From an uncultured Gammaproteobacteria bacterium (GTDB lineage: Bacteria > Patescibacteriota > Patescibacteriia > XYB2-FULL-38-15): a stretch of 64,000 nucleotides of DNA. The notes beneath the pieces are model-generated. The model was not told the DNA's origin, did not search any database, and worked only from the letters and a program-made list of their open reading frames with translations. This document shows positions 1-64,000 of the stretch, piece by piece. The translations under genes were made by a program, and so were the position numbers. Position 1 is the stretch's first letter; each line of letters begins with the position of its first letter. The stretch lies in contig OZ246416.1 of assembly GCA_965231095.1 (NCBI GenBank), positions 536,909 to 600,908 on the forward strand. Direction: 5' to 3'.

Positions 1-534
1 AACGGCACGGAGACGTGCGCGACCTGCGCGCACGACTGCGGCAGCTGCGCCCCCTTCTGCGGAGACCACGTCTGCAACAGCGGCGAAAGCTGCTCGAGCT
101 GCGCGGCCGACTGCGGTTCCTGCTCGCCGACCTGCGGCGACGGCGCGTGCAACAGCACGGAAACGTGCTCGTCCTGCTCCCGCGACTGCGGCGCCTGCGG
201 AACGACCCGCCGATCCGTGATCATCGACTACACGGCTCCGGCCGGTTCCACCACGGTGACCTTCTACAGCTCGTGGACATCGTGGGACTACGATCTCGAC
301 CTGACCCCGTCCGGAGCGTCCGGACGTCTGTGGGTCTCCTACGACCTCGCGCCCGGAACCTACCGGTTCAACTTCAACTTCCTGTACATCAGTCCCTACT
401 GGGCCTGCACGCTCCCGACGCCGCCCTACCGCGTCGTCGGCTCGATGTCCGTGACGGTGGACGGGGTTCCGACCTCGACCACGCAGGTCACGAACTACCA
501 GGAGGGCTGCAACTTCGAGTTCGTGGTTCGGTAG
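1..534 (+). CDS. 5'-truncated CDS (frame 1). C-terminus of a Cys-rich repeat protein: three ~22-aa units of the form TCGDxxCNxxExCxxCxxDCGxC, followed by a beta-rich domain. High GC.
   Basis: Frame 1 translation from the window edge: NGTETCATCAHDCGSCAPFCGDHVCNSGESCSSCAADCGSCSPTCGDGACNSTETCSSCSRDCGAC...FVVR*. The track ORF 217..534 is the in-frame tail. The track ORF 15..560 is a different, Arg-rich spurious frame. Confidence 0.6.
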   Translation, partial: NGTETCATCAHDCGSCAPFCGDHVCNSGESCSSCAADCGSCSPTCGDGACNSTETCSSCSRDCGACGTTRRSVIIDYTAPAGSTTVTFYSSWTSWDYDLDLTPSGASGRLWVSYDLAPGTYRFNFNFLYISPYWACTLPTPPYRVVGSMSVTVDGVPTSTTQVTNYQEGCNFEFVVR

Positions 535-652
535 GACCAACCAACAACTTACCCGCCTAGCTCCTATGTTCTGACATTCGGTCGGAACAGAGACGGGTAA
601 GTCCAGTCACTTCCAGTTTGTCGCCTAGGGCGGCGACGAACTGCTCGTATAA

Positions 653-692
653 GGCCAGCTTTCCTTCACCGGATCGCTGGCCTTCTTTTTTT
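653..692 (+). terminator. Rho-independent terminator after the first CDS.
   Basis: ggccagc...gctggcc stem followed by a T9 run. Confidence 0.6.
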
Positions 693-955
693 ATTTATTT
701 CCCCGCGAGGACAGATTTAACGAATTACGGCCTGAGCCTGTCGAAGGCTAATTCAGTTTCACAAAATTTTTACCCCTTCGATAAACTCAGGGAATAAAAA
801 TTTAACTTTTCGGCAAATACATAACGCTTCGCCCGTGAACTAGTTCGCAAAATTGGAGCCGGGGTTTCTACCATTATTTTAATCTAAAAGTAATATTTTT
901 GTTCTAATCCCGTTTTAATCTTAACTGGCCAAAACCAGTCTTTTGTCACATAACC

Positions 956-989
956 TTGACAAAATCAATCTTTTGTTATAACCTATAAA
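956..989 (+). promoter_or_regulatory. Candidate sigma70 promoter (cTTGACAaaa, with an ambiguous -10) upstream of the kinase gene. Direct repeats tcttttgtYaYataacct lie nearby.
   Basis: TTGACA at 956-961. tataaa and ttataa candidates follow. A two-copy direct repeat lies at 941-983. Confidence 0.35.
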
Positions 990-1007
990 GTTAGTTCCTT
1001 AACAAAC

Positions 1008-1056
1008 CGCGTCCGAGGCTTGGATTGATTTATAAATAAATCCAAACTTCGGACGT
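1008..1056 (+). promoter_or_regulatory. Long imperfect hairpin in the 5' leader of the kinase gene.
   Basis: cgtccgaggcttggatt...aatccaaacttcggacg inverted repeat, with no following T-run. Confidence 0.35.
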
Positions 1057-1144
1057 GAAAAATAACCCTTGCTCAAAAGAGCGAGGTAAAATATAGGTAC
1101 CTGTTGAATTCCAAATTGATCGCCATCCGAGGAGGGAAACAAAG

Positions 1145-2917
1145 ATGGCAACCGACGAAACGATCGGCAAAGTCGACGAGATGATCGGCCGGGTCTTCGC
1201 CAACCACTGGGAAATTGTTGATGCCCTCGGCGAAGGCGGGGTTGGCAGCGTCTACCTCGCCAAACATCGGGCGATGGAAACCTACGCCGCGCTCAAGTTC
1301 TTGAGCCCGAAGCTTCGGGGCGACCCGGAGAGCATCGAACGCTTCAAGAGAGAAGTTGACGTCTTGAAGCGATGCGCCCACCCGAACATCGGGGTCGTCC
1401 ACGACTGCGACTTCACCGGGGAAAATCCTTTCATCGTCATGGAATTCCTTGAAGGACAAATCCTGAAGGAAGTCCTGGACGAAACCCCCAAACGGCGGCT
1501 ACACCCCCAACGCACCCGGCGAATCTTCGTTCAGATCCTGTCCGCGTTGGGTGCGGTACACGACCGTGGCGTGATCCACCGCGACCTGAAGCCGGAAAAC
1601 GTCTTCATTCTCCAACTCGGTGGCGGGCGAGGCAACAGGGATGTCGCGAAGCTGATCGACTTCGGGATCGGCAAGGTCTGTGCCAACGGCATGACGGCCC
1701 AACCCAACCTGACGCAAGTCGGACTAGTGGTGGGAACGCCGCTCTACATGTCGCCCGAACAATGCCGCGGCGAAAAAGATGTCGACGGCAGAACAGACCT
1801 CTACGCCGTCGGCGCCATGATCTACGAGTGCGTGACCGGCCAACTACTCTTCAACAAACCGACGCTTGCAGAAATCATGGTCGCTCACCTGAACGAACAT
1901 CCGGCGGCGCCGAAGATGCTCGATCCGTCGATTTCTTCGGAGCTGGAGGCGGTGATCTTCCGGGCGCTGGCAAAGGATCCTGGCAGACGCTTCCAAACGG
2001 CCGAGGAGATGAGCGAGGCACTCGAAGCCGCGATCCCGGAAGACCTGGCTTACTACCGCAACGACAGTCGCCGGGTTCCGACGGTAGCTAGCCGCGCCAT
2101 TGCAACTCCGCCGCGCATTCCGACTCCGGCCGACGACGATCAGCCAACCGCGGAACGACCTAAGCAACCACCCGACGTTTCCAAAACGCCAACAAGGTTG
2201 CTAAGCGGAAGGCGGCCGGCAGCCGGTCTCGCACATGCCAAAACCGTCACGCCCGCCGACCTGAAACGAGAAATGCGGAAAGCCAAGACGGCGGCGATGG
2301 TTCAGAGGATCGCCAAGATTGCCTGGACATGGATGGCGGCGATGGCCTGGAAAATCGCCACGCGCCTCGACCCCTGGCTCAGTAAGCCTCGGCCTCCGTA
2401 CGCGCGCTACTTGCACGCTTCTCTGATTTTCCTCATCGCCCTCACGCTCACCTTCATCCTTGTTCCTCCTATTGGAGGCGAATATGCCAACGCTTCCTCC
2501 GACACGGATGCTTCCACCACGACCGGCGACCAACCCGACGTTCACGTCCCGCGCGACGTGGTCGTGATCCGGGGACCGGTTCCGATGGCACCTCCATCTG
2601 AACACGACGCGGATGCGGTCGAGACCGAGGTCGACGCCGTCGCAACCGACGCGAGCGAAGAAGACGCGACAGAACCCGAGGCGATCGAAGCCGAAGGTGA
2701 AGCCGCCGATTCCCCGACTCCGTCGGACGACTACGCCGAGCGTCTGGCTGCCGCAGAACTCAAGGAGAAGGCCGGAGACGACTTACTTCTTGAGGGAAAG
2801 CTGCGGGAGGCGCTCGCGGCCTACCGGGAGTCACTTGATCTTTTGCCGGAAGGGGCGGAGAACGACAGAATCCTCCTCCAAAGCAAGATCAATCGGCTCG
2901 AACGACGGCTCAAGTGA
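1145..2917 (+). CDS. Hanks-type (eukaryotic-like) Ser/Thr protein kinase. C-terminal TM segment and acidic/TPR-like tail.
   Basis: Motifs VIHRDLKPENVF, DFGIGK and GTPLYMSPEQ. AGGAGG RBS. High GC (~62%). Confidence 0.9.
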   Translation: MATDETIGKVDEMIGRVFANHWEIVDALGEGGVGSVYLAKHRAMETYAALKFLSPKLRGDPESIERFKREVDVLKRCAHPNIGVVHDCDFTGENPFIVMEFLEGQILKEVLDETPKRRLHPQRTRRIFVQILSALGAVHDRGVIHRDLKPENVFILQLGGGRGNRDVAKLIDFGIGKVCANGMTAQPNLTQVGLVVGTPLYMSPEQCRGEKDVDGRTDLYAVGAMIYECVTGQLLFNKPTLAEIMVAHLNEHPAAPKMLDPSISSELEAVIFRALAKDPGRRFQTAEEMSEALEAAIPEDLAYYRNDSRRVPTVASRAIATPPRIPTPADDDQPTAERPKQPPDVSKTPTRLLSGRRPAAGLAHAKTVTPADLKREMRKAKTAAMVQRIAKIAWTWMAAMAWKIATRLDPWLSKPRPPYARYLHASLIFLIALTLTFILVPPIGGEYANASSDTDASTTTGDQPDVHVPRDVVVIRGPVPMAPPSEHDADAVETEVDAVATDASEEDATEPEAIEAEGEAADSPTPSDDYAERLAAAELKEKAGDDLLLEGKLREALAAYRESLDLLPEGAENDRILLQSKINRLERRLK

Positions 2918-2926
2918 GCTGACCTT

Positions 2927-2967
2927 GCGGCTACGAAGATGCCAAACATCTCGTAGCCGCTTTTTTT
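2927..2967 (+). terminator. Rho-independent terminator.
   Basis: gcggctacga...tcgtagccgc stem followed by T7. Confidence 0.7.
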
Positions 2968-2983
2968 ATTTTATCAAAGATAC

Positions 2984-3013
2984 TTGACAAATTTTTTATT
3001 TTATGGTTAGATA
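2984..3013 (+). promoter_or_regulatory. Candidate sigma70 promoter cTTGACAaa-N17-tggTTAGAT.
   Basis: -35 TTGACA at 2984-2989. Weak -10 candidates at 3007-3013, none a close match to TATAAT. GGAGG RBS at 3063. Confidence 0.35.
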
Positions 3014-3075
3014 AAGGGTGCTCAAGGTGAGCCGAGGGGGGGCAAGGGGCCTCTCTTTTTCAGAGGAGGAGTGTC

Positions 3076-3993
3076 ATGAAGCTCATGGTCGTGGTGGCAA
3101 CGGTTCTTTTCTCGGCCGGCAACGCGCTGGCTCAGCAGGGCTACTCTTTCCAGTCCGACACCCAGACCGCTCTGCCTACCGTCGAGGAATGCCTGGCAGA
3201 CCTGAACGAATGTCGCGAGAAGCTCGGCGCCGAGACCGGCGAGAGCATGGATCTCTTGCTCCGGCTCGCCGAGCGACTGGGGTTCGCTTCGGTCGACGAC
3301 ATGCTCACTTCCGACTGCCGAAGCCGACGAGGCACCTGGTCGAACGGCGAGTGCACCTGCACTTCGCCGAACTCCTGGTTCACGGAAGAGTCCCAGGAGT
3401 GCTGCGTGGACAACGCCCGCGCCTACAGCCGACGCCAGGAATCCTGCCGCGAATCGGGAGGCAACTGGTCCTGCCGCGGCGGCTGCCATTGTCCGCTCGG
3501 CACCCAGCTCCTGGATGGACGGTGTCAGGGAGATGCCGCGACGCGCGACGAGATCGACCGGATGCGCAACCGCATCCCCGAGCTCGAAGCCGATGTCGCG
3601 CGCGTCCAGGGAGAACTGGATGCGGCCCGCGAAGAAGGCGACGGCCAGGCCGACCAGATCAGTGATCTGGAAGGTCGGCTCGAGGCCGCCCAGAACGCGC
3701 TCGACGAATTACGAGATCTCCTGAGCCTTCGAGAACAGCAGCTGCGCGACGCTCTGGGAACCGTTCCGCCCGCTCCCCTTCCGGGAACCGCGGAAGCGAT
3801 CGCCGAAGTCGCCGGCGGAACTGCACCCGGACCGCTCGAGCCGACTCCTCCACCGGAAGCCGAAGAGGGCAACTGGTGCACCGAGAACGGGTGGGCATGT
3901 GCCGGTATCATTATCGGCGCACTGGCCGGACTAGGAGGACTCACGGTCGGAATCGTGGAGGCGACTCGCGACATCGAAGTCACACAACAGTAG
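3076..3993 (+). CDS. Secreted protein with a C-terminal TM anchor: signal peptide, Cys-rich module, long coiled coil.
   Basis: MKLMVVVATVLFSAGNALAQQ signal. Heptad-like DRMRNRIPELEADVARVQGELDAAREE... region. C-terminal WACAGIIIGALAGLGGLTVGIV. Confidence 0.6.
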   Translation: MKLMVVVATVLFSAGNALAQQGYSFQSDTQTALPTVEECLADLNECREKLGAETGESMDLLLRLAERLGFASVDDMLTSDCRSRRGTWSNGECTCTSPNSWFTEESQECCVDNARAYSRRQESCRESGGNWSCRGGCHCPLGTQLLDGRCQGDAATRDEIDRMRNRIPELEADVARVQGELDAAREEGDGQADQISDLEGRLEAAQNALDELRDLLSLREQQLRDALGTVPPAPLPGTAEAIAEVAGGTAPGPLEPTPPPEAEEGNWCTENGWACAGIIIGALAGLGGLTVGIVEATRDIEVTQQ

Positions 3994-4018
3994 CTCTGGG
4001 TTCCTCCCACCCGGAGCC

Positions 4019-4071
4019 AAGGCCGACGTTTTTGATGGCAGCAATGTCTCAAACGTCGGCCTTATTTTTTT
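4019..4071 (+). terminator. Rho-independent terminator.
   Basis: aaggccgacgttt...aaacgtcggcctt stem followed by T8. Confidence 0.7.
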
Positions 4072-4141
4072 ATGCCGCGAAAGAGTAAAAGACTGCAAAA
4101 ACGCAAAATTTGAAAAGAGGTTTTTGTCCCCTTCCACTCCC

Positions 4142-4170
4142 TTGACAAAACTTTAAAAATATGGTATATT
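4142..4170 (+). promoter_or_regulatory. Strong sigma70 promoter TTGACA-N17-TATATT with an extended -10 TG.
   Basis: cTTGACAaaactttaaaaataTGgTATATT. Confidence 0.55.
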
Positions 4171-4195
4171 TAACTGTTCTGAAATGGATGAAAAT

Positions 4196-4330
4196 AAACA
4201 AATTTGGATCCTAAAGTAGTTTGGTTTGATACCTGGGTTGCCTCCTCCTCAACCCCTTGGTTTTCAAATCAAACTACTCAAGGATCTGAAATATGGTCTA
4301 CGCAACCCGGGAAGGTCCCGGGTTGAAAAG
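4196..4330 (+). promoter_or_regulatory. Structured 5' UTR: a ~22-bp imperfect inverted repeat followed by a perfect 10-bp hairpin just before the RBS of the collagen-like gene.
   Basis: ggatcctaaagtagtttggtttga ... tcaaatcaaactactcaaggatc, then caacccgggaaggtcccgggttg. Confidence 0.4.
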
Positions 4331-4353
4331 TTTTAGATAGAAAGGGAAGGAAG

Positions 4354-5709
4354 ATGAGGGCGACTTACGTGGCGAACTTGAGAAAGGTAGCCATTGAAAG
4401 GCTACGACCCGACATCTCGGAAGATGTCATCAGGGGTGCGATCACCCCTCTGATCGACCCCGACGGAGAGGACAAAATTGAGAGGGTGGATCTCCGCCCC
4501 GGACCGCGTAGTGCCACGGCTTGGATCTGGTTTTACGAAAGAGAACCGGCGGCCACGGTGCTGAACGCGCTCGGGAACGACACTGACATGGCGTTCCCGG
4601 GTCTTTCCGTGGAAGGAGGAACGATCCGTGCCCACTACTACGGAGAGCGTCTGCCCTTCACTCAGGACGAACTCCTCGAAGCGCTCATCCGGCTCATGGT
4701 CGGCAATCCTTCCTTCAAGGGCCCACCGGGAGTTTCCCCCTCTCCCGCGGACGTAGCGGCGGCACTCTTGGCCGACCCGGCGTTCGTCGCGACGATTAGG
4801 GGCGAGAAGGGCGAGGACGGAACGGCCGGCACCAGAGGCGAGGACGGCGAAGACGGCACCGCGCCCACGGCAACGGAAGTCGCCTCAGCGCTCATGGCCA
4901 ACCCGGCGTTCATGGCGGCGCTCAAGGCCGACCCCGGAACGACCGGCACCAAAGTAGACAAGGGTGACGCTGGCGCCAAGGGCGATCCAGGAATTCCCGG
5001 TGCGAAGGGCGACCCGGGCACGGCCGGCGTTCCCGGCACCAAGGGCGATCCGGGAACTCCCGGCGTCAAGGGAGACAAGGGTGACGCTGGCGCCAAGGGC
5101 GATCCAGGAATTCCCGGTGCGAAGGGCGACCCGGGCACGGCCGGCGTTCCCGGCGCGAAGGGCGACCCGGGTGACCCGGGCAAATCGGCCCCAAAGGGGA
5201 GTTGGATCACGGCGCTTGCCGTGGCCATCATCGCCTTGATCGTCGTCGGCCTCCACGCCACGTGCGGAAAGTCCGCGCCGAGCCGCGAAGAAGTCGCGGC
5301 AACGCTCAAGGCCGATCCGTCCTTCGTGACGGCGACCAAGGGTGGAAACGGAAGGAAGGGCGAGGACGGCAAGTCGGCCGTTGCACCCACGGCGGCAGAA
5401 GTCGCGGCGGCTCTGAAGGCCGATGCGGAGTTTGCCAAGTCCGTGGCAGCAACCGCGAAACCGGCCGAACCGCCGGCTCCGATCCCCACTCCGCCGCCGG
5501 TCGCTGCGGCTCCGACGCCGGAACCGACGGCAACGACCGCTCCGGCACCGAGACGGCGCGAGACACCTCGACCGCCGAGCGCTCCTCACACGTTTGTGAA
5601 CCGCGAAGGGGAGTATGACATTACGTACGCCCTAGACGAGGCGACCGGTGCGCTCCGCGAGCTGCACCGGAGTGTGATTCGTCTTCGAGAAAGGAGGTCG
5701 CGCCAGTAG
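4354..5709 (+). CDS. Collagen-like triple-helix repeat protein (Gly-X-Y tracts) with a central TM helix and a Pro/Ala/Thr-rich tail.
   Basis: GDPGIPGAKGDPGTAGVPGTKGDPGTPGVKGDKGDAG... and WITALAVAIIALIVVGL. Perfect 81-bp direct repeat at 4957-5037 and 5074-5154. Confidence 0.75.
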   Translation: MRATYVANLRKVAIERLRPDISEDVIRGAITPLIDPDGEDKIERVDLRPGPRSATAWIWFYEREPAATVLNALGNDTDMAFPGLSVEGGTIRAHYYGERLPFTQDELLEALIRLMVGNPSFKGPPGVSPSPADVAAALLADPAFVATIRGEKGEDGTAGTRGEDGEDGTAPTATEVASALMANPAFMAALKADPGTTGTKVDKGDAGAKGDPGIPGAKGDPGTAGVPGTKGDPGTPGVKGDKGDAGAKGDPGIPGAKGDPGTAGVPGAKGDPGDPGKSAPKGSWITALAVAIIALIVVGLHATCGKSAPSREEVAATLKADPSFVTATKGGNGRKGEDGKSAVAPTAAEVAAALKADAEFAKSVAATAKPAEPPAPIPTPPPVAAAPTPEPTATTAPAPRRRETPRPPSAPHTFVNREGEYDITYALDEATGALRELHRSVIRLRERRSRQ

Positions 5710-5714
5710 GCGCA

Positions 5715-5763
5715 GGGCGGACGATGCAAGGTGAAAACCAAGCATCGTCCGCCCGTTTTTTTT
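5715..5763 (+). terminator. Rho-independent terminator.
   Basis: gggcggacgatgc...gcatcgtccgccc stem followed by T9. Confidence 0.7.
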
Positions 5764-5839
5764 ACTAAAAAACAGGCTACATGCCCGTCTTATTTTTAAC
5801 CTTATAAACTTTAGAGCTTTTTAACTTTAAAACTAAACC

Positions 5840-6208
5840 TTACACCCCCAACTCCTTTTTTAATTTTTCATAACTATTTTTTGCTTTTTCAAATTCTTCT
5901 TCCACCGCCGCCCGGCTTCCACCTTTTAAAAATCCCAAAAACCTATTCAACAGACCATTATATTCTTTTAAATTTTTTTCTGCTCGGGCCAACCTGTATT
6001 TTTCAAATTCCAATTTTGCTTTTTGTTCGTCAGTTAAAATTGAAACTTTTGATGTCGCGGCCGCTCTCTCCCCCAACGGCTTAATGCCCGCCGCGGCTAG
6101 CCGCTCTTCCACGGCTTTAATCAATCTGCTTGAAACCTGGTCTAAAAAAATTTTAACGCTCGGATCGCGGATAACGGTTTGGGCGGTTTGTAAAATTTGG
6201 TCGGCCAT
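5840..6208 (-). CDS. Hypothetical protein (122 aa), co-directional with and downstream of the 907-aa DHH-domain gene.
   Basis: ORF with host-like low GC. No motif recognised. Confidence 0.4.
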   Translation of the reverse strand: MADQILQTAQTVIRDPSVKIFLDQVSSRLIKAVEERLAAAGIKPLGERAAATSKVSILTDEQKAKLEFEKYRLARAEKNLKEYNGLLNRFLGFLKGGSRAAVEEEFEKAKNSYEKLKKELGV

Positions 6209-6220
6209 AAAAAATTTAAT

Positions 6221-8944
6221 TTATAGTCCGTATTTTTTTCTCAATTCTTTTTTGGCATTCTCTACCTGCGATCTAATTTGCTCTCTCGCAAACTTTTCCC
6301 GCGCTTCAGGAGTCCATTTTCCGTAAAACGAACTATTCTTAAGTTTCTCTAAAAATTCACGCAACAATCTTTTTTCCTCTACTCTTACTGCCTCATCATA
6401 TATTTTCTTTCTCTCTTCCTCCAACAACTCTAATTTTCCCGCGGCCAGTTCCGCCGGCTTCGAAACTTTTACTTCTGGTTTTTCTGGTTCTTTTTTAACT
6501 TCCACTTTTTGTTCGACGGGTTTTCCCTCAGCCTTTACCGATTCTTTTTTAACTTCAACTTTTTTTGGAAAAATTATTTCATCCGATTCAAAACGGCCAA
6601 CATAAAATTCCGGAACACCATACAATCTTTCTTGCTCGTCGTCCGCTTCTTCGGGTCTTGGTGAAGCCAATCTGATATAGGCCTCTTGCCCGGATTTAAA
6701 ATTTTTCGGTATATCCCTGTCAAAAATTATAACTTTTGTTCCGTCGGGCGCGTTTGTCCACCACCATCCTTCCGGCGACTGGCTGACAATCGCCCTGATT
6801 CTCCTTGGCTCTACTTCCAAAAATTTATCCAACCCGGAATCTTTTTCCGGTTCAAACTCCGGGACCACGCGGCCAATCAAATCCCCCAAAGTGACAGTTA
6901 ATTTTTCTCCCCCAGCCAATTTTATAAAAACACTGCCACGCACCAATTTTCCCTGAGGCAATCCGGCAAAAGTTTTTTTATCAAACGTTCCGTTGTTTAA
7001 AGCAATAAAGAAATTGTGGTTTTCCGGCGTATAACGAATCACCCCGTCAAAACCAATGCTTGCCGCGGCCCACTGCCCCTCGCCGCCAATTTTATTTTGT
7101 GTATCCACCAAAAATCTTTTTCCCTCTTCGGTTTCTACAACCCACTTCTCTTGTTCCAGCTCCCGAACAATCTCTAAGGTTTTTTTAATCTCCTTGTTCC
7201 GCGTCTCAGTGTGATCTACCATTTCTCCATCTTTCTTTTTATATTTCAGCCCAAATTTTCTTAGATCGGACTCGGTCAACACGTCTGTTATTTCTCTTCC
7301 CGAATCAGCAAAACGCAAAAGCGTATCCAGCGTCAGATGAGGCGCTTTCAAAAATCCAACCATTCTTAAATCAGAAGTTCCAAAGACGGTCATCTCTCGC
7401 AACTTTTCCGATTCAGTATTAGTTAATCTATCTTTCGGTTTGTTGTAATTCCAGCGAGACAATAAATCTACCTCGCTTTCGGAAACTTTGTCCGCTAAGC
7501 GGGGCATATCAAAATTATCCGACTGCGTCACCCATTCCACGACTTTTTCGTAATTTTTCTTTTCCCTCTCATCTTTAAATTTCAATAATCCCAATTTAGT
7601 AAAAACTTCATAAATAACTTTAGTGGCCGAAGTTCCACCGTCCGAATGCGGCCCGTGATGGTCAAAAACCGCGGAGACTTCTTTCTTTCGCTCACCGGTT
7701 TTAGGATCAACGGTTTCCGCTGATTCCACTGCCATGCCATCCGAATTTCCCGAATCAACCGTGGCTTGGCCCTGCCTTATTTCTCCCGGAGTAAGATACC
7801 CGGCGATTTTTTTTAAATTTAATCCTCTGTTAAAAAGCGCGACAGCGCATTTGCCGTCCAGATCGGAATATCTCTTCAAAACTATCTGGCCGGTTTTTTT
7901 ATCAACTCCCGTCACGCCATGCGTAAACAATTCCCGTACTGCTAAAAACTTCTTGGCTTCTTGGGTAATTAATTCCCGCTCCGCTTTTTCTCTGTCGCCT
8001 CCAAGTTCTTGAATTTTCTTCTCATAATCAACGCGGCTCACCGCATCCAACATCGCACCTTTAAAAATTTCAATCTGGTCGTCCAACATTTCTTCAAAAA
8101 GCGTTCTCCCTTCTTCGATCGGAATATCTTTAATCAATTCCTCGCGCACGCCCAAACTGCGCATAAACATTTCTTCAATTTCTTCACGGCTGAATTTGTC
8201 CTCACCCTTTTCTGGTTTTTTTTCTGATTTTATTTCACCTAAAAGTTTTTCATGCGCCCGCTTTGCTTCCTCGGGAAAATCCACAAAAAATCTTTCAAGA
8301 TCGTCTTCGTCAATCAAACCCGTTGCATATTGTCGCAAAAGCGCCCTGTACCATTCGTCCGCTGACCACTCTGCCATCCCTTCGACTCTCGGGATTGTTC
8401 CGGCAACGCCCAACTTAACCCGTTCGACTAGAGATGGCCTTCTTAACCCTTTATCGGTCAACCCGTGCGCCGTGGTAAAGGCTTTTATTGTTTCAACGCC
8501 CCTGCGTTGTTTATTTTTTGCCAGCCGTTCTTTAAATGATAATTTCCGAGTAGCGTCTTCGCTAAATTCGCCGATTTCATCTTCAATTTCTCCAGAGTCT
8601 ATGGCGTCGGCCAATTTCCTGTAGGCTTCACGCTCTTCTTCGGGAGGAAAATTCTCTAAATAACTTTTAACGTCTTCCGCGGTTGTAGACCCCGCATTAT
8701 ACGCGCTCCGTAAATCTGAATAAAGCGCAGCCTCTTTGGCCCGCTTTTCTTTTATCTCTTCTCTCTTGCGTTGTTTTTCCAAACCACGACTAACCTTTTG
8801 TACTTGTTCTTTCCAACTCTTCTCTTCTGTCTGCCCGGCGCGTTCAACTTTCTCTTCTCTTCGCAATCTTCTCCTCTCCAAATCCAAATCAACCAGCGCA
8901 CCGTGCTCAACTCTTTTTCCTGTGCTTGGGCTGTTACTTTTCAT
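6221..8944 (-). CDS. Large (907 aa) protein with a central DHH phosphoesterase-like domain and Lys/Glu-rich N- and C-terminal extensions.
   Basis: Motif I YSDLDGKCAVALF, motif VDSGNSDG, motif III FDHHGPHSDGG. No close named family otherwise. Confidence 0.45.
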   Translation of the reverse strand: MKSNSPSTGKRVEHGALVDLDLERRRLRREEKVERAGQTEEKSWKEQVQKVSRGLEKQRKREEIKEKRAKEAALYSDLRSAYNAGSTTAEDVKSYLENFPPEEEREAYRKLADAIDSGEIEDEIGEFSEDATRKLSFKERLAKNKQRRGVETIKAFTTAHGLTDKGLRRPSLVERVKLGVAGTIPRVEGMAEWSADEWYRALLRQYATGLIDEDDLERFFVDFPEEAKRAHEKLLGEIKSEKKPEKGEDKFSREEIEEMFMRSLGVREELIKDIPIEEGRTLFEEMLDDQIEIFKGAMLDAVSRVDYEKKIQELGGDREKAERELITQEAKKFLAVRELFTHGVTGVDKKTGQIVLKRYSDLDGKCAVALFNRGLNLKKIAGYLTPGEIRQGQATVDSGNSDGMAVESAETVDPKTGERKKEVSAVFDHHGPHSDGGTSATKVIYEVFTKLGLLKFKDEREKKNYEKVVEWVTQSDNFDMPRLADKVSESEVDLLSRWNYNKPKDRLTNTESEKLREMTVFGTSDLRMVGFLKAPHLTLDTLLRFADSGREITDVLTESDLRKFGLKYKKKDGEMVDHTETRNKEIKKTLEIVRELEQEKWVVETEEGKRFLVDTQNKIGGEGQWAAASIGFDGVIRYTPENHNFFIALNNGTFDKKTFAGLPQGKLVRGSVFIKLAGGEKLTVTLGDLIGRVVPEFEPEKDSGLDKFLEVEPRRIRAIVSQSPEGWWWTNAPDGTKVIIFDRDIPKNFKSGQEAYIRLASPRPEEADDEQERLYGVPEFYVGRFESDEIIFPKKVEVKKESVKAEGKPVEQKVEVKKEPEKPEVKVSKPAELAAGKLELLEEERKKIYDEAVRVEEKRLLREFLEKLKNSSFYGKWTPEAREKFAREQIRSQVENAKKELRKKYGL

Positions 8945-8947
8945 AAG

Positions 8948-8972
8948 ATTTATGGCGGGTCCGAAGGGATTT
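8948..8972 (-). other. Duplicated 3' fragment of tRNA-Asp (T-loop 3' part, acceptor 3' strand and discriminator) with CCA added. Possible att-site remnant or pseudo-tRNA.
   Basis: 20 nt identical to the 3' end of tRNA-Asp at 9083-9103 (cgggtccgaagggatttgaa), preceded by tgg (CCA on the minus strand). No matching 5' half found. Confidence 0.45.
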
Positions 8973-9082
8973 GAAGGCTCCTCAGTGCAATCCTCGGCGC
9001 CGCAACTTATTTACAGGGAGAGCGTTCTCTCTACTCTGCTCAATTTGCCAAACCAATCGCAAAAGCGATTGCTTTATCAAAA

Positions 9083-9158
9083 CGGGTCCGAAGGGATTTG
9101 AACCCTCGATCTTCTCCGTGACAGGGAGACGTGTTAGACCGGGCTACACCACGGACCC
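9083..9158 (-). tRNA. tRNA-Asp (GTC), no encoded CCA.
   Basis: GGGTCCG TG GTGT AGCCCGGTCTAAC ACGT C TCCCT GTCAC GGAGA AGATC GAGGG TTCAAAT CCCTT CGGACCC G. Cloverleaf checked by eye. Confidence 0.9.
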
Positions 9159-9343
9159 AAAATTATATAAAAAATCAAAAATAAAATACTCTTGATTTAT
9201 ATAACTTTACCAATAAAAAAAATATCTGTCAATGCTTTCCTAAGGCGGCTCTCGCTCTCTTGATAATAAAAAAGAGACCCCGGCAATTGAGTTCTTTACC
9301 CTTCTTGCAACGGGGTCGGTTTAGTTGTTTTTGCTTCCGCCTG

Positions 9344-9565
9344 CTAGGCGGCCGCCCTCCTCCTCGAGTTGGGATGGAAGTTGAGGTAGCTCTTCTTTTG
9401 CCGGACGCGACGGCGGGGCTCCGGGGTCGCCTCGGCCTCGTGACCGACCGCGATCGCGCGCCGCGCTCGGAGCATCGCCACCTCCTTCGGAAGATCGCGG
9501 CGTACCAGCAAAATCTTCCCTGCCTTGTTCCGGACGATCAACTTCCACCCTTGCGACTGTACCAT
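9344..9565 (-). CDS. Small high-GC ORF (73 aa from MVQSQGWKLIVRNKAGKILLVRR...) inside a 340-bp GC-rich patch. Possible Nudix-like N-terminal fragment. Uncertain.
   Basis: AGGAG ~10 nt upstream of the ATG. GKILLVRR resembles a Nudix start, but the rest does not match. Could be non-coding foreign remnant. Confidence 0.25.
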   Translation of the reverse strand: MVQSQGWKLIVRNKAGKILLVRRDLPKEVAMLRARRAIAVGHEAEATPEPRRRVRQKKSYLNFHPNSRRRAAA

Positions 9566-9688
9566 TCCTTCCCCTTCTCCTTTCGCGCGGCTTTTTACCG
9601 CTTGCCCCCCCTGGAAGATGAACCAAAACAAAAACAGCAACCGATTTTCATCTTATCGTGAGTTTCGGTTACTGTCAAGTCTACCCCG

Positions 9689-12094
9689 CTATTTGTACCC
9701 CAACTTCTTCTCTGCCTCTAAAACTCTTAGTGTTGTCTTCAAAACTGAATCAGGATTTAAAGATATGCTATCAATTTTATTTTTTACCAAAAACTCGGCA
9801 AAGTCGGGAAAATCCGACGGCGCCTGCCCGCAAATTCCAATCTTCGTTTTATTTTGATGCGCCACTTTTATAACCGTGCGAACCGCTCTTTTTACCGCTT
9901 CATTTCTTTCATCAAAAAGACGGCTGACAAGTTCCGAATCTCGATCTACGCCCAAAATAAGTTGAGTCAAATCGTTTGAGCCAATACTAAATCCATCAAA
10001 AATTTTAGAAAACTCATCAGCTAAAATTACATTCGAGGGAACCTCCACCATCATATAAATTTTCAGCGGTTTTAATTTCGGGGATTTACCAAGACCGGAC
10101 TCCCTGACCATTAAAACTACGCGCCGCCCTTCGGCGACAGTCCTGCAAAAAGGAACCATCACAATAATATTATCTAAACCAAATTCTTTGCGGACTTTTT
10201 TCATCGCCTCGCACTCCATGGCAAAAGCTTTTTCATAATTCTTGTCGTAATAACGCGCGGCCCCTCGCCAACCGAGCATGGGGTTTGCTTCGCTCGGTTC
10301 AAATTCCGCTCCGCCGATAAGTCCGGCATATTCATTGGATTTAAAATCGGAGAACCGGATAATTACCGGCTTGGGATAAAAAGCCGCGGCGATTCTTCCA
10401 ACACCTTCGGCCAATTTCTCCACAAAAAATTTTGTCTTATCTTTATATCCATGAGTTAATTTTTCAATTTGAATTTTAACTTTCAATTTTAAATTTTTAT
10501 TTTTTAATAAAGCCAACGGGTGAACTTTAATATAGTTGGAAATAATAAATTCTTCACGAGCAAGTCCCACTCCGTCATTTGGAATAAAAGAAAAATCAAA
10601 CGCCCTCTCCGGTTCGCCAACATTCATCATAATTTTTGTTTCGGGCCGTTTAATTTTTTCTAAATCAATTCTCTTAATTTTCACCGGCAAAAATCCTTGG
10701 TAAATTTTTCCTTCTTCCCCTTCGGCGCAACTTACCGTTATTCCTTCGCCATTTTTAAAAACTTCTCGAGCTCGAGCGGCGCCAACCACGCAAGGAATCC
10801 CGAGTTCTCTTGAAACAATTGCGGCATGACACGTCCGGCCGCCGGATTCCGTAACAATCGCGCTCGCCTTTTTCATAATCGGCACCCAATCCGGATCAGT
10901 CATTTTTGTCACGAGCACTTCGCCTTCTCTAAATTTTTCAATTTCCTTAACGTTTTCCAAAATTTTTACCCAACCCTTACCGATTTTTGTCCCGATCGCC
11001 GTCCCGGTTAAGAGCACTTCGCTTTTTCTTTCCAAATTATATTCTTCCAAAATTTTACCATTTTTCTCGGCGTGAATAGTTTCCGGACGCGCTTGAACAA
11101 TATATAACTTATTTTCTTTCCCATCCTTTGCCCATTCAATATCCATCGGTTTTTTATAATATCGCTCAATAATTTCCGCGAAGCGAGCCAGTTCAAAAAC
11201 TTCGTTGTCAGTTAACACAAATTGTCCCCTTTCCTCACGGCTCGTTTTTAAATTAACAGTGGATTTGTTGCCCTTGCCATAAACAAGCTTCATCTCCTTT
11301 GCCCCTAAATTTTTTCCGATGAGCGGCAAAAAACCTTTCCGCAGAGTTGGTTTAAAAATATAATATTGGTCGGGAATAATTCTGCCCTTTACGATATTTT
11401 CTCCAAGGCCAAGGCCGGCGCTCACTAAAATTACGTCCCGAAAACCCGTTTCCGTATCAAGAGTAAAAATCACGCCGCTTGAAGCCAAATCCGAGCGCAC
11501 CATTTTTTGAACACCAACAGAAACAGAAATTTTCGAGTGATTAAATTTATGATCGGCGGAATAAGCTATGGCGCGATCGGTATAAAGAGAAGCAAAACAT
11601 TTTTTTACCGTATCAATAAAATTTTTCTCGCCCACATTTAAAAAGCTCTCAAGCTGCCCGGCAAACGACGCCACTGGTAAATCTTCGGCGGTGGCGGAGG
11701 AGCGAACCGCTACCCCGGAGCTCCCTCCGGATAATTTTTTATAAGCGCGTAAAATTTCAAAAGTAAGCGGGCGGGGAATTTTTCCCCCAATAATCAACTT
11801 CCTAATTTTCTGCCCGGCAACAAGAATATTTTTTATATTTCCGGAATCGGCGGAAGAAAGTAAATCTTCAATTTTCTTTTCCAAATTATTAAATTTTAAA
11901 AACTGCCTAAAAGCATAGGCAGTTATCGCAAAACCCTTGGGTATGGGGATATTTTTTGATTTTAAATTTTGATACATCTCTCCGAGCGACGCGTTCTTGC
12001 CCCCGACCAGCCTCACATCCCCGATCTTTATCTCATTGAACCAAAGAATTAATTTTTTATTTTTACTCATACGGCTAAATCTCCCTAATTTCAA
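9689..12094 (-). CDS. ppsA: Phosphoenolpyruvate synthase (pyruvate, water dikinase). The true start may be the Met 8 codons downstream at 12070.
   Basis: N-terminal GGKNASLGEM (PPDK_N). Mobile His domain GGRTCHAAIVSRELGIPCVVG. C-terminal PEP-utilising TIM barrel. ~800 aa. Confidence 0.85.
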   Translation of the reverse strand: MKLGRFSRMSKNKKLILWFNEIKIGDVRLVGGKNASLGEMYQNLKSKNIPIPKGFAITAYAFRQFLKFNNLEKKIEDLLSSADSGNIKNILVAGQKIRKLIIGGKIPRPLTFEILRAYKKLSGGSSGVAVRSSATAEDLPVASFAGQLESFLNVGEKNFIDTVKKCFASLYTDRAIAYSADHKFNHSKISVSVGVQKMVRSDLASSGVIFTLDTETGFRDVILVSAGLGLGENIVKGRIIPDQYYIFKPTLRKGFLPLIGKNLGAKEMKLVYGKGNKSTVNLKTSREERGQFVLTDNEVFELARFAEIIERYYKKPMDIEWAKDGKENKLYIVQARPETIHAEKNGKILEEYNLERKSEVLLTGTAIGTKIGKGWVKILENVKEIEKFREGEVLVTKMTDPDWVPIMKKASAIVTESGGRTCHAAIVSRELGIPCVVGAARAREVFKNGEGITVSCAEGEEGKIYQGFLPVKIKRIDLEKIKRPETKIMMNVGEPERAFDFSFIPNDGVGLAREEFIISNYIKVHPLALLKNKNLKLKVKIQIEKLTHGYKDKTKFFVEKLAEGVGRIAAAFYPKPVIIRFSDFKSNEYAGLIGGAEFEPSEANPMLGWRGAARYYDKNYEKAFAMECEAMKKVRKEFGLDNIIVMVPFCRTVAEGRRVVLMVRESGLGKSPKLKPLKIYMMVEVPSNVILADEFSKIFDGFSIGSNDLTQLILGVDRDSELVSRLFDERNEAVKRAVRTVIKVAHQNKTKIGICGQAPSDFPDFAEFLVKNKIDSISLNPDSVLKTTLRVLEAEKKLGYK

Positions 12095-13505
12095 TCAAAT
12101 TAATATTGCCCGAACGACCGACTGGTTCGCCGGCAATAATAATTATTTTATCGCCCCGCATTACAAATTTATTTTTTTTGATATAGCCGAGCGAGCGATC
12201 AACTAATTCTTCAACTGAACGACAAGCAGGCAAAACAAAGGGCAGAACTCCCCAGGACAAAGTTAATTGGCGCTGCACGCGCGCGCTGTCGGAAGTAACA
12301 AGAATCGGCAATTCCGGGCGGTAGCGGGCAACAATCCGGCCGGCATAACCGGAAAGCGAAGCCGCCAAAATTGCCTTGGCACGGACGGTATTTGATAAAA
12401 TTTTTGCCACTTGGCTCACGGCGTCATCAATTTTTATATTTTTTACAATACTTCCCATTACCAAATCATCATAACTTGATTTTTCCGTTTCTCTAATTAT
12501 TTTTGCCATCATCTCCACTGACTGAACCGGATAGGCGCCGCTCGCCGTTTCTCCGGAAAGCATTACGGCGTCAGTATGATCAATAACGGCGTTCGCCACG
12601 TCGGAAACTTCAGCCCGAGTCGGCCGCGGTTTTCTGATCATGGAGTCAAGCATTTGAGTCGCGACAATTACCGGTTTCGCTTCCGCCAAACACTTGTCAA
12701 TAATTTTTTTCTGCCAAAGTGGCACGTCTTCCGGCGGGGTTTCAATGCCCAAATCGCCGCGGGCGATCATAATTCCGTCCACTGCTTCCAAAATTTCTCC
12801 CAAATTTTTTACCGCTTCATGTTTTTCTATTTTGGCAATAATTCTGATTGGCGAACCTTTCGGTATTTTTAATTTTTTTTCCAAATCGCGGATTAAATAT
12901 CTCAAATCATAAATTTCTGACGCACGGGAAACAAAAGAGAGCGCGACCCAATCAACTCCCTCCCCAATCGCCAGTTTAAGATCCTCCCTATCTTTTTTCG
13001 TAAGCGGCGGAATTTTAACTGATGAATCGGGAAGATTAATTCCTTTGTGTGAAGTCAAAATTCCTCCGACCACGACTTCGCATAAAATATCTCTACCGGA
13101 AATTTTTAAAACTTTTAATTCCAACAAACCCTCATCAAGAAGAATACGGTCTCCGGGAGATAAATCTTTGTGTAAATTTTCGTAAGTAATTGAAATTTTT
13201 TCTTTATTTTTTCCCGGGGCGGTTGTCAGGGTAATTTTATTTTTGGGGATAAGTTTCACTCCGGCCTCTGGAAGTTCCCCCACTCTGATGCGCGGCCCCT
13301 GCAAATCGGCGATTATGCCAATCGGCTGGCCAAGTTCTTCGGAAATTTTTTTAATATTTTTTATGGCCTTTTCGTGCCAAGCGTGCGTACCGTGGGAAAA
13401 ATTAAGCCGGGCAACATTCATGCCGGCTTTCACCATTTTTTTCAAAGTAGCCGGCTTCTCCGAAACCGGACCGATTGTGCAAACTATTTTTGTACGTTTT
13501 GACAT
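12075..13505 (-). CDS. pyk: Pyruvate kinase.
   Basis: MSKRTKIVCTIGPVS...ARLNFSHG. MIARGDLGIE motif. 476 aa. Confidence 0.95.
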   Translation of the reverse strand: MSKRTKIVCTIGPVSEKPATLKKMVKAGMNVARLNFSHGTHAWHEKAIKNIKKISEELGQPIGIIADLQGPRIRVGELPEAGVKLIPKNKITLTTAPGKNKEKISITYENLHKDLSPGDRILLDEGLLELKVLKISGRDILCEVVVGGILTSHKGINLPDSSVKIPPLTKKDREDLKLAIGEGVDWVALSFVSRASEIYDLRYLIRDLEKKLKIPKGSPIRIIAKIEKHEAVKNLGEILEAVDGIMIARGDLGIETPPEDVPLWQKKIIDKCLAEAKPVIVATQMLDSMIRKPRPTRAEVSDVANAVIDHTDAVMLSGETASGAYPVQSVEMMAKIIRETEKSSYDDLVMGSIVKNIKIDDAVSQVAKILSNTVRAKAILAASLSGYAGRIVARYRPELPILVTSDSARVQRQLTLSWGVLPFVLPACRSVEELVDRSLGYIKKNKFVMRGDKIIIIAGEPVGRSGNINLIEIREI

Positions 13506-13551
13506 AAAATTAAATTAAAACACCTCCATTATTATAACATAAATGCGAATA

Positions 13552-13577
13552 AACAAAAAGCCGAGGTAAAGCCTCGA
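13552..13577 (-). terminator. Rho-independent terminator downstream of groEL (minus strand).
   Basis: Minus-strand hairpin cgaggctttacctcg followed by gcttttt. Confidence 0.5.
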
Positions 13578-13616
13578 CCTTTTAATCTTCAATCTTAAAT
13601 CTCAAATCTAAAATTT

Positions 13617-15245
<1,629 letters not shown>

Positions 15246-15262
15246 TTAATTTAATTTTTATT

Positions 15263-15550
15263 TTAAATAATCGCTAAAATATCTTGCTCGGAGATCACTA
15301 AAAGTTCCTGGCCGTCAATTTTAATTTCATCTGGGCTGTATTTTTTAAACATTACTTTGTCTCCAACTTTTACTGACATTGGTGAGAGCGTTCCGTTATC
15401 GAGCGTTCGCCCAGGACCCACGGCTAAAACTTCCCCCTTTTCAGATTTTTCTTTTTCCACATTTTCCGGTAAAACAATGCCTGATTTTGTGGTAAGGTCT
15501 TCGGTGATTGGTCTTATAATTACTCTGTCGCCCAATGGTTTGATGTTCAT
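15263..15550 (-). CDS. groS: Co-chaperonin GroES.
   Basis: MNIKPLGDRVIIRP...GIVLPE. 95 aa. Confidence 0.95.
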   Translation of the reverse strand: MNIKPLGDRVIIRPITEDLTTKSGIVLPENVEKEKSEKGEVLAVGPGRTLDNGTLSPMSVKVGDKVMFKKYSPDEIKIDGQELLVISEQDILAII

Positions 15551-15579
15551 ATTTTTTTCTAAATTTAATATTAATTTTT

Positions 15580-15609
15580 GAGATAAAAATCAGACTATTC
15601 GGTCTGATT
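15580..15609 (-). terminator. Hairpin plus T-run terminator for the upstream membrane-protein gene. Possibly also an operator upstream of groES.
   Basis: aatcagac tattcg gtctgatt palindrome followed (minus strand) by ttttatc. Confidence 0.4.
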
Positions 15610-15636
15610 TCGTATCATTGTATATTAAGTTATATT

Positions 15637-16947
15637 TTATGACCTGTCAAGCGGCTCGTCAAGATTTTTCTTTTCCATCCCCAAAATTAACCAAAATAAT
15701 ATCACTCCAAAATACAGCGTCCAAAGATAGTGGTCAAAAAGGCCGATCGCCAAAATGGTAATGAGTAATGGGTAATGGGCAATGGGTAATTGTTTAATAA
15801 TGAAAAACAGCAATACCAACCATAAAAGTAAACCCATAATTCCGAGCTCTGCCAAAATTAATAAATAAATATTATGAACCGGCTGATAATCCCAAGCTCG
15901 TAAATTAGGATTAATTTCATTATGCACCGCCAAAGTATAATTGCCGAGGCCAACGCCTAGAACCGGATGATTTTTAATTAATTGCCACGCCTGATCAAAA
16001 TAATTAAGCCGCTCGGCCGTAGATTTTATTTCTAATCTTTCCGCGCCATAAATTCTTGTCCCAACCGGTTCCCAAAAAATTACGGAAAAAACTGCGGCCA
16101 CTACAATAAAAATTAAAATAAATTTTAGTAAATAGTTTTTTTCTTCTCTTGATTTTTTAAAAATAAAAAATCCTGCCAACCATAAAATCATTGCTGCGGA
16201 AAAACCCAAGATCACGCTCTTGGAAAAAGTCGCAAAAAGTCCGAAAGATAAAATTACAAAAATCGCCGGAAGCAAAATTTTTTTAAAACTCTTCACGGTT
16301 TTTTGATAAAGCCAAATCGTAAAAAACATTGCCGCCGCCAAAAAACCGGCGAGCATATTCGGGTGCGGTAAGCTCCCATAGGCGCGCAGCCACCGGCGAA
16401 ACGCAGTCTCGACGACAAAAATCCCGGGAACCGCCGGATCGTGCAAGGCCATGCCCAGCCACTTGGAAGAAAAAGTTTCCTGCGACAAAAATTGCCAAAT
16501 GCCAATCCCGGCCTGAAGCCCCGCCGACATCACAAAAGCCCACATCAATTTTGCCACGTCAAATTTTACCGCGCGCAAAACCAAAAATAATCCAACGCCC
16601 TCGGCGAGCCAGTGCCAGGCATATAATGCCAACCCCCTTGAACCAGCCCACAAGATCAAGGTCAATGAGTAAAATACTAAAAACAAGATAATTAGATAAA
16701 ATAGTTTCGAGCTTTGAGCTGTAATTTTGAGCTTCGAGTTTTGAGCTTTGAGTTTTCCAATCGTCCACGCAATGCCCGTTAACAAAAAAATCGCCCACAG
16801 CAAAATTTCCGTGGCATAAATACTTATCGTTCCGTACTCCCAATACCCGTTTAAATTTCCTTCGCGCAAAATCAACCTCGTCTGCCACGGCAACAAAAAC
16901 ACGAAGAGATATAATCCGTATTCAGTTATTTTTTCTAAAACTTTCAT
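15637..16947 (-). CDS. O-antigen ligase (Wzy_C/WaaL)-like polytopic membrane protein.
   Basis: About 11 TM helices. Signature PVHNIYLLILAELGIMG. Internal tttgagc nucleotide repeats. Confidence 0.55.
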   Translation of the reverse strand: MKVLEKITEYGLYLFVFLLPWQTRLILREGNLNGYWEYGTISIYATEILLWAIFLLTGIAWTIGKLKAQNSKLKITAQSSKLFYLIILFLVFYSLTLILWAGSRGLALYAWHWLAEGVGLFLVLRAVKFDVAKLMWAFVMSAGLQAGIGIWQFLSQETFSSKWLGMALHDPAVPGIFVVETAFRRWLRAYGSLPHPNMLAGFLAAAMFFTIWLYQKTVKSFKKILLPAIFVILSFGLFATFSKSVILGFSAAMILWLAGFFIFKKSREEKNYLLKFILIFIVVAAVFSVIFWEPVGTRIYGAERLEIKSTAERLNYFDQAWQLIKNHPVLGVGLGNYTLAVHNEINPNLRAWDYQPVHNIYLLILAELGIMGLLLWLVLLFFIIKQLPIAHYPLLITILAIGLFDHYLWTLYFGVILFWLILGMEKKNLDEPLDRS

Positions 16948-17897
16948 AGTAATTTAGATATTTTTTCTTCCCACATTTTTTTGTACTCCTCTCGCCGGTC
17001 GTTAGCGTGAAATTTCAAAATTTTATCAGTGATAATAACTCGGCTATCACGATTGGCCATTTCCTTTAAGCTTCTTGGCAACATTTTCACTTGCAGCCAA
17101 CGGAGAAAATTTTCTCCAAGTAAGTTTCCTGACGACGCGTGTTTTTGAGGCAGACCGGGCGAGGGTATTTCCTCCCCCATCATGTCCACCGCGTCTCTCG
17201 GAAAAACATTTGGCAAAAAATTTTTAATCCAAGAATTTTCCTGCCAAAATTTATGATAAATCCCACTGCAATCAAAAAGCGGCACAAGTTGGGCGACCCA
17301 ATAAATCAAATAAATATCGGGCGAACCGAGAGACAGCGATTCTAAATTAAGAGAGTCAGTATCAACAAAAAAACTCAAACAAATTTTATCTTTATTATTT
17401 TTTTTACTCGGCCGCAAACCAAAAATTTGTAAAAACCCGGCGGCCCAAAAACGCGCTGTCCAAATTTTATTTGGCGCGGCCACAATAAAAAAATCTATAT
17501 CGCTTTCTTCCCGCGCGTTCGCGAAAGCAAGAGTATTGCAAAGCGCGATCATTTTTACCCCGGGAATAAATTTCAAAAAATTAGCGATGCGTTTCGCCCT
17601 CTTCATTTTTTTAAAAGCCAAGAGGTATCTTTCCTCCCGCGTTTCCGCCAATCCTTCTCGATTTTTAAAAAAATAAAATCCCCGATCAGTGCTTATCAGA
17701 GATTTTAGTTTTTCGTTTTCTTCCAAATTTTTTTTTACCTCAAAAATATCTCGCCCTACGCCGTCGACTGCTCTTTGATTCGCCGGACAATACAACCATT
17801 TCCAGATTTCTCCCTCTGTTAGGGGATAATTAAAAATATCAAAATAGGCAAGGGTGGACAAGATGGATTTTCCCAAATTATTTTGAACATTCTCCAT
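16944..17897 (-). CDS. Hypothetical protein (317 aa).
   Basis: ORF overlaps the neighbour by 4 nt (operon). No confident motif. Confidence 0.45.
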   Translation of the reverse strand: MENVQNNLGKSILSTLAYFDIFNYPLTEGEIWKWLYCPANQRAVDGVGRDIFEVKKNLEENEKLKSLISTDRGFYFFKNREGLAETREERYLLAFKKMKRAKRIANFLKFIPGVKMIALCNTLAFANAREESDIDFFIVAAPNKIWTARFWAAGFLQIFGLRPSKKNNKDKICLSFFVDTDSLNLESLSLGSPDIYLIYWVAQLVPLFDCSGIYHKFWQENSWIKNFLPNVFPRDAVDMMGEEIPSPGLPQKHASSGNLLGENFLRWLQVKMLPRSLKEMANRDSRVIITDKILKFHANDRREEYKKMWEEKISKLL

Positions 17898-18222
17898 CGA
17901 TTTTTGGAATATTTAAACGGCTTCCGAGCGCCGGCGCATTTTTCTCCATTCTCCGGAGCGCACGGGTGCCGCCGAGTTCTTTAACTGAGGCGTCATCCAC
18001 CAACATCTTTTTTTCATCAAGCGATACGACTTGATTCCGGTTGATTATTATTTCACTGACTTCCTCGGTTAATAATTTACCAATTAAATTTCTACTTTTG
18101 ACAATATAGCGCAAAATATTTTGGCTCTCACTCTCAATTTCAAAACCCCTGACCTTCCCTAAAAGCAAACCGCTTTTAGTCTCTACCGGCAAGCCAATCA
18201 AATTTTTATGGCTTATAGTCAT
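17878..18222 (-). CDS. PRC-barrel-like small protein.
   Basis: LIGLPVETKSGLLLGKVRGFEIESESQNILRYIV pattern typical of a PRC barrel. Confidence 0.4.
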   Translation of the reverse strand: MTISHKNLIGLPVETKSGLLLGKVRGFEIESESQNILRYIVKSRNLIGKLLTEEVSEIIINRNQVVSLDEKKMLVDDASVKELGGTRALRRMEKNAPALGSRLNIPKIDGECSK

Positions 18223-18243
18223 ACAAAAATTTTAACCAACTTT

Positions 18244-18987
18244 TTAAGAAGCTGCCTGCGGTTTTCCCTCGGCCGTCTTATTATTTTTCTTAAAATAAAA
18301 ATACTGCTGGACCACGGTTAAAAGCGTGGTAAAAAACCAATAAAAAGTAAGTCCGCCCGGCAGAGTTGCGCCGATAAAAACAGTGATGAGTGGCATAAAA
18401 TATAACATCTGCTTATTCATCATCGCCGTCATACCCTCATCTTTTGATCCCGGAACTTTTTCCGGCGGCTTGGCTCTCGGCATCATTTTTGTCTGCCAAA
18501 ACTGCGCCGCGCCGGCAAGCACCGCCAAAATTATGTTTGGTTTTAAGAGATCAAGAAAACCCATGGAAACGGAATTGATGTGCCCGGGATTTGCGACAAA
18601 AGAATAAAGATTTTCCAAACCCTGCGAGCTAAGCCCATGAATAAAAACTTGATACACGGCGATTAAAAACGGCAACTGAATCAAAACCGGCAAACAAGAA
18701 GACAGCGGATTCACTTTATGCTCTTTATAAAGAGCCATCATCGCTTTGGACATTTCTTCTTTTTGGCCCTTATATTTGACTTTCAATTCTTCCATCTTCG
18801 GCTGAAGTTCCGCGAGCGCTTTTTGGGCGCGGATTGCCTGAAGAGAAAAAGGATAAAGAATCAATTTTATTAAAATCGTCAGAAGGACGATCGCAAGGCC
18901 AATATCATGGCCAGGAATAACGTTGTAAAACCAAACCAACAAATTAAAAAGCGGCTGATAAAAAATTGTGTTGAAGAGAGCAATCAC
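18244..18987 (-). CDS. yidC: Membrane protein insertase YidC (short form).
   Basis: LAIVLLTILIKLILYPFSLQAIRAQKALAELQPKMEELKVKYKG...LPVLIQLPFLIAVYQVF. Confidence 0.9.
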   Translation of the reverse strand: MIALFNTIFYQPLFNLLVWFYNVIPGHDIGLAIVLLTILIKLILYPFSLQAIRAQKALAELQPKMEELKVKYKGQKEEMSKAMMALYKEHKVNPLSSCLPVLIQLPFLIAVYQVFIHGLSSQGLENLYSFVANPGHINSVSMGFLDLLKPNIILAVLAGAAQFWQTKMMPRAKPPEKVPGSKDEGMTAMMNKQMLYFMPLITVFIGATLPGGLTFYWFFTTLLTVVQQYFYFKKNNKTAEGKPQAAS

Positions 18988-19024
18988 AAAAATAAAAATT
19001 AATGATTATATTTTTTGTTCTACC

Positions 19025-20371
19025 TCATTCTTTTGTTTTTTTTGATTTCTTGCCTCCGGCCGGTTTTTCTTTTTTCTTTTCTTCTTCGGGAGTTTTCTCC
19101 GGGGCTTCTTCTTTAACTTCCCCCTCATTTTTTTCTGCTGCTTCGGCCTTAACTTCCCCTTCCACTTTTACTTCCCCTTCCGGCTTCACCTCGCCCGCCG
19201 CGACATCAGGTTCGGCGACAACTTCCGCTCCGCCAATATTTATTTTCCAGCCGGTTAATTTGGCGGCCAGCCGGACATTTTGTCCGCCGCGCCCGATTGC
19301 CAAAGAAAGCTGATCGGCCTTAACTTCCACAAAAGCGGATTTTTCTTCTTCTTTAATTTCAATCTTAGAAATCTTGGCCGGAGAAAGGGCGTTCGCAATG
19401 AGCTCACTCACGTCGTCGCTCCATTGAATAACATCAATTTTTTCTCCGTTTAATTCATTGATAATAGTTTGGATGCGCGTTCCCCGCTGGCCAATGCATG
19501 AGCCGATTGGATCAATATTTTCTTCTTCGGTTGAAACGGCCACTTTTGATCGAGCCCCCGCTTCTCTCGCAATCGCCCTGATTTTCACTACGCCATTCGC
19601 GACTTCAGGAATTTCAAAAGTAAAAAGTTTGCGGAGAATTTCCGGATGAGCGCGCGAAACAATAATCTGCGGGCCCTTGGTTGTCATAGAAACTTCTTTT
19701 AAATAAAATTTCAAACGCGACCCGGGATTATATTTTTCTTTTTCAATTTGTTCTTCGGGAGGCAAAAGCGCCGTCACGTGGCCAAGGTCAACCAAAACCA
19801 ACTTGCCCTCCCACCTTTGTACAGTCCCCTGCAGGAGCTCCCCTTCCTTACCTTTGAACTCGTTATATAAATTATCACGTTCGGCTTCTCTCAATTTTTG
19901 AATGATCACTTGCTTCGCGGTTTGGGCGGCCATTCGGCCAAAAGCTCCCGGAACTTCAAGTTCGGTTTTAATAACTTCGTCCAACTCTGCGTCGGCTTTC
20001 TGCGCCCGCGCTTCAGTCAAACTCAAATTTAATTTTGGATTAAATTTTAATTCTTCTTCTCCCACCTCTTCGGCCCTCTCTTCTCTTTCCTTTCTTTCCT
20101 CGGGCAAACCCTCTTTAATTCTCTCTTCTCTTTCCCTTTTTTCTTCTTCATATTTAGCGGCAAGTTCGTCGGCCACCACGGTTTTTATATCAAAAACGCG
20201 GAAATCCCCGGATTCCGGATTAAATTCCACTTTAACATTTTGATTTTTTGTGCCAAAATCCTTGCGGTAAGCTGCTGCCAGCGCCGCCTCGATGGTTTCT
20301 ATTACCGATTCGGGTTTAATATTTTTTTCCTCGCAAATTTGCTTGATCGCCTGATAGATGGGTGAGGCCAT
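19025..20371 (-). CDS. nusA: Transcription termination/antitermination factor NusA with an acidic/Lys-rich C-terminal tail.
   Basis: NusA N-terminal domain, S1 and two KH domains (IDPIGSCIGQRGTRIQTIINELNGEKIDVIQW). Confidence 0.9.
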   Translation of the reverse strand: MASPIYQAIKQICEEKNIKPESVIETIEAALAAAYRKDFGTKNQNVKVEFNPESGDFRVFDIKTVVADELAAKYEEEKREREERIKEGLPEERKEREERAEEVGEEELKFNPKLNLSLTEARAQKADAELDEVIKTELEVPGAFGRMAAQTAKQVIIQKLREAERDNLYNEFKGKEGELLQGTVQRWEGKLVLVDLGHVTALLPPEEQIEKEKYNPGSRLKFYLKEVSMTTKGPQIIVSRAHPEILRKLFTFEIPEVANGVVKIRAIAREAGARSKVAVSTEEENIDPIGSCIGQRGTRIQTIINELNGEKIDVIQWSDDVSELIANALSPAKISKIEIKEEEKSAFVEVKADQLSLAIGRGGQNVRLAAKLTGWKINIGGAEVVAEPDVAAGEVKPEGEVKVEGEVKAEAAEKNEGEVKEEAPEKTPEEEKKKEKPAGGKKSKKTKE

Positions 20372-20503
20372 AATTTCTAATTTACTTTTACTTATTAAAT
20401 AAACTAGTCCGGAAGGAACTAGTTACATTATTATCATAACAATAAGGCCCGAGTCTGTCAAATGCTAAAAAACTTTCGTCACCATTTTCCCCGATTTTTA
20501 GTT

Positions 20504-20872
20504 TCACCAACCAACTACATCTTTTTCGTGGCGGAGCGCCGTCACTTTTCCCGCCCGGTCTATTTCTATTCCAATCGCATCAATTCTGAAATCTGCCTCA
20601 TACATCCGATGAGCGGAAAGATAGCACTCGGCCGTCATCGCCAACTTGTGCTGTTTTCTCGCGTCAATCGCGTCTTCCGGATAACCAAACTCCCGACTCA
20701 CCCTAGTCTTCACTTCGACAAAAACGACTGTCCCACTCTCTCTTGCCACGACATCTATTTCCCCTCCCCGCGTCCGAAAATTTTGGTCAAGAATTTGATA
20801 ACCCTGTTTCTTCAAAAAATCACAAGCCAATTTTTCTCCTAATTGTCCCAAATCCTGGCGATCGCGCGACAT
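20504..20872 (-). CDS. YraN-family (UPF0102) endonuclease.
   Basis: LGEKLACDFLKKQGYQILDQNFRTRGGEIDVVARE...VFVEVKTR. Confidence 0.8.
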   Translation of the reverse strand: MSRDRQDLGQLGEKLACDFLKKQGYQILDQNFRTRGGEIDVVARESGTVVFVEVKTRVSREFGYPEDAIDARKQHKLAMTAECYLSAHRMYEADFRIDAIGIEIDRAGKVTALRHEKDVVGW

Positions 20873-20875
20873 TTT

Positions 20876-21280
20876 TTAAGATAAGTATTTAAGATATTTT
20901 TGTTTTTTTTCCAATTCATTTTTTTCTTTCGGCATTTTTTTCACGGCGTAAAGAATAACAAAAACTGCCCAGACAACAAGGCCGATAAACCAAAACAAAA
21001 ACCAAAAACGGCTCCCTAACAAATAGATCTGTTCATAGCTGAAAAACAACACGACGAAACCAACAAGCCCCATGGTGGAAAACATTTTTTTTAATTTTCT
21101 TAAAAGTTTTATGAGTGGCGGATTCTGTTTTTTGGTTTTTGCCATAGCGCCGCAAACAATCGCCAGCGCCAAAAATACGGCAAAACCAATCGCCAAAAAA
21201 ATCGTTGTTTGATCGCTTGGAGCAGTGGGTCGCAAGGCAAACCAAAAATTTAAATCTAACAATCTTCCAAAATTGAACAT
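20876..21280 (-). CDS. Small integral membrane protein (hypothetical).
   Basis: 3-4 predicted TM helices. Confidence 0.4.
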   Translation of the reverse strand: MFNFGRLLDLNFWFALRPTAPSDQTTIFLAIGFAVFLALAIVCGAMAKTKKQNPPLIKLLRKLKKMFSTMGLVGFVVLFFSYEQIYLLGSRFWFLFWFIGLVVWAVFVILYAVKKMPKEKNELEKKQKYLKYLS

Positions 21281-21301
21281 AGTCGTTTCTTAATTTTATT
21301 T

Positions 21302-21874
21302 TTAATTTTTAGAAAAAACCAAACCGTAATGATATGGGCCAGCCTTGAATTCTTTTACTTCCCCCATGCCATTTTGTGCCGCCATCTGCCTTACTACATC
21401 TTTATTTAAACGCCGATCAAGTGGCGGACCAAGCGGCGCGGCAGCCAAACCCCACTCCAGAACCACGACTCTCCCACCCTTCTTTGTAAGTCTCACCGCT
21501 TCACGAAAAACTTCTTCTCTCTTGGGAATTTGGAAAAGAGTGTTTGCCAAAAGAGTTAAATCAAGACTTCCCTCTTTAATATCCGTCGCTCCGTAAATTT
21601 CAAGATTTGACCAAACGACTTTTACATTACTTACTCCCTCAAGCCTTGCCCTGCTCTTCACCGCTTCAAGAACTGATTTTAGGAGATCCACTGCGTAAAC
21701 CGTTCCTTGCTCTCCGACAATTTTTGCCGCGGGAAGAACAAAGTGCCCGGCCGCGCCACAACCCAGGTCAGCCATTTTTTCCCCCACTCCCAGCCCGACT
21801 TGTTCAAAAATAAAATAAGGGTCAAGCAGAATATTCCCGCCGGAAATTTTTAAAATTTTTAATTCTTCGGGCAT
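21302..21874 (-). CDS. Class I SAM-dependent methyltransferase.
   Basis: Motif I ADLGCGAAGHF. Motif II VYAVDL. Confidence 0.75.
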   Translation of the reverse strand: MPEELKILKISGGNILLDPYFIFEQVGLGVGEKMADLGCGAAGHFVLPAAKIVGEQGTVYAVDLLKSVLEAVKSRARLEGVSNVKVVWSNLEIYGATDIKEGSLDLTLLANTLFQIPKREEVFREAVRLTKKGGRVVVLEWGLAAAPLGPPLDRRLNKDVVRQMAAQNGMGEVKEFKAGPYHYGLVFSKN

Positions 21875-21907
21875 AAAATTTAAAAAATTAATTTATTTTT
21901 TAAAAAA

Positions 21908-22159
21908 TTAACGTTGCCCAAACAGCGGTCCAAAAATCGCCATAAGCAATCCCTCAATCATTCCTGTCATAATCATGAGGGAAATAATAATCGTCAGCAA
22001 TCCGAGAAGTTTAAAAAAAATTCGCGTTCCCCCTTCGGAGCCGAGATGAATCTCTGCCCAATTAATCCGGCCGAAAAAAGATAAAAGCCATTCTGATCGG
22101 ATCACCATTATTGAGCCGACAACTATTCCAATAATTCCGACAATAATTCTTGTAATCAT
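21908..22159 (-). CDS. Small membrane protein (hypothetical).
   Basis: Two hydrophobic helices. Confidence 0.35.
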   Translation of the reverse strand: MITRIIVGIIGIVVGSIMVIRSEWLLSFFGRINWAEIHLGSEGGTRIFFKLLGLLTIIISLMIMTGMIEGLLMAIFGPLFGQR

Positions 22160-22169
22160 AATTTAATCA

Positions 22170-22386
22170 TGGACGCTATAGGATTTGAACCTATGACCCT
22201 CCCTCACTTTCACCTTTAATCTTTTTACCTCAAGGTAAGCCAACATTTTTACAAATGGGCGGCGAGGGAGTCGAACCCCCGACCTTCTCGGTGTAAACGA
22301 GACGCTCTAACCAACTGAGCTAGCCGCCCAAGGGGCGGAGAAGATAAAAGAAAGTGAGGGATGCTCTTCCGCTGAGCTAAGCGTCC
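22170..22386 (-). tRNA. Interrupted tRNA gene. The 5' half (22357-22386: acceptor, D-arm, anticodon-stem 5' strand) and the 3' half (22170-22204: anticodon-stem 3' strand, variable loop, T-arm, acceptor) are separated by ~150 nt that contain a complete tRNA-Val. Anticodon not determinable.
   Basis: GGACGCT TA GCTC AGCGGAA GAGC A TCCCT CACTTTC ...[insert]... GTGAAAGTG AGGGA GGGTC ATAGG TTCAAAT CCTAT AGCGTCC A. Perfect 7-bp acceptor pairing between the halves. 12-bp inverted repeat TCCCTCACTTTC/GAAAGTGAGGGA at the junctions. Confidence 0.5.
22256..22329 (-). tRNA. tRNA-Val (TAC), nested inside the interrupted tRNA.
   Basis: GGGCGGC TA GCTC AGTTGGTTA GAGC G TCTCG TTTACAC CGAGA AGGTC GGGGG TTCGACT CCCTC GCCGCCC A. 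Confidence 0.9.
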
Positions 22387-22391
22387 TCAAA

Positions 22392-22455
22392 TGCCCGGGA
22401 GAGGATTCGCCCAGTCATTCGACTGGGCGTCGGGTCGAATGACCCGACGAACCCC
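22392..22455 (-). other. tRNA-Leu 3'-end-like fragment (17 nt) adjoining two tandem perfect hairpins. Probable pseudo-tRNA or att-like remnant.
   Basis: gaatcctctcccgggca vs tRNA-Leu gagtcctctcctgggca. Hairpins gcccagtc-attc-gactgggc and gtcgggtc-gaat-gacccgac. Confidence 0.35.
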
Positions 22456-22495
22456 GCCATGAGTTTTGTCCCCGCTTCTCTAATATTTTTCAAAA

Positions 22496-22579
22496 TGCCC
22501 AGGAGAGGACTCGAACCTCCAATCCCGTGAGGGAACATGCACCTCAAGCATGCGCGTATACCAATTCCGCCACCTGGGC
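22496..22579 (-). tRNA. tRNA-Leu (GAG) with a long variable arm.
   Basis: GCCCAGG TG GCGG AATTGGTAT ACGC G CATGC TTGAGGT GCATG TTCCCTCACGGGATT GGAGG TTCGAGT CCTCT CCTGGGC A. Confidence 0.85.
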
Positions 22580-22622
22580 AAGGTATCTCTCACCTTAACA
22601 CCTTTTCTCTACTTTGCCAACC

Positions 22623-22823
22623 CTACTTCTGTTCCCAACTGATAGCCTGCACCGGACAATTTTCAATCGCTTTTTGAATACAATCTTTGTTGGCTTTGTA
22701 ATCAACTCCTTCGAGTATTTCTGACTTTCCGTCATTAAGCTTAAAAACCGCCGGACAAAGCGATTCGCAAAGTCCGCAACCAATGCACAGGCCTTTGTCT
22801 ATTTGTGGTTTCATATAAATCAT
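22623..22823 (-). CDS. 4Fe-4S ferredoxin (66 aa).
   Basis: CIGCGLCESLCP and CIQKAIENCP cluster motifs. Confidence 0.85.
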   Translation of the reverse strand: MIYMKPQIDKGLCIGCGLCESLCPAVFKLNDGKSEILEGVDYKANKDCIQKAIENCPVQAISWEQK

Positions 22824-22920
22824 ACGAAATTACGAAATGGATACGAAAAATACGAAATTAATAACATCCCCTCCGTTTATTTTTTCGTACATTTCATAAT
22901 ATTTTCGTACTTTCGTAATT
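22824..22920. repeat. Array of TACGAAA/TTTCGTA heptamers (4 direct, 3 inverted) immediately upstream of the ferredoxin start codon. Candidate iterated operator.
   Basis: atacgaaattacgaaatggatacgaaaaatacgaaatta ... ttttcgtacatttcataatattttcgtactttcgtaatt. Confidence 0.6.
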
Positions 22921-22921
22921 A

Positions 22922-23668
22922 TCAAAACAATCTATTTTTTCCAACTATAATTTTTAACTGGCGGGGTAAAATTTTAACTTCGGCCGGCGTGCTAATCAAT
23001 CTCAAACCATCAACTAAAATTTTTGACCCTTCGCCCCCCTCCAAAATCACCTTACGAATTGGGAAATGGCTTTTCCCTTCCTTTATTAAATTTCCTCTGC
23101 CGAATTTTTTTAAAAAATTTCTTTCAGATGGCCTGATCATTGCTTCAAGATAACCATCTTCCGGATCTGCCTGTTCTTCCCGCGTCGGCAAATTATAAAT
23201 TTCCACTAAGTTATTCGCAATCGACCTTACCTCGTATTCCTTCCCGTACTTCAAACTTACTTCCGAGCCCGCCTTCAGGTGCGCCAAAAAATAAACATCA
23301 TTAATTTTTCCCAAATCCAATTTTCTTATCAAGCGGCTGGACAAACAGTCGCAAGCCAAAAGACCCTCCTCAACTCCCAGGCTTCTTGTTATTTCATTTT
23401 TTGGGCCAATGGGAATCATGCCCAAAGTCAGATCAAAGTCTCCTACGGCATTCACAACACGGCAAAGCGTTTCATCATTTCCCACTGCCACTATTGTGTC
23501 CACGCCCCTTTTTATTCCTTCCAAAATCAATTCTCGCGGGTCACGAAAAAGATTCAAGCGATTTACCCGCCCCCCAAGACCAAGATCGGCAAGACGGTTT
23601 TCAATAATCGTCATTGGGCGAAGATACTTTTCCTCCGAGAGGAAAGCATCATAAATATATTGGTACAT
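22922..23668 (-). CDS. DAGK-catalytic-domain / NAD-kinase-like lipid or NAD kinase.
   Basis: DTIVAVGNDETL (GGDGT-like) and IPIGPKNEITRSLG motifs. 248 aa. Confidence 0.45.
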   Translation of the reverse strand: MYQYIYDAFLSEEKYLRPMTIIENRLADLGLGGRVNRLNLFRDPRELILEGIKRGVDTIVAVGNDETLCRVVNAVGDFDLTLGMIPIGPKNEITRSLGVEEGLLACDCLSSRLIRKLDLGKINDVYFLAHLKAGSEVSLKYGKEYEVRSIANNLVEIYNLPTREEQADPEDGYLEAMIRPSERNFLKKFGRGNLIKEGKSHFPIRKVILEGGEGSKILVDGLRLISTPAEVKILPRQLKIIVGKNRLF

Positions 23669-23688
23669 AAAAAACTCAAACTCAAAAA

Positions 23689-24096
23689 CTATTTCTTGCC
23701 ATTTTTTTTCAAGGCGTCGTTATCCTCCGGACGAGGGAGCGGCAAGGCGTCACTGCCCATTGTGCATTTTCCGTTCAAAACCGCGCCAGCGGCCATAATT
23801 ACGGTCTTGGCTTCAATATCCCCGTAAATTTTTGAAGTGTCGGTGAGCTCTAATCGTCCGCCCGTTTTTACATTACCTTTCACTTCGCCGGCGATAAAAG
23901 CATTCGCCGCAAAAACACTGGCGGAAATTTTTGCCCCCACCCCGACTTTTAAATCTTTTTCCGTTTTCAATGATCCGTGAACCACTCCCTCCACGGTTAC
24001 GTTTCCCTTGCTTGAAAAGTCCCCCTCAACTTTTACCGAAGGTCCGATAATTGTCTCTACATCCCCTCCCTCTTTCTGGTAGTTTTCTTTAAACAT
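23689..24096 (-). CDS. Bactofilin (polymer-forming cytoskeletal protein).
   Basis: Beta-helical repeats VKVEGDFSSKGNVTVEGVVHGSLKTEKDLKVGVGAKIS...GEVKGNVKTGGRLEL. Confidence 0.8.
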   Translation of the reverse strand: MFKENYQKEGGDVETIIGPSVKVEGDFSSKGNVTVEGVVHGSLKTEKDLKVGVGAKISASVFAANAFIAGEVKGNVKTGGRLELTDTSKIYGDIEAKTVIMAAGAVLNGKCTMGSDALPLPRPEDNDALKKNGKK

Positions 24097-24170
24097 AAAT
24101 TTAACTTTAAATCTCTTAAATTACTATTTTATCTTACCACCAATCCATGCCCGAAACAAGCTTAATTTTT

Positions 24171-25868
24171 CTACATCTCCTCCGGCGCGGCTATGCCTAA
24201 AATTCCCAGACCATTAGCCAAAACAATTTTCACCGCGTCGATCAAGGCGACTCTCGCCCTCTCTGCTTCCAAGTCCGCGCCAATAACTTTTACATCGCGG
24301 TAAAAATCGCTAAAAGCCTTTGCTAAATCATAAAGATAATCTGCGAGCACGGCCGGATTACGGGCTCCCGCCGCTTTTTCCAGAATCTCGGGAAACTTCG
24401 CGAGCAGAACCATCAAATTATATTCCCACTTTTCTTGGAATTTATCAAAATCAACTTTTCCCGATATTTTTGTTCCCGCCTTGCGAATGATGGAACAAAT
24501 TCTCGCGTGGGTGTATTGCAAATAAGCGGCCGTGAAACCTTCAAAATGCAGGGCTCTATCAATATCAAAAGTGATGGTCTGTTCTTTTCCCACTTTTATC
24601 ATTTCAAATTTTATCGCCCCAACCACAATTTTTTTTGCCGTCTCCCGGATTTGTTCCTCGCTCCAATTGGCGTGGCGTTTTTTTATTTCACCCAGTGCCC
24701 GTTCCGTCGCCTCGTTCCATAAATTTTCAAAAGTTATGACATTGCCGGTCCGCGAAGACATCATGCCGCTGGGCAGTTTTACAAATTCATAACCCAGGTG
24801 GGTCATTTTTTGTTTATAGCCGAGCAACTCTAAAATTTTAAATAATTGCTCAAAATATAAACTCTGCCGAACGTCAACCACGTAAATTGATTCGTCCAAT
24901 TTATATTTTTTAAATTTTTTTATTGCAAGCGGCAGATCTGCCACGGGATACAGCGCCGTTCCGTCGGAGCGCAAAAATAACAAAACTCCAAGATTATATT
25001 TTTCCAAATTTGCGATAACCGCGCCCTGACTTTTCACCAAAAAATTCTTTTGAAAAAGCTCATCAACCATTTTCCTCCCCTCATCAATCACTTCACTTTC
25101 ATAAAAAATTTTATCAAAACTAACTTCCATCTTTTCGTAAATTTTCGCGAATTGTTTAACGCTCCACTCCCTCGTTTCCTGCCAAAGTTTATATTCCGGT
25201 CCGCGCCGACTTTCAATTTTTGCCATCAAGGCGCCAACCGCTTCTTTGGCAGTCGGGTCTTTTTCTATTTCCCCGGTCGAACGAGCGTAAATTTGTCCCA
25301 AAAAATATCCCAAATTTTCCGGCGGCTTCTCATTTTTATAAAATTTTTCATAAGCCCAAAGAGTTTTCGCCACGTGAATTCCAAAATCATTTATGTAGGA
25401 CACTGAAATTGCTTTATTTCCGACGGCGGCAAGGAGCCGGGAAACCGCGTCGCCATAACAAAGATTTCTAAGATGCCCGACATGATATTCTTTGTGAGTA
25501 TTGGCGTTGGAAAATTCTATCATCACTCTTTTCCTTTTTCCCAAATTGCTCTTTCCGTATTTTTCCTTATCTTTCAAAATTTTATTCAAAACCAACCTCG
25601 CCATTTTTCTTTTATCAAGAAAAAAATTAAGATATGGCCCGGCGGCGGAAATTTTTCCGACAATTCCGGCCGGCTTAATTTTTTCTCCTAACTCTTTGGC
25701 AATTTCCGGCGGAGAATTACCAAGTTCTTTGGCAAAATTAAAACAAGGCAAGGACAAATCGCCAAATTCCGGATTCGGCGGAAAAACAAAATCCTCTTCC
25801 GATGTCGGAAGCTCCGGAAAATATTTTTTAACCAAGCCGGCAGTTTCTTTTTTTATTTTTAACCACAT
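24171..25868 (-). CDS. argS: Arginine--tRNA ligase.
   Basis: HVGHLRN (HIGH-like). C-terminal DALR anticodon-binding region AAYLQYTHARICSIIRK. 565 aa. Confidence 0.9.
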   Translation of the reverse strand: MWLKIKKETAGLVKKYFPELPTSEEDFVFPPNPEFGDLSLPCFNFAKELGNSPPEIAKELGEKIKPAGIVGKISAAGPYLNFFLDKRKMARLVLNKILKDKEKYGKSNLGKRKRVMIEFSNANTHKEYHVGHLRNLCYGDAVSRLLAAVGNKAISVSYINDFGIHVAKTLWAYEKFYKNEKPPENLGYFLGQIYARSTGEIEKDPTAKEAVGALMAKIESRRGPEYKLWQETREWSVKQFAKIYEKMEVSFDKIFYESEVIDEGRKMVDELFQKNFLVKSQGAVIANLEKYNLGVLLFLRSDGTALYPVADLPLAIKKFKKYKLDESIYVVDVRQSLYFEQLFKILELLGYKQKMTHLGYEFVKLPSGMMSSRTGNVITFENLWNEATERALGEIKKRHANWSEEQIRETAKKIVVGAIKFEMIKVGKEQTITFDIDRALHFEGFTAAYLQYTHARICSIIRKAGTKISGKVDFDKFQEKWEYNLMVLLAKFPEILEKAAGARNPAVLADYLYDLAKAFSDFYRDVKVIGADLEAERARVALIDAVKIVLANGLGILGIAAPEEM

Positions 25869-25887
25869 AGATCTTGAAACTTGAAAC

Positions 25888-27234
25888 TTATAACTTGAAA
25901 CTTACTCTGATAAAATGTCTTTTCCCTTTTTGCACCAAAACTCCGTCGGCGGGAATTTCCACTACGGCGTTAATGTCATTAATAATTTTATCACCAACTT
26001 TTACGCCGCCCTGTTCTACCAATCTCCGCGCTTCACCCTTACTGGCTGCCAATTTGGTTTCCGTAAGTAAGTCCAATACTTTATACTTACTACTTGATAC
26101 CTTATACTCAACCACTTCTTCCGGTGCTTCTTTTTTCTGAAAAATTTTAACAAAATTCGCCTCCGCCTTTAATGCTATGGGTTCGGAATAATACATAGCT
26201 ACAATTTCATGAGCTAAACGCATCTTAGCATAACGTTTGTCACCATCTAGAATGTAATCTACTTTAGTCATCGGCACACGTGTACAAATTTCATAAGCCA
26301 CGCGCATTAAAGTATCTGGCCAACTCATAACCTTTCCGTACATTTCCTCTGGACTATCTTCTAACGTCACTACATTTCCTTCGGTTTTACCCATCTTCTT
26401 CCCCATTGGATCAACTAATAATTTTGTCGTCAAAACAAATTTTTCCTTATGTTTTAAAAATTTGATCAGATGGCGACCCACGAGCATATTAAAAGTCTGG
26501 TCGTTACCGCCAACTTCCCCGTCAACGCCCATTGCCACGGAATCATAACCCTGCATTAAGGGATATAAAAACTCATGTAGATAAACTGGCTTGGGGGCTA
26601 TAACGTCCTCCTTACTAAATAATCTATATTCTCTACAAATTGGACAAAAATTTTTATTATTCTCTAATCTAGAAGTTTCAAAATTTTTAATAGAGCCAAA
26701 TTGGATTGGCGAGTCAGAAATATTTTTACATACAGGGCATCTCCATTTCCAAATAAGCCTTCCTTTAAACATATCTCGATCGGCCATCTGCTGAACCGTA
26801 AAGTGAGACGCGAGTTCTAGCACATCCGCAAATTTCAATTTTCCCAACCACTTGCTATTATATTTAATTTCAACTTTTTTCATGTCCAAAATTTTTCCGG
26901 CCTGTTTGGCATAATTTTTACAATTGGCCAGCACTTCTTTGCGAGTCAATTTTTTCCGCGTCGCCGTTTTGTCCGTCGGGTCGCCAATCATTCCGGTGAA
27001 ATCTCCGATCAACAAAATTATTTTATGGCCAAGTTCTTGAAGTTCGCGGAGTTTCAAAAGCACGCTGCCATGGCCAATGTGCAACGTTGGCCCGGTTGGA
27101 TCAATGCCATTATAAATTGTTAATTGTTTTCCACTCTTCAATGCTTTTCCAAATTCCTCGCGCGAGGGATAAACGTTTTCCACTCCCCGCGTTAAAAATT
27201 CTTGGATTTTTTTCTCGTCAGTATTTACTTTCAT
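25888..27234 (-). CDS. tyrS: Tyrosine--tRNA ligase with a C-terminal S4 domain and an inserted CxxC...CxxC zinc-ribbon-like segment.
   Basis: HIGH = LHIGHG. KMSKS-like KMGKTEGN. S4 AASKGEARRLVEQGGVKV. Insertion CPVCKN...(28)...CPICRE at aa 166-201. Confidence 0.85.
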   Translation of the reverse strand: MKVNTDEKKIQEFLTRGVENVYPSREEFGKALKSGKQLTIYNGIDPTGPTLHIGHGSVLLKLRELQELGHKIILLIGDFTGMIGDPTDKTATRKKLTRKEVLANCKNYAKQAGKILDMKKVEIKYNSKWLGKLKFADVLELASHFTVQQMADRDMFKGRLIWKWRCPVCKNISDSPIQFGSIKNFETSRLENNKNFCPICREYRLFSKEDVIAPKPVYLHEFLYPLMQGYDSVAMGVDGEVGGNDQTFNMLVGRHLIKFLKHKEKFVLTTKLLVDPMGKKMGKTEGNVVTLEDSPEEMYGKVMSWPDTLMRVAYEICTRVPMTKVDYILDGDKRYAKMRLAHEIVAMYYSEPIALKAEANFVKIFQKKEAPEEVVEYKVSSSKYKVLDLLTETKLAASKGEARRLVEQGGVKVGDKIINDINAVVEIPADGVLVQKGKRHFIRVSFKL

Positions 27235-27238
27235 AAAT

Positions 27239-30200
27239 TTATTCTAAAGATTTTAATTGCTCTTTAATTTTTTTAACCTTTTCTTTTTGCAATCCCAATT
27301 TCTCTTTTTCTCCAGCCACAAGTTCTTTGGGTGCGTTTTGGAGAAATGCCTTATTGGATAATTTATTTTCTAAAACTCCCAGATATTTTTCCGCTTCGGC
27401 CAATTCTTTTTCCAGGCGCGCTTTTTCTTTGGGAACGTCAATCAACCCGGCCAACGGCAAATAAATTTCGATGCCCCCCGCGATCGCTCCGGCCGACCAC
27501 TCCGGTTTTGCCCCGGATTTTTTAATCACCAAATTTTCCACTCGCGCCAAGCTTCTAATAATTCCCGCCTGCTCTTCCAAAAATTTTGTTTTTGCGCCGC
27601 CATACATTTCAACCGAAACCCTCTTCGCCGGCTCTATCTTATAATCAGCCCGCATGGCGCGAATAGCGACAACAACATTTTTCAAAATCTCAAAATCTTT
27701 TTCCGCTTTTTTATCAATCAACTTCTTTTCCGTTTTCGGCCACTCGGAAATCATCAATAAATTTCCGCCAAAATTAGGCCACAACTCCTCGGTCACGTAT
27801 GGCATAAACGGATGCCAGAGTTTAACAATTAACGAGTAACAATTAACAAGCAACAAATTGTTTGGTTGGATTTTATTTATTTCAATATACCAATCAGCAA
27901 ATTCGTCCCAGCTGAAAGCCCGCAATTTTTCTCCGGCCTGGGAAAACTCAAAATTATCCAGGTGTTTTGTAACCTCGGCGACGACATCATTCAGCCGCGA
28001 TAAAATCCACTTCTCCGCCAATGTTAAATTTTTACTTTTTAATTGTAATTTTGACTTTTGACTTTTGACTTTTGACTTTTCGATCACATATCTTCCAATA
28101 TTCCACAGTTTATTTGTAAAATTTCTAAAACCCGCGATTTTTTCGTCACTTAATTTCATATCATTTCCCGGCGAAGTGCCAAGCACCAAAGAAAGCCGCA
28201 CCGCGTCCGTGCCGTATTTTTCTATCATATCCAGGGGATCAATAATATTGCCAAGCGACTTGCTCATTTTTCTTCCTTTTTCATCGCGGATCAAGCCATG
28301 AAGATAAACATTATGAAACGGAATATCGCCTAAAACATAAGTTGTCATCAAAATCATTCTCGCAATCCAAAAAAATAAAATATCATAACCGGTTTCCAAA
28401 ACAGAAGTTGGATGATATGTTTTTAAATCTTTTGTTTTTTCCGGCCAACCTAAAGTTGAAAAAGTCCAAAGCCCGGAAGAAAACCATGTATCCAAAGTGT
28501 CGGGATCTTGTTTAAGATCTTTTTGGCCGCAGGCGGGACAAGAAACCGGAGCGAATTTTATCTCCAAAGATCCGGCCGGTTTTGGATAATCAAGTTTTAA
28601 AAAATCTTTGTTGCTCGCGAGATTGGTCTTAAAGCCCTGCACCATGCGACAAACGTCACCGTGCGTTACAACCAATATTTTTTTTCCGGCATATTTTTTT
28701 GTCACCTCTTCCAAAAATTCAAAAACTCTGGATTTTAAACTTTCAAAAGATTCAATTCCCTTCGGGTTTCCGCTCTGCCAGGCTTCAAAATTATTTTTTC
28801 TAAAATTATCAAGTTCAAAATCGGGCCCGCCCTCAAATTCCCCAACCCCGACCTCGCGTAATCTTTTATCTTCAATTATCGGAAGATGAAGATTTTCATT
28901 TATAATCGCTGCCGTATCTTTTGTCCTTTTAAAATCTGAGCAAAAAATCACGCTGAAATTTTTATTTTCAATTTCCTTGGAAATTTCACGAATCTCTTTT
29001 TCCCCATTTTCGGTCAAACCATTTGTCTGCTTGGAAACGTCCGAATTTAATTTATTCGACAAATTACTCTTCGCTTCCCCGTGGCGCATAAACAAAATTT
29101 CCGTCGGCGCAAAATCGGTCACGGCCGGCTCGTTACACTTTGCGCAATACCAAACCGGAATCTGGTGCCCAAACCAAATTTGGCGGGAAATATTCCAATC
29201 GCGCAAATTATCAATCCAATGAAAATAAGTTTTACTAAAGCGCTCGGGAATTATTTTTATTTTTCCGCCCTCTACCGCTTCACGCATCAATTTTTTTAAT
29301 GTCTTTCCGCCGCGCCGTTTTATTGGTTTATTAACATTAACAAACCACTGTTTTTTAATCTGTGGCTCAATCAATCCCTCGCCGCGCGAATTTATCGCCA
29401 CCCGATGAACATAATTTCCATCAATATGATCAACTAAACCCTTGGCCCGAAGTTTTTCCACAATTTTCTCCCGCGCCTCGCCAATTTTCATTCCGGCAAA
29501 TTCTCCGGCAATCGGAAGCAACTTGCCATCAAAATCAATAATCTGCTCTTTGTCCAAATTATGCCGCTCGGCAATTTCAAAATCTGTCGCGTCGTGCCAC
29601 GGAGTAATGGTCATCACCCCGGTGCCAAAATCCATATCAATCGCCCTATCTTTAATAACGGTGGCGGTTATTTTACCGTTGATCCACTCCACCGTTAATT
29701 TTTCCCCGTGCTTATATTTTTTGTATCGCTTGTCATCCGGATGCATCACTACATATTTATCTCCGAACTTTGTCTCGGGCCGAGCCGTACTGATCACAAA
29801 CGGCCCATACTTAAAATAATAAAAAGGAATTTTCTGTTCAATCCATTCCACCTCATCGTCGGAAACTGTAGTTTGGAGCGCCGGATCCCAATTTACAATT
29901 CTCTCCCCGCGGTAAATCAAACCATCATCATACATCATCTTAAAAACCGTGCGCACGGCCCGCGACCGCGGCTCATCCAAAGTATAGGCCTCGCGCGACC
30001 AGTCGCAAGACGATCCCATTTTTTTGATTTGATTTTTTATTGTGCTTTTTGTGCTTGTAATAAATTTTTCCACTTCACCCAAAAATTTCTCCCGGCCCAA
30101 ATCATGGCGAGTTTTTCCTTCCCGCTCTTTCAAAAGTTTTTCCACTTTGGTTTGTGTGGCAATGGCCGCGTGATCCGTACCCGGGAGCCATAAAGTCCGT

Positions 30201-30445
30201 TCGCCCCGCATCCGATGATAGCGAATTAAAATATCCTCCACCGCAAGCATTACGGCATGGCCCAAATGCAGGGTGCCGGTCACATTCGGCGGCGGCATAA
30301 TAATGGAAAATGATTTCCCTTGTCCAAGGCGATCTCTGGCTTGACGCGGCAAATTATCTGGATTAAAATACCCAGATTTCTCCCATTTTCCGTAAATCTC
30401 GTCTTCTACGGCTTTTGGATTGTACGCTTTCTCTAACTCTCGCAT
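27239..30445 (-). CDS. valS: Valine--tRNA ligase (1068 aa) carrying an inserted histidine-phosphatase (PGAM-like) domain.
   Basis: PPPNVTGTLHLGHA, KMSKSLGN, C-terminal coiled coil. Insertion at aa ~447-625 (nt 28573-29107) with LFMRHGEAKSN and VVTHGDV motifs between CAKC and CPAC. Confidence 0.9.
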   Translation of the reverse strand: MRELEKAYNPKAVEDEIYGKWEKSGYFNPDNLPRQARDRLGQGKSFSIIMPPPNVTGTLHLGHAVMLAVEDILIRYHRMRGERTLWLPGTDHAAIATQTKVEKLLKEREGKTRHDLGREKFLGEVEKFITSTKSTIKNQIKKMGSSCDWSREAYTLDEPRSRAVRTVFKMMYDDGLIYRGERIVNWDPALQTTVSDDEVEWIEQKIPFYYFKYGPFVISTARPETKFGDKYVVMHPDDKRYKKYKHGEKLTVEWINGKITATVIKDRAIDMDFGTGVMTITPWHDATDFEIAERHNLDKEQIIDFDGKLLPIAGEFAGMKIGEAREKIVEKLRAKGLVDHIDGNYVHRVAINSRGEGLIEPQIKKQWFVNVNKPIKRRGGKTLKKLMREAVEGGKIKIIPERFSKTYFHWIDNLRDWNISRQIWFGHQIPVWYCAKCNEPAVTDFAPTEILFMRHGEAKSNLSNKLNSDVSKQTNGLTENGEKEIREISKEIENKNFSVIFCSDFKRTKDTAAIINENLHLPIIEDKRLREVGVGEFEGGPDFELDNFRKNNFEAWQSGNPKGIESFESLKSRVFEFLEEVTKKYAGKKILVVTHGDVCRMVQGFKTNLASNKDFLKLDYPKPAGSLEIKFAPVSCPACGQKDLKQDPDTLDTWFSSGLWTFSTLGWPEKTKDLKTYHPTSVLETGYDILFFWIARMILMTTYVLGDIPFHNVYLHGLIRDEKGRKMSKSLGNIIDPLDMIEKYGTDAVRLSLVLGTSPGNDMKLSDEKIAGFRNFTNKLWNIGRYVIEKSKVKSQKSKLQLKSKNLTLAEKWILSRLNDVVAEVTKHLDNFEFSQAGEKLRAFSWDEFADWYIEINKIQPNNLLLVNCYSLIVKLWHPFMPYVTEELWPNFGGNLLMISEWPKTEKKLIDKKAEKDFEILKNVVVAIRAMRADYKIEPAKRVSVEMYGGAKTKFLEEQAGIIRSLARVENLVIKKSGAKPEWSAGAIAGGIEIYLPLAGLIDVPKEKARLEKELAEAEKYLGVLENKLSNKAFLQNAPKELVAGEKEKLGLQKEKVKKIKEQLKSLE

Positions 30446-30605
30446 AATAAAACTTTGCCTTTATTAATTCCTAAATTTTAACAGAAAAACCCTAAAATCA
30501 CAACCTTTCTTAATTGACACTATTCTCGCCCTAGACTATACTATCATACTACCCAAGAAAAACACCTAACTTTTAACTTTAGACTTTTAACTTTCAACTG
30601 ATTTT

Positions 30606-31763
30606 GTGGCTTTAAATACAAACCAACAAATATTTGAATCACTGCAAAAAAGCAGTCATCCCCTGATCGCTTTTCGCAAAAACTGGAGCGGCGACGCCGT
30701 AGCCACTAGTTTGGCGTTGCGCGCCGTTTTACGAAAACTAGGTAAACCGATGGTTGAGGTGGCCTCGGACGGTTTTTCCGCGCCAAAAAATTTGAATTTC
30801 CTTCCGGAGATTGGCGCCATCAAACCAAACCTCAATAATTTACGAAAATTAATCATCAGTTTGGACGTCGCCGGAAATCCGATCGGCGGCCTGCATTATG
30901 AAATGAACGGAGACAAATTAAATATTTTTGTCGCGCCGGAGGAAAAAACTCTTGATGGAAAAAATATTTCCACTTCGCTCTCCGACTACCGGCATGATCT
31001 TGCCATAGTACTTGACACGCCGGATCTTGAATCGCTGGGAAGTGTCTATCACCAAAATTCTGATTTTTTTTACCGCACCCCGGTTGTAAATATTGACCAC
31101 AGTCCGACGAACGAACATTTTGGCCAAATAAATCTTGTGGAAATGAACGCCACTTCAACTTCGGAAATTCTTTTTAACTTTTTGGAATCGCTTGACCCGC
31201 GGTTGATTGACGAAGAAGTCGCCACCTTGCTTTTGGCTGGCATGATTTCCAAAACCAGAAGTTTTAAATCTCCAAACGTCACCCCGCGAACGCTCGGCAT
31301 CGCTTCTCAACTTATCGCCCGCGGCGCCCGGCGAGAAGAAATTATAAAAAATCTTTATCAAACAAAAACCATCGGCACCTTAAAACTTTGGGGACGGGTT
31401 TTAATGCGCTTAAAGAGTGATCCGTCCACCAAAATCGTCTGGTCGCTTTTGACGCGCGATGATTTTACCACTTCCGGCGCGGAAGTTGAAGAACTCCCGG
31501 AAGTAATTGACGAGCTGATTGCCAATTCTCCCGAGGCAAACATCGTGGTGCTTTTTTATGAAATACCTTATCTTAATTCTCCGGAAACAAAAATCTGCTG
31601 CCTTGTAAAAACTTTGCGCGGCACCACGGCCGACCGGCTAATTTCCCGCGCCGCCGACGGCGGAAAAGACTTCAAACAATTCTGCTTGACGGGCACGCGC
31701 CTCGCTGACGCGGAAAAGGAAATTATTGAAGAGATTAAAATGAATTTGCTTTTAAAAAAATAA
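30606..31763 (+). CDS. DHH/DHHA1-family (NrnA-like) protein with degenerate catalytic motifs. Possible pseudoenzyme.
   Basis: Family-like layout, but motif I is WSGDAVATSLAL (not HxxPDGD), motif III is NIDHSP (DHS not DHH), and GGGH is replaced by DGGK. Confidence 0.5.
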   Translation: MALNTNQQIFESLQKSSHPLIAFRKNWSGDAVATSLALRAVLRKLGKPMVEVASDGFSAPKNLNFLPEIGAIKPNLNNLRKLIISLDVAGNPIGGLHYEMNGDKLNIFVAPEEKTLDGKNISTSLSDYRHDLAIVLDTPDLESLGSVYHQNSDFFYRTPVVNIDHSPTNEHFGQINLVEMNATSTSEILFNFLESLDPRLIDEEVATLLLAGMISKTRSFKSPNVTPRTLGIASQLIARGARREEIIKNLYQTKTIGTLKLWGRVLMRLKSDPSTKIVWSLLTRDDFTTSGAEVEELPEVIDELIANSPEANIVVLFYEIPYLNSPETKICCLVKTLRGTTADRLISRAADGGKDFKQFCLTGTRLADAEKEIIEEIKMNLLLKK

Positions 31764-31787
31764 TCGTATAAAATATATAAGGTATGG

Positions 31788-31864
31788 GGGCGGCTAGCTC
31801 AGCTGGTTAGAGCGTTACATTGACATTGTAAAGGTCACAGGTTCGACTCCTGTGCCGCCCACCA
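31788..31864 (+). tRNA. tRNA-Val (GAC) with encoded CCA.
   Basis: GGGCGGC TA GCTC AGCTGGTTA GAGC G TTACA TTGACAT TGTAA AGGTC ACAGG TTCGACT CCTGT GCCGCCC A CCA. Confidence 0.9.
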
Positions 31865-31867
31865 AAA

Positions 31868-31895
31868 AATCCCGCTTTCTCGGGATTTTTTGTTT
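31868..31895. terminator. Bidirectional rho-independent terminator (tRNA-Val on +, rubrerythrin on -).
   Basis: aatcccg ctttct cgggatt, flanked by an A-run on one side and a T-run on the other. Confidence 0.65.
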
Positions 31896-31905
31896 TGATA
31901 ATTTT

Positions 31906-32466
31906 CTAATAATTCTGCGCCCACGGTTCGTAATACGCTCTCGGTTTGCCGCAGGCCGGGCATTTGGCCGGCGCCTCGGGGCCTTCGTGGATGTAACCGC
32001 AGTTTAAACATTTCCAACGAATCGGTTGGGCAGTTTTGAAAACCATTTTTTCTTTCACTTTTGCTAAAATAATTTGATATCTTTTTTCATGTTGTTCTTC
32101 AACTTCAGCAATCTCCTTGAACATGTCGGCAATTTCTGTTTCCCCTTCTTCGCGCGCGATTTTTTCAAAACCCGGATACATTTCATTCCATTCCCAATGT
32201 TCCCCGGAGGCCGCGGCTTCTAAATTTTCCGCTGTAGTTCCGATTGCCGGCACGCCGTAATTTTCGAAACTCGTCGTCACTTCGCCTTTCATAAATTCCT
32301 GCTCGCGCTCGGCGTGCGCCCGTTCATTATCCGCTGTTTCTTCAAAAATTCGGGCAATCCCTTCAAACCCTTCTTCTCTCGCCTTCTTGGCAAAAAAAGT
32401 ATATTTGTCGCGAGCCATCGCCTCTCCGGCAAAAGCCTTCCTTAAATTTTCTTGAGTGCGGGACAT
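31906..32466 (-). CDS. rbr: Rubrerythrin (di-iron domain plus C-terminal rubredoxin-like CxxC...CxxC).
   Basis: NLRKAFAGEAMARDKY...ETADNERAHAE. WKCLNCGYIHEGPEAPAKCPACG. Confidence 0.9.
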   Translation of the reverse strand: MSRTQENLRKAFAGEAMARDKYTFFAKKAREEGFEGIARIFEETADNERAHAEREQEFMKGEVTTSFENYGVPAIGTTAENLEAAASGEHWEWNEMYPGFEKIAREEGETEIADMFKEIAEVEEQHEKRYQIILAKVKEKMVFKTAQPIRWKCLNCGYIHEGPEAPAKCPACGKPRAYYEPWAQNY

Positions 32467-32484
32467 AAATAAAATTTTTAAAAT

Positions 32485-32655
32485 TTAAATTTGTTCTTCC
32501 TCTTCTTCGCCTACCGCCCCTTCCTCTTCTTCGCCGTCCATGATTTCCATTTCTTCTTCGCAACAAACCAAGGTTCCGCCGCCGACCTCAGTCACGGTTG
32601 TTTCATTACCGCAAACATTGCAATGATATTTTTCTCCGATGTTTTTGACTGACAT
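32485..32655 (-). CDS. Desulforedoxin-like small protein (56 aa) with an acidic tail. Not in the ORF track (<60 aa).
   Basis: Hand translation: MSVKNIGEKYHCNVCGNETTVTEVGGGTLVCCEEEMEIMDGEEEEGAVGEEEEQI. CxxCG...GGGTLVCC matches the desulforedoxin Fe(Cys)4 signature. Confidence 0.6.
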   Translation of the reverse strand: MSVKNIGEKYHCNVCGNETTVTEVGGGTLVCCEEEMEIMDGEEEEGAVGEEEEEQI

Positions 32656-32690
32656 AAATAATTTTAGATTTAAGATTTAAAATTTCAAAT

Positions 32691-32909
32691 TTATTCTGAT
32701 TTTCCTTTTAAACAATAATATCCTGAATCAAGATGATTTTCTTGATGGACAATACAATTCATGCAGATACAGCCGTTCTGAGGAGTTTCGCAGGAACTTT
32801 TGTCCTTGCCGCAGAAAAGTTTTTGGTTTCCACCGCGCATACAAGCGTTGTAGCTCGGGCACGGCTCGCAAGCACATTTTGTAAAATTCTCTTGATTGTC
32901 TTCTACCAT
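32691..32909 (-). CDS. Cys-rich small protein (72 aa, 12 Cys). Probable metal-binding protein.
   Basis: CACEPCPSYNACMRGG...CGKDKSSCETPQNGCICMNCIVHQ. Confidence 0.45.
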   Translation of the reverse strand: MVEDNQENFTKCACEPCPSYNACMRGGNQKLFCGKDKSSCETPQNGCICMNCIVHQENHLDSGYYCLKGKSE

Positions 32910-32936
32910 AATTCGAAAGTTAATTGTTAATTGTTG

Positions 32937-33728
32937 TCACTCGCAGGCCGGAATTATATTTTTTTTGTAGTCAAACTTCGCTTCGGAAAATTTTATCACA
33001 TTATTGGCTACGGCCCGGACAAACTCACGCGTCCGCTTGTCTTTGGAAAAATAATCTTTGTCTTCTTCCGTTTTAAAAAGCGCGCCATGTGTCGTGTAAG
33101 CAATGCCAAAAGGCGCCAGCACACATCCTGAATTTTGCAGATACATTAAAATATCAAAAGCCGTTTTGTACGCTCCGTCTTCATGCCCGTTTATAATTAT
33201 ACCACAAGTTTTTCCCAGAAGCGGGGTCGTGCCATCCACCAAAAACATATTCTGCACCGCGGTCAGCCGATCTAGAAAATGCTTAAGAAGCGCCGACATA
33301 TTATTCCAGTTTATCGGTGAGACAATTATAAATCCTTTGCACTTTTTGAGCAAAGGATAAAAATACTTCATGTCATCGTCTTGGTTTTGGCAGGGATCGT
33401 GGCAAAGATTTTGAAACATGGAATAACAATGCCAGCAAAGATCCACCCGATACTCGCACAAATTTATCACCTGATAAGATTTTTTCTGTTCCCGAAAAAC
33501 TTCGGCTACCATATCCGTAAAAAGCCGCGTGTTGTGGGCGCGATGTTTTGACCCGTTAATAATCAAGTAGTCAGTCGGCTTCAATTTCTTGGCCCGTTCG
33601 GACGAAGGCGTAACCGGCATCAAATCAAATTCGCCGGCTTCCGCCCCGCAGCGCGGACAATTTTTCGGCGGCTTCTCGCCGGAATGGATAAAGCCGCAAT
33701 TATTACAAACCCACATTTTTTGAGCCAT
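32937..33728 (-). CDS. N-terminal rubredoxin-like zinc/iron ribbon fused to a flavodoxin-like NAD(P)H-dependent FMN reductase.
   Basis: WVCNNCGFIHSGEKPPKNCPRCG. GFIIVSPINWNNMSALLKHFLDRL (NADPH-dependent FMN reductase fold). Confidence 0.55.
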   Translation of the reverse strand: MAQKMWVCNNCGFIHSGEKPPKNCPRCGAEAGEFDLMPVTPSSERAKKLKPTDYLIINGSKHRAHNTRLFTDMVAEVFREQKKSYQVINLCEYRVDLCWHCYSMFQNLCHDPCQNQDDDMKYFYPLLKKCKGFIIVSPINWNNMSALLKHFLDRLTAVQNMFLVDGTTPLLGKTCGIIINGHEDGAYKTAFDILMYLQNSGCVLAPFGIAYTTHGALFKTEEDKDYFSKDKRTREFVRAVANNVIKFSEAKFDYKKNIIPACE

Positions 33729-33737
33729 AAATAAAAT

Positions 33738-34184
33738 TTATTTTACAACTACTCTGCCGGTCATGTTTGGATGAGGCATGCAGTAATAAGGATAAACGCC
33801 CGGCGTTTCAAATTTTTTGGTAAAAGTTTGATCTTTGCCAAAAAGTTCGCTGCCCCAATCATCGCCGGTCACGGTGTGATTTACCGAATCGCGGTTGGTC
33901 CAAGTTACTTCCCCGCCCGCGGCGATGGTCACGCTAGCCGGAGCAAAAGAAAAATTCTGGAGCAAAACCGCGGCTGAATTTGAATATACTTCCGCTTCTG
34001 CCGGCTGGTTCGCGTTCGCGGCTGGCGGAACATTCTCGCTGCCCGGAACTTCAATATTTATTTCCGGAGCGTTAGCCGACGGCGCGTTAACTTCCGGCGC
34101 GGGAGCGGAGGGCGTCCCGTAGCAGCCGGCGCCAAGCATTACTAACGCTAAAAGCGCAAAAATGACGAGAGAATTTTTTTTCAT
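33738..34184 (-). CDS. Secreted cupredoxin (type-1 blue copper protein).
   Basis: Signal peptide. C-terminal YPYYCMPHPNMTGRVVV (Cys...His...Met copper ligands), with an upstream His in VNHTVTGDD. Confidence 0.8.
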   Translation of the reverse strand: MKKNSLVIFALLALVMLGAGCYGTPSAPAPEVNAPSANAPEINIEVPGSENVPPAANANQPAEAEVYSNSAAVLLQNFSFAPASVTIAAGGEVTWTNRDSVNHTVTGDDWGSELFGKDQTFTKKFETPGVYPYYCMPHPNMTGRVVVK

Positions 34185-34189
34185 AAAAT

Positions 34190-34426
34190 TTATTTAATTT
34201 GAAAATCAAAAAACCAAATTCCCAAACCCCAGTAGGCGTGAAAAAACGCCGCCAGCAGAAGCAGCGCGGCATTAACTTTATGAATTTTCAAAAGATTTAT
34301 CCTGCCGCGGCGCGTCATCATTATGCCAAGATAAATTTGAAAAAGTAAAAGCACGCCCAAAATAATCCCAAGCCAAATATTGGCCGGCCGGCCCCAAAGA
34401 AGCGGCACTGTCGTAAAAAATTCCAT
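34190..34426 (-). CDS. Small 2-TM membrane protein (hypothetical).
   Basis: Hydrophobic helices. Confidence 0.35.
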   Translation of the reverse strand: MEFFTTVPLLWGRPANIWLGIILGVLLLFQIYLGIMMTRRGRINLLKIHKVNAALLLLAAFFHAYWGLGIWFFDFQIK

Positions 34427-34504
34427 ATGTTTAGTTGTCGGTTTACAGTTATCAGTTTACGGCTTTTTATGTCCGTGAACCATTGACCGTGAATCGTAAA
34501 CCCC

Positions 34505-34825
34505 CTAGACGCTCTCCCAGAGCCCGTGAATATTACATTCCTCCCGCGCCACCAAAATATCTTCCGGCTTCAAGTCGGGAATTTCAAAAATCGCCTCAGC
34601 CCGCCCTCCCGCTTTAAGATTTTTTCTTTCCACGAGCGCCTTATTTCTATAAAGTTCAATCCACATAATATGATGCGCCTCTTCCATCGGATGCGGCACA
34701 AGCCCAACGCGCACCAAAACGTCACCGCTTGCCCCAACCCGTTCGATCACCGGCGTGTGTTTTTGTTCAAGCTCGGTCGGATTCATAAAATCTTTCATTT
34801 TTTGAACTTCCATATTTTTATACAA
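34505..34825 (-). CDS. Superoxide reductase (neelaredoxin-type, 1Fe-SOR).
   Basis: EQKHTPVIE and CNIHGLWES motifs. 106 aa. Confidence 0.9.
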   Translation of the reverse strand: MYKNMEVQKMKDFMNPTELEQKHTPVIERVGASGDVLVRVGLVPHPMEEAHHIMWIELYRNKALVERKNLKAGGRAEAIFEIPDLKPEDILVAREECNIHGLWESV

Positions 34826-34938
34826 TTAAAAATTATTTTCTCTATTATACCACAAAAAACCGTGCCGGTGCGAACTGCGGACAAAACCTTTTTATTTACC
34901 CCCACGCCAACGCGTTGGTATGGGGTTTATTTTCTTTT

Positions 34939-36087
34939 TTACTTTTTTTCAAAAAACATCAGGGAAAGGATAACCCACAACCCGCCAAAAGCCGCCAGGG
35001 TAAAGACGCAGACAAACGCCCAACCGATAAATGGAATCAAGCCAATCAAACTCGTAAGCGTAATGCCCGCCACCACCGTCTTCCAGCTAAAATGAAAATC
35101 TTTTCCCTTTGAAAAAAGTTTCCAGAGCAAACTTCCCAGCGCCATGCCGCCCAAAGCCGGACTTAAAACCATCAAGAAAAAATATAAAAGCATTCCGCCC
35201 ACACCAAGCACACTGCCGATGATCGTAACTAAAGAAACAATCGCCGCGATCGGCAAACAAATGGCAATAGCCAAACCGCGCAATAAATCCCAACCGAATT
35301 CTTTTGAATTTCTTTTAACAAATTCTTCCGTCTGGCGGCGGAAAATCCCATAAAGAAGCAGCCCGACCAAAAGCACCGACAAAAATTTAAAAATCCAAAC
35401 ACCAAAAATTGTTACCCACAGCGCATTTTTTCCTTCTCTCTCCCAACCCTCAATTTTTTTAAAATCAACCGCTCCGCCAATCGTGGCCGCTGAATCAATC
35501 TGCGCTTCCTCAATCGCCTCATAGGAAAGGGCTCCGGAAATTTCCGCGCCCGGGCCAAGTGTCAATTTTTTAACTTTAGCAAAAACATCGCCAGAAATTT
35601 TTCCATTAATAATCGCTTCTTCACCGTAAATTTTAAGGCCGCTTTTCGTCTCCCCGGAAAACGTCACCATTCCTCCGGCCAAAGCCACATTTTTTCCAAA
35701 AGTCGCTCCTTCCGACACGCTCACCTGGCCGCCCGCCAAAACCGCGTCCCCCGCGACCGCTCCGCCAACCGCCACTGTTCCGCCCGCCGCCCGAAGGTCG
35801 CCGCCGATTAAACCAATCAAACTCACTGTTCCGCCCGCCGCCGCCAAATCATCTCTCACTTCGCCGGTAAAAAGAATCGTTCCGCCGGCCGCCAAAAAAT
35901 CTCCTTCAACTTTTCCGCCCAAAAGTATTGTGCTTCCAGCCGCGTAAAGATTATCAGAAATTGTTTTGTCTTTACCCAGGGTGAGCTCTTCTCCAGCTTG
36001 GAATTCCGCCGCGCCGGTCGGACTTGCGACCAAAACCAAGGCCGCGATTGCGATAATGCCAAAAATTTTCTTGCGCATAAGTGTCAT
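34939..36087 (-). CDS. Membrane protein with an N-terminal bactofilin-like beta-helical repeat domain and C-terminal TM helices.
   Basis: Repeats GDxLAAGGTxxxxGxV x5 after the signal/TM segment. About 4 C-terminal TM helices. Confidence 0.45.
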   Translation of the reverse strand: MTLMRKKIFGIIAIAALVLVASPTGAAEFQAGEELTLGKDKTISDNLYAAGSTILLGGKVEGDFLAAGGTILFTGEVRDDLAAAGGTVSLIGLIGGDLRAAGGTVAVGGAVAGDAVLAGGQVSVSEGATFGKNVALAGGMVTFSGETKSGLKIYGEEAIINGKISGDVFAKVKKLTLGPGAEISGALSYEAIEEAQIDSAATIGGAVDFKKIEGWEREGKNALWVTIFGVWIFKFLSVLLVGLLLYGIFRRQTEEFVKRNSKEFGWDLLRGLAIAICLPIAAIVSLVTIIGSVLGVGGMLLYFFLMVLSPALGGMALGSLLWKLFSKGKDFHFSWKTVVAGITLTSLIGLIPFIGWAFVCVFTLAAFGGLWVILSLMFFEKK

Positions 36088-36112
36088 AGTTAAAACTAAA
36101 TTAATTAAAAAA

Positions 36113-36652
36113 TTATTTATTCGCTTCCCCGTCCGGCAAAACCATAATTACTTTTTTGCCCCTTGACCCCAAATGTTTTGGCATCATTTGCCAGAAATAA
36201 AACAGGATGGAAAGATTTAAAATAATGGCTAAAAGTTTGAAAAAAGAAAAATCAATCGCGAGAGCCACAATGCCGTAAATTGCCACGCCGGAAAAGAAAA
36301 TAATTCCTATGTCCCGGATAAGCCACGATCGAAACCAAACGGCAAGAGCAATGCCAAAATCAATGATACCCAAAATCACCAAGCCCAACCCCAAGGAAAT
36401 TGACCTTTGTAAAATTCCGCTCGGATCGTGCGCCGCGAGCCAGTTTATAAAAATCCCCTGCGGATCTTCGGCAAGTTCCCGTGCGATCAGATTATGAATA
36501 AAATCGCTGGCCGCGACGTGGCGAATTAAGGAACTGAAAATCAGGGCGAGCGTTCCTAAAATAATTTCCAAGAGCCCCCAAACGCCCTTATAAAAAACTA
36601 TTAAGATCAGGCCGAGCGGGCGTTTAAAATATTGATCAAGTTTTTTAAACAT
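36113..36652 (-). CDS. Integral membrane protein (hypothetical).
   Basis: Several TM helices. Confidence 0.4.
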   Translation of the reverse strand: MFKKLDQYFKRPLGLILIVFYKGVWGLLEIILGTLALIFSSLIRHVAASDFIHNLIARELAEDPQGIFINWLAAHDPSGILQRSISLGLGLVILGIIDFGIALAVWFRSWLIRDIGIIFFSGVAIYGIVALAIDFSFFKLLAIILNLSILFYFWQMMPKHLGSRGKKVIMVLPDGEANK

Positions 36653-36713
36653 GAAAAATGAAAAACCGTTTATATATATGTTATAGCATTTAGAACCTAA
36701 CGATTTCCTGAAA

Positions 36714-36965
36714 TTATCTTCGCCGGGAAATTCGCCAAACCGAGGCCAGGGCCGAAAGCGTAGCGATAAAGAAAATTATCGCGAGGGCGTTTGCCGGCAC
36801 ACCCCAACCGTAGAGTTTTACAAGATCATAAAAAACATAAAGCGCGAAGGTGAAAGCAAAGCCATACATATACGAACGCCCGCGAAAAGCGGAGATAGCG
36901 GCGATAAGCGCGACCAGGCCTTCAAGGGCGATGGAGGCGATTTGAAGAATTTGCATGTAATTCAT
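36714..36965 (-). CDS. Small 3-TM membrane protein (hypothetical).
   Basis: Hydrophobic ORF. Confidence 0.35.
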   Translation of the reverse strand: MNYMQILQIASIALEGLVALIAAISAFRGRSYMYGFAFTFALYVFYDLVKLYGWGVPANALAIIFFIATLSALASVWRISRRR

Positions 36966-37159
36966 AAGATGAAAATTAATAATCTTAAATAAATTATCTC
37001 AAAAAATTGGTGGCGAGTCAAAGAGAGAAGGAGGATAACCCCATTAGAAGTTTATGAGAATCCACGCATTCGGCGGATCGCGGGGTAAATAAAAAAACCG
37101 CCTCTCCTCCCCCATCGAGAAACGGTTTTTGTTTCGGCTCTCTTCTCTCTGTCAGCCGT

Positions 37160-39577
37160 CTACCACCCGCAGCCGATGCGGCCAAGGTAGATCTCGTAGC
37201 CGCCTTCGTCGCGAACATCGGACCAGGCAAGCAAGTATTCGTGACCCGTCCAAACCAATGACAGTCCATCTCTTTGTACACAAGTTGTAGCCCGAAAACC
37301 GGAACCCGCTCTGCTACCATCTTCCTTCAATCGCATGAAGTAACATTCTGCTCTGCCAGTGGCATAATTTTCTTGCCACCAAAGACCGTAGCCATTTCCG
37401 TTCCAAGCAATAGCTGGATTAGAAGAATCGTCGGGGGTTATTGTCAGCTGTCTCTCCGTATCAATTTCCGTACCGCTTGCATCGATCCCGGCGAAGTAAA
37501 TTTCTTCTTTTCCGTCCGTAAAGGCAGTCCACACCAAGGCATAGGAAGAGCCATTCCAAACAAGCATTGGGATCGCGCCCCCTCCCGATAAGGGAGCTGT
37601 GGCTACAACCGTAGTGTCTCCAATTGGTGAAGCCATGGAAGTAAATCTGCCAAAATGTATTTCTTGATTTCCAAAAAAAGTAGATACCCACGTTAATCCG
37701 TACTCTGTGCCATTCCAAACTATATTCGGGCGAGCCAGACTAGCGGCCGAGTCTGCTACAAGTGTCATCTCTGAACCGATCTCGGCACCACCAGCGGATA
37801 ACCCTGCGAAGTAAATGTCACCATCACAAGAGTGTCCAAAGGCAATACCGAATTGACTTCCATCCCAAGCAATAGATGAATGGTAAGCCGAAAGTATTCC
37901 GATATGCTCCGCCAACAAAACACCACCGCCAATATCCGAACCCGCCGGGTCAAAATGAGCGGCGTAGATATCTCCGTAACCGGAGCGGTAATCTGTCCAG
38001 GTAAAACCGTATCCTCCGCCTGTCCAAACACCTGACACCGAAAAGAGTTGTGCGGGGGTGCCGATCACTCGTATATCGCCGCCAATTTTGGTGAGAGACG
38101 TATCTGCTCGGGCAAAGTAGATCTCGGTGTTGCCGTCACTCAAATATTCCCAAACAACACCAACTTCAGTGCCTGTCCAAAAAAGAACTGGCCTTCTTGG
38201 ATAACCAACTGAGTCTGTAAAACGTGACCCAGTGAAGGTGTACGAAAAAACCGCAGGATCCAAATCATTACAATCATAGCCACCACAAAGGCCGTCTGTG
38301 TAAGTGTCGTGGTCGCGGTCGCGAATGCGATGTCGACATGTGCCAGCCGCGCAAGAGTCGGCTGTGCAATCATCGCCATCTCCACAAGAAAGTTCCGCCG
38401 GAGACTCATCGGTCGCGCCATCACAGTCGTTGTCTACCCCATCGCAGATCTCGGGCATTTCAGAATCCACGTTACAGTATGAACCAGAACCTCCAAGCGA
38501 GCAGACATACGTCCCGCTGCAAGGAGAAATTCCGCAAACGCTCCTGAGCTCCGGCCAGTCTTCGTCGGTCGCGCCGTCGCAATCGTTGTCCAATTCGTCG
38601 CAGAGTTCGGGTGTGCCAAAAGGAATATCAACGTCGCAAACAGTGCCGCGCTCCAAGGGTTCGCAGACCCAGACATTGCTCCGTTCGCATTCCCCCCAAC
38701 CTGCTGTACAAGCAACGCCAAGCAATGGCCAGTTCTCGTCCGTCTCGCCGTCGCAGTCGTCATCAAGATGATTGCAGCGTTCAACGTGGATCTCGTAGTC
38801 TCCGTCGCAAACGGTGCCTCGATGCAGCGGCTCACAAGCCCAGACTCCCGTCCGCTCGCAAAGTGGCGTTGGCCTGAAAGCACAAACGTCGCCAAGCAAG
38901 GGCCAGGTTTCGTCGATCTCGCTGTCGCAATCTTCATCTAGGCTGTTGCAGAGTTCCGCCGCGCCGGGATGGATGCCCGCGTTCGCGTCGTCGCAGTCGC
39001 CTTCGGATTCGGTAAACGTATCGCCATCGTCGTCGGTTATTGTGGGGTCTGCTGCAGGACGTAGCCATCCTTCGACGGTGTAATTTCTGCTGTCACTAAC
39101 AACGGTGTATCTTCCACTGTCAACATCCATATCCAGGCGGCGAAAACGTCCCGGGATATTATGCCAGTTCTGCTCAATGAGCGTGATGAAGTTGCTCCCC
39201 ACCGCGTAGATGATTGCGATGTGACCATAACGGCCACCCTGGAAAGTGATCGCATCACCTTGCCGCGGGGCTTCCGTTTCGCCATTTCGGAAAGATCTCA
39301 GATCGAGTCTTTCCGCGCGACCGAATATCTGGTTAGCATTACCCCACCGTTCGCCGCTTCTTCCGTGGAACCTCTTCGCATATTCTACACACTGGTAGAA
39401 TCCGCGCCCAGTGCCAGTACAATCGCCTCGCGCGCCGTTCGAAAACGCATCAACTCCGCTCAAGGTACCTAGTGACTCCCCGCAATTGCCACTGCACGGC
39501 GCGCAGAGATCATCTCCCCAAGCAACCTGCGGCAATAGCAAACACAGTGCAACAACCAACGTCTGCAACTTTTCCAT
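37160..39577 (-). CDS. Secreted CHAP-domain peptidoglycan amidase/peptidase fused to four CxxxD(D/E)DCDGxxDE Cys-rich repeats and a 7-bladed beta-propeller. High GC (~57%), likely foreign.
   Basis: Signal MEKLQTLVVALCLLLPQVAWG. CHAP motifs FYQCVEYAKRF and GDAITFQGGRYGHIAIIYAV. Repeats LCNSLDEDCDSEIDE, RCNHLDDDCDGETDE, LCDELDNDCDGATDE, ICDGVDNDCDGATDE. 7 units of W-G-x-x-YG-x-W ... EIYF. Confidence 0.7.
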   Translation of the reverse strand: MEKLQTLVVALCLLLPQVAWGDDLCAPCSGNCGESLGTLSGVDAFSNGARGDCTGTGRGFYQCVEYAKRFHGRSGERWGNANQIFGRAERLDLRSFRNGETEAPRQGDAITFQGGRYGHIAIIYAVGSNFITLIEQNWHNIPGRFRRLDMDVDSGRYTVVSDSRNYTVEGWLRPAADPTITDDDGDTFTESEGDCDDANAGIHPGAAELCNSLDEDCDSEIDETWPLLGDVCAFRPTPLCERTGVWACEPLHRGTVCDGDYEIHVERCNHLDDDCDGETDENWPLLGVACTAGWGECERSNVWVCEPLERGTVCDVDIPFGTPELCDELDNDCDGATDEDWPELRSVCGISPCSGTYVCSLGGSGSYCNVDSEMPEICDGVDNDCDGATDESPAELSCGDGDDCTADSCAAGTCRHRIRDRDHDTYTDGLCGGYDCNDLDPAVFSYTFTGSRFTDSVGYPRRPVLFWTGTEVGVVWEYLSDGNTEIYFARADTSLTKIGGDIRVIGTPAQLFSVSGVWTGGGYGFTWTDYRSGYGDIYAAHFDPAGSDIGGGVLLAEHIGILSAYHSSIAWDGSQFGIAFGHSCDGDIYFAGLSAGGAEIGSEMTLVADSAASLARPNIVWNGTEYGLTWVSTFFGNQEIHFGRFTSMASPIGDTTVVATAPLSGGGAIPMLVWNGSSYALVWTAFTDGKEEIYFAGIDASGTEIDTERQLTITPDDSSNPAIAWNGNGYGLWWQENYATGRAECYFMRLKEDGSRAGSGFRATTCVQRDGLSLVWTGHEYLLAWSDVRDEGGYEIYLGRIGCGW

Positions 39578-39588
39578 CTCTCTACCTC

Positions 39589-40362
39589 CTATCTCTCAAA
39601 CGTCAAGGTGGTAAGTATCTGGCTCTCGAATGCTTCGGGGGTAGTTCCGTAGTCCCCGAAGATCTCTTGCTCTTGTCCTAGTTCCGGAAAGAAAATATAA
39701 TTTCTCTCCGGATCACTAAAGGCGAGAATTCCCGGGAACGCTCTCTCGTCAGGTGATTCGATTTCTGGGGTCAACGCACGAAGTTCAACGCCGGCGAGCG
39801 TACTACTAATCGTCTTGTCGCGCAACTCGAGCGCTTCACCTACACGATTGTTCGCCGTCAGCCATTCGCGAACCGACAAGTGAGACGGGTTTGAAGCAAC
39901 AGCAAATGAATACGCGCTAACGAAATCGTCGCTGCCAGCCTCTTGCAGTTGAATTTCCCGCAACTCGTAGTTGTTCTCATTCCATCCCAAGGGGGCACCC
40001 TCAACTACGCGCAAATTCCACCCCTCCGGGTACTGGAACGAGAAGCCGAGCTCCGTGTTCCTGTACTCTGTCCAGTCGGCCGGAACTTCTCCGGTCGAGT
40101 CTGTCGTGACCTCTGACGCGCTGTCTGGGGAAGTTTCGGAAACATCATTTGTCTCCGAGTTTGTATCAGCGGGCGCCGCGGTCCTAGAACCGCAACCCCA
40201 ACCGACCAAAACCAACGCGCCAAGCATCACGAGCGTAAACACGATTCCCTTCTTCATCTCTATCCTCCTTGTCCCGCATCCCTGCGGAACTTTTTTTCCG
40301 CCAACGGCGGATTTGTTAAAGAGCCGACCTTTCTTCCCTCCTTCAAAAAGGTTAAACAACAT
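39589..40362 (-). CDS. Lipoprotein (hypothetical). High GC. Contains the FSFQYPEGW motif shared with two neighbouring secreted proteins.
   Basis: Lipobox-like LVGWGCGSR. WTEYRNTELGFSFQYPEGWNL. Confidence 0.5.
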   Translation of the reverse strand: MLFNLFEGGKKGRLFNKSAVGGKKVPQGCGTRRIEMKKGIVFTLVMLGALVLVGWGCGSRTAAPADTNSETNDVSETSPDSASEVTTDSTGEVPADWTEYRNTELGFSFQYPEGWNLRVVEGAPLGWNENNYELREIQLQEAGSDDFVSAYSFAVASNPSHLSVREWLTANNRVGEALELRDKTISSTLAGVELRALTPEIESPDERAFPGILAFSDPERNYIFFPELGQEQEIFGDYGTTPEAFESQILTTLTFER

Positions 40363-40443
40363 ACGTTTTTAAATTTAAAAATTAAAACCTCTTCCATAAT
40401 TTTATCACAAAAAAAATTTTAAACCAAAAAGCGGCCCGCAGGT

Positions 40444-40490
40444 CGCTTTCAATTCTCAATTCTCAATTCTCAATTCTCAATTCTCAATCA
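40444..40490. repeat. Tandem heptamer CAATTCT x5 (then caatcac x2) in the promoter/5' region of the lipoprotein gene.
   Basis: caattctcaattctcaattctcaattctcaattctcaatcactcaatcacc. Confidence 0.8.
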
Positions 40491-41132
40491 CTCAATCACC
40501 ACCGTCTCCACGATTCTGTCTACCACTCCATCCAAATCAAACGCTTCTCGCTCGGCGAGACATTCGCTTTGCGCCGGATCATCATAATTTAAACATTGCG
40601 GATAGCGCAAAACAAAATTTAGAGAAATCAATTTTCCGTCTCGCGAGGTAGTATATGTATAGGTTGTGTAAGTACTTCCCGCCGCTCCATCGTCGGCTTC
40701 CACCACGCAATATTGCCGGCCGTCCACCATCCGCGGAATCGTGCGCTCCGGCGGACCATCGCCCAAATCAATTTCTCCGCAAACAAATTCTCCATCGGCG
40801 ACCTTAATTGTCGGCGGCCATTCAAAGGCGTCAATATATTTTGTCGTCAAAGTTTTTGGATATTTAAATTCAAACGCCCCGCCCGGATCGCGATAAGTTT
40901 CCCACCCCGGCTCGATCCCGACATCCGGCTCCGTGGACGGACACGCCGCAAACTCGCAAGTCGGCGCAACTCTTGAAACATAACTTCCGTCCGGACAAAG
41001 TTTCGCGTCGGCGGCACAAAAAATCGGTTCAGGTTCCGCACCCAAATTTTTCCCATCAAAATATCGCCACGCGGCAACTCCGCCCGCGGCTAAAATTAAA
41101 ATCACAATAATGGCGACCAAAAATTTATTCAT
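40488..41132 (-). CDS. Secreted protein (hypothetical), paralog-like to the 39589 and 42425 genes.
   Basis: N-terminal TM/signal. WETYRDPGGAFEFKYPKTL motif. Several Cys pairs. Confidence 0.45.
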   Translation of the reverse strand: MNKFLVAIIVILILAAGGVAAWRYFDGKNLGAEPEPIFCAADAKLCPDGSYVSRVAPTCEFAACPSTEPDVGIEPGWETYRDPGGAFEFKYPKTLTTKYIDAFEWPPTIKVADGEFVCGEIDLGDGPPERTIPRMVDGRQYCVVEADDGAAGSTYTTYTYTTSRDGKLISLNFVLRYPQCLNYDDPAQSECLAEREAFDLDGVVDRIVETVVIE

Positions 41133-41167
41133 AGTTATTTCAATAATTACTCGTTACTCATTACCCA

Positions 41168-41689
41168 TTACCTTATAATCTCCGTATTCGGCAGGGTGGA
41201 AACAATTTTCGCCAAATCTGCCTCGGAATAATCATTGCCCGAAACGTCCAAAATTTCAAGCTGCGTCAAATTTCCAATTTCATAAGGCAAACCAGTCAGC
41301 TCATTATTTGATAAATCCAAAATTTTTAATTTTTTCAACTGCCCAACCTCGGCCGGCACGCCGGTAAATTTATTATCGCTCAAATTCAAAATTTCCAAAT
41401 TCCGCAGTTTTTGAACTTGCGAGGGCAGGGCGCCCGTCAAATTATTTCCCGAGAGATTTAATTCAGTAATACTCGTATCATTAAAAATATCAACTGACAC
41501 AGACGTCAGTCCGCGATTGCTCAAATCCAGGGGATTCCATTCTGCCGGAACATTGGCGTTGCTCCCCGCGTCAACATTTCCATTCAAATTTTCCGGCGCT
41601 CCATTTTGCCCCGCGGAATATTGCCAAATCAAATATCCCCCCGCGGCCAAAACCAAAACGACGAGAAAAATAGTCAAAATTTTGTTCAT
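41168..41689 (-). CDS. Leucine-rich repeat (LRR) surface protein.
   Basis: ITELNLSGNNLTGALPSQVQKLRNLEILNLSDNKFTGVPAEVGQLKKLKILDLSNNELTGLP... Signal anchor. Confidence 0.85.
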   Translation of the reverse strand: MNKILTIFLVVLVLAAGGYLIWQYSAGQNGAPENLNGNVDAGSNANVPAEWNPLDLSNRGLTSVSVDIFNDTSITELNLSGNNLTGALPSQVQKLRNLEILNLSDNKFTGVPAEVGQLKKLKILDLSNNELTGLPYEIGNLTQLEILDVSGNDYSEADLAKIVSTLPNTEIIR

Positions 41690-41782
41690 ATTATTTTAAT
41701 TACTAATTATCAATTACCAATTAATGTTTTTTCAATCTCCATCCAATATATCAAAAGCAGATTAAATCTACGTTAAAAATCG

Positions 41783-42406
41783 TCACTCTCTCTGCCGCAT
41801 GAGATTAAAAGTTCCCTTAATCACGCCAAAAGAAGGATAGGTCATAGTCATTGAGCCAGACATAAGATCAGTCGTAAAAGTTCCCTGCATGGTTGTAGTA
41901 ATCTCGCCCGAAGTAAATGTTCCAAAATCCAGAGCACTGGAACTTACTCTGATCCGAACTGGCTGGGCTCCGGTATCGGCCACGCAAGTTTTGGGAACGG
42001 TAATGGTTCTTTTTTCCATACCCGGAATATTGACAATGGTTGTTCCCGAACCGCAAAGATTGGTATAGCGGAGCGTGCCCGAGGCAATATTATTTTCCAC
42101 TTCATCTATTTTCAATTCAATATCGCCATCTTCATAAAGATTAGTCACGCTGCCCTCGACCGTAAACTGGCCGTAGAGTTGCAGGCCCTTGCCTCTTAGA
42201 GAAGAAACCCAGGTACCGCGCAAATCACGCGCCGGCGTTAAATTTCCAATCGGTGGTTTCGGGGTGATGATGCTCGCGATCTTGTCGGAAATTTCTTGAA
42301 ACATTTTTGGATTTGTTTTCGCGAGATAAACAATGCTTCCCGCGGCTCCAATTAAGGCCACGAGAATAATGATCGCGACTACTCCAACTCCTTTTTGATT
42401 TTGCAT
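41783..42406 (-). CDS. Secreted protein (hypothetical).
   Basis: N-terminal TM anchor. No known motif. Confidence 0.4.
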   Translation of the reverse strand: MQNQKGVGVVAIIILVALIGAAGSIVYLAKTNPKMFQEISDKIASIITPKPPIGNLTPARDLRGTWVSSLRGKGLQLYGQFTVEGSVTNLYEDGDIELKIDEVENNIASGTLRYTNLCGSGTTIVNIPGMEKRTITVPKTCVADTGAQPVRIRVSSSALDFGTFTSGEITTTMQGTFTTDLMSGSMTMTYPSFGVIKGTFNLMRQRE

Positions 42407-42424
42407 AAGTTTAGATTTTAAAAA

Positions 42425-43111
42425 TTATTTCACCTTAAACCCTTGCGTCATCTCTTCAAACTCGCCTACATCGCCCGCCCACAATTCTTCCAGCGTATTG
42501 TAAGAGAGAATCCAAAGATCATTTCCCTCCCCCCAAATAACAATCTCCAGCACATGAAAATCCAGGCCGCTTTTACGAAAAGTCATTTCCGCGGCGTAGG
42601 CTTCGCGGCCGCCTAGAGTTAAAAATTTTTCATTGGAAAAAACCACCTCGGGAATTACCGCGGCCACTTCATTTTTTACATACTCCACAACTTGCTCTTT
42701 TGTTTTTCCTTCTACCGAGTCGTAGGAAACGGCGAGGTATGTTTGGAAATTCATTTTCTTCGCCTCAGGATCGGAAATATTTTCATTGCTTTTCGCAATC
42801 ATCGCGGAAACTCCGGTTATGGCCGGAACCTGGCGCCAGCCCTCGGGATAGTTTAGGGAAAAATCGTCAGTGGCAAAAACTCCCTCATCCGCCGGCGGAA
42901 AATTTTGATTTGAATTATTTTCCAAAATTCCGGAGAGGTTTAAATTATTTTCTCCGAGGATATTGCTCTCTGTAGTTAAAAACCAATAGGCCATGGCGGC
43001 AAGGACAAAGATGACAATGATGGTGATTAGAATTGAGGAGGGTTTTTTCATAAATTTTAAAATATTATTTCGGTACCGGTAAACCAAGTTTCTGCAAAGG
43101 TAAATAATCAA
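42425..43111 (-). CDS. Secreted protein (hypothetical) with an FSLNYPEGW motif.
   Basis: N-terminal TM. DFSLNYPEGWRQV. Confidence 0.4.
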   Translation of the reverse strand: MIIYLCRNLVYRYRNNILKFMKKPSSILITIIVIFVLAAMAYWFLTTESNILGENNLNLSGILENNSNQNFPPADEGVFATDDFSLNYPEGWRQVPAITGVSAMIAKSNENISDPEAKKMNFQTYLAVSYDSVEGKTKEQVVEYVKNEVAAVIPEVVFSNEKFLTLGGREAYAAEMTFRKSGLDFHVLEIVIWGEGNDLWILSYNTLEELWAGDVGEFEEMTQGFKVK

Positions 43112-43652
43112 AGTAATATTGGCACCCCACGGAAATTATATAATCGAGTACATCCTTATATACTTGATTCCTAAACCAATCACTTAAAATATAAATATAT
43201 TCTACTTCAATATTCAGCGGAGCCATTAATTTTGCATATTGCTTTCTCTTAAAATCGCACGTTTGCAATTTTTCATCTACTGAACCAGCAACTTTTTGAA
43301 ATTTTACTTCAATAACGAATAAGGTATTGTTGACTATAACATATATAGCTTCATCTGGAAGCAATTTTTTCGAGATAATTTTTCGATAATCAACCCTTTT
43401 TAATTCTAAAAATTTATAAAGGGCATTCTTCTTGTAGCTACGAGCTACTTCTTCGCCATTATAATATACTGCATTGCCCTTTATCTTATAACCGCGCTTA
43501 GACTTCAAAAGAGAGAGAACGTCTTTTTCTTTTTCAAAGTTTAGTCCCGTGATTGTATTGCCCCCGCCCTTTCCTTTTTCTTTCATATTAATATAGTTTA
43601 AGATTTTTAAATCGCTTGATTGATAAGTCCAAGTATTTTTTATCGAGATCAA
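43065..43652 (-). CDS. Probable Type II restriction endonuclease (PD-(D/E)xK-like). Overlaps the methyltransferase gene.
   Basis: LPDEAIYVIV...VIEVKFQK (PD...EVK). Immediately downstream of, and overlapping, the MTase. Confidence 0.5.
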   Translation of the reverse strand: MISIKNTWTYQSSDLKILNYINMKEKGKGGGNTITGLNFEKEKDVLSLLKSKRGYKIKGNAVYYNGEEVARSYKKNALYKFLELKRVDYRKIISKKLLPDEAIYVIVNNTLFVIEVKFQKVAGSVDEKLQTCDFKRKQYAKLMAPLNIEVEYIYILSDWFRNQVYKDVLDYIISVGCQYYFDYLPLQKLGLPVPK

Positions 43653-44376
43653 CCCCTATAAATTTTCTGCTGTGCAAAAACGCCGCCAAACCAGTGGTGG
43701 ATGACCCCGCGAACGGATCCAAAATTAAATCTCCCTTATTTGTGCTGGCCAAAATAATTCTTGACAACAGATCTGTTGGTTTTTGTGTTGGATGTTTCCC
43801 AAATATTTTTTCTTCCCGCTTTGGAGGATAAATTGCCCACACGCTCCTCATTTGCAAATTAGGTTTTTTTATAAAGTCTTCCGGCCAACTGCCATTTTTC
43901 ATTAATTCATAGTTAAATTTATGTTTTGCTTCTTTGTCTTTGCGCGCCCAAATTAATGTTTCGTGGCTAGCGGTAAAAAACCTACAACTTAAATTGGGCG
44001 ATGCATTCGGCTTAAACCAAGAAATATCATTCAATATATGAAATTTATTAACCTGCAGCGCAAATCCGCACTGGTAAATTGAGTGATAAGTTCCGCTAAT
44101 CCAAATCGTGCCACCCGGTTTTAAGACTCGGTGACAAGCTTTAGTCCAGGCCAGATGAAACTCAAAATCTTTTTTTAGACCGTTACTTACATCCCATCGC
44201 CCTTTATTCACACTCGCCATTTTCCCGCCATTACAAGTAAACCCCCCATTAGACAAAAGATACGGCGGATCGGCAAAAATCATGTCAACTGAATTTTCTT
44301 TTAGAGTCAACAAAAAATCTAAGCAGTTAGCTTGATACAAAGTAAAGCCTGGTTTTGAGTAATAGGGTTTTATCAT
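43588..44376 (-). CDS. DNA methyltransferase (beta-class N6-adenine / N4-cytosine).
   Basis: Motif IV IFADPPY precedes motif I LDPFAGSSTTGLAA. Confidence 0.9.
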   Translation of the reverse strand: MIKPYYSKPGFTLYQANCLDFLLTLKENSVDMIFADPPYLLSNGGFTCNGGKMASVNKGRWDVSNGLKKDFEFHLAWTKACHRVLKPGGTIWISGTYHSIYQCGFALQVNKFHILNDISWFKPNASPNLSCRFFTASHETLIWARKDKEAKHKFNYELMKNGSWPEDFIKKPNLQMRSVWAIYPPKREEKIFGKHPTQKPTDLLSRIILASTNKGDLILDPFAGSSTTGLAAFLHSRKFIGVDLDKKYLDLSIKRFKNLKLY

Positions 44377-44441
44377 TTTCTATCACTAAAATAATTATTC
44401 CATTATCCCAGAAAATCGCTTGAAAGTAAAGATCTTCCTTC

Positions 44442-44471
44442 TTGACACTCCCCCAACAAAAATGATATAAA
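44442..44471 (+). promoter_or_regulatory. Sigma70 promoter TTGACA-N15-TGaTATAAA, followed by a 7-bp 5'-UTR hairpin.
   Basis: cTTGACActcccccaacaaaaaTGaTATAAAat. Hairpin actccca aatg agtgggagt at 44480-44500. Confidence 0.5.
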
Positions 44472-44516
44472 ATAATGTACTCCCAAATGAGTGGGAGTCG
44501 GAGGGAAGGAGGAGAG

Positions 44517-44867
44517 ATGAGAAATGAACTCGAAATCTGCACCCTGAAATTCACCTTCGGCGTCGGCGGCTACAGCTGCTCGTTCACGATCCGGAGGGGC
44601 GAGATCGTGATCGCGACAGCCCCGACTCTGCCGGCGAACAAGAAGTTCTGCCTCACGGCTCTGAACTATCTGGCGAAGGTGGAGCAGATCCCGAAAGCCG
44701 AGCTGATCGGCCTCCGGATCCAGCTGGAGCAGGCCTTCAGGGAGCGTGCCGAAGCCAGCCGGCCGCGGCTCGATATGCCCGACCTCTTCACGGATGTGCT
44801 GATCGACGTCGCTCTCGCGGACATTGCGGCCGTCGAGGAGGAGTGCACGGCGCGGCTGAGGAATTAG
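44517..44867 (+). CDS. Orphan high-GC (~65%) small protein (hypothetical, ~116 aa). The alternative upstream start at 44475 lacks an RBS.
   Basis: GGAGGGAAGGAGG RBS before the ATG at 44517. MRNELEICTLKFTFGVGGYSC... Confidence 0.5.
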   Translation: MRNELEICTLKFTFGVGGYSCSFTIRRGEIVIATAPTLPANKKFCLTALNYLAKVEQIPKAELIGLRIQLEQAFRERAEASRPRLDMPDLFTDVLIDVALADIAAVEEECTARLRN

Positions 44868-44904
44868 CCGCCGCCCAGCCAAGTCCACGAGTTCCCATCC
44901 CCAA

Positions 44905-44937
44905 GAGGGAACGCCCGCGCGCGTCCCTCTTTTTTTA
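44905..44937 (+). terminator. Rho-independent terminator.
   Basis: gagggaacgc ccgcgc gcgtccctc followed by T7. Confidence 0.7.
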
Positions 44938-44989
44938 TAACAAAAAACGCGAGGAAAAATCCCCGCGCTTTTTATTTTCCAATCTTATT

Positions 44990-46594
44990 TTATTGTGTCT
45001 CCCTTACCGCCGGCGCCGGTTCTGTAGCCGGCTCGCTCTTCAAGATTGTCGGGGGCGGAACTACTCCGTCTCCCACTTCCGAGGTGACGCTGTCTAAAAT
45101 TTCTTTCACAAGAGGAATCACGACCGCCGATTTATAGAATGATCCGTCAGTCGCGCTTGTTTCTAAAACCGGAAACACTAAAGCCGGAACAAGAAGCTCA
45201 ATACTCTGATTGCCATCATATTTCCAATATCTCATATATTGAACCGACGGCGTGCCCAGTTTCACTTCTACTTCTTTCACCTGGAAATTTTCCACCGGAT
45301 AATTTCCCTGCGACCAAAGGTCTCCCTGAAGCGCGAATTTCATCAAACGCTCTTTATCCGTTTCCGCGGCATAGTTTGAACTTTGATAATTTTGCGTTTG
45401 CAATCCGTAAAAGCTTGAGACTTTCATGGTTCTAATATTTATGTTTACGGAAGGCCCGGATCGTTCATAGCCGCCTTGCTCCCAAACTTCTTTTCCGTCC
45501 ACAAGCAGCGGATATTGCACGGTCAGGGTGTCCGGAATCCAAATGTCCGCGGCCGGGGCGCCCAAAATTCCGATTCTCCAATTTTTATTCACTTTCGGCG
45601 CGCCGAAATTCGCGAGATTAATTCCGTAGCGGTTCATAAAATCGTTTGTCGCTTCAATCAACTTTTCGTCAGAGGGGACATCTGACTCGCGAAGCTGCGG
45701 CTGGGACTTATAATCCACGGGCATCATTCTCTGCCAATTTTCATACATGGAAACTATTCCTTCATAAGAATTGAAATCCACAATATATCCGCCCTCGCGA
45801 TCTTCGGCAAGCGACAGATTTTGCACCTTGGCGCTCGTCAATTTACTCGCGTCAAAAAGTCCAAAACCGATATTTCCCAAAACCGAATTCAAGTCTCCGT
45901 TGCCAAAACCTTTTTCCCGGCGCAAGACCGTCACGGCCGAATCAGTGAAAGAAAAATCTTCGCCCGTGTAAACATAATTATATCTTGTCATGTATTCCGG
46001 CGGCAGAATTTTCCCATCCGGCGCGGGCATTGATGTAGCTGTTCCCCCGCCTCCGCCCAATCCCAAAACCGCGCGGGAAGTTGACGAAGACATTGCCTCC
46101 GGTGTACCAAGCGGCGCGGTTGGTGCCGCAGCCCCCGAAGAATTATCAGCTTCAGCGCCGACTAAACCTTGGCTTGAAGTTACCAAATTGCCAAACGCCC
46201 GATCGCCCGCATCTTCAATATTTGCCGGTCCGGAAAAAAGCGCGAGCTGGCTTTCTCGATCAAATTTCGGCAAACTGATCCAGCCGTTTCGCACGGCCGG
46301 TACAACAACCGCTATCGCCAAAACTGCCGCGACCGTGGCAAAAGAAACTCCTCGCCAAAAAACCAAATTTTTCCAAAGCGACGGACGAGCGCTCCCCGCT
46401 TTTTCCAACTCTTCCGCTCGCGCCAACAATTTCATTTTTAATTCCTGGCGAAAATTTTCGTCAAATTTATCTTCCGGTTTCTGGGCAATCATTTTAGCCA
46501 TAGTGGCCTCCAATTCTTTTTGATATTTTTTAAGATCAGGATCAATTGTGAACAATTCGTCTAAAATTTCTTGGATTAAATTTTTCGTATTCAT
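44990..46594 (-). CDS. Single-pass membrane protein with a large extracytoplasmic domain. Candidate anti-sigma factor cognate to the upstream ECF sigma.
   Basis: N-terminal cytoplasmic helix-rich ~90 aa, TM VSFATVAAVLAIAVVVPAV, then ~420 aa outside. Immediately downstream of the sigma gene. Confidence 0.4.
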   Translation of the reverse strand: MNTKNLIQEILDELFTIDPDLKKYQKELEATMAKMIAQKPEDKFDENFRQELKMKLLARAEELEKAGSARPSLWKNLVFWRGVSFATVAAVLAIAVVVPAVRNGWISLPKFDRESQLALFSGPANIEDAGDRAFGNLVTSSQGLVGAEADNSSGAAAPTAPLGTPEAMSSSTSRAVLGLGGGGGTATSMPAPDGKILPPEYMTRYNYVYTGEDFSFTDSAVTVLRREKGFGNGDLNSVLGNIGFGLFDASKLTSAKVQNLSLAEDREGGYIVDFNSYEGIVSMYENWQRMMPVDYKSQPQLRESDVPSDEKLIEATNDFMNRYGINLANFGAPKVNKNWRIGILGAPAADIWIPDTLTVQYPLLVDGKEVWEQGGYERSGPSVNINIRTMKVSSFYGLQTQNYQSSNYAAETDKERLMKFALQGDLWSQGNYPVENFQVKEVEVKLGTPSVQYMRYWKYDGNQSIELLVPALVFPVLETSATDGSFYKSAVVIPLVKEILDSVTSEVGDGVVPPPTILKSEPATEPAPAVRETQ

Positions 46595-46611
46595 ATATTT
46601 TTTATTAATAA

Positions 46612-47184
46612 TTAGTTTAGAAAATTTGCGAAGATAAACATGGCAAACGCCGCCGTCCCGATTTCCGAACGAAGCCGCCCCATCTCGCGGGAAAAAATCA
46701 TTTTACAATTTGCCTCGGAAGTCCCGACAATTTCGGAAATTTCCCGATAAGACAATTCTCCCCAAAGCCGCATTGTTATAATTTCCCGGTGCGTCGGCTT
46801 GAATTTCGCCAGATATTTTTTCACCTCGTTTAATTTCTCCCGCGCGTCTAAATCAATTTCCAAATTTTCCGGAGCGGCTAAATCCCAAACATCTTCAATG
46901 TTTGCAGTTAGCCGGGCGGCGCGAAAATGATCAACCACGGCGTGGCGGGCAATGCCGTAAAGCCAGGCGGAAAAACTTCCGCGGCCGGATTTGTACCCGT
47001 TGATATTTTCCAGGGCTTTCATAAAAACCGCGGAAACAATATCTTCGGCCGTTTCCCTATGATATGTTTTGTAATAAACAAAGCTGTATATTTTTTTAAC
47101 ATACGCTTCGTAAAGGCTGCCAAAACCTTGAAAGTTTCCGGCTTGGCTCGCTTTAATGATTTGTTTTTCTTGATTTGGATCCAT
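46612..47184 (-). CDS. RNA polymerase sigma-70 factor, ECF subfamily.
   Basis: Region 2 and region 4 HTH LSYREISEIVGTSEANCKMIFSRE. Confidence 0.85.
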   Translation of the reverse strand: MDPNQEKQIIKASQAGNFQGFGSLYEAYVKKIYSFVYYKTYHRETAEDIVSAVFMKALENINGYKSGRGSFSAWLYGIARHAVVDHFRAARLTANIEDVWDLAAPENLEIDLDAREKLNEVKKYLAKFKPTHREIITMRLWGELSYREISEIVGTSEANCKMIFSREMGRLRSEIGTAAFAMFIFANFLN

Positions 47185-47293
47185 ATATTTCCGGATTAAA
47201 AAGAAGCTTCTGCAATTAAATACGTTTTAAAATTTAAAAAGTAACAACTATATTGTACCATAAAAAACATAAAGAACGGACAGCCTTTTACTC

Positions 47294-47310
47294 TATCATA
47301 TAATATGATA
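47294..47310. promoter_or_regulatory. Perfect 17-bp palindrome TATCATATAATATGATA overlapping a TATAAT -10. Candidate operator.
   Basis: tatcatat a atatgata. Upstream of the high-GC two-gene cluster. Confidence 0.45.
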
Positions 47311-47391
47311 AGATATTCTCGGTCAAAGGCCGCAAGCTTTGGCGAGCCAAGATCACCTTCGCTAAAGCTACGGTGATCGATGGAGGAAACA

Positions 47392-47733
47392 ATGACACTC
47401 GGAGAACTGGCAGAACGAGAAAATCTCGTGGGCCGGGTTTTCCGGGCTCATGAGACAAACGGTTTCGCCTACCGCGGAATCGTCGCGAAGACAGAGGTTA
47501 GGGGGAAGACTGCTATTCTTTCCCTCAAAAACCACGACCGGCGCTTCGAAGGAAAGACCGGACACAGCAACTGGAAACATCTCCCGGATACCGAGATCGG
47601 CTTCGGCGCGGCAATCCAAATCCAGCAAGTGGAGAAGATCATTTCTTTTTTTGTTCCCGGAGCCATGAGCCGGATCTATCTCTACCCCAAGGGGACCAGA
47701 GTGGAGGAGGCAGAACATGCGCCCAGAATCTGA
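47392..47733 (+). CDS. High-GC hypothetical protein (~113 aa).
   Basis: GGAGG RBS 5 nt upstream. MTLGELAERENLVGRVFRAHE... Confidence 0.5.
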   Translation: MTLGELAERENLVGRVFRAHETNGFAYRGIVAKTEVRGKTAILSLKNHDRRFEGKTGHSNWKHLPDTEIGFGAAIQIQQVEKIISFFVPGAMSRIYLYPKGTRVEEAEHAPRI

Positions 47734-48085
47734 ATGGAAAGGCAACGCTCTCATCTTGCTTTCGGCGCTTGGCGTGGCCGCGTTCTACGGCGTCGCGACC
47801 GGACTCGTGCTCTGGCTCCTCAACTTTCCCGACGCCGCGGAAATCGGAGGGTTTGTTTCCACGGCCACGGGCGGGCTGGCGCTTCTTGTCGCGCTTTTCA
47901 TGATCATCAATTTCGCGCCAAATCGTCCGTTCGGACAACCGATGAGCTGGCTCGAACGCGGGTTCGTTCGGCTCTCCGGCATAGCGCTCTGCGTTTTGGT
48001 CGCCATTCCCTTTGTCGTGAGAACGCTCGGACGATTCTTGTGCCGAATCTTTGGCGCGAGGACACCCAAGGAGGAAAAAACTTAA
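47717..48085 (+). CDS. High-GC membrane protein (3-4 TM, hypothetical), overlapping the upstream gene.
   Basis: GGAGGAGG RBS. Hydrophobic helices. Confidence 0.5.
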   Translation: MRPESEWKGNALILLSALGVAAFYGVATGLVLWLLNFPDAAEIGGFVSTATGGLALLVALFMIINFAPNRPFGQPMSWLERGFVRLSGIALCVLVAIPFVVRTLGRFLCRIFGARTPKEEKT

Positions 48086-48098
48086 CGGCCGGATTCCA

Positions 48099-48127
48099 CC
48101 GCGAACTAATCTTCGCGGTTTTATTTT
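48099..48127 (+). terminator. Rho-independent terminator.
   Basis: ccgcgaa ctaatc ttcgcgg followed by ttttatttt. Confidence 0.6.
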
Positions 48128-48171
48128 GAAAAAAAGACTGGGCTTTGTTTTTGCCCAGTCATACCTTCCTC

Positions 48172-48558
48172 CTATGTTCTTCTCCCTCGCCGCCGCGGTC
48201 GAGGCGCCACGGATCCCGCCGGCTCCCGATGGGTCACGATTTCCCCTGGCCGGAAATTCCGGACAAGAACCTTCACGGCCTGATGCCGACCGCCGCGCGA
48301 CTTCTTCACCGCGATGGCGATTTTCCGCGCGAGCTTCCGGCGAGTTTCCTCGGAAATGTCCTCGGCTGGGAAGCAGACGTCCGCCGTGACAACGATCATC
48401 GGCTGGTCGCTCCAGATGTGGACGAGCTCCGTCGGGCACTCAACCAAAAGCTCAGCCGCCCCGAGCTCAAGCTCCTTCATCCCGAGGCAGGCCTTCCGCA
48501 CTGCCGCTATGCAATCCTCCGGACCGATCGGCGCGTTCAATACCCTGACCAAAAGCAT
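48172..48558 (-). CDS. High-GC hypothetical protein (128 aa).
   Basis: GGAGG RBS upstream on the minus strand. MLLVRVLNAPIGPEDCIAAV... Confidence 0.45.
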   Translation of the reverse strand: MLLVRVLNAPIGPEDCIAAVRKACLGMKELELGAAELLVECPTELVHIWSDQPMIVVTADVCFPAEDISEETRRKLARKIAIAVKKSRGGRHQAVKVLVRNFRPGEIVTHREPAGSVAPRPRRRGRRT

Positions 48559-48742
48559 TGGCCCCTCCTTCCTGCGAAAAATTTAACATTTAGAAAATAA
48601 AAAGTCAAACTCGGCCCCAACTTTTTTAAAATAAAAAAGCGCCACAGACATTTCTGCCCGTGGCGCGAAGACCAAAAAGTTGTCCTCCCCTTGCTACCCT
48701 ATCGCGAGCTCCTCCTTCCCGCGACTTTGCGGCCTTTGACCG

Positions 48743-49078
48743 TTAAATGGTCGGCCGGAGAGCCTCCCAGACCCTCGACTTCTCCCACCGCTCGTGGTCC
48801 GACGGAGGCAGACGCGACTCGTCCCCCGGCCGTCTGGTGGGCAGCGAATCCTTGCCGAGCAGGATCTCCCACTCGCCCACGCCGTCGCAGACGTCGCAGG
48901 ATGGATCACGGCCATGGCACGCGCCGCACGTGCACGGAACCCTCGCCGCCACCTTGAACGGATCCCTCGCCTTCTTCACTGCCGCCGAACCGTTCCTTCT
49001 CCCCATCTCTCCCTCTGCTCCTTCCCTTTCCCCCGCAAAAGAAAACCCGTGCCGAGCACAATATCCATAAATTATCAC
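48743..49078 (-). CDS. High-GC Cys-rich small protein (CxCxxCxxxxxxCxxC). Possibly starts at the internal Met.
   Basis: PCTCGACHGRDPSCDVCDG. Minus-strand terminator hairpin at ~48640-48680. Confidence 0.35.
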   Translation of the reverse strand: MIIYGYCARHGFSFAGEREGAEGEMGRRNGSAAVKKARDPFKVAARVPCTCGACHGRDPSCDVCDGVGEWEILLGKDSLPTRRPGDESRLPPSDHERWEKSRVWEALRPTI

Positions 49079-49136
49079 CTCAAAAAAATTTTGTCAAGAA
49101 ATATTTTTTATTTTTTAAAATATAGTGCTATAATAT

Positions 49137-52100
49137 ATGAATATGGCAAGGAGGAAAAAACTCCCTACTCGGGGAACCGCAAAAGCAAGACCGGCCGTGA
49201 AAAATTTATCTATAAATAATAGATATTTAGCCAAAGGTCTTATGAAAAAAAATACCAAAACACTCTTAATCACGAGCGTAATTTTTGTCATAGCTGTTTT
49301 AGCCGTAGCCACGACTATTTATATAACTAAATTTGTTCTCTCCTCCGACGGCTCGGGGACAAATTCTGTTTCCCCGGGCACCTCCACCGCCGGTGCCACA
49401 GGCGACACCCAAACTTTTACCTTCACCGCGGCGGAAACCATGGGCTCGGGCGAAATTTCTATCACGGTTCCTTCGGGCTGGAGCGCGCCGCAAGGATCGT
49501 CCGGCACAGCCGGCTATACCACAGCCACTTCAGCCGCGGGCACGGTTGCTGACGTAAAAGATAATGCCGACTCGGCCACTGGCTGGGTGGCGGGCAACGC
49601 TTGCACAAACGGACTTTCGCTTGATACTTCAGTAAAACACGAAGGTGGCGGTTCGGTTCAATGTGCCAATGGCAACGAAGGCGCTGGAAACCGCTGGTAT
49701 AAAAACATTACCTCGGAAAATTGGTCCGGCTATACCCGCGTCGGATTTTGGATCCGCTCTTCAGGATCAATCAGCGACACCAATCTCCGCTTTGGTTATG
49801 ACAACTCGGCGAATTTAGCCAGCCCCCTGGAACAAATTTCTTTTGGCCAAGTAATTCCGGCCAATACTTGGACTTATGTCGTTTTAAATTTTGGCGCCAC
49901 AACCCGCACCTCGGTTGTGAGTTTTGGTTTTGTAATAAGAGACGGAGCGGACCTGGACAATGAAAATGTTTGGATTGATGATTTATTAATCGGTCCGGGC
50001 GTTCCGACATATCCTGGCGGCAATGAAATTCGCGCGAGAATTTTACAACTTACGAGCGGACAAACCATGACCGTCACTTACGGCGCGGGCGGAGGAACTT
50101 CCGGAGCAACTGTTCCCACTGCCGCCGGCTCATACAATTTTTTAACTCAATCAAAAGTTTCCGATGCCGGCACTCTTACAAATATTGCTTCTTCGCCAAC
50201 CGTCACCGTAGGCGCCGGAGCGATTTCACAATTTACTCTGACTGATCCGGGAAATATAGGAGCCGGAGAACGGCTTGGCTACACAGTGACGAGAAAAGAC
50301 CAATACGGAAACACTGTCCTCTCGGGCACGAGCACGGTTTATCTTTATTCCAGTTCCGCCGGAGCCAACAAACGTTTTTACGACGCGGCCACGGGCGGAA
50401 ACATTATTACTTCAGTCACGATCGGAAACGGCCAGCCGTCAAAAAACTTCTGGTATTATGATGAGGCTCCTGGAACTTACACCATCACCACTTCAGACAA
50501 TACCACAAGCCCGGATGGCACCACGGGGATTGACGACGCCACCGATTCGGTCACAATTTCGGGCGGGGCCGTCGCGGAATTTATCTTAAACGATCCGGGC
50601 AATCTTACCTCCGGAGCGCGCGCCCCCTACAGCGTGTCACGCGAAGATCAATTTGGAAATTTAGTCACCACCGGCTCCACCACAGTTTATTTATACAGCA
50701 ACTCGGGAAGCATGGATTACGCTTTCTATGACGCGGCCACGGGCGGAAGCCAAATAACTTCAATAAATATCGGCAGCGGAAATTCTTCGGCAAATTTTTG
50801 GTATTATGACGAGCTGGCTGACACTTGGACTATCACCGCTTCAGACAATGCCACAAGCCCCGACGGCGCAACGGGCGCCTCCGACGGAACCGACAGCATC
50901 ACTGTTCTCCCGGGCGCCACTTCCCACTTTGTTTTAAATGATCCGGGAGATACGACAGCCGGCACGCGGCTTGGATATACTGTGACGCGCCAAGACCAGT
51001 TTGGAAATGTTGTCACTTCCGGGACGAACACGGTATATCTTTATTCCGATTCTTCCGGATTAAATTATCATTTTTATAACGCGGCCACGGGCGGAAGTAT
51101 CACGAGCTCCCGCCAAATTACGAGTGGCCAATCTACGGCAAACTTCTGGTATTATGACGAGCTGGCGGGAACTTTTTCTATCACTGCCTCCGACAACTCT
51201 TCGACCCCCGATGGAAATTTAGGGATTGATGATTCATCAGATAGCGTAATAATTTCCGGCGGAGCGGTTTCAAAATTTTCTCTAAACGATCCGGGCGATA
51301 TGACCGCGGAAACGCGGCTTGGCTACATTGTCACAAGAAAAGATCAATACAATAATCCTGCCACTTCCGGCTTTAACACCATCTATCTTTATTCAACTTC
51401 CGTAAGTCCGGCCAAAGCGTTTTTTAACGCGGCAAGCGGTGGCAATCAAATAACTTCCGCGAGTATTAACGACGGCCAATCCACGGCGAACTTTTGGTAC
51501 TACGACGATCTGGCCGGAATTTATACCATCACCTCTTCGGACAATGCTACTTTTCCGGATGACGCCACGGGAATTGACGACGCGACAGATTTATTGACTG
51601 TAAATGCCATACCCATTGTGGCGACCAGATTTACAATTTTAGATCCAACTGACGGCACGGTTGACGCGCCGATCACTGTCACAATCCGAGCGGAAGATGA
51701 CAGCAATAACGTTGACACAACCTACCAAAACGATGTGACATTGGTCGCGAGCAGTTCAGCTACGGGCGAAGGTTTGGTAAATATTGTAAATGGCCTTGGC
51801 ACCCTAAATCTTTCCGACACAGTCGCGGAAACTGTTAATTTATCTTTGTCTGATACAGAGGGCACTGGCCTTGTTGTCACCTCCGCGCAAGGAGTAATTT
51901 TTTCCGCCGGCGCCGCAGCTAAATTTTTTCTAAACGACCCGGGCAATACAGTCGCCGGCACCCGTTTGGGATATACTGTGACGCGCAAAGACCAATTTGA
52001 AAATTTAACCACCACGGGAACCACCGTAGTTTATCTTTACACCAATTCTTCTGGCACAACTACTTTTTATGATTCAGATGTCGGAGGAAATGAAATTTTA

Positions 52101-53690
52101 CACACCACTATTCTTTCCGGCCAATCAGACGCGAACTTCTGGTATTACGATGAACTCTCCGGCACACCAACCGTCACTGCTTCGGACAATTCTTCTTCTC
52201 CAAATGGAGCCACGGGAATTGACGATGACACTGACACACTGACAATTGGCGCCGGGGTTCTTGCCAAATTTACTTTAAATGATCCTGGCGACATGAGCGT
52301 GGAAACGCGGCTCGGCTACACAGTGACGAGAAAGGATAATTTTAATAATTTAATAACTTCGGGCGGCGCGACAGTTTCTCTCTACTCCAATTCCGCGAGC
52401 GCCAACAAATCTTTTTATGACGCGGCCACGGGAGGAAGTATTATCAATTCCACTGACATCAGCGCGGGAAATTCCGCGGCAAATTTTTGGTACTATGACG
52501 ATACCGCCGGTACCTACACCATTACCGTTTCGGATAATTCTTCTTCTCCGGATGGCGTGGACGGCACAGACGACGGAACCGACGCGGTGATTGTAAGCGC
52601 TGTACCGATTGTCGCCACGCGATTTAGCATTTTAAATCCAACTGACGTAACCGTCGGCAGCAACGCGATCATCACGGTGCGCGCCGAAGATAATAGCGGC
52701 AATGTTGACACAACTTACCAAAACGATGTCACTCTGGTCACAAGCGGATCGGCTACGGGGGAAGGATTGGTGGATATTGTAAACGGCATTGGAACAATAA
52801 CTGTAAGCGACAACATTTCTGAAATAGTTATTTTGTCCCTCACTGACAGCGAAGGAACTGGTTTAAATATCAGCTCAACTCAAGACATTGTCTTTCTTTC
52901 GACTAGCGGCGGAAGCGGAGGAATTTCAATTCCGGCGGAAGGGGCGCCAACTCTCCCCGTTTCCCTGACCGGCGCCACGCTTTCTTTTTCCGGCCGAGCT
53001 TTTCCCAACGCTAAAATTACAATCTTGGGCCGCGGAACTTCGCAAGACATTCCTTTAAAATCCTCTTTGGCGGACGCAAGCGGTGGATTCAATATAAATT
53101 TTGTCGGGGCTCTGCCGGCCGCCGCCATCAACGCTTACAAACTTACTTTTGAAGATAAAGAGGGCCGAACAACAGAAACTCCTGATTCCACTCCGGAGCA
53201 AATAACAAGTTTTAGCGCCACGGATATTTTTGCTCCGCCAACCCTTGGCTTTGGCAAATCAACTTTCTTGCGCGAAGATTTAATTACTCTGGCCGGCTAT
53301 GCCATGCCCGGAAATAAAATTGAAATTGAAATTGACGAAAAACAAATTCCTCGAGAAATTTTTGCCGGCAACGACGGCTCTTTCAAGCTTTCTCTTACTA
53401 ATTTTGATTACGCTTTCGGAAGCCACAAAGCCAGAATCCGCCAACGCGACAGCGCAAAGAGGGCAAGCGATTTTTCCTTGGATAAAATTTTCACCATCGC
53501 CAAGGTTTTCGCCCCGAACGCCGACTTAAACGACGACGGCAAATCCGACATTAGTGATTGGAGCATATTCCTCTTCCGCTGGGGCTCACCCGACCAAACA
53601 AAAAAATCTACCATTGATTTTAACAACGACGGCCGGGTGGATATTTCCGATTTCAGCATTTTTTTGCAAAGTTTAACCGCCACAAAATAA
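49137..53690 (+). CDS. Giant (~1500 aa) secreted/membrane-anchored surface protein with ~8 degenerate ~100-aa repeats, two ~75-aa repeats and a C-terminal dockerin module.
   Basis: Alternative start 49243 (MKKNTKTLLITSVIFVIAVLAV signal anchor). Repeats LNDPGxxxAGxRLGYTVTRKDQFGNxVTSGxxTVYLYS...ANFWYYDE...TITASDNSSSPDG. C-terminal DLNDDGKSDISDWSIF and DFNNDGRVDISDFSIF (dockerin Ca-binding repeats). Confidence 0.75.
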   Translation: MNMARRKKLPTRGTAKARPAVKNLSINNRYLAKGLMKKNTKTLLITSVIFVIAVLAVATTIYITKFVLSSDGSGTNSVSPGTSTAGATGDTQTFTFTAAETMGSGEISITVPSGWSAPQGSSGTAGYTTATSAAGTVADVKDNADSATGWVAGNACTNGLSLDTSVKHEGGGSVQCANGNEGAGNRWYKNITSENWSGYTRVGFWIRSSGSISDTNLRFGYDNSANLASPLEQISFGQVIPANTWTYVVLNFGATTRTSVVSFGFVIRDGADLDNENVWIDDLLIGPGVPTYPGGNEIRARILQLTSGQTMTVTYGAGGGTSGATVPTAAGSYNFLTQSKVSDAGTLTNIASSPTVTVGAGAISQFTLTDPGNIGAGERLGYTVTRKDQYGNTVLSGTSTVYLYSSSAGANKRFYDAATGGNIITSVTIGNGQPSKNFWYYDEAPGTYTITTSDNTTSPDGTTGIDDATDSVTISGGAVAEFILNDPGNLTSGARAPYSVSREDQFGNLVTTGSTTVYLYSNSGSMDYAFYDAATGGSQITSINIGSGNSSANFWYYDELADTWTITASDNATSPDGATGASDGTDSITVLPGATSHFVLNDPGDTTAGTRLGYTVTRQDQFGNVVTSGTNTVYLYSDSSGLNYHFYNAATGGSITSSRQITSGQSTANFWYYDELAGTFSITASDNSSTPDGNLGIDDSSDSVIISGGAVSKFSLNDPGDMTAETRLGYIVTRKDQYNNPATSGFNTIYLYSTSVSPAKAFFNAASGGNQITSASINDGQSTANFWYYDDLAGIYTITSSDNATFPDDATGIDDATDLLTVNAIPIVATRFTILDPTDGTVDAPITVTIRAEDDSNNVDTTYQNDVTLVASSSATGEGLVNIVNGLGTLNLSDTVAETVNLSLSDTEGTGLVVTSAQGVIFSAGAAAKFFLNDPGNTVAGTRLGYTVTRKDQFENLTTTGTTVVYLYTNSSGTTTFYDSDVGGNEILHTTILSGQSDANFWYYDELSGTPTVTASDNSSSPNGATGIDDDTDTLTIGAGVLAKFTLNDPGDMSVETRLGYTVTRKDNFNNLITSGGATVSLYSNSASANKSFYDAATGGSIINSTDISAGNSAANFWYYDDTAGTYTITVSDNSSSPDGVDGTDDGTDAVIVSAVPIVATRFSILNPTDVTVGSNAIITVRAEDNSGNVDTTYQNDVTLVTSGSATGEGLVDIVNGIGTITVSDNISEIVILSLTDSEGTGLNISSTQDIVFLSTSGGSGGISIPAEGAPTLPVSLTGATLSFSGRAFPNAKITILGRGTSQDIPLKSSLADASGGFNINFVGALPAAAINAYKLTFEDKEGRTTETPDSTPEQITSFSATDIFAPPTLGFGKSTFLREDLITLAGYAMPGNKIEIEIDEKQIPREIFAGNDGSFKLSLTNFDYAFGSHKARIRQRDSAKRASDFSLDKIFTIAKVFAPNADLNDDGKSDISDWSIFLFRWGSPDQTKKSTIDFNNDGRVDISDFSIFLQSLTATK

Positions 53691-53711
53691 ATTCATAATT
53701 ATATAAGATGT

Positions 53712-55442
53712 ATGAAAAAAATTCTTTATTCTCTAATCCTGGCGGCCGGACTTTTCACCTTCGCGGGAATTGCCGAAGCGGCAACTCTAAATGTTTCTTT
53801 GGGAAACGATGTCTACAACGTCGGCGACCAATTTAGCATTCATCTCCACATCGACAGCGAGGGGGTAAGTATAAACGCGGCGCAAGCCACCCTAACTTAT
53901 CCCGCGGATATTTTGGAAGTGACCAATATCAGCAAATCAGGATCAATTTTTGCTTTCTGGCTACTGGAGCCGGACTTTTCCGTCCCCGGACAAATTTCTT
54001 TTGTCGGCGGATCAACGAGCGGCTACATTGGAAAATCTCTCCAAGTTTTGACGGTTAATTTTAAAGTGAAAAAAGCCGGGGTGGCAAACCTCACTCTTTC
54101 CGACGCCGCCATCACGCTTGCCGACGGCACGGGAACAAACGTCACAAGAACAACGGGCGGAGCAAAAATCACCACTCAAGAAAAAACCGCCGCGCCGCCG
54201 ACCACTCCCCCTCCTTCCCAAATCTTGCCTCCGCCAGTACAGATTGTCCGCCAACCCGCAGTTTCAAAGGTAAAACCGGCCGGACCAAAAATTGAAGTCC
54301 CACTTTATCCTGATCCGGAAAAATGGTACAATACCGCGGCTAATTTTTTAGTCCGATGGGACCTGCCCGCCGACGTGGCTGCCGTGGCGACGGAATTAAA
54401 TAAAATCCCTGATTTTGATCCAACAAAAACCGAGGGGCTGTTTGATAATAAAATGTTTGCCCGCCCGGACGACGGAATTTGGTATTTGCACGTCAGATTT
54501 AAAAATAATCTTGGCTTTGGAACAACCGGCCATTATCGCATCGCCCTGGACACTTCGCCTCCAACTTCATTTGACGTCGCGGTTTTTGAAGGCGCCCAAA
54601 CCGATAGCCCCGCCCCGACCATAACTTATGAATCCGGCGACCAGCTTTCCGGCCTTAGCAAATATTTCATCAGAATTGATAACGGTGATTTGTTGGAAAC
54701 GGATAAAACTTCCTACACTCTACCTCTCCAAAAACCCGGCAAACATATTGTAAGAGTGAGCGCCAAAGATAATGCTGATAATTTAACTGAAGAAGTTTTA
54801 AATTTAGAAATCCTACCAATCGTTGCTCCGCTCATTACTTCCGTAAGCCGTGATGTTTTTGTCGGCGAAGGAGGATTAAACGCGAGCGGCACAGCCCTGC
54901 CAGAGGTCACCCTGCTTATTTCTTTAAACCGCCAAAACGGCGAAGAAATTTTAAAAACAGAAACGCAATCGGACGCCAGCGGATTATGGCTTGTAAAATT
55001 TGAGGAATCATTAAAAAAAGACAAATATTATATTGAAGTGACGGCCAAAGATAAGCGCGGCGCCTTGAGTTTGCCGATAAAATCAGATATAATTGTTGTA
55101 CGGGAACGGCCGCTCCTTACGATTCGCGGGACAGAAATAACCCAACTTGCGGCGCTTGTCGGTCTCATCACTCTCCTCCTGATTGCTTTTTCCACCGGCT
55201 GGTACGCCCGCCTGCTTACCAAAAAACAGCGCGGGAGAAAAATAACTATCGCCGAGCGAGAAACGACCGCGCTTTTAAACTTGATCAAAAAAGATCTTGA
55301 TAGAATAATGAAATCTTTTGGCAACGGAAAATTGGAAAAAAGAGAAGCGGAGGAAATTGAACAGTTGCTCCAAAAAATTGCGGAAAATGTGAATAAAATG
55401 CAGAGATATGTTGTCCCGGAAATTGGAAAAATTGAAAAATAA
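53712..55442 (+). CDS. Membrane-anchored protein with an N-terminal cohesin-like domain, Pro-rich linker, Ig-like region, C-terminal TM and a cytoplasmic coiled coil.
   Basis: ATLNVSLGNDVYNVGDQFSIHLHIDSEGVSINAAQATLTYPADILEVTNISKSG...QVLTVNFKVKKAGVANLTL (cohesin-type pattern). TM LAALVGLITLLLIAF. Confidence 0.65.
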   Translation: MKKILYSLILAAGLFTFAGIAEAATLNVSLGNDVYNVGDQFSIHLHIDSEGVSINAAQATLTYPADILEVTNISKSGSIFAFWLLEPDFSVPGQISFVGGSTSGYIGKSLQVLTVNFKVKKAGVANLTLSDAAITLADGTGTNVTRTTGGAKITTQEKTAAPPTTPPPSQILPPPVQIVRQPAVSKVKPAGPKIEVPLYPDPEKWYNTAANFLVRWDLPADVAAVATELNKIPDFDPTKTEGLFDNKMFARPDDGIWYLHVRFKNNLGFGTTGHYRIALDTSPPTSFDVAVFEGAQTDSPAPTITYESGDQLSGLSKYFIRIDNGDLLETDKTSYTLPLQKPGKHIVRVSAKDNADNLTEEVLNLEILPIVAPLITSVSRDVFVGEGGLNASGTALPEVTLLISLNRQNGEEILKTETQSDASGLWLVKFEESLKKDKYYIEVTAKDKRGALSLPIKSDIIVVRERPLLTIRGTEITQLAALVGLITLLLIAFSTGWYARLLTKKQRGRKITIAERETTALLNLIKKDLDRIMKSFGNGKLEKREAEEIEQLLQKIAENVNKMQRYVVPEIGKIEK

Positions 55443-55521
55443 TTAGCAGAAAGCTATAATAATAAAAATAATCAATGGCCCTTACGCTTGGGGGAGGTTG
55501 GGGTAAAAAAATTTAAAAATT

Positions 55522-55896
55522 ATGAAAATCCTAATCGTGGAGGACGAAGAAGTTTTAGCAAAAGTCCTTGAAGAAAAATTCTCTGAGGAAAAATTCAACG
55601 CGCAAACCGTAGCCGACGGGAAAAAAGTCCTGGCGGCGATAAAAAATTTCCGGCCGGACGTCGTTCTTTTAGATCTCTTACTCCCGGGAAAAACCGGTTT
55701 GGAAATTCTCGCCGAAATGAAGGAAACAAAAATTCTTGAATCTCTGCCCGTAATTGTTTTGTCCAACCTTGATGACGATGTAAGCATTAAGAAAGCTCTC
55801 TCGCTTGGCGCGGTTGATTATTTTGTCAAAGCCCAACATCCGATTGGCGAGGTTGTGGAAAAAGTTAAGGAATATTTGGGAAAACCTAAAGTCTAA
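55522..55896 (+). CDS. Response regulator, receiver domain only (CheY-like).
   Basis: MKILIVEDEEV...VVLLDLLLPGKTGLEIL...VIVLSNL...LSLGAVDYFVK. Confidence 0.9.
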   Translation: MKILIVEDEEVLAKVLEEKFSEEKFNAQTVADGKKVLAAIKNFRPDVVLLDLLLPGKTGLEILAEMKETKILESLPVIVLSNLDDDVSIKKALSLGAVDYFVKAQHPIGEVVEKVKEYLGKPKV

Positions 55897-55945
55897 ATGA
55901 AGCCGCTCCGACAAAATCGGGGCGGTATCGTAATTTTTTGGTCTC

Positions 55946-58246
55946 ATGTTTCTAAAAAATCTAAAATTTGGGACTAAATTAAAAATTCTTTTTTTGACCA
56001 TAGTTTTGGCGTCTCTTTTCACTAATGGATACGCCAATTTTATTTTAGCCAAAAACAATATCCAAAACTATCTTCTTGATTCACTGAATCTCCTGGCCGA
56101 CCTTACAAAAAACGACCTTTTATCCTTTGAGGCACAGCTTAAAAATCGCGCCATTGATTTTTCTTCCGACGGATTTATCCGCGATAGCGCCTCCCTTCTC
56201 GCAAAATCTTCCGACAGTGAAGTTGCACTCGCGCTTTGCGATCACCTCGCCAAAAATAAAATGTCGCTTGATTCGACGATTTACGGCATAAATGTTACCG
56301 ACCTTTCCGGCCGCATTCTTGCTTCCACGGACAAAACCGAAGTTGGCCAGAACGAAGCGGCTCACGAATATTTCCTCCGCGGGCAAAATCTTCCTTACGG
56401 CGAGGCATCTGTTGGCGACGTAGCTTTGAGCCACCACTTTGGAAAAACTTCTCCGGAAATCGCCGTCGCGGCACCGCTTTTTGAAAAATCAAATGGCAAA
56501 AAAATCGGTTTCATTATAAATTATATTGACGCAAAATATTTAAGTGACGTTGCCAAAGCGCGAGAAAGAAGACAAGTCGCCGGAGAATCTTTATATATTT
56601 CCCTGGAACAAACAGACACTTTTGAAACTGTCCTAATCAACAAAAATAAATTACTTTTGGCCGAATCTAAATTTAAGAGCGACGAGCTGGTGCTGAAAGA
56701 AAAGATTGAAACGCTCCCCGTTTTGGAATGTGCCCAAAACAGAACCGTCAACGGCCCCTTTACCGACTATCGCGGTGAAAAAGTGATTGGGGTTTCAAGG
56801 TGCCTCGACCATGGCTGGACTTTGGTTGTAAAAGTTGATCAGAGGGAAGCCTTCGGCGATTTAGCCCAAACCAGAAATTACACAATTTTGGCAGGATTTT
56901 TAATTGCTATTCTTCTCTCTTTCGCAATTAATTTTTTCATCAAAAAAATCACGAGGCCGATCCGCGAATTGTTGTCAGTGGCGCAAAAAATCGGTAAAGG
57001 AAATTTAAATCAGCGCGTTAAGATAATCTCAAAAGATGAAATCGGAGAATTTGCCGAAGTATTTAACCAAATGACAAGCGACCTCCAAAATCTTTACGCG
57101 ACTCTGGAAAAAAGAATTAAGGAAAAAACAAAAACCTTAGAAGAACAAGTTGTGGAATTAAAAAAATTCCAATTGGCCGTAGCCAATACCGCCGACCATG
57201 TAGTGATTACCGATCCCGACGGCTATACTCTTTACGCTAACGCCGCCGTGGAAAAAATAACCGGCTATTCAAGAAAAGAAATCATCGGAAAAAAAACATC
57301 CCTCTGGGGAAATCTGATGGACGAAAAATTTTATGAAAAAATGTGGAAAACAATCAAAGATGACAAAAAAACATTTATTGGGGAACTAACCAACCAAAGA
57401 AAAAATGGAGAAAAATATATTGCCGAAGTTCGCATTTCCCCGATTTTAGACAAACGAGGACGAGTTGTTTTCTTTGTCGGGATTGAACGTGATATCACAA
57501 AAGCCAAAGAGATCGACCGCGCCAAAACTGAATTAATTTCTTTAGCCTCGCATCAACTCCGCACGCCGCTTACGGCCGTCAAATGGTACGCGGAAATGCT
57601 CACGGCCCAAAAGACGGGAAAATTAACCGCCAAACAAAAAAAATATCTTGATGAAATTTATCGCGGCAATGAAAGAATGATTACTCTAGTTGGCTCTCTC
57701 TTAAATGTTTCAAGAATTGATCTAGGAACTTTTGCTATAACTCCCAAACCGGAAGATATCGGAAAAATTGCCGATAGCTCCCTCCCCGATTTCGAACCGC
57801 AAATCAAAAATAAAAAAATAACCCTAAAAAAAGAGTATAATCCCGCTTTGCCGAAAATTAACGTTGACGCGAAATTACTGCGCATTGTTTTTCAAAACCT
57901 TCTTTCCAACGCCGTAAAATACACTCCCGAAAAAGGAAAAATAATTTTATCAATTACCAGACAAAAATCGGCCGTTTTGATTCGTATAGCCGATGATGGC
58001 ATTGGCATTCCAAAAGAAGCTCAAGTAAAAATTTTTACGAAACTCTTCCGCGCCGACAACGCGAAGATTACAGATCCAAGCGGCACAGGATTGGGTTTAT
58101 ATATTGTAAAAGCAATCGTGGATGCCTCCGGCGGAAAAATCTGGTTTGAGTCTGAAGAAAACAAAGGCACAACTTTTTATGTCACTCTACCGCTAAAAGG
58201 CGTAAGAAGAAAGGCGGGTACGGTCGGGTTGGAACTCACGCCCTAA
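55946..58246 (+). CDS. Sensor histidine kinase (periplasmic sensor, HAMP, PAS, HisKA, HATPase_c).
   Basis: Two TMs. HAMP region. PAS (VVITDPDGYTLYANAA). H-box LASHQLRTPLTAV. G-box GTGLGLYIVKAIV. Confidence 0.9.
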   Translation: MFLKNLKFGTKLKILFLTIVLASLFTNGYANFILAKNNIQNYLLDSLNLLADLTKNDLLSFEAQLKNRAIDFSSDGFIRDSASLLAKSSDSEVALALCDHLAKNKMSLDSTIYGINVTDLSGRILASTDKTEVGQNEAAHEYFLRGQNLPYGEASVGDVALSHHFGKTSPEIAVAAPLFEKSNGKKIGFIINYIDAKYLSDVAKARERRQVAGESLYISLEQTDTFETVLINKNKLLLAESKFKSDELVLKEKIETLPVLECAQNRTVNGPFTDYRGEKVIGVSRCLDHGWTLVVKVDQREAFGDLAQTRNYTILAGFLIAILLSFAINFFIKKITRPIRELLSVAQKIGKGNLNQRVKIISKDEIGEFAEVFNQMTSDLQNLYATLEKRIKEKTKTLEEQVVELKKFQLAVANTADHVVITDPDGYTLYANAAVEKITGYSRKEIIGKKTSLWGNLMDEKFYEKMWKTIKDDKKTFIGELTNQRKNGEKYIAEVRISPILDKRGRVVFFVGIERDITKAKEIDRAKTELISLASHQLRTPLTAVKWYAEMLTAQKTGKLTAKQKKYLDEIYRGNERMITLVGSLLNVSRIDLGTFAITPKPEDIGKIADSSLPDFEPQIKNKKITLKKEYNPALPKINVDAKLLRIVFQNLLSNAVKYTPEKGKIILSITRQKSAVLIRIADDGIGIPKEAQVKIFTKLFRADNAKITDPSGTGLGLYIVKAIVDASGGKIWFESEENKGTTFYVTLPLKGVRRKAGTVGLELTP

Positions 58247-58308
58247 ACAAAATATTAAAAACCCCCCGCCGAATCGGCGGGGGGTTTTTGTTTTAGAAAA
58301 ATTTAACT

Positions 58309-59502
58309 TCACTGGCCAAGCTCCTTTGCGAGCAAATCCTTTCCTTTCTCTGCCCAACTCGCCTCTCCATAATTTTCCATTTCTAAAATATAATCTGCCA
58401 AAATATTTTCTCGTTCCGATTTTTCCGAAAGTGACGAGACATATTTTGAAATAATATCATATTGGGCTCCAAGCCGCGCGTCTTCATCTTCCACCTGGAG
58501 CCAAAGATTATTAAGAAATGCCCAAGAAATAAATTCTTGGTCGTTTTTCTTTTCATCAATTACTTCCAAAAGCCTTGCTTGCGCTTCTTCTTCGGATAAC
58601 CCAACGTAAGAATTTTCCGGCAGACGATCTTTGATCGGGTTTATCATTTTATCAAGATATTCGCCCAAATATTCTTCGGCGTAAGGAATATCTTGAACAA
58701 CATAAGCCGGCCTCATCAAAAGACTGATCCGCTCCGAACCATTTTTTAAATCAATGGCGGAAAGCGCGTCAACTATTGCTCGCGTTTCCGGAAAAGTTAA
58801 ATCAGTTTGCACTATTTTGTAAATTATATACTGCAGTGCCTGATTAACGATTGAATCTTTCTCGGGAACATATTTTATCATCATCTGTTTTATAAAAGTG
58901 GAATGATTGTGCGCCCGCTGCGGCTCGCCAATGGCGTAACCTTGGCGGTGACGAAGCCATTCTAACGTTTCCGTGGTCGGCAGCCCAAGATTTCTAAAAA
59001 TTCCCAGCGCCTCGGAAAATCCGAGGACCACAAGATAGTCCGCCTTCTGTCCCAAAATTTTTTCTATCTGCCCAATTCCATATTCAAGCCCGCCCACTTC
59101 GCAAGCTTTTGATACATAATAATCTGAAGGCAAGTGTTTTTCCCCGAGCGGCAACGGCGAATATGTCCCGCGCGGTACGGCCGTAATTGTCACGCTTTGT
59201 TTATTTTTATCAATCGTAATCATCTGAATCGCGTCGCAATGTCCCTTGATATCGCCCGTTCTCCGATCAAGTCCAATAAATAATGCCCGCACCACGCCGT
59301 CTTCGCCAAAGGGATCAGCGGAATCACCTTTCCCCACCTCTCCCCGGCGTGAATCAAGAACTTGTTCAATTTCTTTATTTAAAAATTCTGTTTTTTCCCG
59401 TTCTGCCGATTGCGCCTGATATGAAGACAGCCCGTGCACCGCAAACCACGCGCCCAGGCCGAAAAAAAATATTGCTAAAATTATTAAAAATATTTTTTTC
59501 AT
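58309..59502 (-). CDS. LytR-CpsA-Psr (LCP) family cell-envelope protein.
   Basis: N-terminal TM. ALFIGLDRRTGDIKGHCDAIQMITIDKNKQSVTITAVPRGTY resembles the LCP core. Confidence 0.55.
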   Translation of the reverse strand: MKKIFLIILAIFFFGLGAWFAVHGLSSYQAQSAEREKTEFLNKEIEQVLDSRRGEVGKGDSADPFGEDGVVRALFIGLDRRTGDIKGHCDAIQMITIDKNKQSVTITAVPRGTYSPLPLGEKHLPSDYYVSKACEVGGLEYGIGQIEKILGQKADYLVVLGFSEALGIFRNLGLPTTETLEWLRHRQGYAIGEPQRAHNHSTFIKQMMIKYVPEKDSIVNQALQYIIYKIVQTDLTFPETRAIVDALSAIDLKNGSERISLLMRPAYVVQDIPYAEEYLGEYLDKMINPIKDRLPENSYVGLSEEEAQARLLEVIDEKKNDQEFISWAFLNNLWLQVEDEDARLGAQYDIISKYVSSLSEKSERENILADYILEMENYGEASWAEKGKDLLAKELGQ

Positions 59503-59595
59503 GTTCTTTTATTGTACCTCATTAGATATAAAAAACAAATTAAGTCAAAACGTCCAATAACAAAACCGCCTCCTCGGCGGAAAATTTTTGTTAAA

Positions 59596-59666
59596 TGGAC
59601 CCTAGGAGAGTCGAACTCCTGTCTTCCGGATGCAAACCGGATGCTCTACCACTAAGCTAAGGGCCC
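59596..59666 (-). tRNA. tRNA-Ala (TGC) with the G3:U70 identity pair, no encoded CCA.
   Basis: GGGCCCT TA GCTT AGTGGTA GAGC A TCCGG TTTGCAT CCGGA AGAC AGGAG TTCGACT CTCCT AGGGTCC A. Confidence 0.85.
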
Positions 59667-59700
59667 AAGTTATAATTTATGTTATAATGATTTAAGACCT

Positions 59701-60525
59701 ATGTCAATCAAACTCACAATTTTGGGCTCCGGGCCGGCGATCGCTATCCCTCGTCCAGGACACACAGATATCACCTGCCGCGACGCCCGAGCTCCGGGCA
59801 GCCGTTCGCGCCGAAGGAGAAGCTCACTTCTTATTGAACATCGCGGCCGCCATATTTTAATTGACGCCGGGCCGGATATTTTGGAACAATTGGCTATGGC
59901 AAAAATTAAAAGGCCTGACGCTGTTTTTCTAACTCACGCCCACGCTGACGCTTCCGGCGGCGTGGACGTCCTGGCTTCGTTTCTTCGCGGTACGAAAGAA
60001 AAACCATTTTTCTTATACGCCGAAGCTGCGGTTTTACGCCGCATCAAAAAAATCTTTTCTCTTTTTCATGCCCGGCCAAAAACTATTTTAAAAAATGTTA
60101 TCTTTAAAACAATTCGGCCAAGCCGAGCAATCTCACTTTTTGGTTTAAAAATAACGCCGCTTCGAGTCGCCCACTCTCTCACGCCGGGATTCCCGACCGT
60201 CGGCTATCTTATCGGAAAAAAATTCGCTTATATTTCTGATTTTGCTTCAATCCCATCGCAATCACAAAAACATCTCAAAAAAATTGACATCTTAATTTTA
60301 GACGCGACAATGTGGTTTGGGACAAGAATGGCTGCTCACCAAAACACAGCCAGCACAGTAGAAATCGGCCGTAAGCTTGGAGTGGAAAAATTGTACCTTA
60401 CCCAAATCGGCCACAACTATCCGCCGCATAAAACCGCCCAAAAAGAAATCACCGCCTACTGCCGAAAAAATAAAATAAAATTTCCGGTGATTCTCGCCTA
60501 CGACGGCCTAAAGATCAAAATTTAA
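59701..60525 (+). CDS. MBL-fold metallo-hydrolase (PhnP/YycJ-like).
   Basis: LTHAHADASGG (HxHxDH). ILDATMW. Confidence 0.75.
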   Translation: MSIKLTILGSGPAIAIPRPGHTDITCRDARAPGSRSRRRRSSLLIEHRGRHILIDAGPDILEQLAMAKIKRPDAVFLTHAHADASGGVDVLASFLRGTKEKPFFLYAEAAVLRRIKKIFSLFHARPKTILKNVIFKTIRPSRAISLFGLKITPLRVAHSLTPGFPTVGYLIGKKFAYISDFASIPSQSQKHLKKIDILILDATMWFGTRMAAHQNTASTVEIGRKLGVEKLYLTQIGHNYPPHKTAQKEITAYCRKNKIKFPVILAYDGLKIKI

Positions 60526-60629
60526 ATTCATCACATCGGCGCAAACTCCTTGCCTTATAAGGAGTTTTTTGATATAATAACCCTAAACATTTAACTTAAA
60601 TTTAATCTCAAAATACCGTAAAACCATTT

Positions 60630-63530
60630 ATGGCAAACATCAATTTCCCCGAGATGGAAGAAAAAATTCTCGCATTTTGGGAAGAGAAAAAAATATTTGA
60701 AAAATCGGTAAATAAAAAAGCGCCGCGCGGCGACTATGTTTTTTATGACGGTCCGCCTTTCGCGACCGGCACGCCGCACTACGGCCATATTGTCGCGAGT
60801 TTGATGAAAGACGTTGTCCCAAGATATTTTACAATGAATGGCTACCGCGTAGAACGCCGCTGGGGTTGGGATTGCCACGGCCTGCCGATTGAAAATATTG
60901 TTGAGCAAGAATTAAAAATTGAAAGTAAAAAAGATATTGAAGAAAAAGTAGGCGTGGATAAATTTAATGAGCTTTGCCGCAGTAAAGTTTTGATGTTCGC
61001 CGATGTTTGGAAAAAATTTATTCCGCGCATGGGCCGCTGGGTGGATATGGAAAACGCCTACAAAACCATGGATCTGGATTATATGGAAAGCATTTGGTGG
61101 GTTTTCAAGGAACTTTGGGACAAGGGTTTGATTTACGAGGGGCATAAATCAATGCACATTTGCCCGCGCTGCGAGACAACTCTTTCCCAATCAGAAGTGA
61201 GCCAGGGATATAAAGACACGGAAGATCTGGCTGTGACCATAAAATTTTCTTTGACTGACGAGCCAAACACTTTTGTTTTGGCCTGGACCACAACTCCCTG
61301 GACCTTGCCCGGAAATGTTGCTCTGGCGGTCGGCGAGGATATTGATTATATCGAGGTTAATATTTTAAAAAGTCACACCCACGAAGAGACAAAAAACGGT
61401 GATGATGCTTGGCAAGTAAGAGATCATGACGAGGCTGGTGGAAACTTTATCCTAGCAAAAGCCACTGCGGAAAAAATTCTAGCTGGAAAAGAATTTAAAA
61501 TAGTAAAGACACTAAAAGGTAAAAATCTTGTTGGAAAATCTTACGAACCGCTTTTCCCTTATTTTGACAATCCGGTAAACCGGGAAAGAGGATTTAAAAT
61601 TTATGCCGCCGATTTTGTCGCGACCGAAGAAGGAACCGGCGTTGTCCATATTGCTCCGGCTTTTGGCGAGGACGACATGAAACTTGGAAAAAAAGAAAAA
61701 CTTCCTTTTATCCAACACGTTGATTTTTCCGGCCACTTCACACTCGGTGTTAAAGATTTTGCCGAAGAAGCGGTAAAACCGACTATCGACCCCGGAGCCA
61801 CCGATAAAAAAATTGTGGCCTGGCTCGAAGAGCGCGGAAAACTTTTCACAAAAGAAAAACACACTCACAGTTACCCTTTCTGCTGGCGATGCGATACACC
61901 GCTTTTAAATTATTCTACTTCGTCTTGGTTTGTTAAAGTTTCAGCCATTAAAGAAAAATTTTTGCGCCTCGCGGAAAAAATAAACTGGGTCCCGGAACAC
62001 ATCAAGGGCGGCCGTTTTGGAAAATGGCTTCTGGGCGCTGAAGATTGGTCGATTTCCCGCCAAAGATATTGGGGCTCCGTTTTGCCGATTTGGAAATGCA
62101 AATGCGGCGAACTTCATGTTTTGGGAAGCCGCGAAGAGTTGGAAAAACTTTCCGGCCAAGAAGTCCACGATCTTCATAAACACGTCGTTGATAAACTTGT
62201 TTTAAAATGTGAAAAATGCGACGGAGAAATGCGGCGCGTTCCCGACGTTTTGGATTGTTGGTTTGAATCGGGTTCAATGCCTTATGCCCAGATGCACTAT
62301 CCATTTGAAAATAAGAAAAAATTTGAAGAAAATTTCCCGGCTAAATTTATCGCTGAAGGAGTTGACCAAACTCGCTGCTGGTTTTATTATCTCCATGTTT
62401 TGTCCACGGCTATAATGAACGACGTCGCTTTTTTAAACGTTATTGCAAACGGCATTGTCTTGGCCGAAGACGGACAAAAAATGTCAAAGCGCTTGAAAAA
62501 TTATCCCGACCCCAATGAAGTCATAAATCGCTACGGCGCCGACGCCCTCCGCTATTATTTACTCACCTCTCCGGTGATGAAAGCCGACACGCTTAATTTT
62601 TCCGCGAAGGGCGTGGATGAAGTGTTCAAAAAAGTGATCATGATTTTGTGGAATACTTTTTCTTTTTACCAAATGTACGCCGTGGGTGAAATAAAACCTA
62701 ACGTAAAATCAAAAAATATTTTGGATCAGTGGATTATTTCAAAATTACAAATTTTATTGCAAACCGTCACGGAAAAAATGAATGCCTACGATTTGGTCGC
62801 CGCGAACCGCCCGATAATGGATTTTACAAATGAACTTTCCACTTGGTATCTTCGCCGCAGCCGAGATCGATTTAAAGGAGATGACAAAAAAGATAAAGAG
62901 GCGGCACTTGCGACCTTAAAATATGTTTTACTGACTTTTAGTAAAATTATTGCGCCGTCCATTCCTTTTATCGCGGAAAAAATTTATCAAGAGCTAAAGG
63001 GGCCGGAAGAATCGGTTCATCTTGAAACTTGGCCGAAATTTGAAAAAAAATTAGTTAATCAAAAAATCCTGGATCAAATGGATTTAGCGAAAAAAATCGT
63101 GGAAGCCGGACTCGCCTCGCGCGCCGCGGCCGGAATAAAAATCAGACAGCCCCTTGCTTCTTATTCTACGACGCTCGCAAAAGAGCTGCCGCCGGAATAT
63201 ATTGAAATTGTAAAAGATGAACTCAATATTTTGGATTTAAAATTTGGCGAAGATAAATTGGACACAGAATTGACCGAGGAATTAAAAGCCCAAGGGTTGG
63301 TCCGCGAAATTGTCCGCACGGTTAATTCTCTCCGCAAAGAAGCTGGGCTTTCGATTGGCGACCGCATCACGCTTTATTATGCCGGCGACGAATCCGCGGA
63401 AAAAACTATGCAGGAATTTGGTGAAAAAATTAAAAAAGATACCTTAAGCAATAATTTAGAAAAAGGCCGCGCCGAGGTTCTTGGACAAAAAGAAATTGAA
63501 GGAATTTGGCTTGGCATTAAAAAAATTTAA
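60630..63530 (+). CDS. ileS: Isoleucine--tRNA ligase, type 2 (eukaryote-like).
   Basis: PPFATGTPHYGHI. KMSKRLKNYPDP. Zn-finger CPRCET. 966 aa. Confidence 0.9.
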   Translation: MANINFPEMEEKILAFWEEKKIFEKSVNKKAPRGDYVFYDGPPFATGTPHYGHIVASLMKDVVPRYFTMNGYRVERRWGWDCHGLPIENIVEQELKIESKKDIEEKVGVDKFNELCRSKVLMFADVWKKFIPRMGRWVDMENAYKTMDLDYMESIWWVFKELWDKGLIYEGHKSMHICPRCETTLSQSEVSQGYKDTEDLAVTIKFSLTDEPNTFVLAWTTTPWTLPGNVALAVGEDIDYIEVNILKSHTHEETKNGDDAWQVRDHDEAGGNFILAKATAEKILAGKEFKIVKTLKGKNLVGKSYEPLFPYFDNPVNRERGFKIYAADFVATEEGTGVVHIAPAFGEDDMKLGKKEKLPFIQHVDFSGHFTLGVKDFAEEAVKPTIDPGATDKKIVAWLEERGKLFTKEKHTHSYPFCWRCDTPLLNYSTSSWFVKVSAIKEKFLRLAEKINWVPEHIKGGRFGKWLLGAEDWSISRQRYWGSVLPIWKCKCGELHVLGSREELEKLSGQEVHDLHKHVVDKLVLKCEKCDGEMRRVPDVLDCWFESGSMPYAQMHYPFENKKKFEENFPAKFIAEGVDQTRCWFYYLHVLSTAIMNDVAFLNVIANGIVLAEDGQKMSKRLKNYPDPNEVINRYGADALRYYLLTSPVMKADTLNFSAKGVDEVFKKVIMILWNTFSFYQMYAVGEIKPNVKSKNILDQWIISKLQILLQTVTEKMNAYDLVAANRPIMDFTNELSTWYLRRSRDRFKGDDKKDKEAALATLKYVLLTFSKIIAPSIPFIAEKIYQELKGPEESVHLETWPKFEKKLVNQKILDQMDLAKKIVEAGLASRAAAGIKIRQPLASYSTTLAKELPPEYIEIVKDELNILDLKFGEDKLDTELTEELKAQGLVREIVRTVNSLRKEAGLSIGDRITLYYAGDESAEKTMQEFGEKIKKDTLSNNLEKGRAEVLGQKEIEGIWLGIKKI

Positions 63531-63532
63531 TA

Positions 63533-64000
63533 TGACCATAAGACAAATTTACGAGCTGGCAATACAGCAGGGGATCAAATCCGATTTACGCGGCACCGCG
63601 GCTGTCGGGAAAAAACTTCAAAGAGAAAAAGACAAATTCCAAAAACTATCCGAAGAGCAAAAAACCGAATATGACCAAGAAAATCTGACTAATCCTTATG
63701 CCGATACGCGAGTTTATTTTGGCGATCCTAAAAAAGTTGTAAAACGCGTCTTGACCGGGATTGATATTGATACCGGCGAAGTAATGATGGCGAAATATTT
63801 ATCACAGCACGAAAAACCGATCGACTTGATTATTGCCCATCATCCGATGGGGGCGGCTCTTGCGGGACTTGGAGAAATGCTTGAAATGCACGCCGAACTT
63901 TTGGCCAAATACGGCGTACCGATTACCGTGGCCGAAGGGTTAACCCTGCCGCGCGCCTCGGAGGTTTCCCGTTCGGTTTCCGGATCAAATTATAATCAAG
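63533..64000 (+). CDS. 3'-truncated CDS. Hypothetical, possibly Nif3-like (IIAHHP).
   Basis: ATG 3 nt after the ileS stop. Runs to the window edge. Confidence 0.35.

Follow-up and report, generated by a model that had tools for sequence, protein, structure and literature searches.

Horizontally acquired genomic islands with amelioration are reportedly the subject of a model by Lawrence and Ochman. The O-antigen (rfb) and capsule (cps) clusters of enterobacteria and streptococci are hypervariable surface loci that occupy fixed sites and have a persistently atypical GC. Codon-biased regulons are also known, such as the bldA/TTA genes of Streptomyces and modification-tunable transcripts. In the RcGTA-like clusters of Alphaproteobacteria, GC exceeds that of the host genome under selection, and the excess lies in the first two codon positions (Kogay et al., 2020; PMC7360931). 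The locus described here resembles each of these systems in part. Positions 1–5763 of the 64,000-nucleotide stretch of DNA that we analyzed (the window, W) hold the right-hand four-fifths of a five-gene locus, which encodes in order a secreted Cys-rich protein (cys1), a lipoprotein-like Cys-repeat protein (cys2), a transmembrane (TM) Hanks kinase, a tail-anchored coiled-coil protein and a collagen-like membrane protein.

Composition, gene content and transcription units

In 1-kb windows, GC is 0.55–0.65 across positions 1–6000 versus approximately 0.37–0.50 for most of the remaining window. The four genes of the block (Table 1) have a GC of 0.61–0.67 and a GC3 of 0.71–0.90, compared to a GC3 of 0.38–0.50 in the other genes of the window, and their GC1 and GC2 are likewise elevated. 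Codon usage differs strongly from the genome (TTC, 0.91 vs. 0.13; TAC, 0.93 vs. 0.26; AAG, 0.75 vs. 0.18), and the encoded proteins are enriched in Ala, Gly, Pro and Arg and depleted in Lys, Ile, Asn and Phe. High GC is limited to the coding sequences, as it climbs within about 45 nt of the ATG and drops past the terminator stem, and the spacers have a GC of only 0.31–0.44 (100-nt windows at about 750–1100, 2900–3000, 4050–4300 and after 5750). The window start truncates the left edge of the block; upstream, related loci carry a complete cys1, the 5′ part of cys2 and a fourth promoter. All of the block genes run opposite to their neighbors, and their third-position strand skew (C>G) is the same as in resident + strand genes. 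The window also contains a second GC-rich islet, whose genes are on both strands.

Table 1. Features of the GC-rich block, by position in the window
Feature	Position	Strand	GC	GC3	Evidence
cys2, 3′ part	1–534	+	0.67	0.90	frame-1 translation; gene start upstream of window
cys2 conserved 3′-UTR, two hairpins	560–650	+			alignment of 6 loci; fold -37 kcal/mol, z -3.7
cys2 intrinsic terminator	651–693	+			hairpin 651–684, -21.3 kcal/mol, z -6.0, then T run; kept in 6 loci
Variable AT-rich spacer, cys2 terminator to kinase promoter	700–940	+	0.32–0.43		
Kinase promoter	942–990	+			near-invariant in 7 loci (alignment)
Leader hairpin, kinase 5′-UTR	1004–1062	+			-27.5 kcal/mol, z -7.1
Receptor-type Hanks Ser/Thr kinase	1145–2917	+	0.61	0.71	Pkinase PF00069, E=2e-45
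Kinase-gene intrinsic terminator	2927–2965	+			hairpin 2927–2960, -23.4 kcal/mol, z -6.4, then T run
Coiled-coil gene promoter	2970–3012	+			near-invariant in 7 loci
Tail-anchored coiled-coil protein	3076–3993	+	0.65	0.74	alignment of 15 homologs
Coiled-coil gene intrinsic terminator	4019–4072	+			hairpin 4019–4063, -26.5 kcal/mol, z -5.2, then T run; kept in 5 loci
Collagen-like gene promoter	4141–4170	+			CTTGACAAA, 17-nt spacer, TG-extended TATATT; invariant in 5 loci
Structured leader, very highly conserved	4172–4353	+			MFE -66 kcal/mol, z -4.7
Collagen-like membrane protein	4354–5709	+	0.66	0.73	PF01391, E=3e-15
Collagen-like gene intrinsic terminator, right-hand end of block	5715–5763	+			hairpin 5715–5754, -33.3 kcal/mol, z -6.8, then T run

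The cys2 tail encodes three and a half cysteine repeats (CGDGxC..E.C..C..DCG.C) followed by a β-rich C-terminal domain of about 110 amino acids. Contig L001, from a second assembler, lengthens the gene by 154 nt upstream at 100% identity, and orthologs (L003, L005, L006, L010, L020–L023) have 336–601 amino acids and lipoprotein-like signal peptides. Downstream, the loop of the second 3′-UTR hairpin (UAGGGC) is conserved, and the stem of this hairpin shows compensatory changes across genomes. The spacer that follows the terminator is poorly conserved and untranscribed; its length differs by locus and it is missing in the shortest.

The kinase has an N-terminal kinase domain with HRDLKPEN, DFG and SPE motifs and a Gly-rich loop, one TM segment at about residues 420–445, an acidic linker and a short TPR-like C-terminus. 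Its full-length homologs are all in a CPR locus of this type (every homolog with a contig examined). The coiled-coil protein has, as read from its sequence, a signal peptide, a Cys-rich head, a helix of about 70 residues, a Pro-rich linker and a C-terminal TM segment; the head has at least 11 invariant cysteines in the alignment of 15 homologs. A domain search with this protein returned weak coiled-coil-type matches only. Its AF2 model has a mean pLDDT of 67 (block means of 62–93, mostly >80, for residues 61–230), and a fold search with the model found no match. Only 17 homologs were found among 5.8 billion proteins, and those whose genomic position could be established all lie in the same locus. 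The collagen-like protein consists of an N-terminal domain of about 125 amino acids, ‘AEVAAALKADPAF’ motif repeats alternating with G-X-Y tracts, and a Pro-rich C-terminal part; its gene contains a 117-nt tandem duplication (4923–5156). Loci L022 and L023 have two other GC-rich genes in place of the collagen-like gene. Judged by protein architecture alone, the locus likely allows an episymbiotic cell to adhere and to sense contact with a host or surface.

Every transcription unit carries a strongly conserved promoter of its own, together with a conserved leader and an intrinsic terminator. The promoter type combines a CTTGACAAA -35 element with a TG-extended -10, frequently inside a TGTCAA-N6-TTGACA palindrome. 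Copies of CTTGACAAA lie at 955, 2983 and 4141, and the window holds 4 in total versus 0.59 expected. In the kinase promoter, the palindrome TTTGTCAC-N6-TTGACAAA overlaps the -35 (TTGACA at 956–961) and the -10 is weak (TATAAC/TAACCT, 977–984), with TATAAT at that position in orthologs; the hairpin in its leader is an insertion confined to the W, L007 and L009 lineages (alignment). The coiled-coil promoter has the palindrome TTTATCAA-N6-TTGACAAA, a 17-nt spacer with a TGG end, and TTAGAT. Only the site at 4142 (TTGACA-17-TATATT with TG extension; 11/12 consensus) has a strong sigma-70 score. Its transcript leader forms an 85-nt hairpin with an invariant CCUCCUCCU loop (anti-Shine-Dalgarno-like) and a second 10-bp hairpin, both 5′ of a purine-rich ribosome binding site (GGGAAGGAAG). 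Eleven distinct leader sequences gave 42 pairs, 5 of them with compensatory changes, and a search for an Rfam family matching the leader found none. The four terminator hairpins have folding energies between -21 and -33 kcal/mol (z between -5.2 and -6.8), and a T run follows each of them. An earlier note on this DNA had described just this arrangement of four GC-rich genes, AT-rich intergenic regions (31–44% GC here), and a -35 element and clean terminator per gene, with a strong -10 only at 4142, and our measurements confirm this observation.

Conservation and variability within one clade

All related Patescibacteria/Falkowbacteria loci examined have a five- or six-gene block immediately 3′ of one and the same Wzz-like gene, even at a kinase identity of 33–36%. 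In L003/L004, L005, L006, L020, L021, L022 and L023/L024, the island is preceded by SmpB, AI-2E, x, x, PDZ and Wzz, in that order; the shorter contig L010 shows PDZ and Wzz, the island, and then p122 and p907. On the 3′ side, W, L003 and L020 carry p122, p907, PPDK and PK, a stretch that L005 and L010 show in part. Most members have p122/p907 after the island, and the downstream genes of L022 and L023 differ from this set. One clade of Patescibacteria (CPR), for which Ca. Falkowbacteria is the only lineage name on record, thus has this locus as a fixed trait inherited from its ancestor. As the whole block is at one site, with nearly invariant promoters, in every related genome examined, any acquisition predates the clade, either as a block or completed before the radiation.

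The proteins of the block evolve 10–40 times faster than neighboring proteins. For example, dN/dS between L022 and L023 is 0.39–0.73 in the island and 0.03–0.10 in the flanks. Alleles of individual genes also differ in their nearest relatives: L007 and L005 share 91% identity in the cys2 tail and 43% in the kinase, and L005 and L006 share 81% in the coiled-coil protein and 55% in the kinase. Lineages have therefore swapped single genes or domains, with breakpoints within the conserved spacers, at what is a hypervariable cell-envelope and signaling locus. The earlier note had placed all four proteins among secreted, surface or signaling proteins. A surface location is not established for the collagen-like protein, as it lacks a signal peptide and its only TM segment is in the middle of the protein (about residues 289–309).

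Probable maintenance of the high GC and competing explanations

GC3 is similar across loci for cys1 (0.78–0.81, n = 6), cys2 (0.83–0.90, n = 7), the kinase (0.66–0.75, n = 13), the coiled-coil gene (0.69–0.80, n = 14) and the collagen-like gene (0.73–0.89, n = 12), with 0.30–0.53 in flanking genes, and the most distant clade members have an island GC3 of 0.74–0.92. At island 4-fold sites of deep pairs, S/W states are uncorrelated (residual of 0.00–0.12, estimated from identical residues with identical doublets only, which alignment error at 35–45% amino-acid identity could lower) and GC4f is 0.73–0.82 in both members. Flank 4-fold sites are near saturation too (residual 0.10–0.20; GC4f 0.50–0.62). 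The loss of S/W memory at such a high GC4f indicates that the GC-rich coding (GC3 of 0.66–0.92 vs. about 0.40 in the same genomes) is a compositional steady state and not the decaying trace of a transfer.

Third-position S also responds to neighboring GC12 in opposite ways, with a logit slope of -1.39 in the island (n = 15,987) and +1.53 in host genes (n = 17,339). Compared to within-gene synonymous shuffles, local-GC variance was lower in 32/32 island genes (mean z -2.2) and higher in 25/25 host genes (mean z +3.2). Synonymous sites of island genes smooth local GC, opposite to host genes. Such negative coupling may be usual in native high-GC genomes and so marks a different regime rather than a cause. 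At matched GC12, NNY codons end in C at 0.86–0.90 in the island and 0.36–0.45 in host genes, and GroEL uses C at only 0.21; these values rule out amino-acid composition or generic expression as the cause of the high GC.

The best explanation as a whole, which we hold with moderate confidence, is an ancient, clade-wide locus whose GC is actively maintained by selection on coding sequence or mRNA. Before the radiation of the clade, the Cys-repeat and kinase modules, if not the entire locus, would probably have been acquired from a Myxococcota-like source of high GC. The high GC of the locus would since have been kept by a locus-specific fixation bias limited to coding or transcribed parts, most likely selection for uniformly GC-rich coding sequence or mRNA. 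The benefit may be the avoidance of AU-rich patches (mRNA stability, structure or decoding), and the conserved leaders could act jointly with the GC-rich coding as post-transcriptional control.

GC-biased gene conversion, in which heteroduplex mismatch repair at a recombination hot spot favors G/C, is unlikely. Recombination is frequent, as the mosaic gene trees and domain swaps indicate; in a close pair, island dS is roughly double the flank value, and GC1 and GC2 are raised too. However, a uniform bias should move all codon boxes alike, and relative to the host the WW doublets are shifted by +2.8 to +3.5 logits but the Ala, Gly, Pro and Arg boxes by about 0. Furthermore, local GC coupling is compensatory, the spacers that anchor recombination and the variable spacer are AT-rich, and whole-gene swaps between alleles 35–70% identical would leave little heteroduplex in coding sequence.

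It is very unlikely that recurrent cassette replacement from an unsampled GC-rich reservoir (a high-GC relative, a host or an extrachromosomal element) constantly renews the GC. The exchange is cassette-like, with breakpoints in conserved spacers, and the cys2 repeats of the window are 54–65% identical to Polyangiaceae proteins and 37–45% to CPR orthologs; the cys2 C-terminal domains differ by lineage, the type in the window being seen in P0138 only. But no reservoir for the coiled-coil protein or full-length kinase was found among the 5.8 billion proteins or in the viral contigs searched. The 23-nt core of the collagen-gene leader retrieved 9 metagenome stretches, all of the same locus type and with AT-rich spacers or flanks, and the strand skew shared with resident + strand genes suggests long residence.

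A locus-specific mutation bias without fixation bias, for example from self-sustaining shielding of stable GC-rich duplexes from cytosine deamination or from head-on transcription, is similarly improbable. The strong positive context dependence of host third-position GC indicates that neighbor-dependent mutation exists in these genomes, and the island genes are oriented against all neighbors. Yet island sites are far more GC-ending even at matched local GC12, the negative island coupling is the reverse of a self-reinforcing process, and the second islet has genes on both strands.

Still less probable is a relic, that is, an ancient transfer ameliorating slowly with no GC-maintaining force. Parsimony counts in the island have S>W exceeding W>S (196 vs. 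85), as decay predicts, and the polarized W>S/S>W per-site ratio (2.1 in the island, 0.66 in flanks) is similar in simulated decaying sequence on short branches. Against decay, deep pairs lack S/W memory at high GC4f, and the per-lineage retention derived from flanks (0.3–0.5) would require an ancestral GC4f of at least 1. Gene-specific GC3 is also tightly kept across lineages, and the host-type context dependence is reversed, not merely diluted.

By genes “domesticated one at a time”, the earlier note implied that four genes were recently transferred, each separately, from a partner of high GC and were later fitted with host promoters, which we consider extremely unlikely. The note had proposed codon usage as a check, and the block is indeed foreign to its genome; there is also one promoter and one terminator per gene, and the Cys repeats are Myxococcota-like. 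Recent transfer is contradicted by synteny, as all related loci examined, including those whose kinase is only 33% identical, share the same genes, order and site with near-identical promoters. In addition, no mobility genes were seen near the block and no flanking repeats, integrase or tRNA target were found at it. The note's gene-by-gene modularity survives as single-gene alleles with different nearest relatives, not as separate recent acquisitions. The resemblance to Myxococcota/Actinobacteria-type proteins that it pointed to is borne out for Myxococcota: the cys2 repeat module has matches 54–65% identical in Myxococcota and the best kinase-domain matches outside the clade, among named ones, are mostly Myxococcota. 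A close donor is not supported, as the coiled-coil protein and full-length kinase have no close homolog outside the clade. These similarities make an ancient Myxococcota-like origin of the locus plausible.

A chimeric assembly or binning contamination joining high-GC and low-GC organisms, raised by the sharp GC transitions, is scarcely credible, as second-assembler (Logan) contigs L001 and L002 cross all GC transitions including the 5763 boundary (L002) at 100% identity, leaving only 4986–5124, internal to the collagen repeat, unspanned, and as about 15 assemblies of other samples have the same structure, with the same junctions in at least 10 other samples.

Comparison with known systems

Like classical genomic islands, the locus is a contiguous block of accessory surface and signaling genes with GC and codon usage far from the genome mean, and a foreign (Myxococcota-like) origin is plausible for at least two of its modules. 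Unlike them, it has no integrase, tRNA target or flanking repeats, occupies the same site in every relative examined at steady-state composition, and has host-like internal spacers that are better conserved than the genes. With rfb and cps clusters it shares a fixed slot between conserved genes (here the Wzz-like gene), high allelic diversity, gene-wise recombination mosaicism and an atypical GC common to all alleles. It differs from them in deviating toward high GC within a genome of low GC, in having proteins rather than enzymes of a sugar pathway as its products, in the separate conserved promoter, leader and terminator of every gene, and in a steady state that lost site memory demonstrates.

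The kinase resembles PknB/Stk1 receptor kinases in its N-terminal Hanks domain, single TM segment and extracytoplasmic C-terminal part. However, its best NCBIfam model (NF033483) scores 260 bits, far under the family cut-off of 450, it has an acidic linker and TPR-like element instead of PASTA domains, and it is encoded among envelope proteins, not cell-division genes. As in codon-biased regulons, a small gene set has a codon choice that is the reverse of the genome's, which could tie translation or mRNA fate to physiological state; unlike in those, the bias spans all codon positions. Another difference is that C-ending NNY codons share their G34 tRNAs with the NNU codons. The RcGTA-like clusters are, like this one, vertically inherited and domesticated, with GC held above background by selection (here, most likely) and a shift to GC-rich, cheap residues (PMC7360931). 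The locus differs from RcGTA in that its background genome is AT-rich and reduced and its largest excess is at third positions (GC3 of 0.7–0.9 vs. 0.4), which amino-acid content does not explain.

A conserved, syntenic GC-rich locus

The first 6 kb of the window has a GC content of 0.55–0.65, and most of the other 58 kb lies at 0.37–0.50 (1-kb windows). Third-position GC (GC3) is 0.38–0.50 in the resident genes and reaches the values listed in the table in the genes of the block, between which the intergenic GC drops to 0.31–0.44. GC climbs within about 45 nt of the island start codons and declines beyond the terminator stem; the sole stretch that is both untranscribed and unconserved (approximately 700–940) has a GC content of 32–43%. 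Codon choice in the island is approximately the mirror image of the genome's, as in the preferences for TTC for Phe (0.91 in the island vs 0.13 in the genome), TAC for Tyr (0.93 vs 0.26), AAC for Asn (0.92 vs 0.25), AAG for Lys (0.75 vs 0.18), and ATC for Ile (0.74 vs 0.20). Sliding-window GC, per-gene GC3, and the codon table confirm the earlier note's description of a high-GC block, and the codon usage of the block is atypical as well.

Resident genes have composition patterns of their own. Across the whole window, their third-position GC is strongly and positively tied to neighbouring GC, and codon boxes with a doublet of two G or C (S) bases end in G or C at about 0.7 versus 0.13–0.3 for boxes with a doublet of two A or T (W) bases. 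Those on the + strand have C/(C+T) of 0.35–0.53 and G/(A+G) of 0.05–0.15; those on the − strand have values of about 0.2 and 0.27, respectively.

The assembly of the block is reproduced by contigs from another assembler (Logan, public run SRR8863431), which match the window at 100% identity from −154 to 4985 (L001) and from 5125 to 9117 (L002). Together, they span all the GC transitions, including the right boundary into the resident genes, and extend to tRNA-Asp. Only positions 4986–5124 are uncovered, within the tandem duplication of the collagen-like gene, where both contigs end. The same GC junctions were seen again in assemblies of many other samples. The identical Logan matches and the recurrence of the junctions exclude an assembly artefact. 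GC or codon anomaly alone does not justify treating such regions as contamination and removing them from metagenome bins.

In a CPR clade, the block represents an ancestral locus with conserved synteny. We compared eleven loci identified through relatives of the kinase, one through the flanking gene p122, and nine metagenome stretches retrieved with a 23-nt leader motif. Full-length relatives of the kinase (about 590 amino acids) carry the recorded names "Patescibacteria group bacterium" and "Candidatus Falkowbacteria", and all those whose contigs were examined lie in this locus. In the loci that are long enough, the upstream order is L20-L35-IF3, SmpB, an AI-2E transporter, two unknown genes, a PDZ protease, and a Wzz-like gene, followed by two genes for Cys-rich proteins (cys1 and cys2), the kinase, the coiled-coil protein, and the collagen-like protein. 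Downstream, p122 and p907 follow in the window genome, L003, L005, L010, and L020, and then PPDK and PK in the loci that extend far enough. In the two most distant loci (L022 and L023; kinases 33–36% identical to that of the window), the upstream gene order is conserved, six genes are GC-rich, and the downstream neighbour differs. Synteny with these loci indicates that the window, which is part of an 886-kb contig, begins within the second gene of the locus.

The only feature of classical genomic islands that we found was the deviant composition (GC and codon usage). Presence was not patchy among the related loci recovered, all of which carry the island at the same site, and a p122-anchored scan of species-representative genomes gave at least one locus among the matches listed, where the island was also present. 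No mobility gene is present among the ORFs of the block, all of which were assigned, no repeats were found to bracket the block, and the nearest tRNA gene (Asp) lies beyond two resident genes. The related loci have no integrase within 10 kb on either side. An integron cassette array was also rejected; the genes have their own conserved promoters, their hairpins with T runs are terminator-like, and there is no integrase.

The island evolves rapidly. In the close pair L022 and L023, flanking proteins are 94–99% identical (dN/dS of 0.03–0.10), island proteins are 58–84% identical (dN/dS of 0.39–0.73), and dS is roughly twofold higher in the island. Furthermore, the nearest relatives change gene by gene along the locus. 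The flanking genes are related as ((L003,L010),L006),L005. In the island, the L003 kinase pairs with that of L006 (70%), and the coiled-coil protein of L005 pairs with that of L006 (81%), L003 and L006 sharing just 34% in this protein. Similarly, L007 and L005 are 91% identical in the cys2 tail and 43% in the kinase. The breakpoint of this L007 mosaic falls downstream of the cys2 terminator and upstream of the kinase promoter, making the conserved spacers likely anchors for cassette-like exchange. The earlier note had proposed that foreign genes were domesticated one at a time; exchange of single genes as cassettes, as in the L007 mosaic, agrees with this proposal in a limited sense, and the absence of signs of a recent or recurrent donor speaks against it.

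Genes, promoters, and leaders

The four gene identities of the earlier note hold. The kinase matches PF00069 (E = 2e-45; 155.5 bits vs a cut-off of 31.7; residues 23–287), and its translation shows all the catalytic motifs (glycine-rich loop GEGGVGSVY, the lysine of ALKFL, HRDLKPEN, DFG, and SPE). It is not of the PknB/Stk1 PASTA type (NF033483, 260 bits for the whole protein vs a cut-off of 450), and the Pfam scan detected no PASTA domain. The collagen-like protein has G-X-Y repeats (PF01391, E = 3e-15; 56.1 bits vs a threshold of 27.2), scores below the Scl/Lcl models (NF038330, 58 vs 400; NF046116, 56 vs 500), and lacks, on inspection of the sequence, a readable N-terminal signal peptide or LPXTG. 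The coiled-coil protein combines a signal peptide, a Cys-rich region, a coiled coil, and a C-terminal transmembrane segment, the membrane anchor occurring as alternative types across lineages. Its structure model (mean pLDDT 67) retrieved from the PDB with Foldseek generic helical hairpins only (E > 0.7), which is uninformative about the fold. The cys2 tail contains tandem CGDGxC..E.C..C..DCG.C repeats in 75-nt units and matches no Pfam or NCBIfam family at E ≤ 0.01; its orthologs have sub-threshold TSP_3 matches only, and cys1 has no match above threshold in these databases. The C-terminal domain of cys2 also exists in alternative types across lineages.

Judged by protein architecture, the locus would encode two Cys-rich proteins that are secreted or lipid-anchored, the C-terminal domain of one being swappable, and a tail-anchored stalk with a Cys-rich head (the coiled-coil protein); a putative collagen-repeat membrane protein and a putative receptor kinase would complete the set. 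Such a set resembles an envelope module for contact and sensing, and its fast diversification would suit changing partners or predators. Clade-specific, fast-diversifying envelope proteins with a receptor kinase are the type of module expected for host contact in episymbiotic Patescibacteria.

Each gene of the block carries its own signals, as the earlier note had read from the intergenic regions. The −35 element CTTGACAAA occurs three times in the block and four times in the window, vs 0.59 copies expected by chance. Of the block sites, only the third (4141) passed a sigma-70 scan with a good −10, in agreement with the note's single strong −10 at the 4142 promoter. The proposed one terminator per gene was also recovered, as four hairpins (−21 to −33 kcal/mol) with a T run behind each. 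Promoter sequences hardly vary from genome to genome, unlike the hypervariable coding sequences. Two of the window promoters sit in palindromes of the form TTTGTCAN-N6-TTGACAAA, and a 20-nt motif of this form is common to the four promoters of L003.

The transcripts have elaborate, conserved leaders, which suggest control after initiation. The leader of the collagen-like gene is near-identical in 11 distinct sequences, far better conserved than the coding sequences, and folds into an 85-nt hairpin with the invariant loop CCUCCUCCU and a second hairpin. The loop sequence complements purine-rich ribosome-binding sites, including GGGAAGGAAG of the gene itself, and the leader may sequester the ribosome-binding site. 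The cys1 promoter is likewise followed by a conserved leader, which is non-coding and approximately 470 nt long. In the cys2 3′-UTR, the second hairpin has a constant UAGGGC loop and compensatory changes in its stem (GUCGCC/GGCGAC vs GCAACC/GGUUGC), and L007 has a longer version of the kinase-leader hairpin. Searches against Rfam 15 gave no match at the gathering threshold for the collagen leader and the UTRs (only chance-level matches at E ≤ 5) and none for the cys1 leader of L003.

Features of the GC-rich block and of other atypical stretches (window positions unless a locus is named)
Feature	Position	Strand	Details
cys1 upstream promoter and leader	L003:6865-7433		outside the window; also in L005, L006, L020, L021; conserved CTTGACAGA-N15-TGGTATAGT
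cys2 tail, end of cysteine-repeat protein	1-534		GC 0.67, GC3 0.90
cys2 3′-UTR elements	560-650	+	conserved; two hairpins
Operator-like palindrome	942-963		TTTGTCAC-N6-TTGACAAA; overlaps kinase −35
CTTGACAAA copies in block	955, 2983, 4141		
Kinase-leader hairpin	1004-1062	+	59-nt insertion, restricted to L007, L009, and the window genome
Hanks kinase	1145-2917		GC 0.61, GC3 0.71
Operator-like palindrome	2970-2991		TTTATCAA-N6-TTGACAAA; overlaps coiled-coil −35
Coiled-coil protein	3076-3993		GC 0.65, GC3 0.74
Collagen-like gene leader	4172-4353	+	180 nt; also at L003:13048-13262 and nine other loci
Collagen-like protein	4354-5709		GC 0.66, GC3 0.73
Tandem duplication in collagen-like gene	4923-5156	+	117 nt, 91% identity
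tRNA-Asp	9082-9159		
Gene pair of intermediate composition	37160-40362	−	GC3 0.52 and 0.59
CHAP-domain protein of this pair	37160-39577		805 aa, secreted
Low-GC gene pair	43065-44376	−	GC 0.31 and 0.38
Possible small GC-rich gene	44475-44867	+	GC 0.58-0.60
534-aa protein	44990-46594	−	no Pfam match
ECF-type sigma factor	46612-47184	−	Sigma70_r2 and r4
Second GC-rich islet	47300-49100	both	GC 0.55-0.69; four small ORFs, GC3 0.62-0.82
Islet ORF	47392-47733	+	113 aa
Islet ORF	47717-48085	+	122 aa, membrane
Islet ORF	48558-48172	−	128 aa
Islet ORF	49006-48743	−	87 aa, zinc-ribbon-like CxCxxCxG protein
Fourth CTTGACAAA copy	49090-49098	−	just upstream of islet ORF 49006-48743

The window holds other stretches of anomalous GC. 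A second GC-rich islet encodes four small ORFs without matches above the Pfam or NCBIfam thresholds, and each of its two − strand ORFs has its own terminator. The genes directly downstream of the islet, for the ECF-type sigma factor and the 534-aa protein, are candidate regulators of the GC-rich genes. A further small GC-rich gene may lie between the 534-aa gene and a low-GC methyltransferase-like gene; in this stretch, the frame signature of the long − strand ORF is wrong (GC1 of 0.76), and a 130-aa + strand ORF is more plausible. The low-GC pair next to it encodes a 195-aa protein and a 262-aa protein with a DPPY motif, as N6/N4 DNA methyltransferases typically have, and could be a restriction-modification module with a foreign origin of its own. 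Separately, the pair of genes of intermediate composition encodes a 257-aa unknown protein and the CHAP-domain protein, in which MopE-type repeats (CDxxDxDCDGxxDE) occur; this motif is frequent in Myxococcota.

Base composition and the force that maintains it

The island composition is at steady state. Across lineages, GC3 is 0.78–0.81 in cys1 (6 sequences), 0.83–0.90 in cys2 (7), 0.66–0.75 in the kinase (13), 0.69–0.80 in the coiled-coil gene (14), and 0.73–0.89 in the collagen-like gene (12); it is 0.30–0.53 in eleven flanking gene families. The distant loci L022 and L023 have island GC3 values of 0.74–0.92, and the GC3 ranking of the island genes is identical in every lineage. Four-fold sites of housekeeping genes are near saturation, with S/W mismatches of 0.40–0.44 vs a ceiling of 0.49–0.50 and a residual correlation of 0.10–0.20. 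At island 4-fold sites, deep pairs retain no S/W memory (residual of 0.00–0.12), and the GC of these sites (GC4f) is 0.73–0.82 in both partners; the stationary GC of flank 4-fold sites is 0.50–0.62. The composition has thus stayed the same through a complete turnover of site states, indicating that it is the stationary distribution of a local process. This site-memory argument replaced a polarised three-taxon parsimony test (S>W and W>S changes; W>S/S>W ratio of 2.1 in the island and 0.66 in the flanks), which we dropped because simulated short-branch decay gives a similar ratio and parsimony cannot, therefore, separate decay from maintenance.

The synonymous regime of the island also differs in kind, not in level alone. 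In host genes, a third position is more likely to be G or C where the neighbouring first and second positions (GC12; logit slope of +1.53) and the doublet of the codon itself (+0.69) are GC-rich; island genes have negative slopes for both (−1.39 and −0.25, respectively; about 16,000–17,000 sites per class). In within-gene synonymous shuffles, the variance of local GC is below the shuffles in all 32 island genes (mean z of −2.2) and above them in all 25 host genes (mean z of +3.2). Hence, island synonymous sites even out GC, whereas host sites reinforce local differences. Amino acid content or local context was rejected as the cause, as NNY codons end in C at 0.86–0.90 in the island vs 0.36–0.45 in the host at matched GC12. 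Generic translational selection for C-ending codons was also rejected, the C-ending NNY fraction being 0.21 in GroEL and about 0.2 in other housekeeping genes. Nor is the W>S shift uniform: the codons of Phe, Tyr, Asn, and Lys are shifted by +2.8 to +3.5 logits, and those of Ala, Gly, Pro, and Arg by approximately 0.

The steady state and the synonymous regime together require a locus-specific force that acts on coding or transcribed sequence alone and has a compensatory effect along it. We rank first selection on the coding sequence or mRNA, in which a uniformly GC-rich sequence would be favoured and the island GC held high. The likely target of such selection would be the avoidance of AU-rich patches, through RNase sensitivity, structure, or decoding. 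Biased gene conversion comes next as the process maintaining the island GC: recombination at the locus is clearly frequent, but the shift is not uniform among codon boxes, the local coupling is negative, and the spacers are AT-rich. As sources of a force with the required properties, a self-sustaining local mutation bias and the renewal of GC from an unsampled reservoir are less likely; the searches revealed neither a recent nor a recurrent donor. Slow amelioration is also less likely, given that a decaying relic would require an ancestral GC4f of at least 1 at the per-lineage retention derived from the flanks (0.3–0.5).

With selection as the maintaining force, we tentatively propose, as a possibility that falls somewhat short of probable, that two opposite base-composition equilibria have coexisted in one 0.9-Mb genome throughout the radiation of the CPR clade. 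Selection acting on coding sequence or mRNA would keep roughly 7 kb of genes for envelope and signalling proteins at a GC3 of about 0.8, the remainder would lie near 0.4 under an AT-biased, context-reinforcing process, and the conserved promoters, operator-like palindromes, and anti-SD leader would define a dedicated regulon. If so, the shared replication, repair, population size, and environment would set locus-specific selection on GC apart from every genome-wide explanation of bacterial GC content. What holds bacterial GC off a universally AT-biased mutational equilibrium is a long-open question, with selection, biased gene conversion, and mutation as candidates (Hildebrand et al. 2010, PMC2936529; Rocha and Feil 2010, PMC2936526). 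Comparisons between species confound every variable, whereas here both regimes adjoin in one reduced genome and recur in many lineages. Existing metagenomes could test the alternatives directly through polymorphism spectra, recombination maps, and transcript data.

Origin and relation to known systems

Sequence similarities make plausible an old transfer from a Myxococcota-like, high-GC source, in at least two modules. The cysteine repeats have relatives 54–65% identical that are named Polyangiaceae, Sorangium, Kofleriaceae, Sandaracinaceae, and Myxococcus. Beyond the clade, the kinase is similar (about 40%) in the kinase domain only, and the named matches are mostly from Myxococcota; this phylum has very many kinases, making such matches weak evidence of origin. 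A search of 5.8 billion proteins yielded only 17 homologs of the coiled-coil protein, and all the placeable ones are in this locus. Third positions of the island favour C over G, a strand skew shared with resident + strand genes that fits long residence at the site. A viral origin was rejected, as IMG/VR viral contigs contain no relatives of the kinase or the coiled-coil protein. A strong anomaly in GC and codon usage is not evidence of recent transfer.

Our literature search returned no earlier description of GC-rich islands or of such a locus in CPR bacteria. The locus is notable mainly for combining two composition regimes within one genetic background. The block shares with classical genomic islands the deviant composition only, without mobility genes or, among the related loci recovered, patchiness. 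Hypervariable surface-polysaccharide loci are the closest in behaviour, with a fixed site and a persistently atypical GC, but in the block the GC deviation is reversed in sign and the products are proteins. The nearest documented resident clusters held above the genome GC by selection are the GTA clusters (PMC7360931), whose GC excess is in codon positions 1 and 2.

What the first reader, a model, noticed from the sequence alone, without database searches (positions are those of the whole stretch)
22170..22386. tRNA gene split in the anticodon region by ~150 nt that contain a complete tRNA-Val(TAC)
The 5' piece (acceptor GGACGCT, D-arm, TCCCT) and the 3' piece (AGGGA, variable loop, T-arm, AGCGTCC-A) show perfect acceptor and anticodon-stem complementarity. 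The two pieces lie 150 nt apart. At the junctions a 12-bp inverted repeat (TCCCTCACTTTC / GAAAGTGAGGGA) would clamp the insert into a long helix. The insert contains an intact tRNA-Val. Possible explanations are a nested arrangement, an unusual intron with nested tRNA processing, or a MITE-like insertion with 7-bp terminal inverted repeats (CACTTTC) into a tRNA anticodon loop.
Basis: seen in the sequence. Interest (0 to 1): 0.7.

Follow-up and report, generated by a model that had tools for sequence, protein, structure and literature searches.

The report
Dead tRNA-Val gene holding its replacement
A tRNA-Val gene in a tiny-genome (Patescibacteria) bacterium was knocked out when a 162-base piece of DNA carrying a second tRNA-Val with the same anticodon landed in its anticodon arm; the two halves are leftovers, not an intron-containing gene.

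Summary
On the minus strand, 22386-22362 and 22199-22170 are the two halves of one tRNA. They flank 162 nt with 12-bp perfect inverted ends (TCCCTCACTTTC/GAAAGTGAGGGA) and a complete tRNA-Val(UAC) at 22329-22256.

Syntenic loci show what the outer gene was. In five related lineages the same site, between tRNA-Leu(GAG) and an 83-aa ORF, holds an intact 72-nt tRNA-Val(UAC), "type A". It is identical to the window's halves at 55 of 55 positions. So the outer gene is a resident tRNA-Val(UAC) whose anticodon arm was replaced by a cassette carrying another tRNA-Val(UAC), "type B".

It is not an intron:
- no 7-nt loop or anticodon can be rebuilt;
- there is no group I signal;
- relatives with the same junctions have lost or degraded one or both halves.

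It is not shown to be a MITE: no target-site duplication and no other copy found.

One point is unexplained. The window's halves are unmutated although older alleles have decayed at about the neutral rate, and A and B alleles are interspersed on the flanking-gene tree. This suggests recent arrival by recombination or re-insertion.

Moderate interest: a clear snapshot of tRNA gene replacement.

The parts
22362..22386 (-). 5' half (positions 1-26: acceptor 5' strand, D arm, A26) of the disrupted resident tRNA-Val(UAC), 'type A'
   Evidence: It is 25/25 identical to intact tRNA-Val(TAC) at the syntenic site in L017, L018, L019, L021, L023, L028 and L029, and also in L024 and L041. ARAGORN calls those orthologs tRNA-Val(tac).
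22350..22361 (-). Left arm of the cassette's inverted repeat (TCCCTCACTTTC). It starts exactly where tRNA position 27 would be.
   Evidence: The same junction, GCA|T(C/T)CCTCACTTTC, is seen in L030 and in L038/L039.
22330..22349 (-). Left spacer (TTTTATCTTCTCCGCCCCTT). Its first 9 nt extend the inverted repeat imperfectly.
   Evidence: It aligns with L030 but not with L038.
22256..22329 (-). Intact tRNA-Val(UAC), 'type B', presumed to be the working gene
   Evidence: ARAGORN and Rfam tRNA at 70.2 bits. It shares its acceptor and D arm with the window's tRNA-Val(GAC). It shares its anticodon arm with Val(TAC) of distant relatives.
22212..22255 (-). Right spacer. It contains a small hairpin (CTTACC-TTGA-GGTAA) and the imperfect extension of the inverted repeat (AAGATTAAA, 22223-22215).
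   Evidence: It is conserved in L014-L016 and partly in L002.
22200..22211 (-). Right arm of the inverted repeat (GAAAGTGAGGGA). It ends exactly where tRNA position 44 begins.
   Evidence: The arm is identical in L014-L016. L002 has GAAAATGAGGGA.
22170..22199 (-). 3' half (positions 44-73: variable loop, T arm, acceptor 3' strand, A73) of the disrupted type A tRNA-Val(UAC)
   Evidence: It is 30/30 identical to the intact orthologs. The same half carries 2-4 changes in L014/L016 and 9/30 changes in L002. It is deleted in L001, L003, L030 and L038.
22495..22580 (-). tRNA-Leu(GAG), first gene of the cluster (context)
   Evidence: In intact-A relatives it is followed directly by TTTGA and then type A Val.
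22392..22475 (-). Degenerate tRNA-Leu-like remnant. It ends in ..AATCCTCTCCCGGGCA followed by TTTGA, and a 40-nt double hairpin (22447-22408) sits where the T loop would be.
   Evidence: Homologous pseudo-Leu sequences are present in L001, L002, L026, L030 and L040 and absent from all intact-A loci.
21908..22159 (-). 83-aa membrane-protein ORF, 10 nt downstream of the 3' half. It is the synteny anchor.
   Evidence: A Val(TAC) gene lies next to its homolog even in distant relatives.

Best explanation
The outer 'split tRNA' is the lineage's resident tRNA-Val(UAC) gene (type A, 72 nt, short D loop). It was inactivated when a 162-bp DNA segment took the place of its 17-nt anticodon arm. That segment is bounded by 12-bp perfect inverted repeats (about 21 bp imperfect) and carries another tRNA-Val(UAC) gene (type B).

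Type B, a canonical tRNA, now supplies tRNA-Val(UAC). The two type A halves are non-coding remnants.

Inferred, not shown:
- The cluster Leu(GAG) - pseudo-Leu - A 5' half - B - A 3' half - 83-aa ORF is transcribed as one precursor.
- RNase P and 3' processing release Leu and type B.
- The halves are discarded as leader and trailer. They are predicted to stay annealed as a two-piece tRNA-like duplex that has no anticodon loop.

Shown:
- The halves are orthologous to an intact Val(UAC) gene.
- The insertion junctions are shared by several lineages.
- In those lineages the halves are at every stage of decay.

How the cassette first entered is not established. In the window's clade the allele looks evolutionarily young. 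It most likely arrived by recombination with crossovers inside the invariant tRNA sequences, or by a fresh site-specific insertion.
For: 1. Orthology. At the same site (tRNA-Leu(GAG) + TTTGA ... 10-12 nt + ATG of the 83-aa ORF), L017, L018/L025, L019, L021, L023, L024, L028 and L029 carry GGACGCTTAGCTCAGCGGAAGAGCA-CTTCC-TTTACAC-GGAAG-GGGTCATAGGTTCAAATCCTATAGCGTCCA; L041 carries the same gene after tRNA-Leu + TTGA, but different DNA follows it and no 83-aa ORF is seen in the 822-nt contig. ARAGORN calls this tRNA-Val(tac). The window's halves match it 55/55. L024 has a compensatory T-stem change (GTAGG/CCTAC), as expected of a working gene.

2. No anticodon loop can be restored from the junction sequence.

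3. The same junctions occur with decayed halves.
- L014-L016: same right junction, with 3' half mutations that break the T stem.
- L002: 9/30 changes in the 3' half, 5' half gone.
- L030: scrambled 5' half plus left arm, 3' half deleted.
- L038/L039: 5' half interrupted by a 41-nt hairpin insertion, 3' half deleted.
- L001/L026 and L003: only traces remain.

4. Type B is a high-scoring tRNA (70.2 bits) and the only Val(TAC) in the window. It resembles the genome's own Val(GAC) and the Val(TAC) of distant relatives.

5. It is not an assembly artefact. The junctions recur in independent assemblies: three Logan runs, two NCBI MAGs and one JGI contig.

6. There is no group I intron signal at E<=10. 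Known Patescibacteria tRNA introns are self-splicing group I introns of 184-894 nt (PMC13011429).
Against: 1. The window's halves are unexpectedly pristine.
- Divergence at 4-fold sites between the window and the L002, L030 and L038 lineages is 0.74-0.92 substitutions per site.
- Their halves have decayed at about that rate.
- The window has 0 changes in 55 nt and a perfect 12/12 repeat.
- Simple vertical, neutral decay since one old insertion would predict roughly 20 changes.
- This requires a young allele, gene conversion or past constraint.

2. Since the split from L014/L016, about 2.7 neutral changes are expected in the window's halves. Zero are seen (P about 0.07), so weak constraint is not excluded.

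3. The left arm is better conserved than the adjacent 5' half in L030 and L038 (1/24 versus about 12/50 changes), even though its partner arm is deleted there. This is unexplained.

4. The exact replacement of positions 27-43 by a helix whose outer 5 bp mimic an anticodon stem is not what random insertion predicts.

5. The rest of this genome was not available. A second intact type A copy cannot be excluded.

6. No expression data exist.
Confidence: 0.8

Rival explanations
1. Active mobile cassette. The 162-bp inverted-repeat-bounded unit carrying tRNA-Val(UAC) is a non-autonomous mobile element, or a homing-like cassette. It repeatedly targets the anticodon arm of the type A tRNA-Val gene and compensates for the damage by bringing its own isoacceptor. 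This concerns the mechanism of entry and is compatible with the halves being dead.
For: - The unit has 12-bp perfect (about 21-bp imperfect) terminal inverted repeats and is small.
- The junctions are identical in all alleles.
- The window-clade allele looks young while other alleles are old.
- A and B alleles are interspersed on the flanking-gene tree. For example, L028 (A) is sister to L003 (B) with 100% bootstrap.
- A MITE-like insertion (about 150 bp, about 13-bp inverted ends, apparent TATG duplication) sits at this very locus in L019/L020.
- No other tRNA in the window is flanked by such a repeat.
Against: - There is no target-site duplication. Instead, 17 nt of target are replaced.
- No second copy of the arms exists in the 64-kb window or in the 23 related loci (L001-L023) held when that scan was run.
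- No transposase or integrase lies in the conserved housekeeping neighbourhood.
- Viral-contig scans gave only chance matches.
- Interspersion and youth are equally explained by ordinary homologous recombination. The Leu gene is also swapped between two types.
Confidence: 0.12
2. Retained processing scaffold. The two halves are kept, at least in this lineage, because together they form an acceptor/T-arm minihelix and a long helix. This structure would direct RNase P, RNase Z or RNase III cleavage, releasing type B and defining the 5' end of the downstream 83-aa ORF mRNA (tRNA punctuation).
For: - The halves show 0/55 changes and the repeat is 12/12.
- A stable two-piece tRNA-like duplex is predicted, with ddG of -24 kcal/mol.
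- The ORF starts 10 nt after the 3' half, and no promoter or terminator is predicted within the cluster.
- In alleles that lost the 3' half, type B itself lies 12-16 nt from the ATG.
Against: - The closest relatives (L014, L016) carry T-stem- and variable-loop-breaking changes at about the neutral rate.
- At least six other lineages dispense with one or both halves.
- No covariation data exist.
- The P value for zero changes since the last split is only about 0.07.
Confidence: 0.08
3. Intron-containing, functional tRNA. The 150-160 nt are removed from the RNA, with the inner tRNA released, and the outer exons are joined into a working tRNA.
For: The halves are perfect, and a helix brings the ends together. 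Patescibacteria are rich in tRNA introns (PMC13011429).
Against: - No anticodon or 7-nt loop can be formed from the junctions.
- The ortholog's anticodon arm is absent.
- No group I core is detected, and the insert is shorter than any reported bacterial tRNA group I intron (184 nt minimum).
- There is no bulge-helix-bulge motif.
- The halves decay in relatives.
Confidence: 0.02
4. Remnant of a larger integrated element. A site-specific recombinase acting at the anticodon stem-loop integrated an element that carried type B, and later deletions removed almost everything except type B and att-like inverted ends.
For: - tRNA anticodon loops are classic integration sublocations (general knowledge).
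- Archaeal populations show an element that integrates into a tRNA gene, carries its own copy and leaves a tRNA fragment (PMC3293823).
- The neighbouring pseudo-Leu resembles a displaced tRNA copy.
Against: - No integrase or element genes are present in any allele.
- The host anticodon stem strands (CTTCC/GGAAG) are not retained at the junctions, as att recombination would predict.
- The target tRNA is not restored.
Confidence: 0.06

Closest known systems
tRNA gene disruption by an integrating element that carries its own tRNA copy (Caldiarchaeum subterraneum tRNA-Thr locus, PMC3293823; pNOB8/SSV-type integration into archaeal tRNA genes)
   Same: Incoming DNA that brings a same-anticodon tRNA interrupts the resident tRNA gene. 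Fragments of the old gene remain beside the new one. Population heterogeneity exposes the steps.
   Different: - Here the organism is a bacterium.
- The insert is only 162 bp and has no recombinase.
- Both halves are kept in order around the new gene.
- The incoming copy is a complete, separate tRNA rather than a part that restores the target.
Group I introns in Patescibacteria tRNA genes (PMC13011429)
   Same: Same phylum. The interruption lies in the anticodon region, and standard tRNA finders miss the outer gene.
   Different: - Those are 184-894-nt self-splicing ribozymes that leave a 7-nt anticodon loop.
- This insert has no group I core.
- It removes the whole anticodon arm.
- It contains a tRNA.
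- It decays in relatives.
MITEs (miniature inverted-repeat transposable elements)
   Same: Small size, terminal inverted repeats, no coding capacity for a transposase.
   Different: - No target-site duplication.
- Single copy.
- Carries a functional tRNA gene.
- Replaces 17 nt of target.
- A MITE-like element with an apparent TATG duplication is present at the same locus in L019/L020 for contrast.
Archaeal split, intron-containing and permuted tRNA genes (bulge-helix-bulge dependent)
   Same: tRNA halves separated in the DNA, with a helix formed by flanking sequence at the junction.
   Different: - There is no bulge-helix-bulge motif.
- The host is bacterial.
- No mature anticodon loop is recoverable.
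- The halves are not conserved across relatives.

Membership tests
Disrupted tRNA gene (tRNA pseudogene) with functional replacement | The fragments are orthologous to an intact, functional tRNA gene at the same genomic position | tested here: met
   The fragments match intact tRNA-Val(tac) 55/55 at the same position, downstream of tRNA-Leu(GAG) and directly upstream of the 83-aa ORF, in L017-L019, L021, L023, L024, L028 and L029 (L017 lacks the upstream Leu); L041 carries the same gene after Leu but is not followed by that ORF.
Disrupted tRNA gene (tRNA pseudogene) with functional replacement | An essential part is missing, so that no functional tRNA can be made | tested here: met
   The 17-nt anticodon arm (CTTCC TTTACAC GGAAG) is absent. 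No 7-nt loop with U33 and TAC can be assembled. ARAGORN and Rfam do not call the outer gene.
Disrupted tRNA gene (tRNA pseudogene) with functional replacement | The fragments evolve without constraint in related genomes | tested here: met
   L002 has 9/30 changes and L030 about 9/25. L038 has about 4/25 changes plus a 41-nt insertion. L014/L016 have 2-4/30 changes. Deletions occur in L001, L003, L030 and L038. Caveat: the window itself shows 0/55 changes.
Disrupted tRNA gene (tRNA pseudogene) with functional replacement | An isoacceptor with the same anticodon is present to cover the codon | tested here: met
   Type B tRNA-Val(tac) at 22256-22329 scores 70.2 bits.
Group I intron in a bacterial tRNA gene | Conserved group I catalytic core detectable with RF00028 | tested here: not met
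   No Intron_gpI match at E<=10 in 22050-22750.
Group I intron in a bacterial tRNA gene | Removal leaves a 7-nt anticodon loop and a valid cloverleaf | tested here: not met
   All eight ways of combining junction nucleotides lack U33 and any Val anticodon (own reading).
Group I intron in a bacterial tRNA gene | Self-splicing activity | not testable with these tools
   This needs in vitro transcription and splicing, or RNA-seq.
MITE | Terminal inverted repeats | tested here: met
   12/12 perfect, about 21 bp imperfect.
MITE | Target-site duplication flanking the element | tested here: not met
   The flanks are GAGCA| and |GGGTC. There is no direct repeat, and 17 nt of target are lost instead.
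MITE | Multiple copies per genome or in other genomic contexts | tested here: inconclusive
   No other copy in the 64-kb window or in the 23 related loci (L001-L023) held at that point. Viral scans gave chance hits only.
Archaeal-type (bulge-helix-bulge) tRNA intron or split tRNA | Bulge-helix-bulge motif (3-nt bulge, 4-bp helix, 3-nt bulge) at the exon-intron junctions | tested here: not met
   The junction folds as an uninterrupted 12-bp helix.
Archaeal-type (bulge-helix-bulge) tRNA intron or split tRNA | Splicing endonuclease (EndA) encoded by the organism | not tested
   Only 64 kb of the genome is available. The organism is a Patescibacteria bacterium according to its relatives.
Site-specific integration at a tRNA anticodon loop (att site remnant) | Integrase gene, or other element genes, between the displaced tRNA parts | tested here: not met
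   Only 162 nt lie between the halves. The neighbours are conserved housekeeping genes in all alleles.
Site-specific integration at a tRNA anticodon loop (att site remnant) | Host anticodon-stem strands retained at attL/attR and the tRNA restored by element sequence | tested here: not met
   CTTCC/GGAAG are not at the junctions, and the outer tRNA is not restored.

The most novel reading that the evidence does not exclude
The 162-bp cassette is a self-compensating mobile tRNA unit. It spreads among Patescibacteria lineages by inserting into, and destroying, the anticodon arm of the resident isoacceptor gene, using the invariant tRNA halves as landing homology or a still unknown site-specific mechanism. 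Fresh alleles such as this window's would then coexist with old decayed ones, as in a homing cycle without a homing enzyme. Alternatively, the pristine halves form a functional two-piece tRNA-like RNA.
Probability: 0.12. Interest if true: 0.7.

Novelty: new variant of a known kind. Interest (0 to 1): 0.4.

Why it matters
This is a clean natural series showing how an essential single-copy tRNA gene can be exchanged for a different gene with the same anticodon without ever leaving the codon uncovered. The series runs from an intact gene, to a gene with its replacement nested in its anticodon arm, to one half lost, to both halves lost.

It also shows that the tRNA cluster of these tiny genomes is a recombination hot spot where alleles move between lineages.

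There are two practical points:
- Such remnants can be mistaken for intron-containing or split tRNAs.
- Standard tRNA finders do not report them.

If the cassette proves to be actively targeting its isoacceptor, it would be a new kind of selfish tRNA element.

Tried and rejected
- **Group I intron.** An Rfam scan at E<=10 over 22050-22750 gave no intron family. The literature on Patescibacteria tRNA introns describes a different thing.
- **Spliced loop.** I enumerated every 7-nt loop made from junction nucleotides. None has U33 or a Val anticodon.
- **5' partner for the pseudo-Leu 3' end.** GCCCGGGAG also occurs at 50907-50915, but that site reads as ordinary non-tRNA sequence.
- **Exact look-up of the window's 83-aa protein.** It is not on record, so homologs were used instead.
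- **Metagenome scan for the type A 5' 25-mer.** Only two contigs were found, both with intact A.
- **Viral origin.**
  - The inverted-arm pattern with a gap hit only a phage intergenic region between divergent genes, with no tRNA.
  - The left-junction 16-mer gave ten chance hits.
  - The right junction gave none.
  - The type A D-arm motif occurs in phage tRNA-Val genes. Those genes otherwise differ, so this remains a lead only.
- **Flanking helices as a general feature.** No other tRNA in the window has one.
- **Promoter and terminator scan of the cluster.** Nothing was found inside it.
- **5' junction in the L014-type genome.** I tried to recover it through its ferredoxin gene. That contig (L052) breaks inside tRNA-Leu.
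- **Alternative junction alignment.** GAGCA+[TCCCTCA]+CTTTC and GAAAG+[TGAGGGA]+GGGTC would keep a CTTCC/GGAAG-like stem plus symmetric 7-nt additions. I could neither confirm nor exclude this.
- **Other copies of the 40-nt hairpin element.** None were found in the window.

Full report
**1. What is there**

The features below all lie on the minus strand.
- tRNA-Leu(GAG), 22580-22495.
- A degenerate tRNA-Leu-like remnant, about 22475-22392.
- TTTGA.
- The 5' part of a tRNA, 22386-22362: GGACGCT TA GCTC AGCGGAA GAGC A.
- TCCCTCACTTTC, 22361-22350.
- A 20-nt spacer.
- A complete tRNA-Val(TAC), 22329-22256. ARAGORN calls it and Rfam scores it 70.2 bits.
- A 44-nt spacer.
- GAAAGTGAGGGA, 22211-22200.
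- The 3' part of a tRNA, 22199-22170: GGGTC ATAGG TTCAAAT CCTAT AGCGTCC A.
- Ten nucleotides later, the ATG of an 83-aa membrane-protein ORF.

The acceptor (7/7), D and T stems of the outer pieces are perfect. The 12-nt arms are perfectly complementary. They extend imperfectly to about 21 bp. The 12-mer occurs nowhere else in the window. ARAGORN and Rfam do not report the outer tRNA.

**2. What the outer gene is**

The neighbouring genes are ArgRS, bactofilin, a DAGK-like protein and ferredoxin on one side. On the other side are the 83-aa ORF, a methyltransferase, a 134-aa protein, UPF0102 and NusA. They identify a Patescibacteria (Falkowbacteria-like) bacterium with many syntenic relatives.

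In L017, L018/L025, L019, L021, L023, L024, L028 and L029 the same position, directly upstream of the 83-aa ORF, holds an uninterrupted 72-nt gene. L041 holds the same gene after tRNA-Leu, but its downstream sequence differs and no 83-aa ORF is seen there. Its sequence is GGACGCTTAGCTCAGCGGAAGAGCA CTTCC TTTACAC GGAAG GGGTCATAGGTTCAAATCCTATAGCGTCCA. ARAGORN calls it tRNA-Val(tac). I call this gene type A.

The window's two pieces equal positions 1-26 and 44-73 of type A at 55/55 positions. L024 carries a compensatory T-stem change, which marks type A as a living gene.

So the outer tRNA is itself a tRNA-Val(UAC). Its entire 17-nt anticodon arm has been replaced by 162 nt that contain another tRNA-Val(UAC), which I call type B.

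Type B shares its acceptor stem and D arm with the window's own tRNA-Val(GAC). It shares its anticodon arm (TCTCG TTTACAC CGAGA) with Val(TAC) of distant relatives. In those relatives a Val(TAC) gene also lies next to the 83-aa ORF homolog.

**3. Why it is not an intron**
- No combination of junction nucleotides gives a 7-nt loop with U33, and no TAC is available.
- There is no group I core even at E<=10. Reported Patescibacteria tRNA introns are self-splicing group I introns of 184-894 nt (PMC13011429).
- The junction is an uninterrupted helix, not a bulge-helix-bulge motif.
- Relatives with the very same junctions have let the halves decay, as listed in section 4.

**4. The decay series in relatives**
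- L014-L016 have type B, the spacer and GAAAGTGAGGGA, followed by a 3' half with 2-4 changes. These include T-stem breaks.
- L002 has a 3' half with 9/30 changes and no 5' half.
- L030 has a scrambled 5' half (GGAATTCGGTTTGGCGGAAGAGCA) plus TTCCTCACTTTC. Its 3' half is deleted.
- L038/L039 have a 5' half interrupted by a 41-nt GC-rich double hairpin, then GCATCCCTCACTTTC. The 3' half is deleted.
- L001/L026 and L003 keep only traces.

These independent assemblies also rule out a chimeric contig.

**5. How it most likely works now (inference)**

No promoter or terminator is predicted within the cluster. The cluster is therefore probably one transcript, from which RNase P and 3' processing release tRNA-Leu and type B tRNA-Val.

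The type A halves would be leader and trailer. Once type B is cut out, they are predicted to stay paired as a two-piece tRNA-like molecule without an anticodon loop (ddG of -24 kcal/mol). Type B is the only Val(TAC) gene in the window.

**6. What remains unexplained**

Neutral divergence at 4-fold sites between the window and the L002, L030 and L038 lineages is 0.74-0.92 substitutions per site. Their halves have decayed at roughly that rate. The window shows 0/55 changes and a perfect repeat.

Against its closest relatives, L014/L016, divergence is 0.09-0.12, split evenly between the two branches. About 2.7 changes would be expected in the window's halves since that split. Zero are seen (P about 0.07). 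L014/L016 show 2-4 changes in 30 nt.

The simplest reading is that the nested allele is young in this clade.

The flanking-gene tree supports horizontal movement. A and B alleles are interspersed. L028 (intact A) is sister to L003 (B only) with 100% bootstrap and 93% DNA identity over 5 kb. Yet the whole Leu-Val segment differs between them, including two distinct tRNA-Leu(GAG) types.

Recombination with crossovers in the invariant tRNA sequences, or re-insertion by a site-specific process, would deliver the cassette into a still-intact type A gene. That would produce pristine halves. Past constraint or gene conversion from an unseen second copy cannot be excluded.

Two further points are unexplained. 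First, positions 27-43 are replaced exactly, by a helix whose outer 5 bp mimic an anticodon stem. Second, the left arm stays conserved in L030 and L038 although its partner arm is gone.

**7. Mechanism of entry**

The cassette has inverted ends like a MITE. However, it lacks a target-site duplication and replaces 17 nt of target. It has no other copy in the window or in the 23 related loci (L001-L023) held at the time of that scan. No recombinase is nearby.

Viral-contig scans for the arms and junctions returned only chance matches. Other tRNAs in the window have no flanking helix.

A MITE-like element with about 13-bp inverted ends and an apparent TATG duplication does sit between type A and the ORF in L019/L020. 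Small mobile elements therefore do visit this locus.

The closest described analogue is the Caldiarchaeum tRNA-Thr locus. There an integrating element with its own tRNA copy left a fragment of the resident gene (PMC3293823).

**8. Verdict**

The intron reading is rejected. The nested, insertion-type reading is supported, and the gene's identity is now known: tRNA-Val(UAC) inside tRNA-Val(UAC).

It is a relic of tRNA gene replacement, caught at its freshest stage, in a recombination-prone tRNA cluster. Interest is moderate. It would rise if the cassette proves to target its isoacceptor actively.

Noticed in passing
window 27239-30445 (minus strand), protein residues 450-602: The valyl-tRNA synthetase (1068 aa) carries an inserted histidine-phosphatase domain in the middle of the class I catalytic domain (Pfam His_Phos_1, E=4e-33). 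This is an unusual fusion, about 5 kb from the tRNA-Val locus.
   Followed up: partly
window 22392-22475 (minus strand), with hairpins at 22408-22447: A degenerate tRNA-Leu-like remnant lies between tRNA-Leu(GAG) and the type A 5' half. Its 3' end (AATCCTCTCCCGGGCA) is of the 'type 2' Leu kind, unlike the functional type 1 Leu beside it. A 40-nt GC-rich double hairpin sits where the T loop would be. Homologous pseudo-Leu copies co-occur with the type B cassette in L001, L002, L026, L030 and L040 and are absent from all intact-A loci.
   Followed up: partly
L038 2786-2826 (also L039): A 41-nt GC-rich double hairpin (GGCCGACGCAAGGTCGGCC TCCCGACCCGCGCGCGTCGGGA) is inserted into the decaying type A 5' half. 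It is similar in kind to the double hairpin in the window's pseudo-Leu and may belong to a small palindromic insertion element family.
   Followed up: no
L019 about 2370-2500 and L020 about 45-150: A MITE-like insertion of about 100-130 bp has inverted ends of about 13 bp (CCCCGTTAGAAAT...ATTTCTAACGGGG) and an apparent TATG duplication. It sits between the intact type A tRNA-Val and the start codon of the 83-aa ORF. It is absent from the otherwise near-identical L018, L021 and L023.
   Followed up: partly
L001 4829-4875, L026, L030, L040, L002 (between tRNA-Leu and pseudo-Leu): An AT-rich hairpin of about 40 nt (TATAAATTTTGCA...TGCAAAATTTATA) is maintained by compensatory changes across lineages. 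Four of its stem pairs show both-sided changes (five pairs in the whole predicted structure). It is absent from the window.
   Followed up: partly
L003, L004, L024, L040, L041, L052 versus the window, L001, L018, L028: Two clearly different tRNA-Leu(GAG) genes (anticodon stems GCATG/CATGC versus CTACC/GGTAG, and different variable arms) are distributed incongruently with the flanking-gene tree. The whole tRNA cassette is exchanged between lineages.
   Followed up: partly
L032 5957-6031, L033 3830-3904, L034 5546-5620 (IMG/VR viral contigs): Phage tRNA arrays contain tRNA-Val genes with the same short D arm (GCTTAGCTCAGCGGAAGAGCA) as type A. This hints that the unusual type A could be of phage-like origin. 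The rest of the sequences differ.
   Followed up: no
L040 2701-3042: In one relative a 113-aa membrane-protein ORF has been inserted between the pseudo-Leu and the type B tRNA-Val, which further illustrates how plastic this intergenic region is.
   Followed up: no

Follow-up and report, generated by a model that had tools for sequence, protein, structure and literature searches.

A predicted histidine phosphatase embedded in the zinc knuckle of a valyl-tRNA synthetase, and its recurrence in class I synthetases of Patescibacteria

Introduction

What is a phosphatase doing inside a valyl-tRNA synthetase (ValRS)? The valS gene examined here lies in a 64-kb window (the whole stretch of DNA that was analysed). 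The initial annotation read a segment of its product, about 180 residues between the two CxxC halves of the zinc knuckle, as a PGAM-like histidine phosphatase, and called the arrangement unusual. Aminoacyl-tRNA synthetases (aaRS) are known to gain new functions by acquiring catalytic domains, although most of the described cases are eukaryotic. In the present ValRS the catalytic body itself houses a phosphatase that appears intact, in an architecture that can be assigned to Patescibacteria, a group of ultra-small bacteria, because its named close homologs belong there (Patescibacteria, Falkowbacteria, Moranbacteria). The biology of this large bacterial radiation is mostly inferred from genomes. 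In the literature outside subscription journals, including a domain-insertion survey, we found no description of a phosphatase within ValRS or isoleucyl-tRNA synthetase (IleRS).

Results

The valS open reading frame encodes a complete class Ia ValRS, which is predicted to charge tRNA-Val. Its product exceeds the equivalog cutoffs of NF004349, the NCBIfam valine--tRNA ligase model (1001.8 bits against 704), and of TIGR00422 (925.3 bits against 612), and matches the T. thermophilus ValRS 1gax with E=5e-197. The HIGH motif, CP1 domain, zinc knuckle, DTWFSS, KMSKS, anticodon domain and coiled coil are all collinear with this bacterial enzyme, which bears out the initial identification of the host. 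In the Pfam scan the tRNA-synt_1 domain (E=7e-132) is interrupted by His_Phos_1 and followed by Anticodon_1 and Val_tRNA-synt_C. The AlphaFold2 (AF2) model of the whole protein has a pLDDT of 89 and a pTM of 0.81, and its top Foldseek match is again 1gax.

The gene is the sole valS-like reading frame within the window. It lies on the same strand as tyrS at a distance of 4 bp, and the two are likely co-transcribed. The next gene, argS, belongs to a family whose members elsewhere adjoin, or are fused to, the closest stand-alone homologs of the phosphatase. Within the window the phosphatase domain is present in ValRS and absent from IleRS, and a search for a second copy found none. PPDK and pyruvate kinase are also encoded there, so lower glycolysis is present, and a Ser/Thr kinase gene occupies positions 1145-2917.

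The position of the insertion follows from the phmmer alignment with 1gax, in which query residues 3-439 correspond to chain positions 2-422 and residues 619-1066 to positions 424-860. Because these blocks adjoin on the 1gax chain (422/424), about 180 extra residues must lie inside the CxxC...CxxC knuckle, where the initial annotation had placed them. The knuckle loop, roughly 16 residues long in 1gax, extends to about 198 in the ValRS of the window, since a whole enzyme domain sits there (Table 1). We regard it as virtually certain that the phosphatase domain occupies the tip of the knuckle, between the halves of the catalytic Rossmann fold. An assembly artefact is excluded because the architecture repeats in dozens of independent clusters from NCBI, JGI, ENA and Logan.

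Table 1. Features of the valS locus, in coordinates of the window
Feature	Position	Strand	Residues	Basis or remark
valS, complete class Ia ValRS with insert	27239..30445	-	1068 aa	ORF list
First Rossmann-fold half, HLGH, CP1 editing domain	29147..30445	-	1-433	Pfam, 1gax alignment, motifs
HLGH motif	30257-30268	-	60-63	Motif positions
CP1 motif TARPET		-	220-225	Motif positions
CP1 motif WHDATD		-	283-288	Motif positions
Cassette: zinc knuckle and phosphatase	28511..29146	-	434-645 (212 aa)	Protein and DNA alignments
Knuckle CxxC no. 1, C434-A-K-C437	29135..29146	-	434-437	Aligns with CEDC of 1gax
Histidine phosphatase (His_Phos_1, PhoE/CobC-like)	28550..29113	-	445-632	Pfam, custom HMM, AF2
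RHGE	29075..29086	-	R454, H455 (predicted phospho-accepting nucleophile), G456, E457	
Second phosphate-binding Arg (SDFKRTKDT)	28925..28927	-	R507	Conservation, motif positions
Predicted general acid (LREVGVGEFEG)	28853..28855	-	E531	Aligns with PhoE LREIHLGDWEG
Second catalytic His (VVTHGD)	28661..28663	-	H595	Conservation, motif positions
Knuckle CxxC no. 2, C636-P-A-C639	28529..28540	-	636-639	Aligns with CEAC of 1gax
Second Rossmann-fold half, anticodon-binding domain, C-terminal coiled coil	27242..28510	-	646-1068	
DTWFSS motif		-	652-657	Motif positions
KMSKS motif		-	726-730	Motif positions
tyrS	25888..27234	-		4 bp downstream of valS
argS	24171..25868	-		Gene after tyrS

The inserted segment falls within branch 1 of the histidine phosphatase superfamily, in agreement with the initial annotation. 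The Pfam model His_Phos_1 (PF00300, gathering cutoff 21.7) matches residues 450-602 of the whole reading frame with 115.2 bits (E=4e-33), and a purpose-built HMM extends the phosphatase envelope to residues 445-632. The minus-strand translation of positions 28573-29107, PTEILFMRHGEAKSN...VVTHGDV...KPA, scores 120 bits on its own (E=1.3e-34) and contains the two catalytic motifs that had been described, RHGE and VVTHGDV, with the RHG and HG residues intact. The full catalytic set R454, H455, R507, E531 and H595 is in place and aligns with the segments RHGE, LREIHLGDWEG and VTHG of PhoE; N461 is a further motif position mapped in the insert. E531 is the predicted general acid under the mechanism of the family. 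In the AF2 model the insert has a pLDDT above 90, with values of 91-97 and alternating strands and helices across residues 445-600; strands 448-454 and 626-631 return both ends of the domain to the knuckle through short linkers. The model thus portrays an autonomously folding domain with the branch-1 alpha/beta fold. Judging from its preserved residues, the insert is very probably an active enzyme.

The nearest solved relative of the insert is PhoE of Geobacillus stearothermophilus (1ebb, 1h2e), and 1ebb matches nearly the whole domain with E=5.5e-17. The closest characterised relatives are PhoE, which has broad specificity, PspA and CobC, the last acting on a ribosyl-5'-phosphate (PMC2964296, PMC3866925). 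PhoE, PspA (4ij5) and CobC (6nru) have in common with the insert a small fold of some 180-200 residues and the full catalytic set, but they are free-standing proteins, whereas the phosphatase of the window is embedded in a synthetase. The top-scoring NCBIfam models for the insert include CobC; both alpha-ribazole phosphatase models nevertheless fall below their cutoffs (TIGR03162, 92.4 against 162.9; NF011580, 60.3 against 250), as do PspA phosphoserine phosphatase (65 bits against an equivalog cutoff of 350) and the phosphoglycerate mutase models dPGM_arch (87.8 against 225) and GpmB (55.6 against 261). The bacterial dPGM models of NCBIfam are not reached by the insert. As these equivalog cutoffs are missed, a substrate cannot be transferred from CobC, PspA or dPGM. 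The motif at the second histidine reads HGD, where dPGMs have HGN. The term PGAM-like therefore holds for the superfamily and fails in the sense of a mutase, given the missed dPGM and CobC cutoffs and PhoE as the nearest solved relative.

Histidine phosphatase domains are joined to partners that handle nucleic acids or nucleotides in other known proteins, namely the bifunctional RNase H/acid phosphatase of the Rv2228c/RnhC type (NF005567, for which the insert scores 72 bits against a cutoff of 326) and PFK-2/FBPase-2, the 6PF2K domain of which was not detected here. Pairs of a kinase-like and a His_Phos domain do occur in the IleRS P0283 and P0308. Those proteins are end-to-end fusions, whereas the phosphatase of the window is inserted in a loop. 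NF040702, an isoleucine--tRNA ligase containing an N-acetyltransferase domain, likewise combines a class Ia synthetase with an unrelated enzyme domain, but that domain is a GNAT and not a His_Phos, and the ValRS of the window scores 158 bits against a cutoff of 1999. Neither the insert nor the whole ValRS matches any known anti-phage defence protein in PADLOC-DB, and the stand-alone homolog P0001 gives no match either.

Relatives of the synthetase carry the same kind of insertion repeatedly. A His_Phos domain is present in 28 of the 120 nearest ValRS clusters and in 67 of the 120 nearest IleRS clusters, and the pattern as a whole comprises at least 95 distinct ValRS and IleRS clusters at 50% identity, an ArgRS fusion and aaRS operons. 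A search of 1.84 billion proteins gave 72 IleRS and 23 ValRS among its 150 best representatives. The homologous knuckle loop is the main insertion site in both enzymes, in a homolog sample whose query contained a ValRS flank and which is thereby enriched in same-site insertions; matches to the domain only, at other sites, also lie within ValRS or IleRS. One to three phosphatase copies occur per protein, at several sites. In the RHGE motif, Arg is kept in 44 and His in 47 of 47 copies from the ValRS loop, and 71 of 73 copies from the IleRS loop retain the residues. Catalytic residues are retained in at least 90% of the 140 aaRS-embedded copies, domains that are mutually about 30% identical. In Patescibacteria, the source of those sequences that bear an organism name, the arrangement is common in ValRS and IleRS alike. 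The insertion is thus unusual for characterised aaRS, as had been claimed, but not within this radiation.

The cassette of knuckle and phosphatase is dispensable, as shown by the syntenic ValRS of L001, which is 86% identical and has an 18-aa cysteine-free linker, RGTETYVGIEAPKGEGWM, in its place. Its distribution over the host tree is patchy. Two CP1 alleles are each seen with and without the cassette, which demonstrates real recombination within valS, and backbones with and without the cassette are ~83-94% identical outside the CP1 domain. In P0018 a host identity of 0.74 stands in apparent discordance with an insert identity of 0.82. Lateral transfer of the cassette was considered for this pair and rejected: sliding windows place the low host identity wholly in the swapped CP1, and the insert is not anomalous because host identity outside CP1 is ~0.83-0.90. 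With the CP1 mosaic allowed for, insert and host have diverged in parallel among the close relatives P0016-P0019.

These patterns bear on the suggestion that the insert is an inactive structural spacer or an in-frame selfish cassette of the intein-like mobile kind. Presence/absence polymorphism among near-identical hosts is consistent with such an element, as is the exchange that leaves both CP1 alleles with and without it, yet the catalytic residues persist in nearly all of the very divergent copies, and the joint divergence of insert and host in P0016-P0019 also argues against it. A Pfam scan of the reading frame detected no Hint, intein or endonuclease family. The cassette shows no compositional shift (GC of 0.40, against 0.39-0.45 in the flanks), and no boundary repeats were seen by eye at its junctions, which fall inside the knuckle loop. 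An intein or other self-splicing element was rejected on the domain content and unchanged composition, and we consider a spacer or selfish cassette highly improbable.

The closest stand-alone homologs of the insert, P0001 (44% identical) and P0003 (41%), come from two different gene neighbourhoods, and both begin 3 bp after argS; P0001 also stops 5 bp before ileS, forming an argS-hp-ileS operon. Examination of the neighbourhoods of more distant stand-alone homologs found no adjoining aaRS genes. Other fusion partners of the domain are ArgRS, to which it is joined C-terminally, a QueC-like PP-loop protein and the NAD diphosphatase NudC, and some phosphatase-bearing IleRS have a NUDIX or NMP-kinase-like domain as well.

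The partners, all linked to tRNA or RNA (ValRS, IleRS, ArgRS, the QueC-like protein and the RNA-decapping NudC), are what would be seen if the phosphatase served in tRNA end repair, clearing a blocking phosphate from the acceptor end so that the host could then charge the damaged tRNA. The blocking group might be a 3'-phosphate, an opened 2',3'-cyclic phosphate or a 3'-(pyro)phosphate added by a toxin; toxic small alarmone synthetases attach pyrophosphate to the CCA end of tRNA. The geometry agrees with such a role in so far as the knuckle leaves the catalytic fold ~15 residues before DTWFSS, the Trp of which is said in the 1gax paper to line the valine pocket. Two IleRS clusters, P0283 and P0308, moreover contain a P-loop kinase-like domain as well as the phosphatase, which is the classic pairing for end healing. 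These kinase-like matches are very weak, however: the domain of one cluster resembles the RNA-repair kinase Pnkp1 with E=0.057 and gives similarly weak matches to APS and shikimate kinases. The presence of several copies at different sites speaks against an action in cis that depends on geometry. Neither RNA ligase nor cyclase genes were observed in the vicinity, and the PADLOC result is negative. We know of no histidine phosphatase that acts on RNA ends. A role in tRNA end repair is, on balance, decidedly unlikely.

Discussion

Our overall explanation, which we hold to have an even chance of being correct, is that the insert is an accessory and active phosphomonoesterase of the PhoE/CobC type, coupled to class I aaRS, with a nucleotide-type substrate as the most likely kind. 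Following the standard mechanism of the family, it would hydrolyse phosphomonoesters through a phospho-His455 intermediate, with R454, R507 and H595 holding the phosphate and E531 protonating the leaving group, and it would be accessory to aminoacylation and not a part of it. It would belong to a phosphatase lineage that is physically tied to class I aaRS, has named members in Patescibacteria, and occurs as an operon neighbour between argS and ileS, as a C-terminal fusion to ArgRS and as an in-loop insertion in ValRS and IleRS.

Locally or in trans, the enzyme might clear away a nucleotide-type phosphoester that arises or is consumed in the vicinity of synthetases. A functional link to aaRS or tRNA seems probable, whereas a nucleotide, with AMP as the leading candidate, can be put forward as the substrate only tentatively. 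AMP is a product of every aminoacylation, and the other partners all release or handle nucleotides; of the options first suggested (a nucleotide, a misactivated intermediate or signalling), the partner pattern favours the nucleotide. On the other hand, breaking down AMP looks wasteful in nucleotide-salvaging organisms, and the pattern of AMP-releasing partners comprises few fusions outside the aaRS and can equally be read as a pattern of partners related to tRNA or RNA.

Multiple copies at several sites and easy loss also fit a passenger domain unlinked to its host. The insert would in that case be an ordinary housekeeping phosphatase (PhoE-, PspA- or small dPGM-like) that serves metabolism outside aminoacylation and is carried in a permissive surface loop of a highly expressed essential enzyme, and the fusion would give only co-expression or genome compaction. 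Near-identical ValRS without the cassette, its patchy distribution, its presence at several sites in up to three copies per protein, and the unrelated NUDIX and P-loop kinase domains in the same hosts are in keeping with this, as is the presence of PPDK and pyruvate kinase in the window. The divergence of the domain in this sample is, moreover, nearly equal between host classes (~0.29) and within them (~0.33). Against it stand the overwhelming predominance of ValRS and IleRS among the hosts, even for matches to the domain only, the location of the closest free-standing relatives 3-5 bp from argS or ileS in two gene neighbourhoods, the end-fusion to ArgRS, and the failure to reach any of the dPGM, CobC and PspA equivalog cutoffs. 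A passenger is rather unlikely on this evidence.

The phosphatase might alternatively act on protein, dephosphorylating the synthetase or a partner, for instance to undo inactivating phosphorylation of the KMSKS region by HipA- or Hanks-type kinases, or in signalling. The superfamily includes the protein phosphatases SixA, PGAM5 and Sts-1, and the toxins HipA and HipT target class I aaRS. The confinement of the association to class I enzymes agrees with this, and so does the Ser/Thr kinase gene in the window; that gene, however, is 25 kb distant and lies in a region of different composition, and no conserved kinase is found beside the stand-alone homologs P0001 and P0003. The SixA scores are also far below those of the CobC and PhoE type. 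We consider a protein substrate very unlikely.

A broader alternative is that these phosphatases make up a dedicated system, so far unrecognised, that assists class I aaRS, has members named in Patescibacteria, and repairs or unblocks the substrates of charging. Such a system might strip off phosphate or pyrophosphate that toxins or host defences had attached to the CCA end of tRNA or to the synthetase, and the same function would shift between free genes of argS/ileS operons and domains inserted in the loop of ValRS or IleRS. We judge it unlikely.

Under the accessory phosphomonoesterase that we favour, the repeated physical coupling predicts hydrolysis of phosphate esters linked to tRNA charging or to the nucleotide economy, and this link would concern reduced, host-dependent cells. 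The alleles with and without the cassette, on similar backbones, offer a ready-made natural experiment. Several of the proteins are labelled by NCBI only as 'class I tRNA ligase family protein' or 'hypothetical protein', and with such vague names a metabolic reconstruction could list valS or ileS as absent.

Architecture of the insert-bearing ValRS

The product of valS is a complete valyl-tRNA synthetase (ValRS) and holds a complete histidine phosphatase domain with its catalytic set. It passes the NCBIfam valine--tRNA ligase equivalog comfortably (1002 bits; cutoff 704), and Pfam recognises tRNA-synt_1 in two stretches (E = 7e-132), Anticodon_1, the ValRS C-terminal arm and, at aa 450-602, His_Phos_1 (PF00300; 115 bits, E = 4e-33, and 120 bits for the segment scored by itself). 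Alignment with the Thermus thermophilus ValRS structure 1gax falls into two blocks, query residues 3-439 corresponding to chain residues 2-422 and 619-1066 to 424-860, and therefore places about 180 extra residues at one point, within the WYCxxC...CxxC zinc knuckle. The initial annotation had proposed a PGAM-like domain between the two CxxC halves, with the motifs LFMRHGEAKSN and VVTHGDV; both motifs are present in the translation, and the inserted histidine phosphatase is confirmed in full by Pfam, NCBIfam and the 1gax alignment. By every testable criterion of sequence and fold, the protein is a ValRS combined with a member of the histidine phosphatase superfamily.

In an AlphaFold2 model built from a 76-sequence alignment (mean pLDDT 89, pTM 0.81), the insert ranks with the best-modelled regions (pLDDT blocks of 91-97), its first strand (448-454) bearing the RHG motif and its last (626-631) leading back to the knuckle. 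Foldseek with the whole model returned 1gax at the top and IleRS structures next. The phosphatase is held rigidly by short linkers at the tip of the knuckle, which departs from the catalytic fold some 15 residues ahead of DTWFSS, a motif whose Trp reportedly lines the valine pocket in 1gax.

The closest solved relative of the insert by sequence is PhoE of Geobacillus stearothermophilus (1ebb/1h2e, E = 5.5e-17), a broad-specificity phosphatase; phosphoserine phosphatase PspA, CobC and TIGAR are also near, and true mutases rank lower. The insert scores below the NCBIfam cutoffs of dPGM, CobC and PspA alike, which rules out these three identities, so that "PGAM-like" holds for the fold and fails for the activity. 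PGAM-like homologs frequently turn out to be phosphatases (PMC2964296, PMC3866925). The insert is neither an intein nor a member of a PADLOC family.

Positions of features in the window, in its ValRS and at loci of free-standing homologs
Feature	Position (strand)	Residues or length
valS ORF	27239-30445 (-)	1068 aa
HLGH		ValRS aa 60-63
CP1 editing domain	29276-29848 (-)	ValRS aa 200-390
Zinc-knuckle cysteines		ValRS C434/C437 and C636/C639
RHGE motif of insert		ValRS R454-H455-G456-E457
Further insert positions		ValRS N461, R507, E531, H595
DTWFSS		ValRS aa 652-657
KMSKS		ValRS aa 726-730
TyrRS insert	26593-26757 (-)	TyrRS aa ~160-214
IleRS	60630-63530 (+)	966 aa
Hanks-type Ser/Thr protein kinase	1145-2917	
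Collagen-repeat protein	4354-5709	
Pyruvate phosphate dikinase and pyruvate kinase	9689-13505 (-)	
Large ORF	6221-8944 (-)	907 aa
Large ORF	34939-36087 (-)	382 aa
Large ORF	44990-46594 (-)	534 aa
Large ORF	49137-53690 (+)	1517 aa
argS-(3 bp)-hisPhos-(5 bp)-ileS or argS-(3 bp)-hisPhos	L008-L012 (e.g. L008 4325-9436); L013 2739-5176	

Recurrence and conservation of the phosphatase

The insertion is recurrent. Searching 5.8 billion clustered proteins with the full ValRS recovered the protein itself (P0016, on an 886-kb contig) and, among the best 120, 27 more ValRS clusters with PF00300; the named ones belong to Patescibacteria and Moraniibacteriota and bear the NCBI label "class I tRNA ligase family protein". 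When an insert-bearing IleRS served as the seed, PF00300 was present in 67 of the 120 nearest clusters, the named insert-bearing ones coming from Moranbacteria, Parcubacteria or Patescibacteria. An exhaustive HMMER search with the insert and 30-residue flanks against 1.84 billion representatives gave 14,102 matches, the best 150 of which comprise 72 IleRS, 23 ValRS, 13 other architectures and 42 short or free-standing proteins; as the query held ValRS flank and insert-bearing matches score higher, all these fractions describe neighbourhoods and not prevalence. Host type was verified with NCBIfam for a sample of matches.

Placed on a reference, the phosphatase copies lie mainly in the homologous knuckle loop (48 of 59 ValRS copies and 73 of 83 IleRS copies), with minor sites in CP1, after DTWFSS...GWP and after KMSKS. 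Some proteins contain two or three copies, and this multiplicity of copies and sites speaks against a role in cis that depends strictly on geometry. Two or three domains at different sites were seen in ValRS and IleRS proteins of up to 1750 aa (P0120, P0137, P0139, P0178, P0084), P0137 having a partial fourth. Seven insert-bearing ValRS or IleRS (P0017, P0041, P0289, P0295, P0304, P0307, P0342) are named "class I tRNA ligase family protein" or "hypothetical protein" at NCBI; such labels, in place of valine- or isoleucine--tRNA ligase, could make essential genes seem missing in automated reconstructions.

Mean identity among 140 aaRS-embedded copies is only about 30%, yet at least 90% of them retain each catalytic residue: Arg and His in RHG, a second Arg, an acidic residue and a second His. 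In the ValRS loop (n = 47) the counts are 44, 47, 46, 43 (plus 2 Asp) and 44; in the IleRS loop (n = 73) they are 71, 71, 72, 66 (plus 7 Asp) and 73. The retention of the catalytic set in such divergent sequences indicates that selection has acted on catalysis and has not simply kept a spacer.

Optional presence of the cassette and recombination in valS

The cassette of phosphatase and knuckle is an optional, dispensable part of ValRS. At a syntenic locus (L001, GCA_040961035.1; order DHH-valS-tyrS-argS), a ValRS 86% identical overall lacks both knuckle and phosphatase, and an 18-residue cysteine-free linker, RGTETYVGIEAPKGEGWM, stands between ...IPVWY and QDPDTLDTWFSS.... The 300-nt cassette flanks are 84-86% identical to the L001 DNA, the cassette matches the rest of valS in GC content, and no boundary repeats were seen by eye in the junction sequences. 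Insert-bearing and insert-free proteins interleave at many shallow nodes in a neighbour-joining tree of 133 ValRS hosts.

The homolog P0018 resembles the window protein more in its insert than in its host, an apparent discordance that arises because their CP1 editing-domain alleles differ. CP1 is a mosaic: two alleles, 41-44% identical, sit on backbones 82-94% identical, one in P0016, P0017 and P0020, the other in P0018, P0019, P0024 and P0028. Each allele is found with and without the cassette, and the existence of all four combinations implies recombination inside valS.

Links to aminoacyl-tRNA synthetases and putative function

Operons and fusions also connect the phosphatase with class I aaRS. 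The free-standing homologs most similar to the insert are two proteins encoded in aaRS operons. The gene for P0001 (44% identical; from Staskawiczbacteria and four other contigs) begins 3 bp downstream of argS and is followed by ileS after 5 bp, and that for P0003 (41%), in another neighbourhood, likewise begins 3 bp downstream of argS. The more distant free-standing homologs examined had no adjoining aaRS genes. Fusions join the phosphatase to the C-terminus of ArgRS (P0229), to a NudC NAD diphosphatase (P0263) and to a QueC-like PP-loop protein (P0234), and IleRS proteins carry alongside it an extra P-loop NMP-kinase-like domain (P0283, P0308) or NUDIX domain (P0324). The phosphatase might instead be a passenger with an unrelated metabolism, but its preference for these hosts is strong and, together with the operon data, counts against a pure passenger. 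In the argS-hisPhos loci L008-L010, a gene of the HIT family is encoded a few genes upstream.

We infer a phosphomonoesterase activity and a role connected with the synthetase. By the family mechanism, a phosphomonoester would be hydrolysed via phospho-H455, and the role would be tied to what the host synthetases consume or release. The partner proteins have two traits in common, AMP release and tRNA/RNA handling. Rival readings are the unblocking of tRNA 3' ends, protein dephosphorylation and an insert that is inert or selfish; the significance would be greater should tRNA or the synthetase itself turn out to be the target of the phosphatase. A nucleotide-type substrate, with AMP leading, appears the best candidate, because ribosyl-5'-phosphates and a broad range of phosphoesters are substrates of CobC- and PhoE-type enzymes, and because NUDIX and NMP-kinase-like domains co-occur with the phosphatase.

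An IleRS with an embedded GNAT domain is already curated (NCBIfam NF040702), so aaRS with an extra embedded enzyme are known in general. No description of a histidine phosphatase in any aaRS was found in the literature searched, though the sequences and precomputed Pfam matches are public.

Neighbouring genes

In the window valS, tyrS and argS adjoin on one strand, and ValRS is the sole phosphatase host, no second copy being present within the 64 kb; the knuckle of the IleRS is a plain CxC...CxxC and lacks the phosphatase that many other IleRS carry in this loop. The adjacent TyrRS (448 aa) is interrupted by some 54 aa that include two CxxC pairs (WRCPVCKN...FCPICREY) and are missing from the L001 TyrRS (394 aa): a second zinc-knuckle-type insertion, in the synthetase neighbouring ValRS. 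The four large ORFs listed in the table match no Pfam family at E<=1e-5. Positions 1-6000, which include the kinase and collagen-repeat genes, have a GC content of 0.56-0.62 against 0.40-0.47 over most of the window and may be foreign DNA; GC also rises, to a lesser extent, at 38-40 kb, where a CHAP/MopE-motif protein is encoded, and at 48-52 kb. The genes for pyruvate phosphate dikinase, which consumes AMP and PPi, both by-products of aminoacylation, and for pyruvate kinase adjoin.
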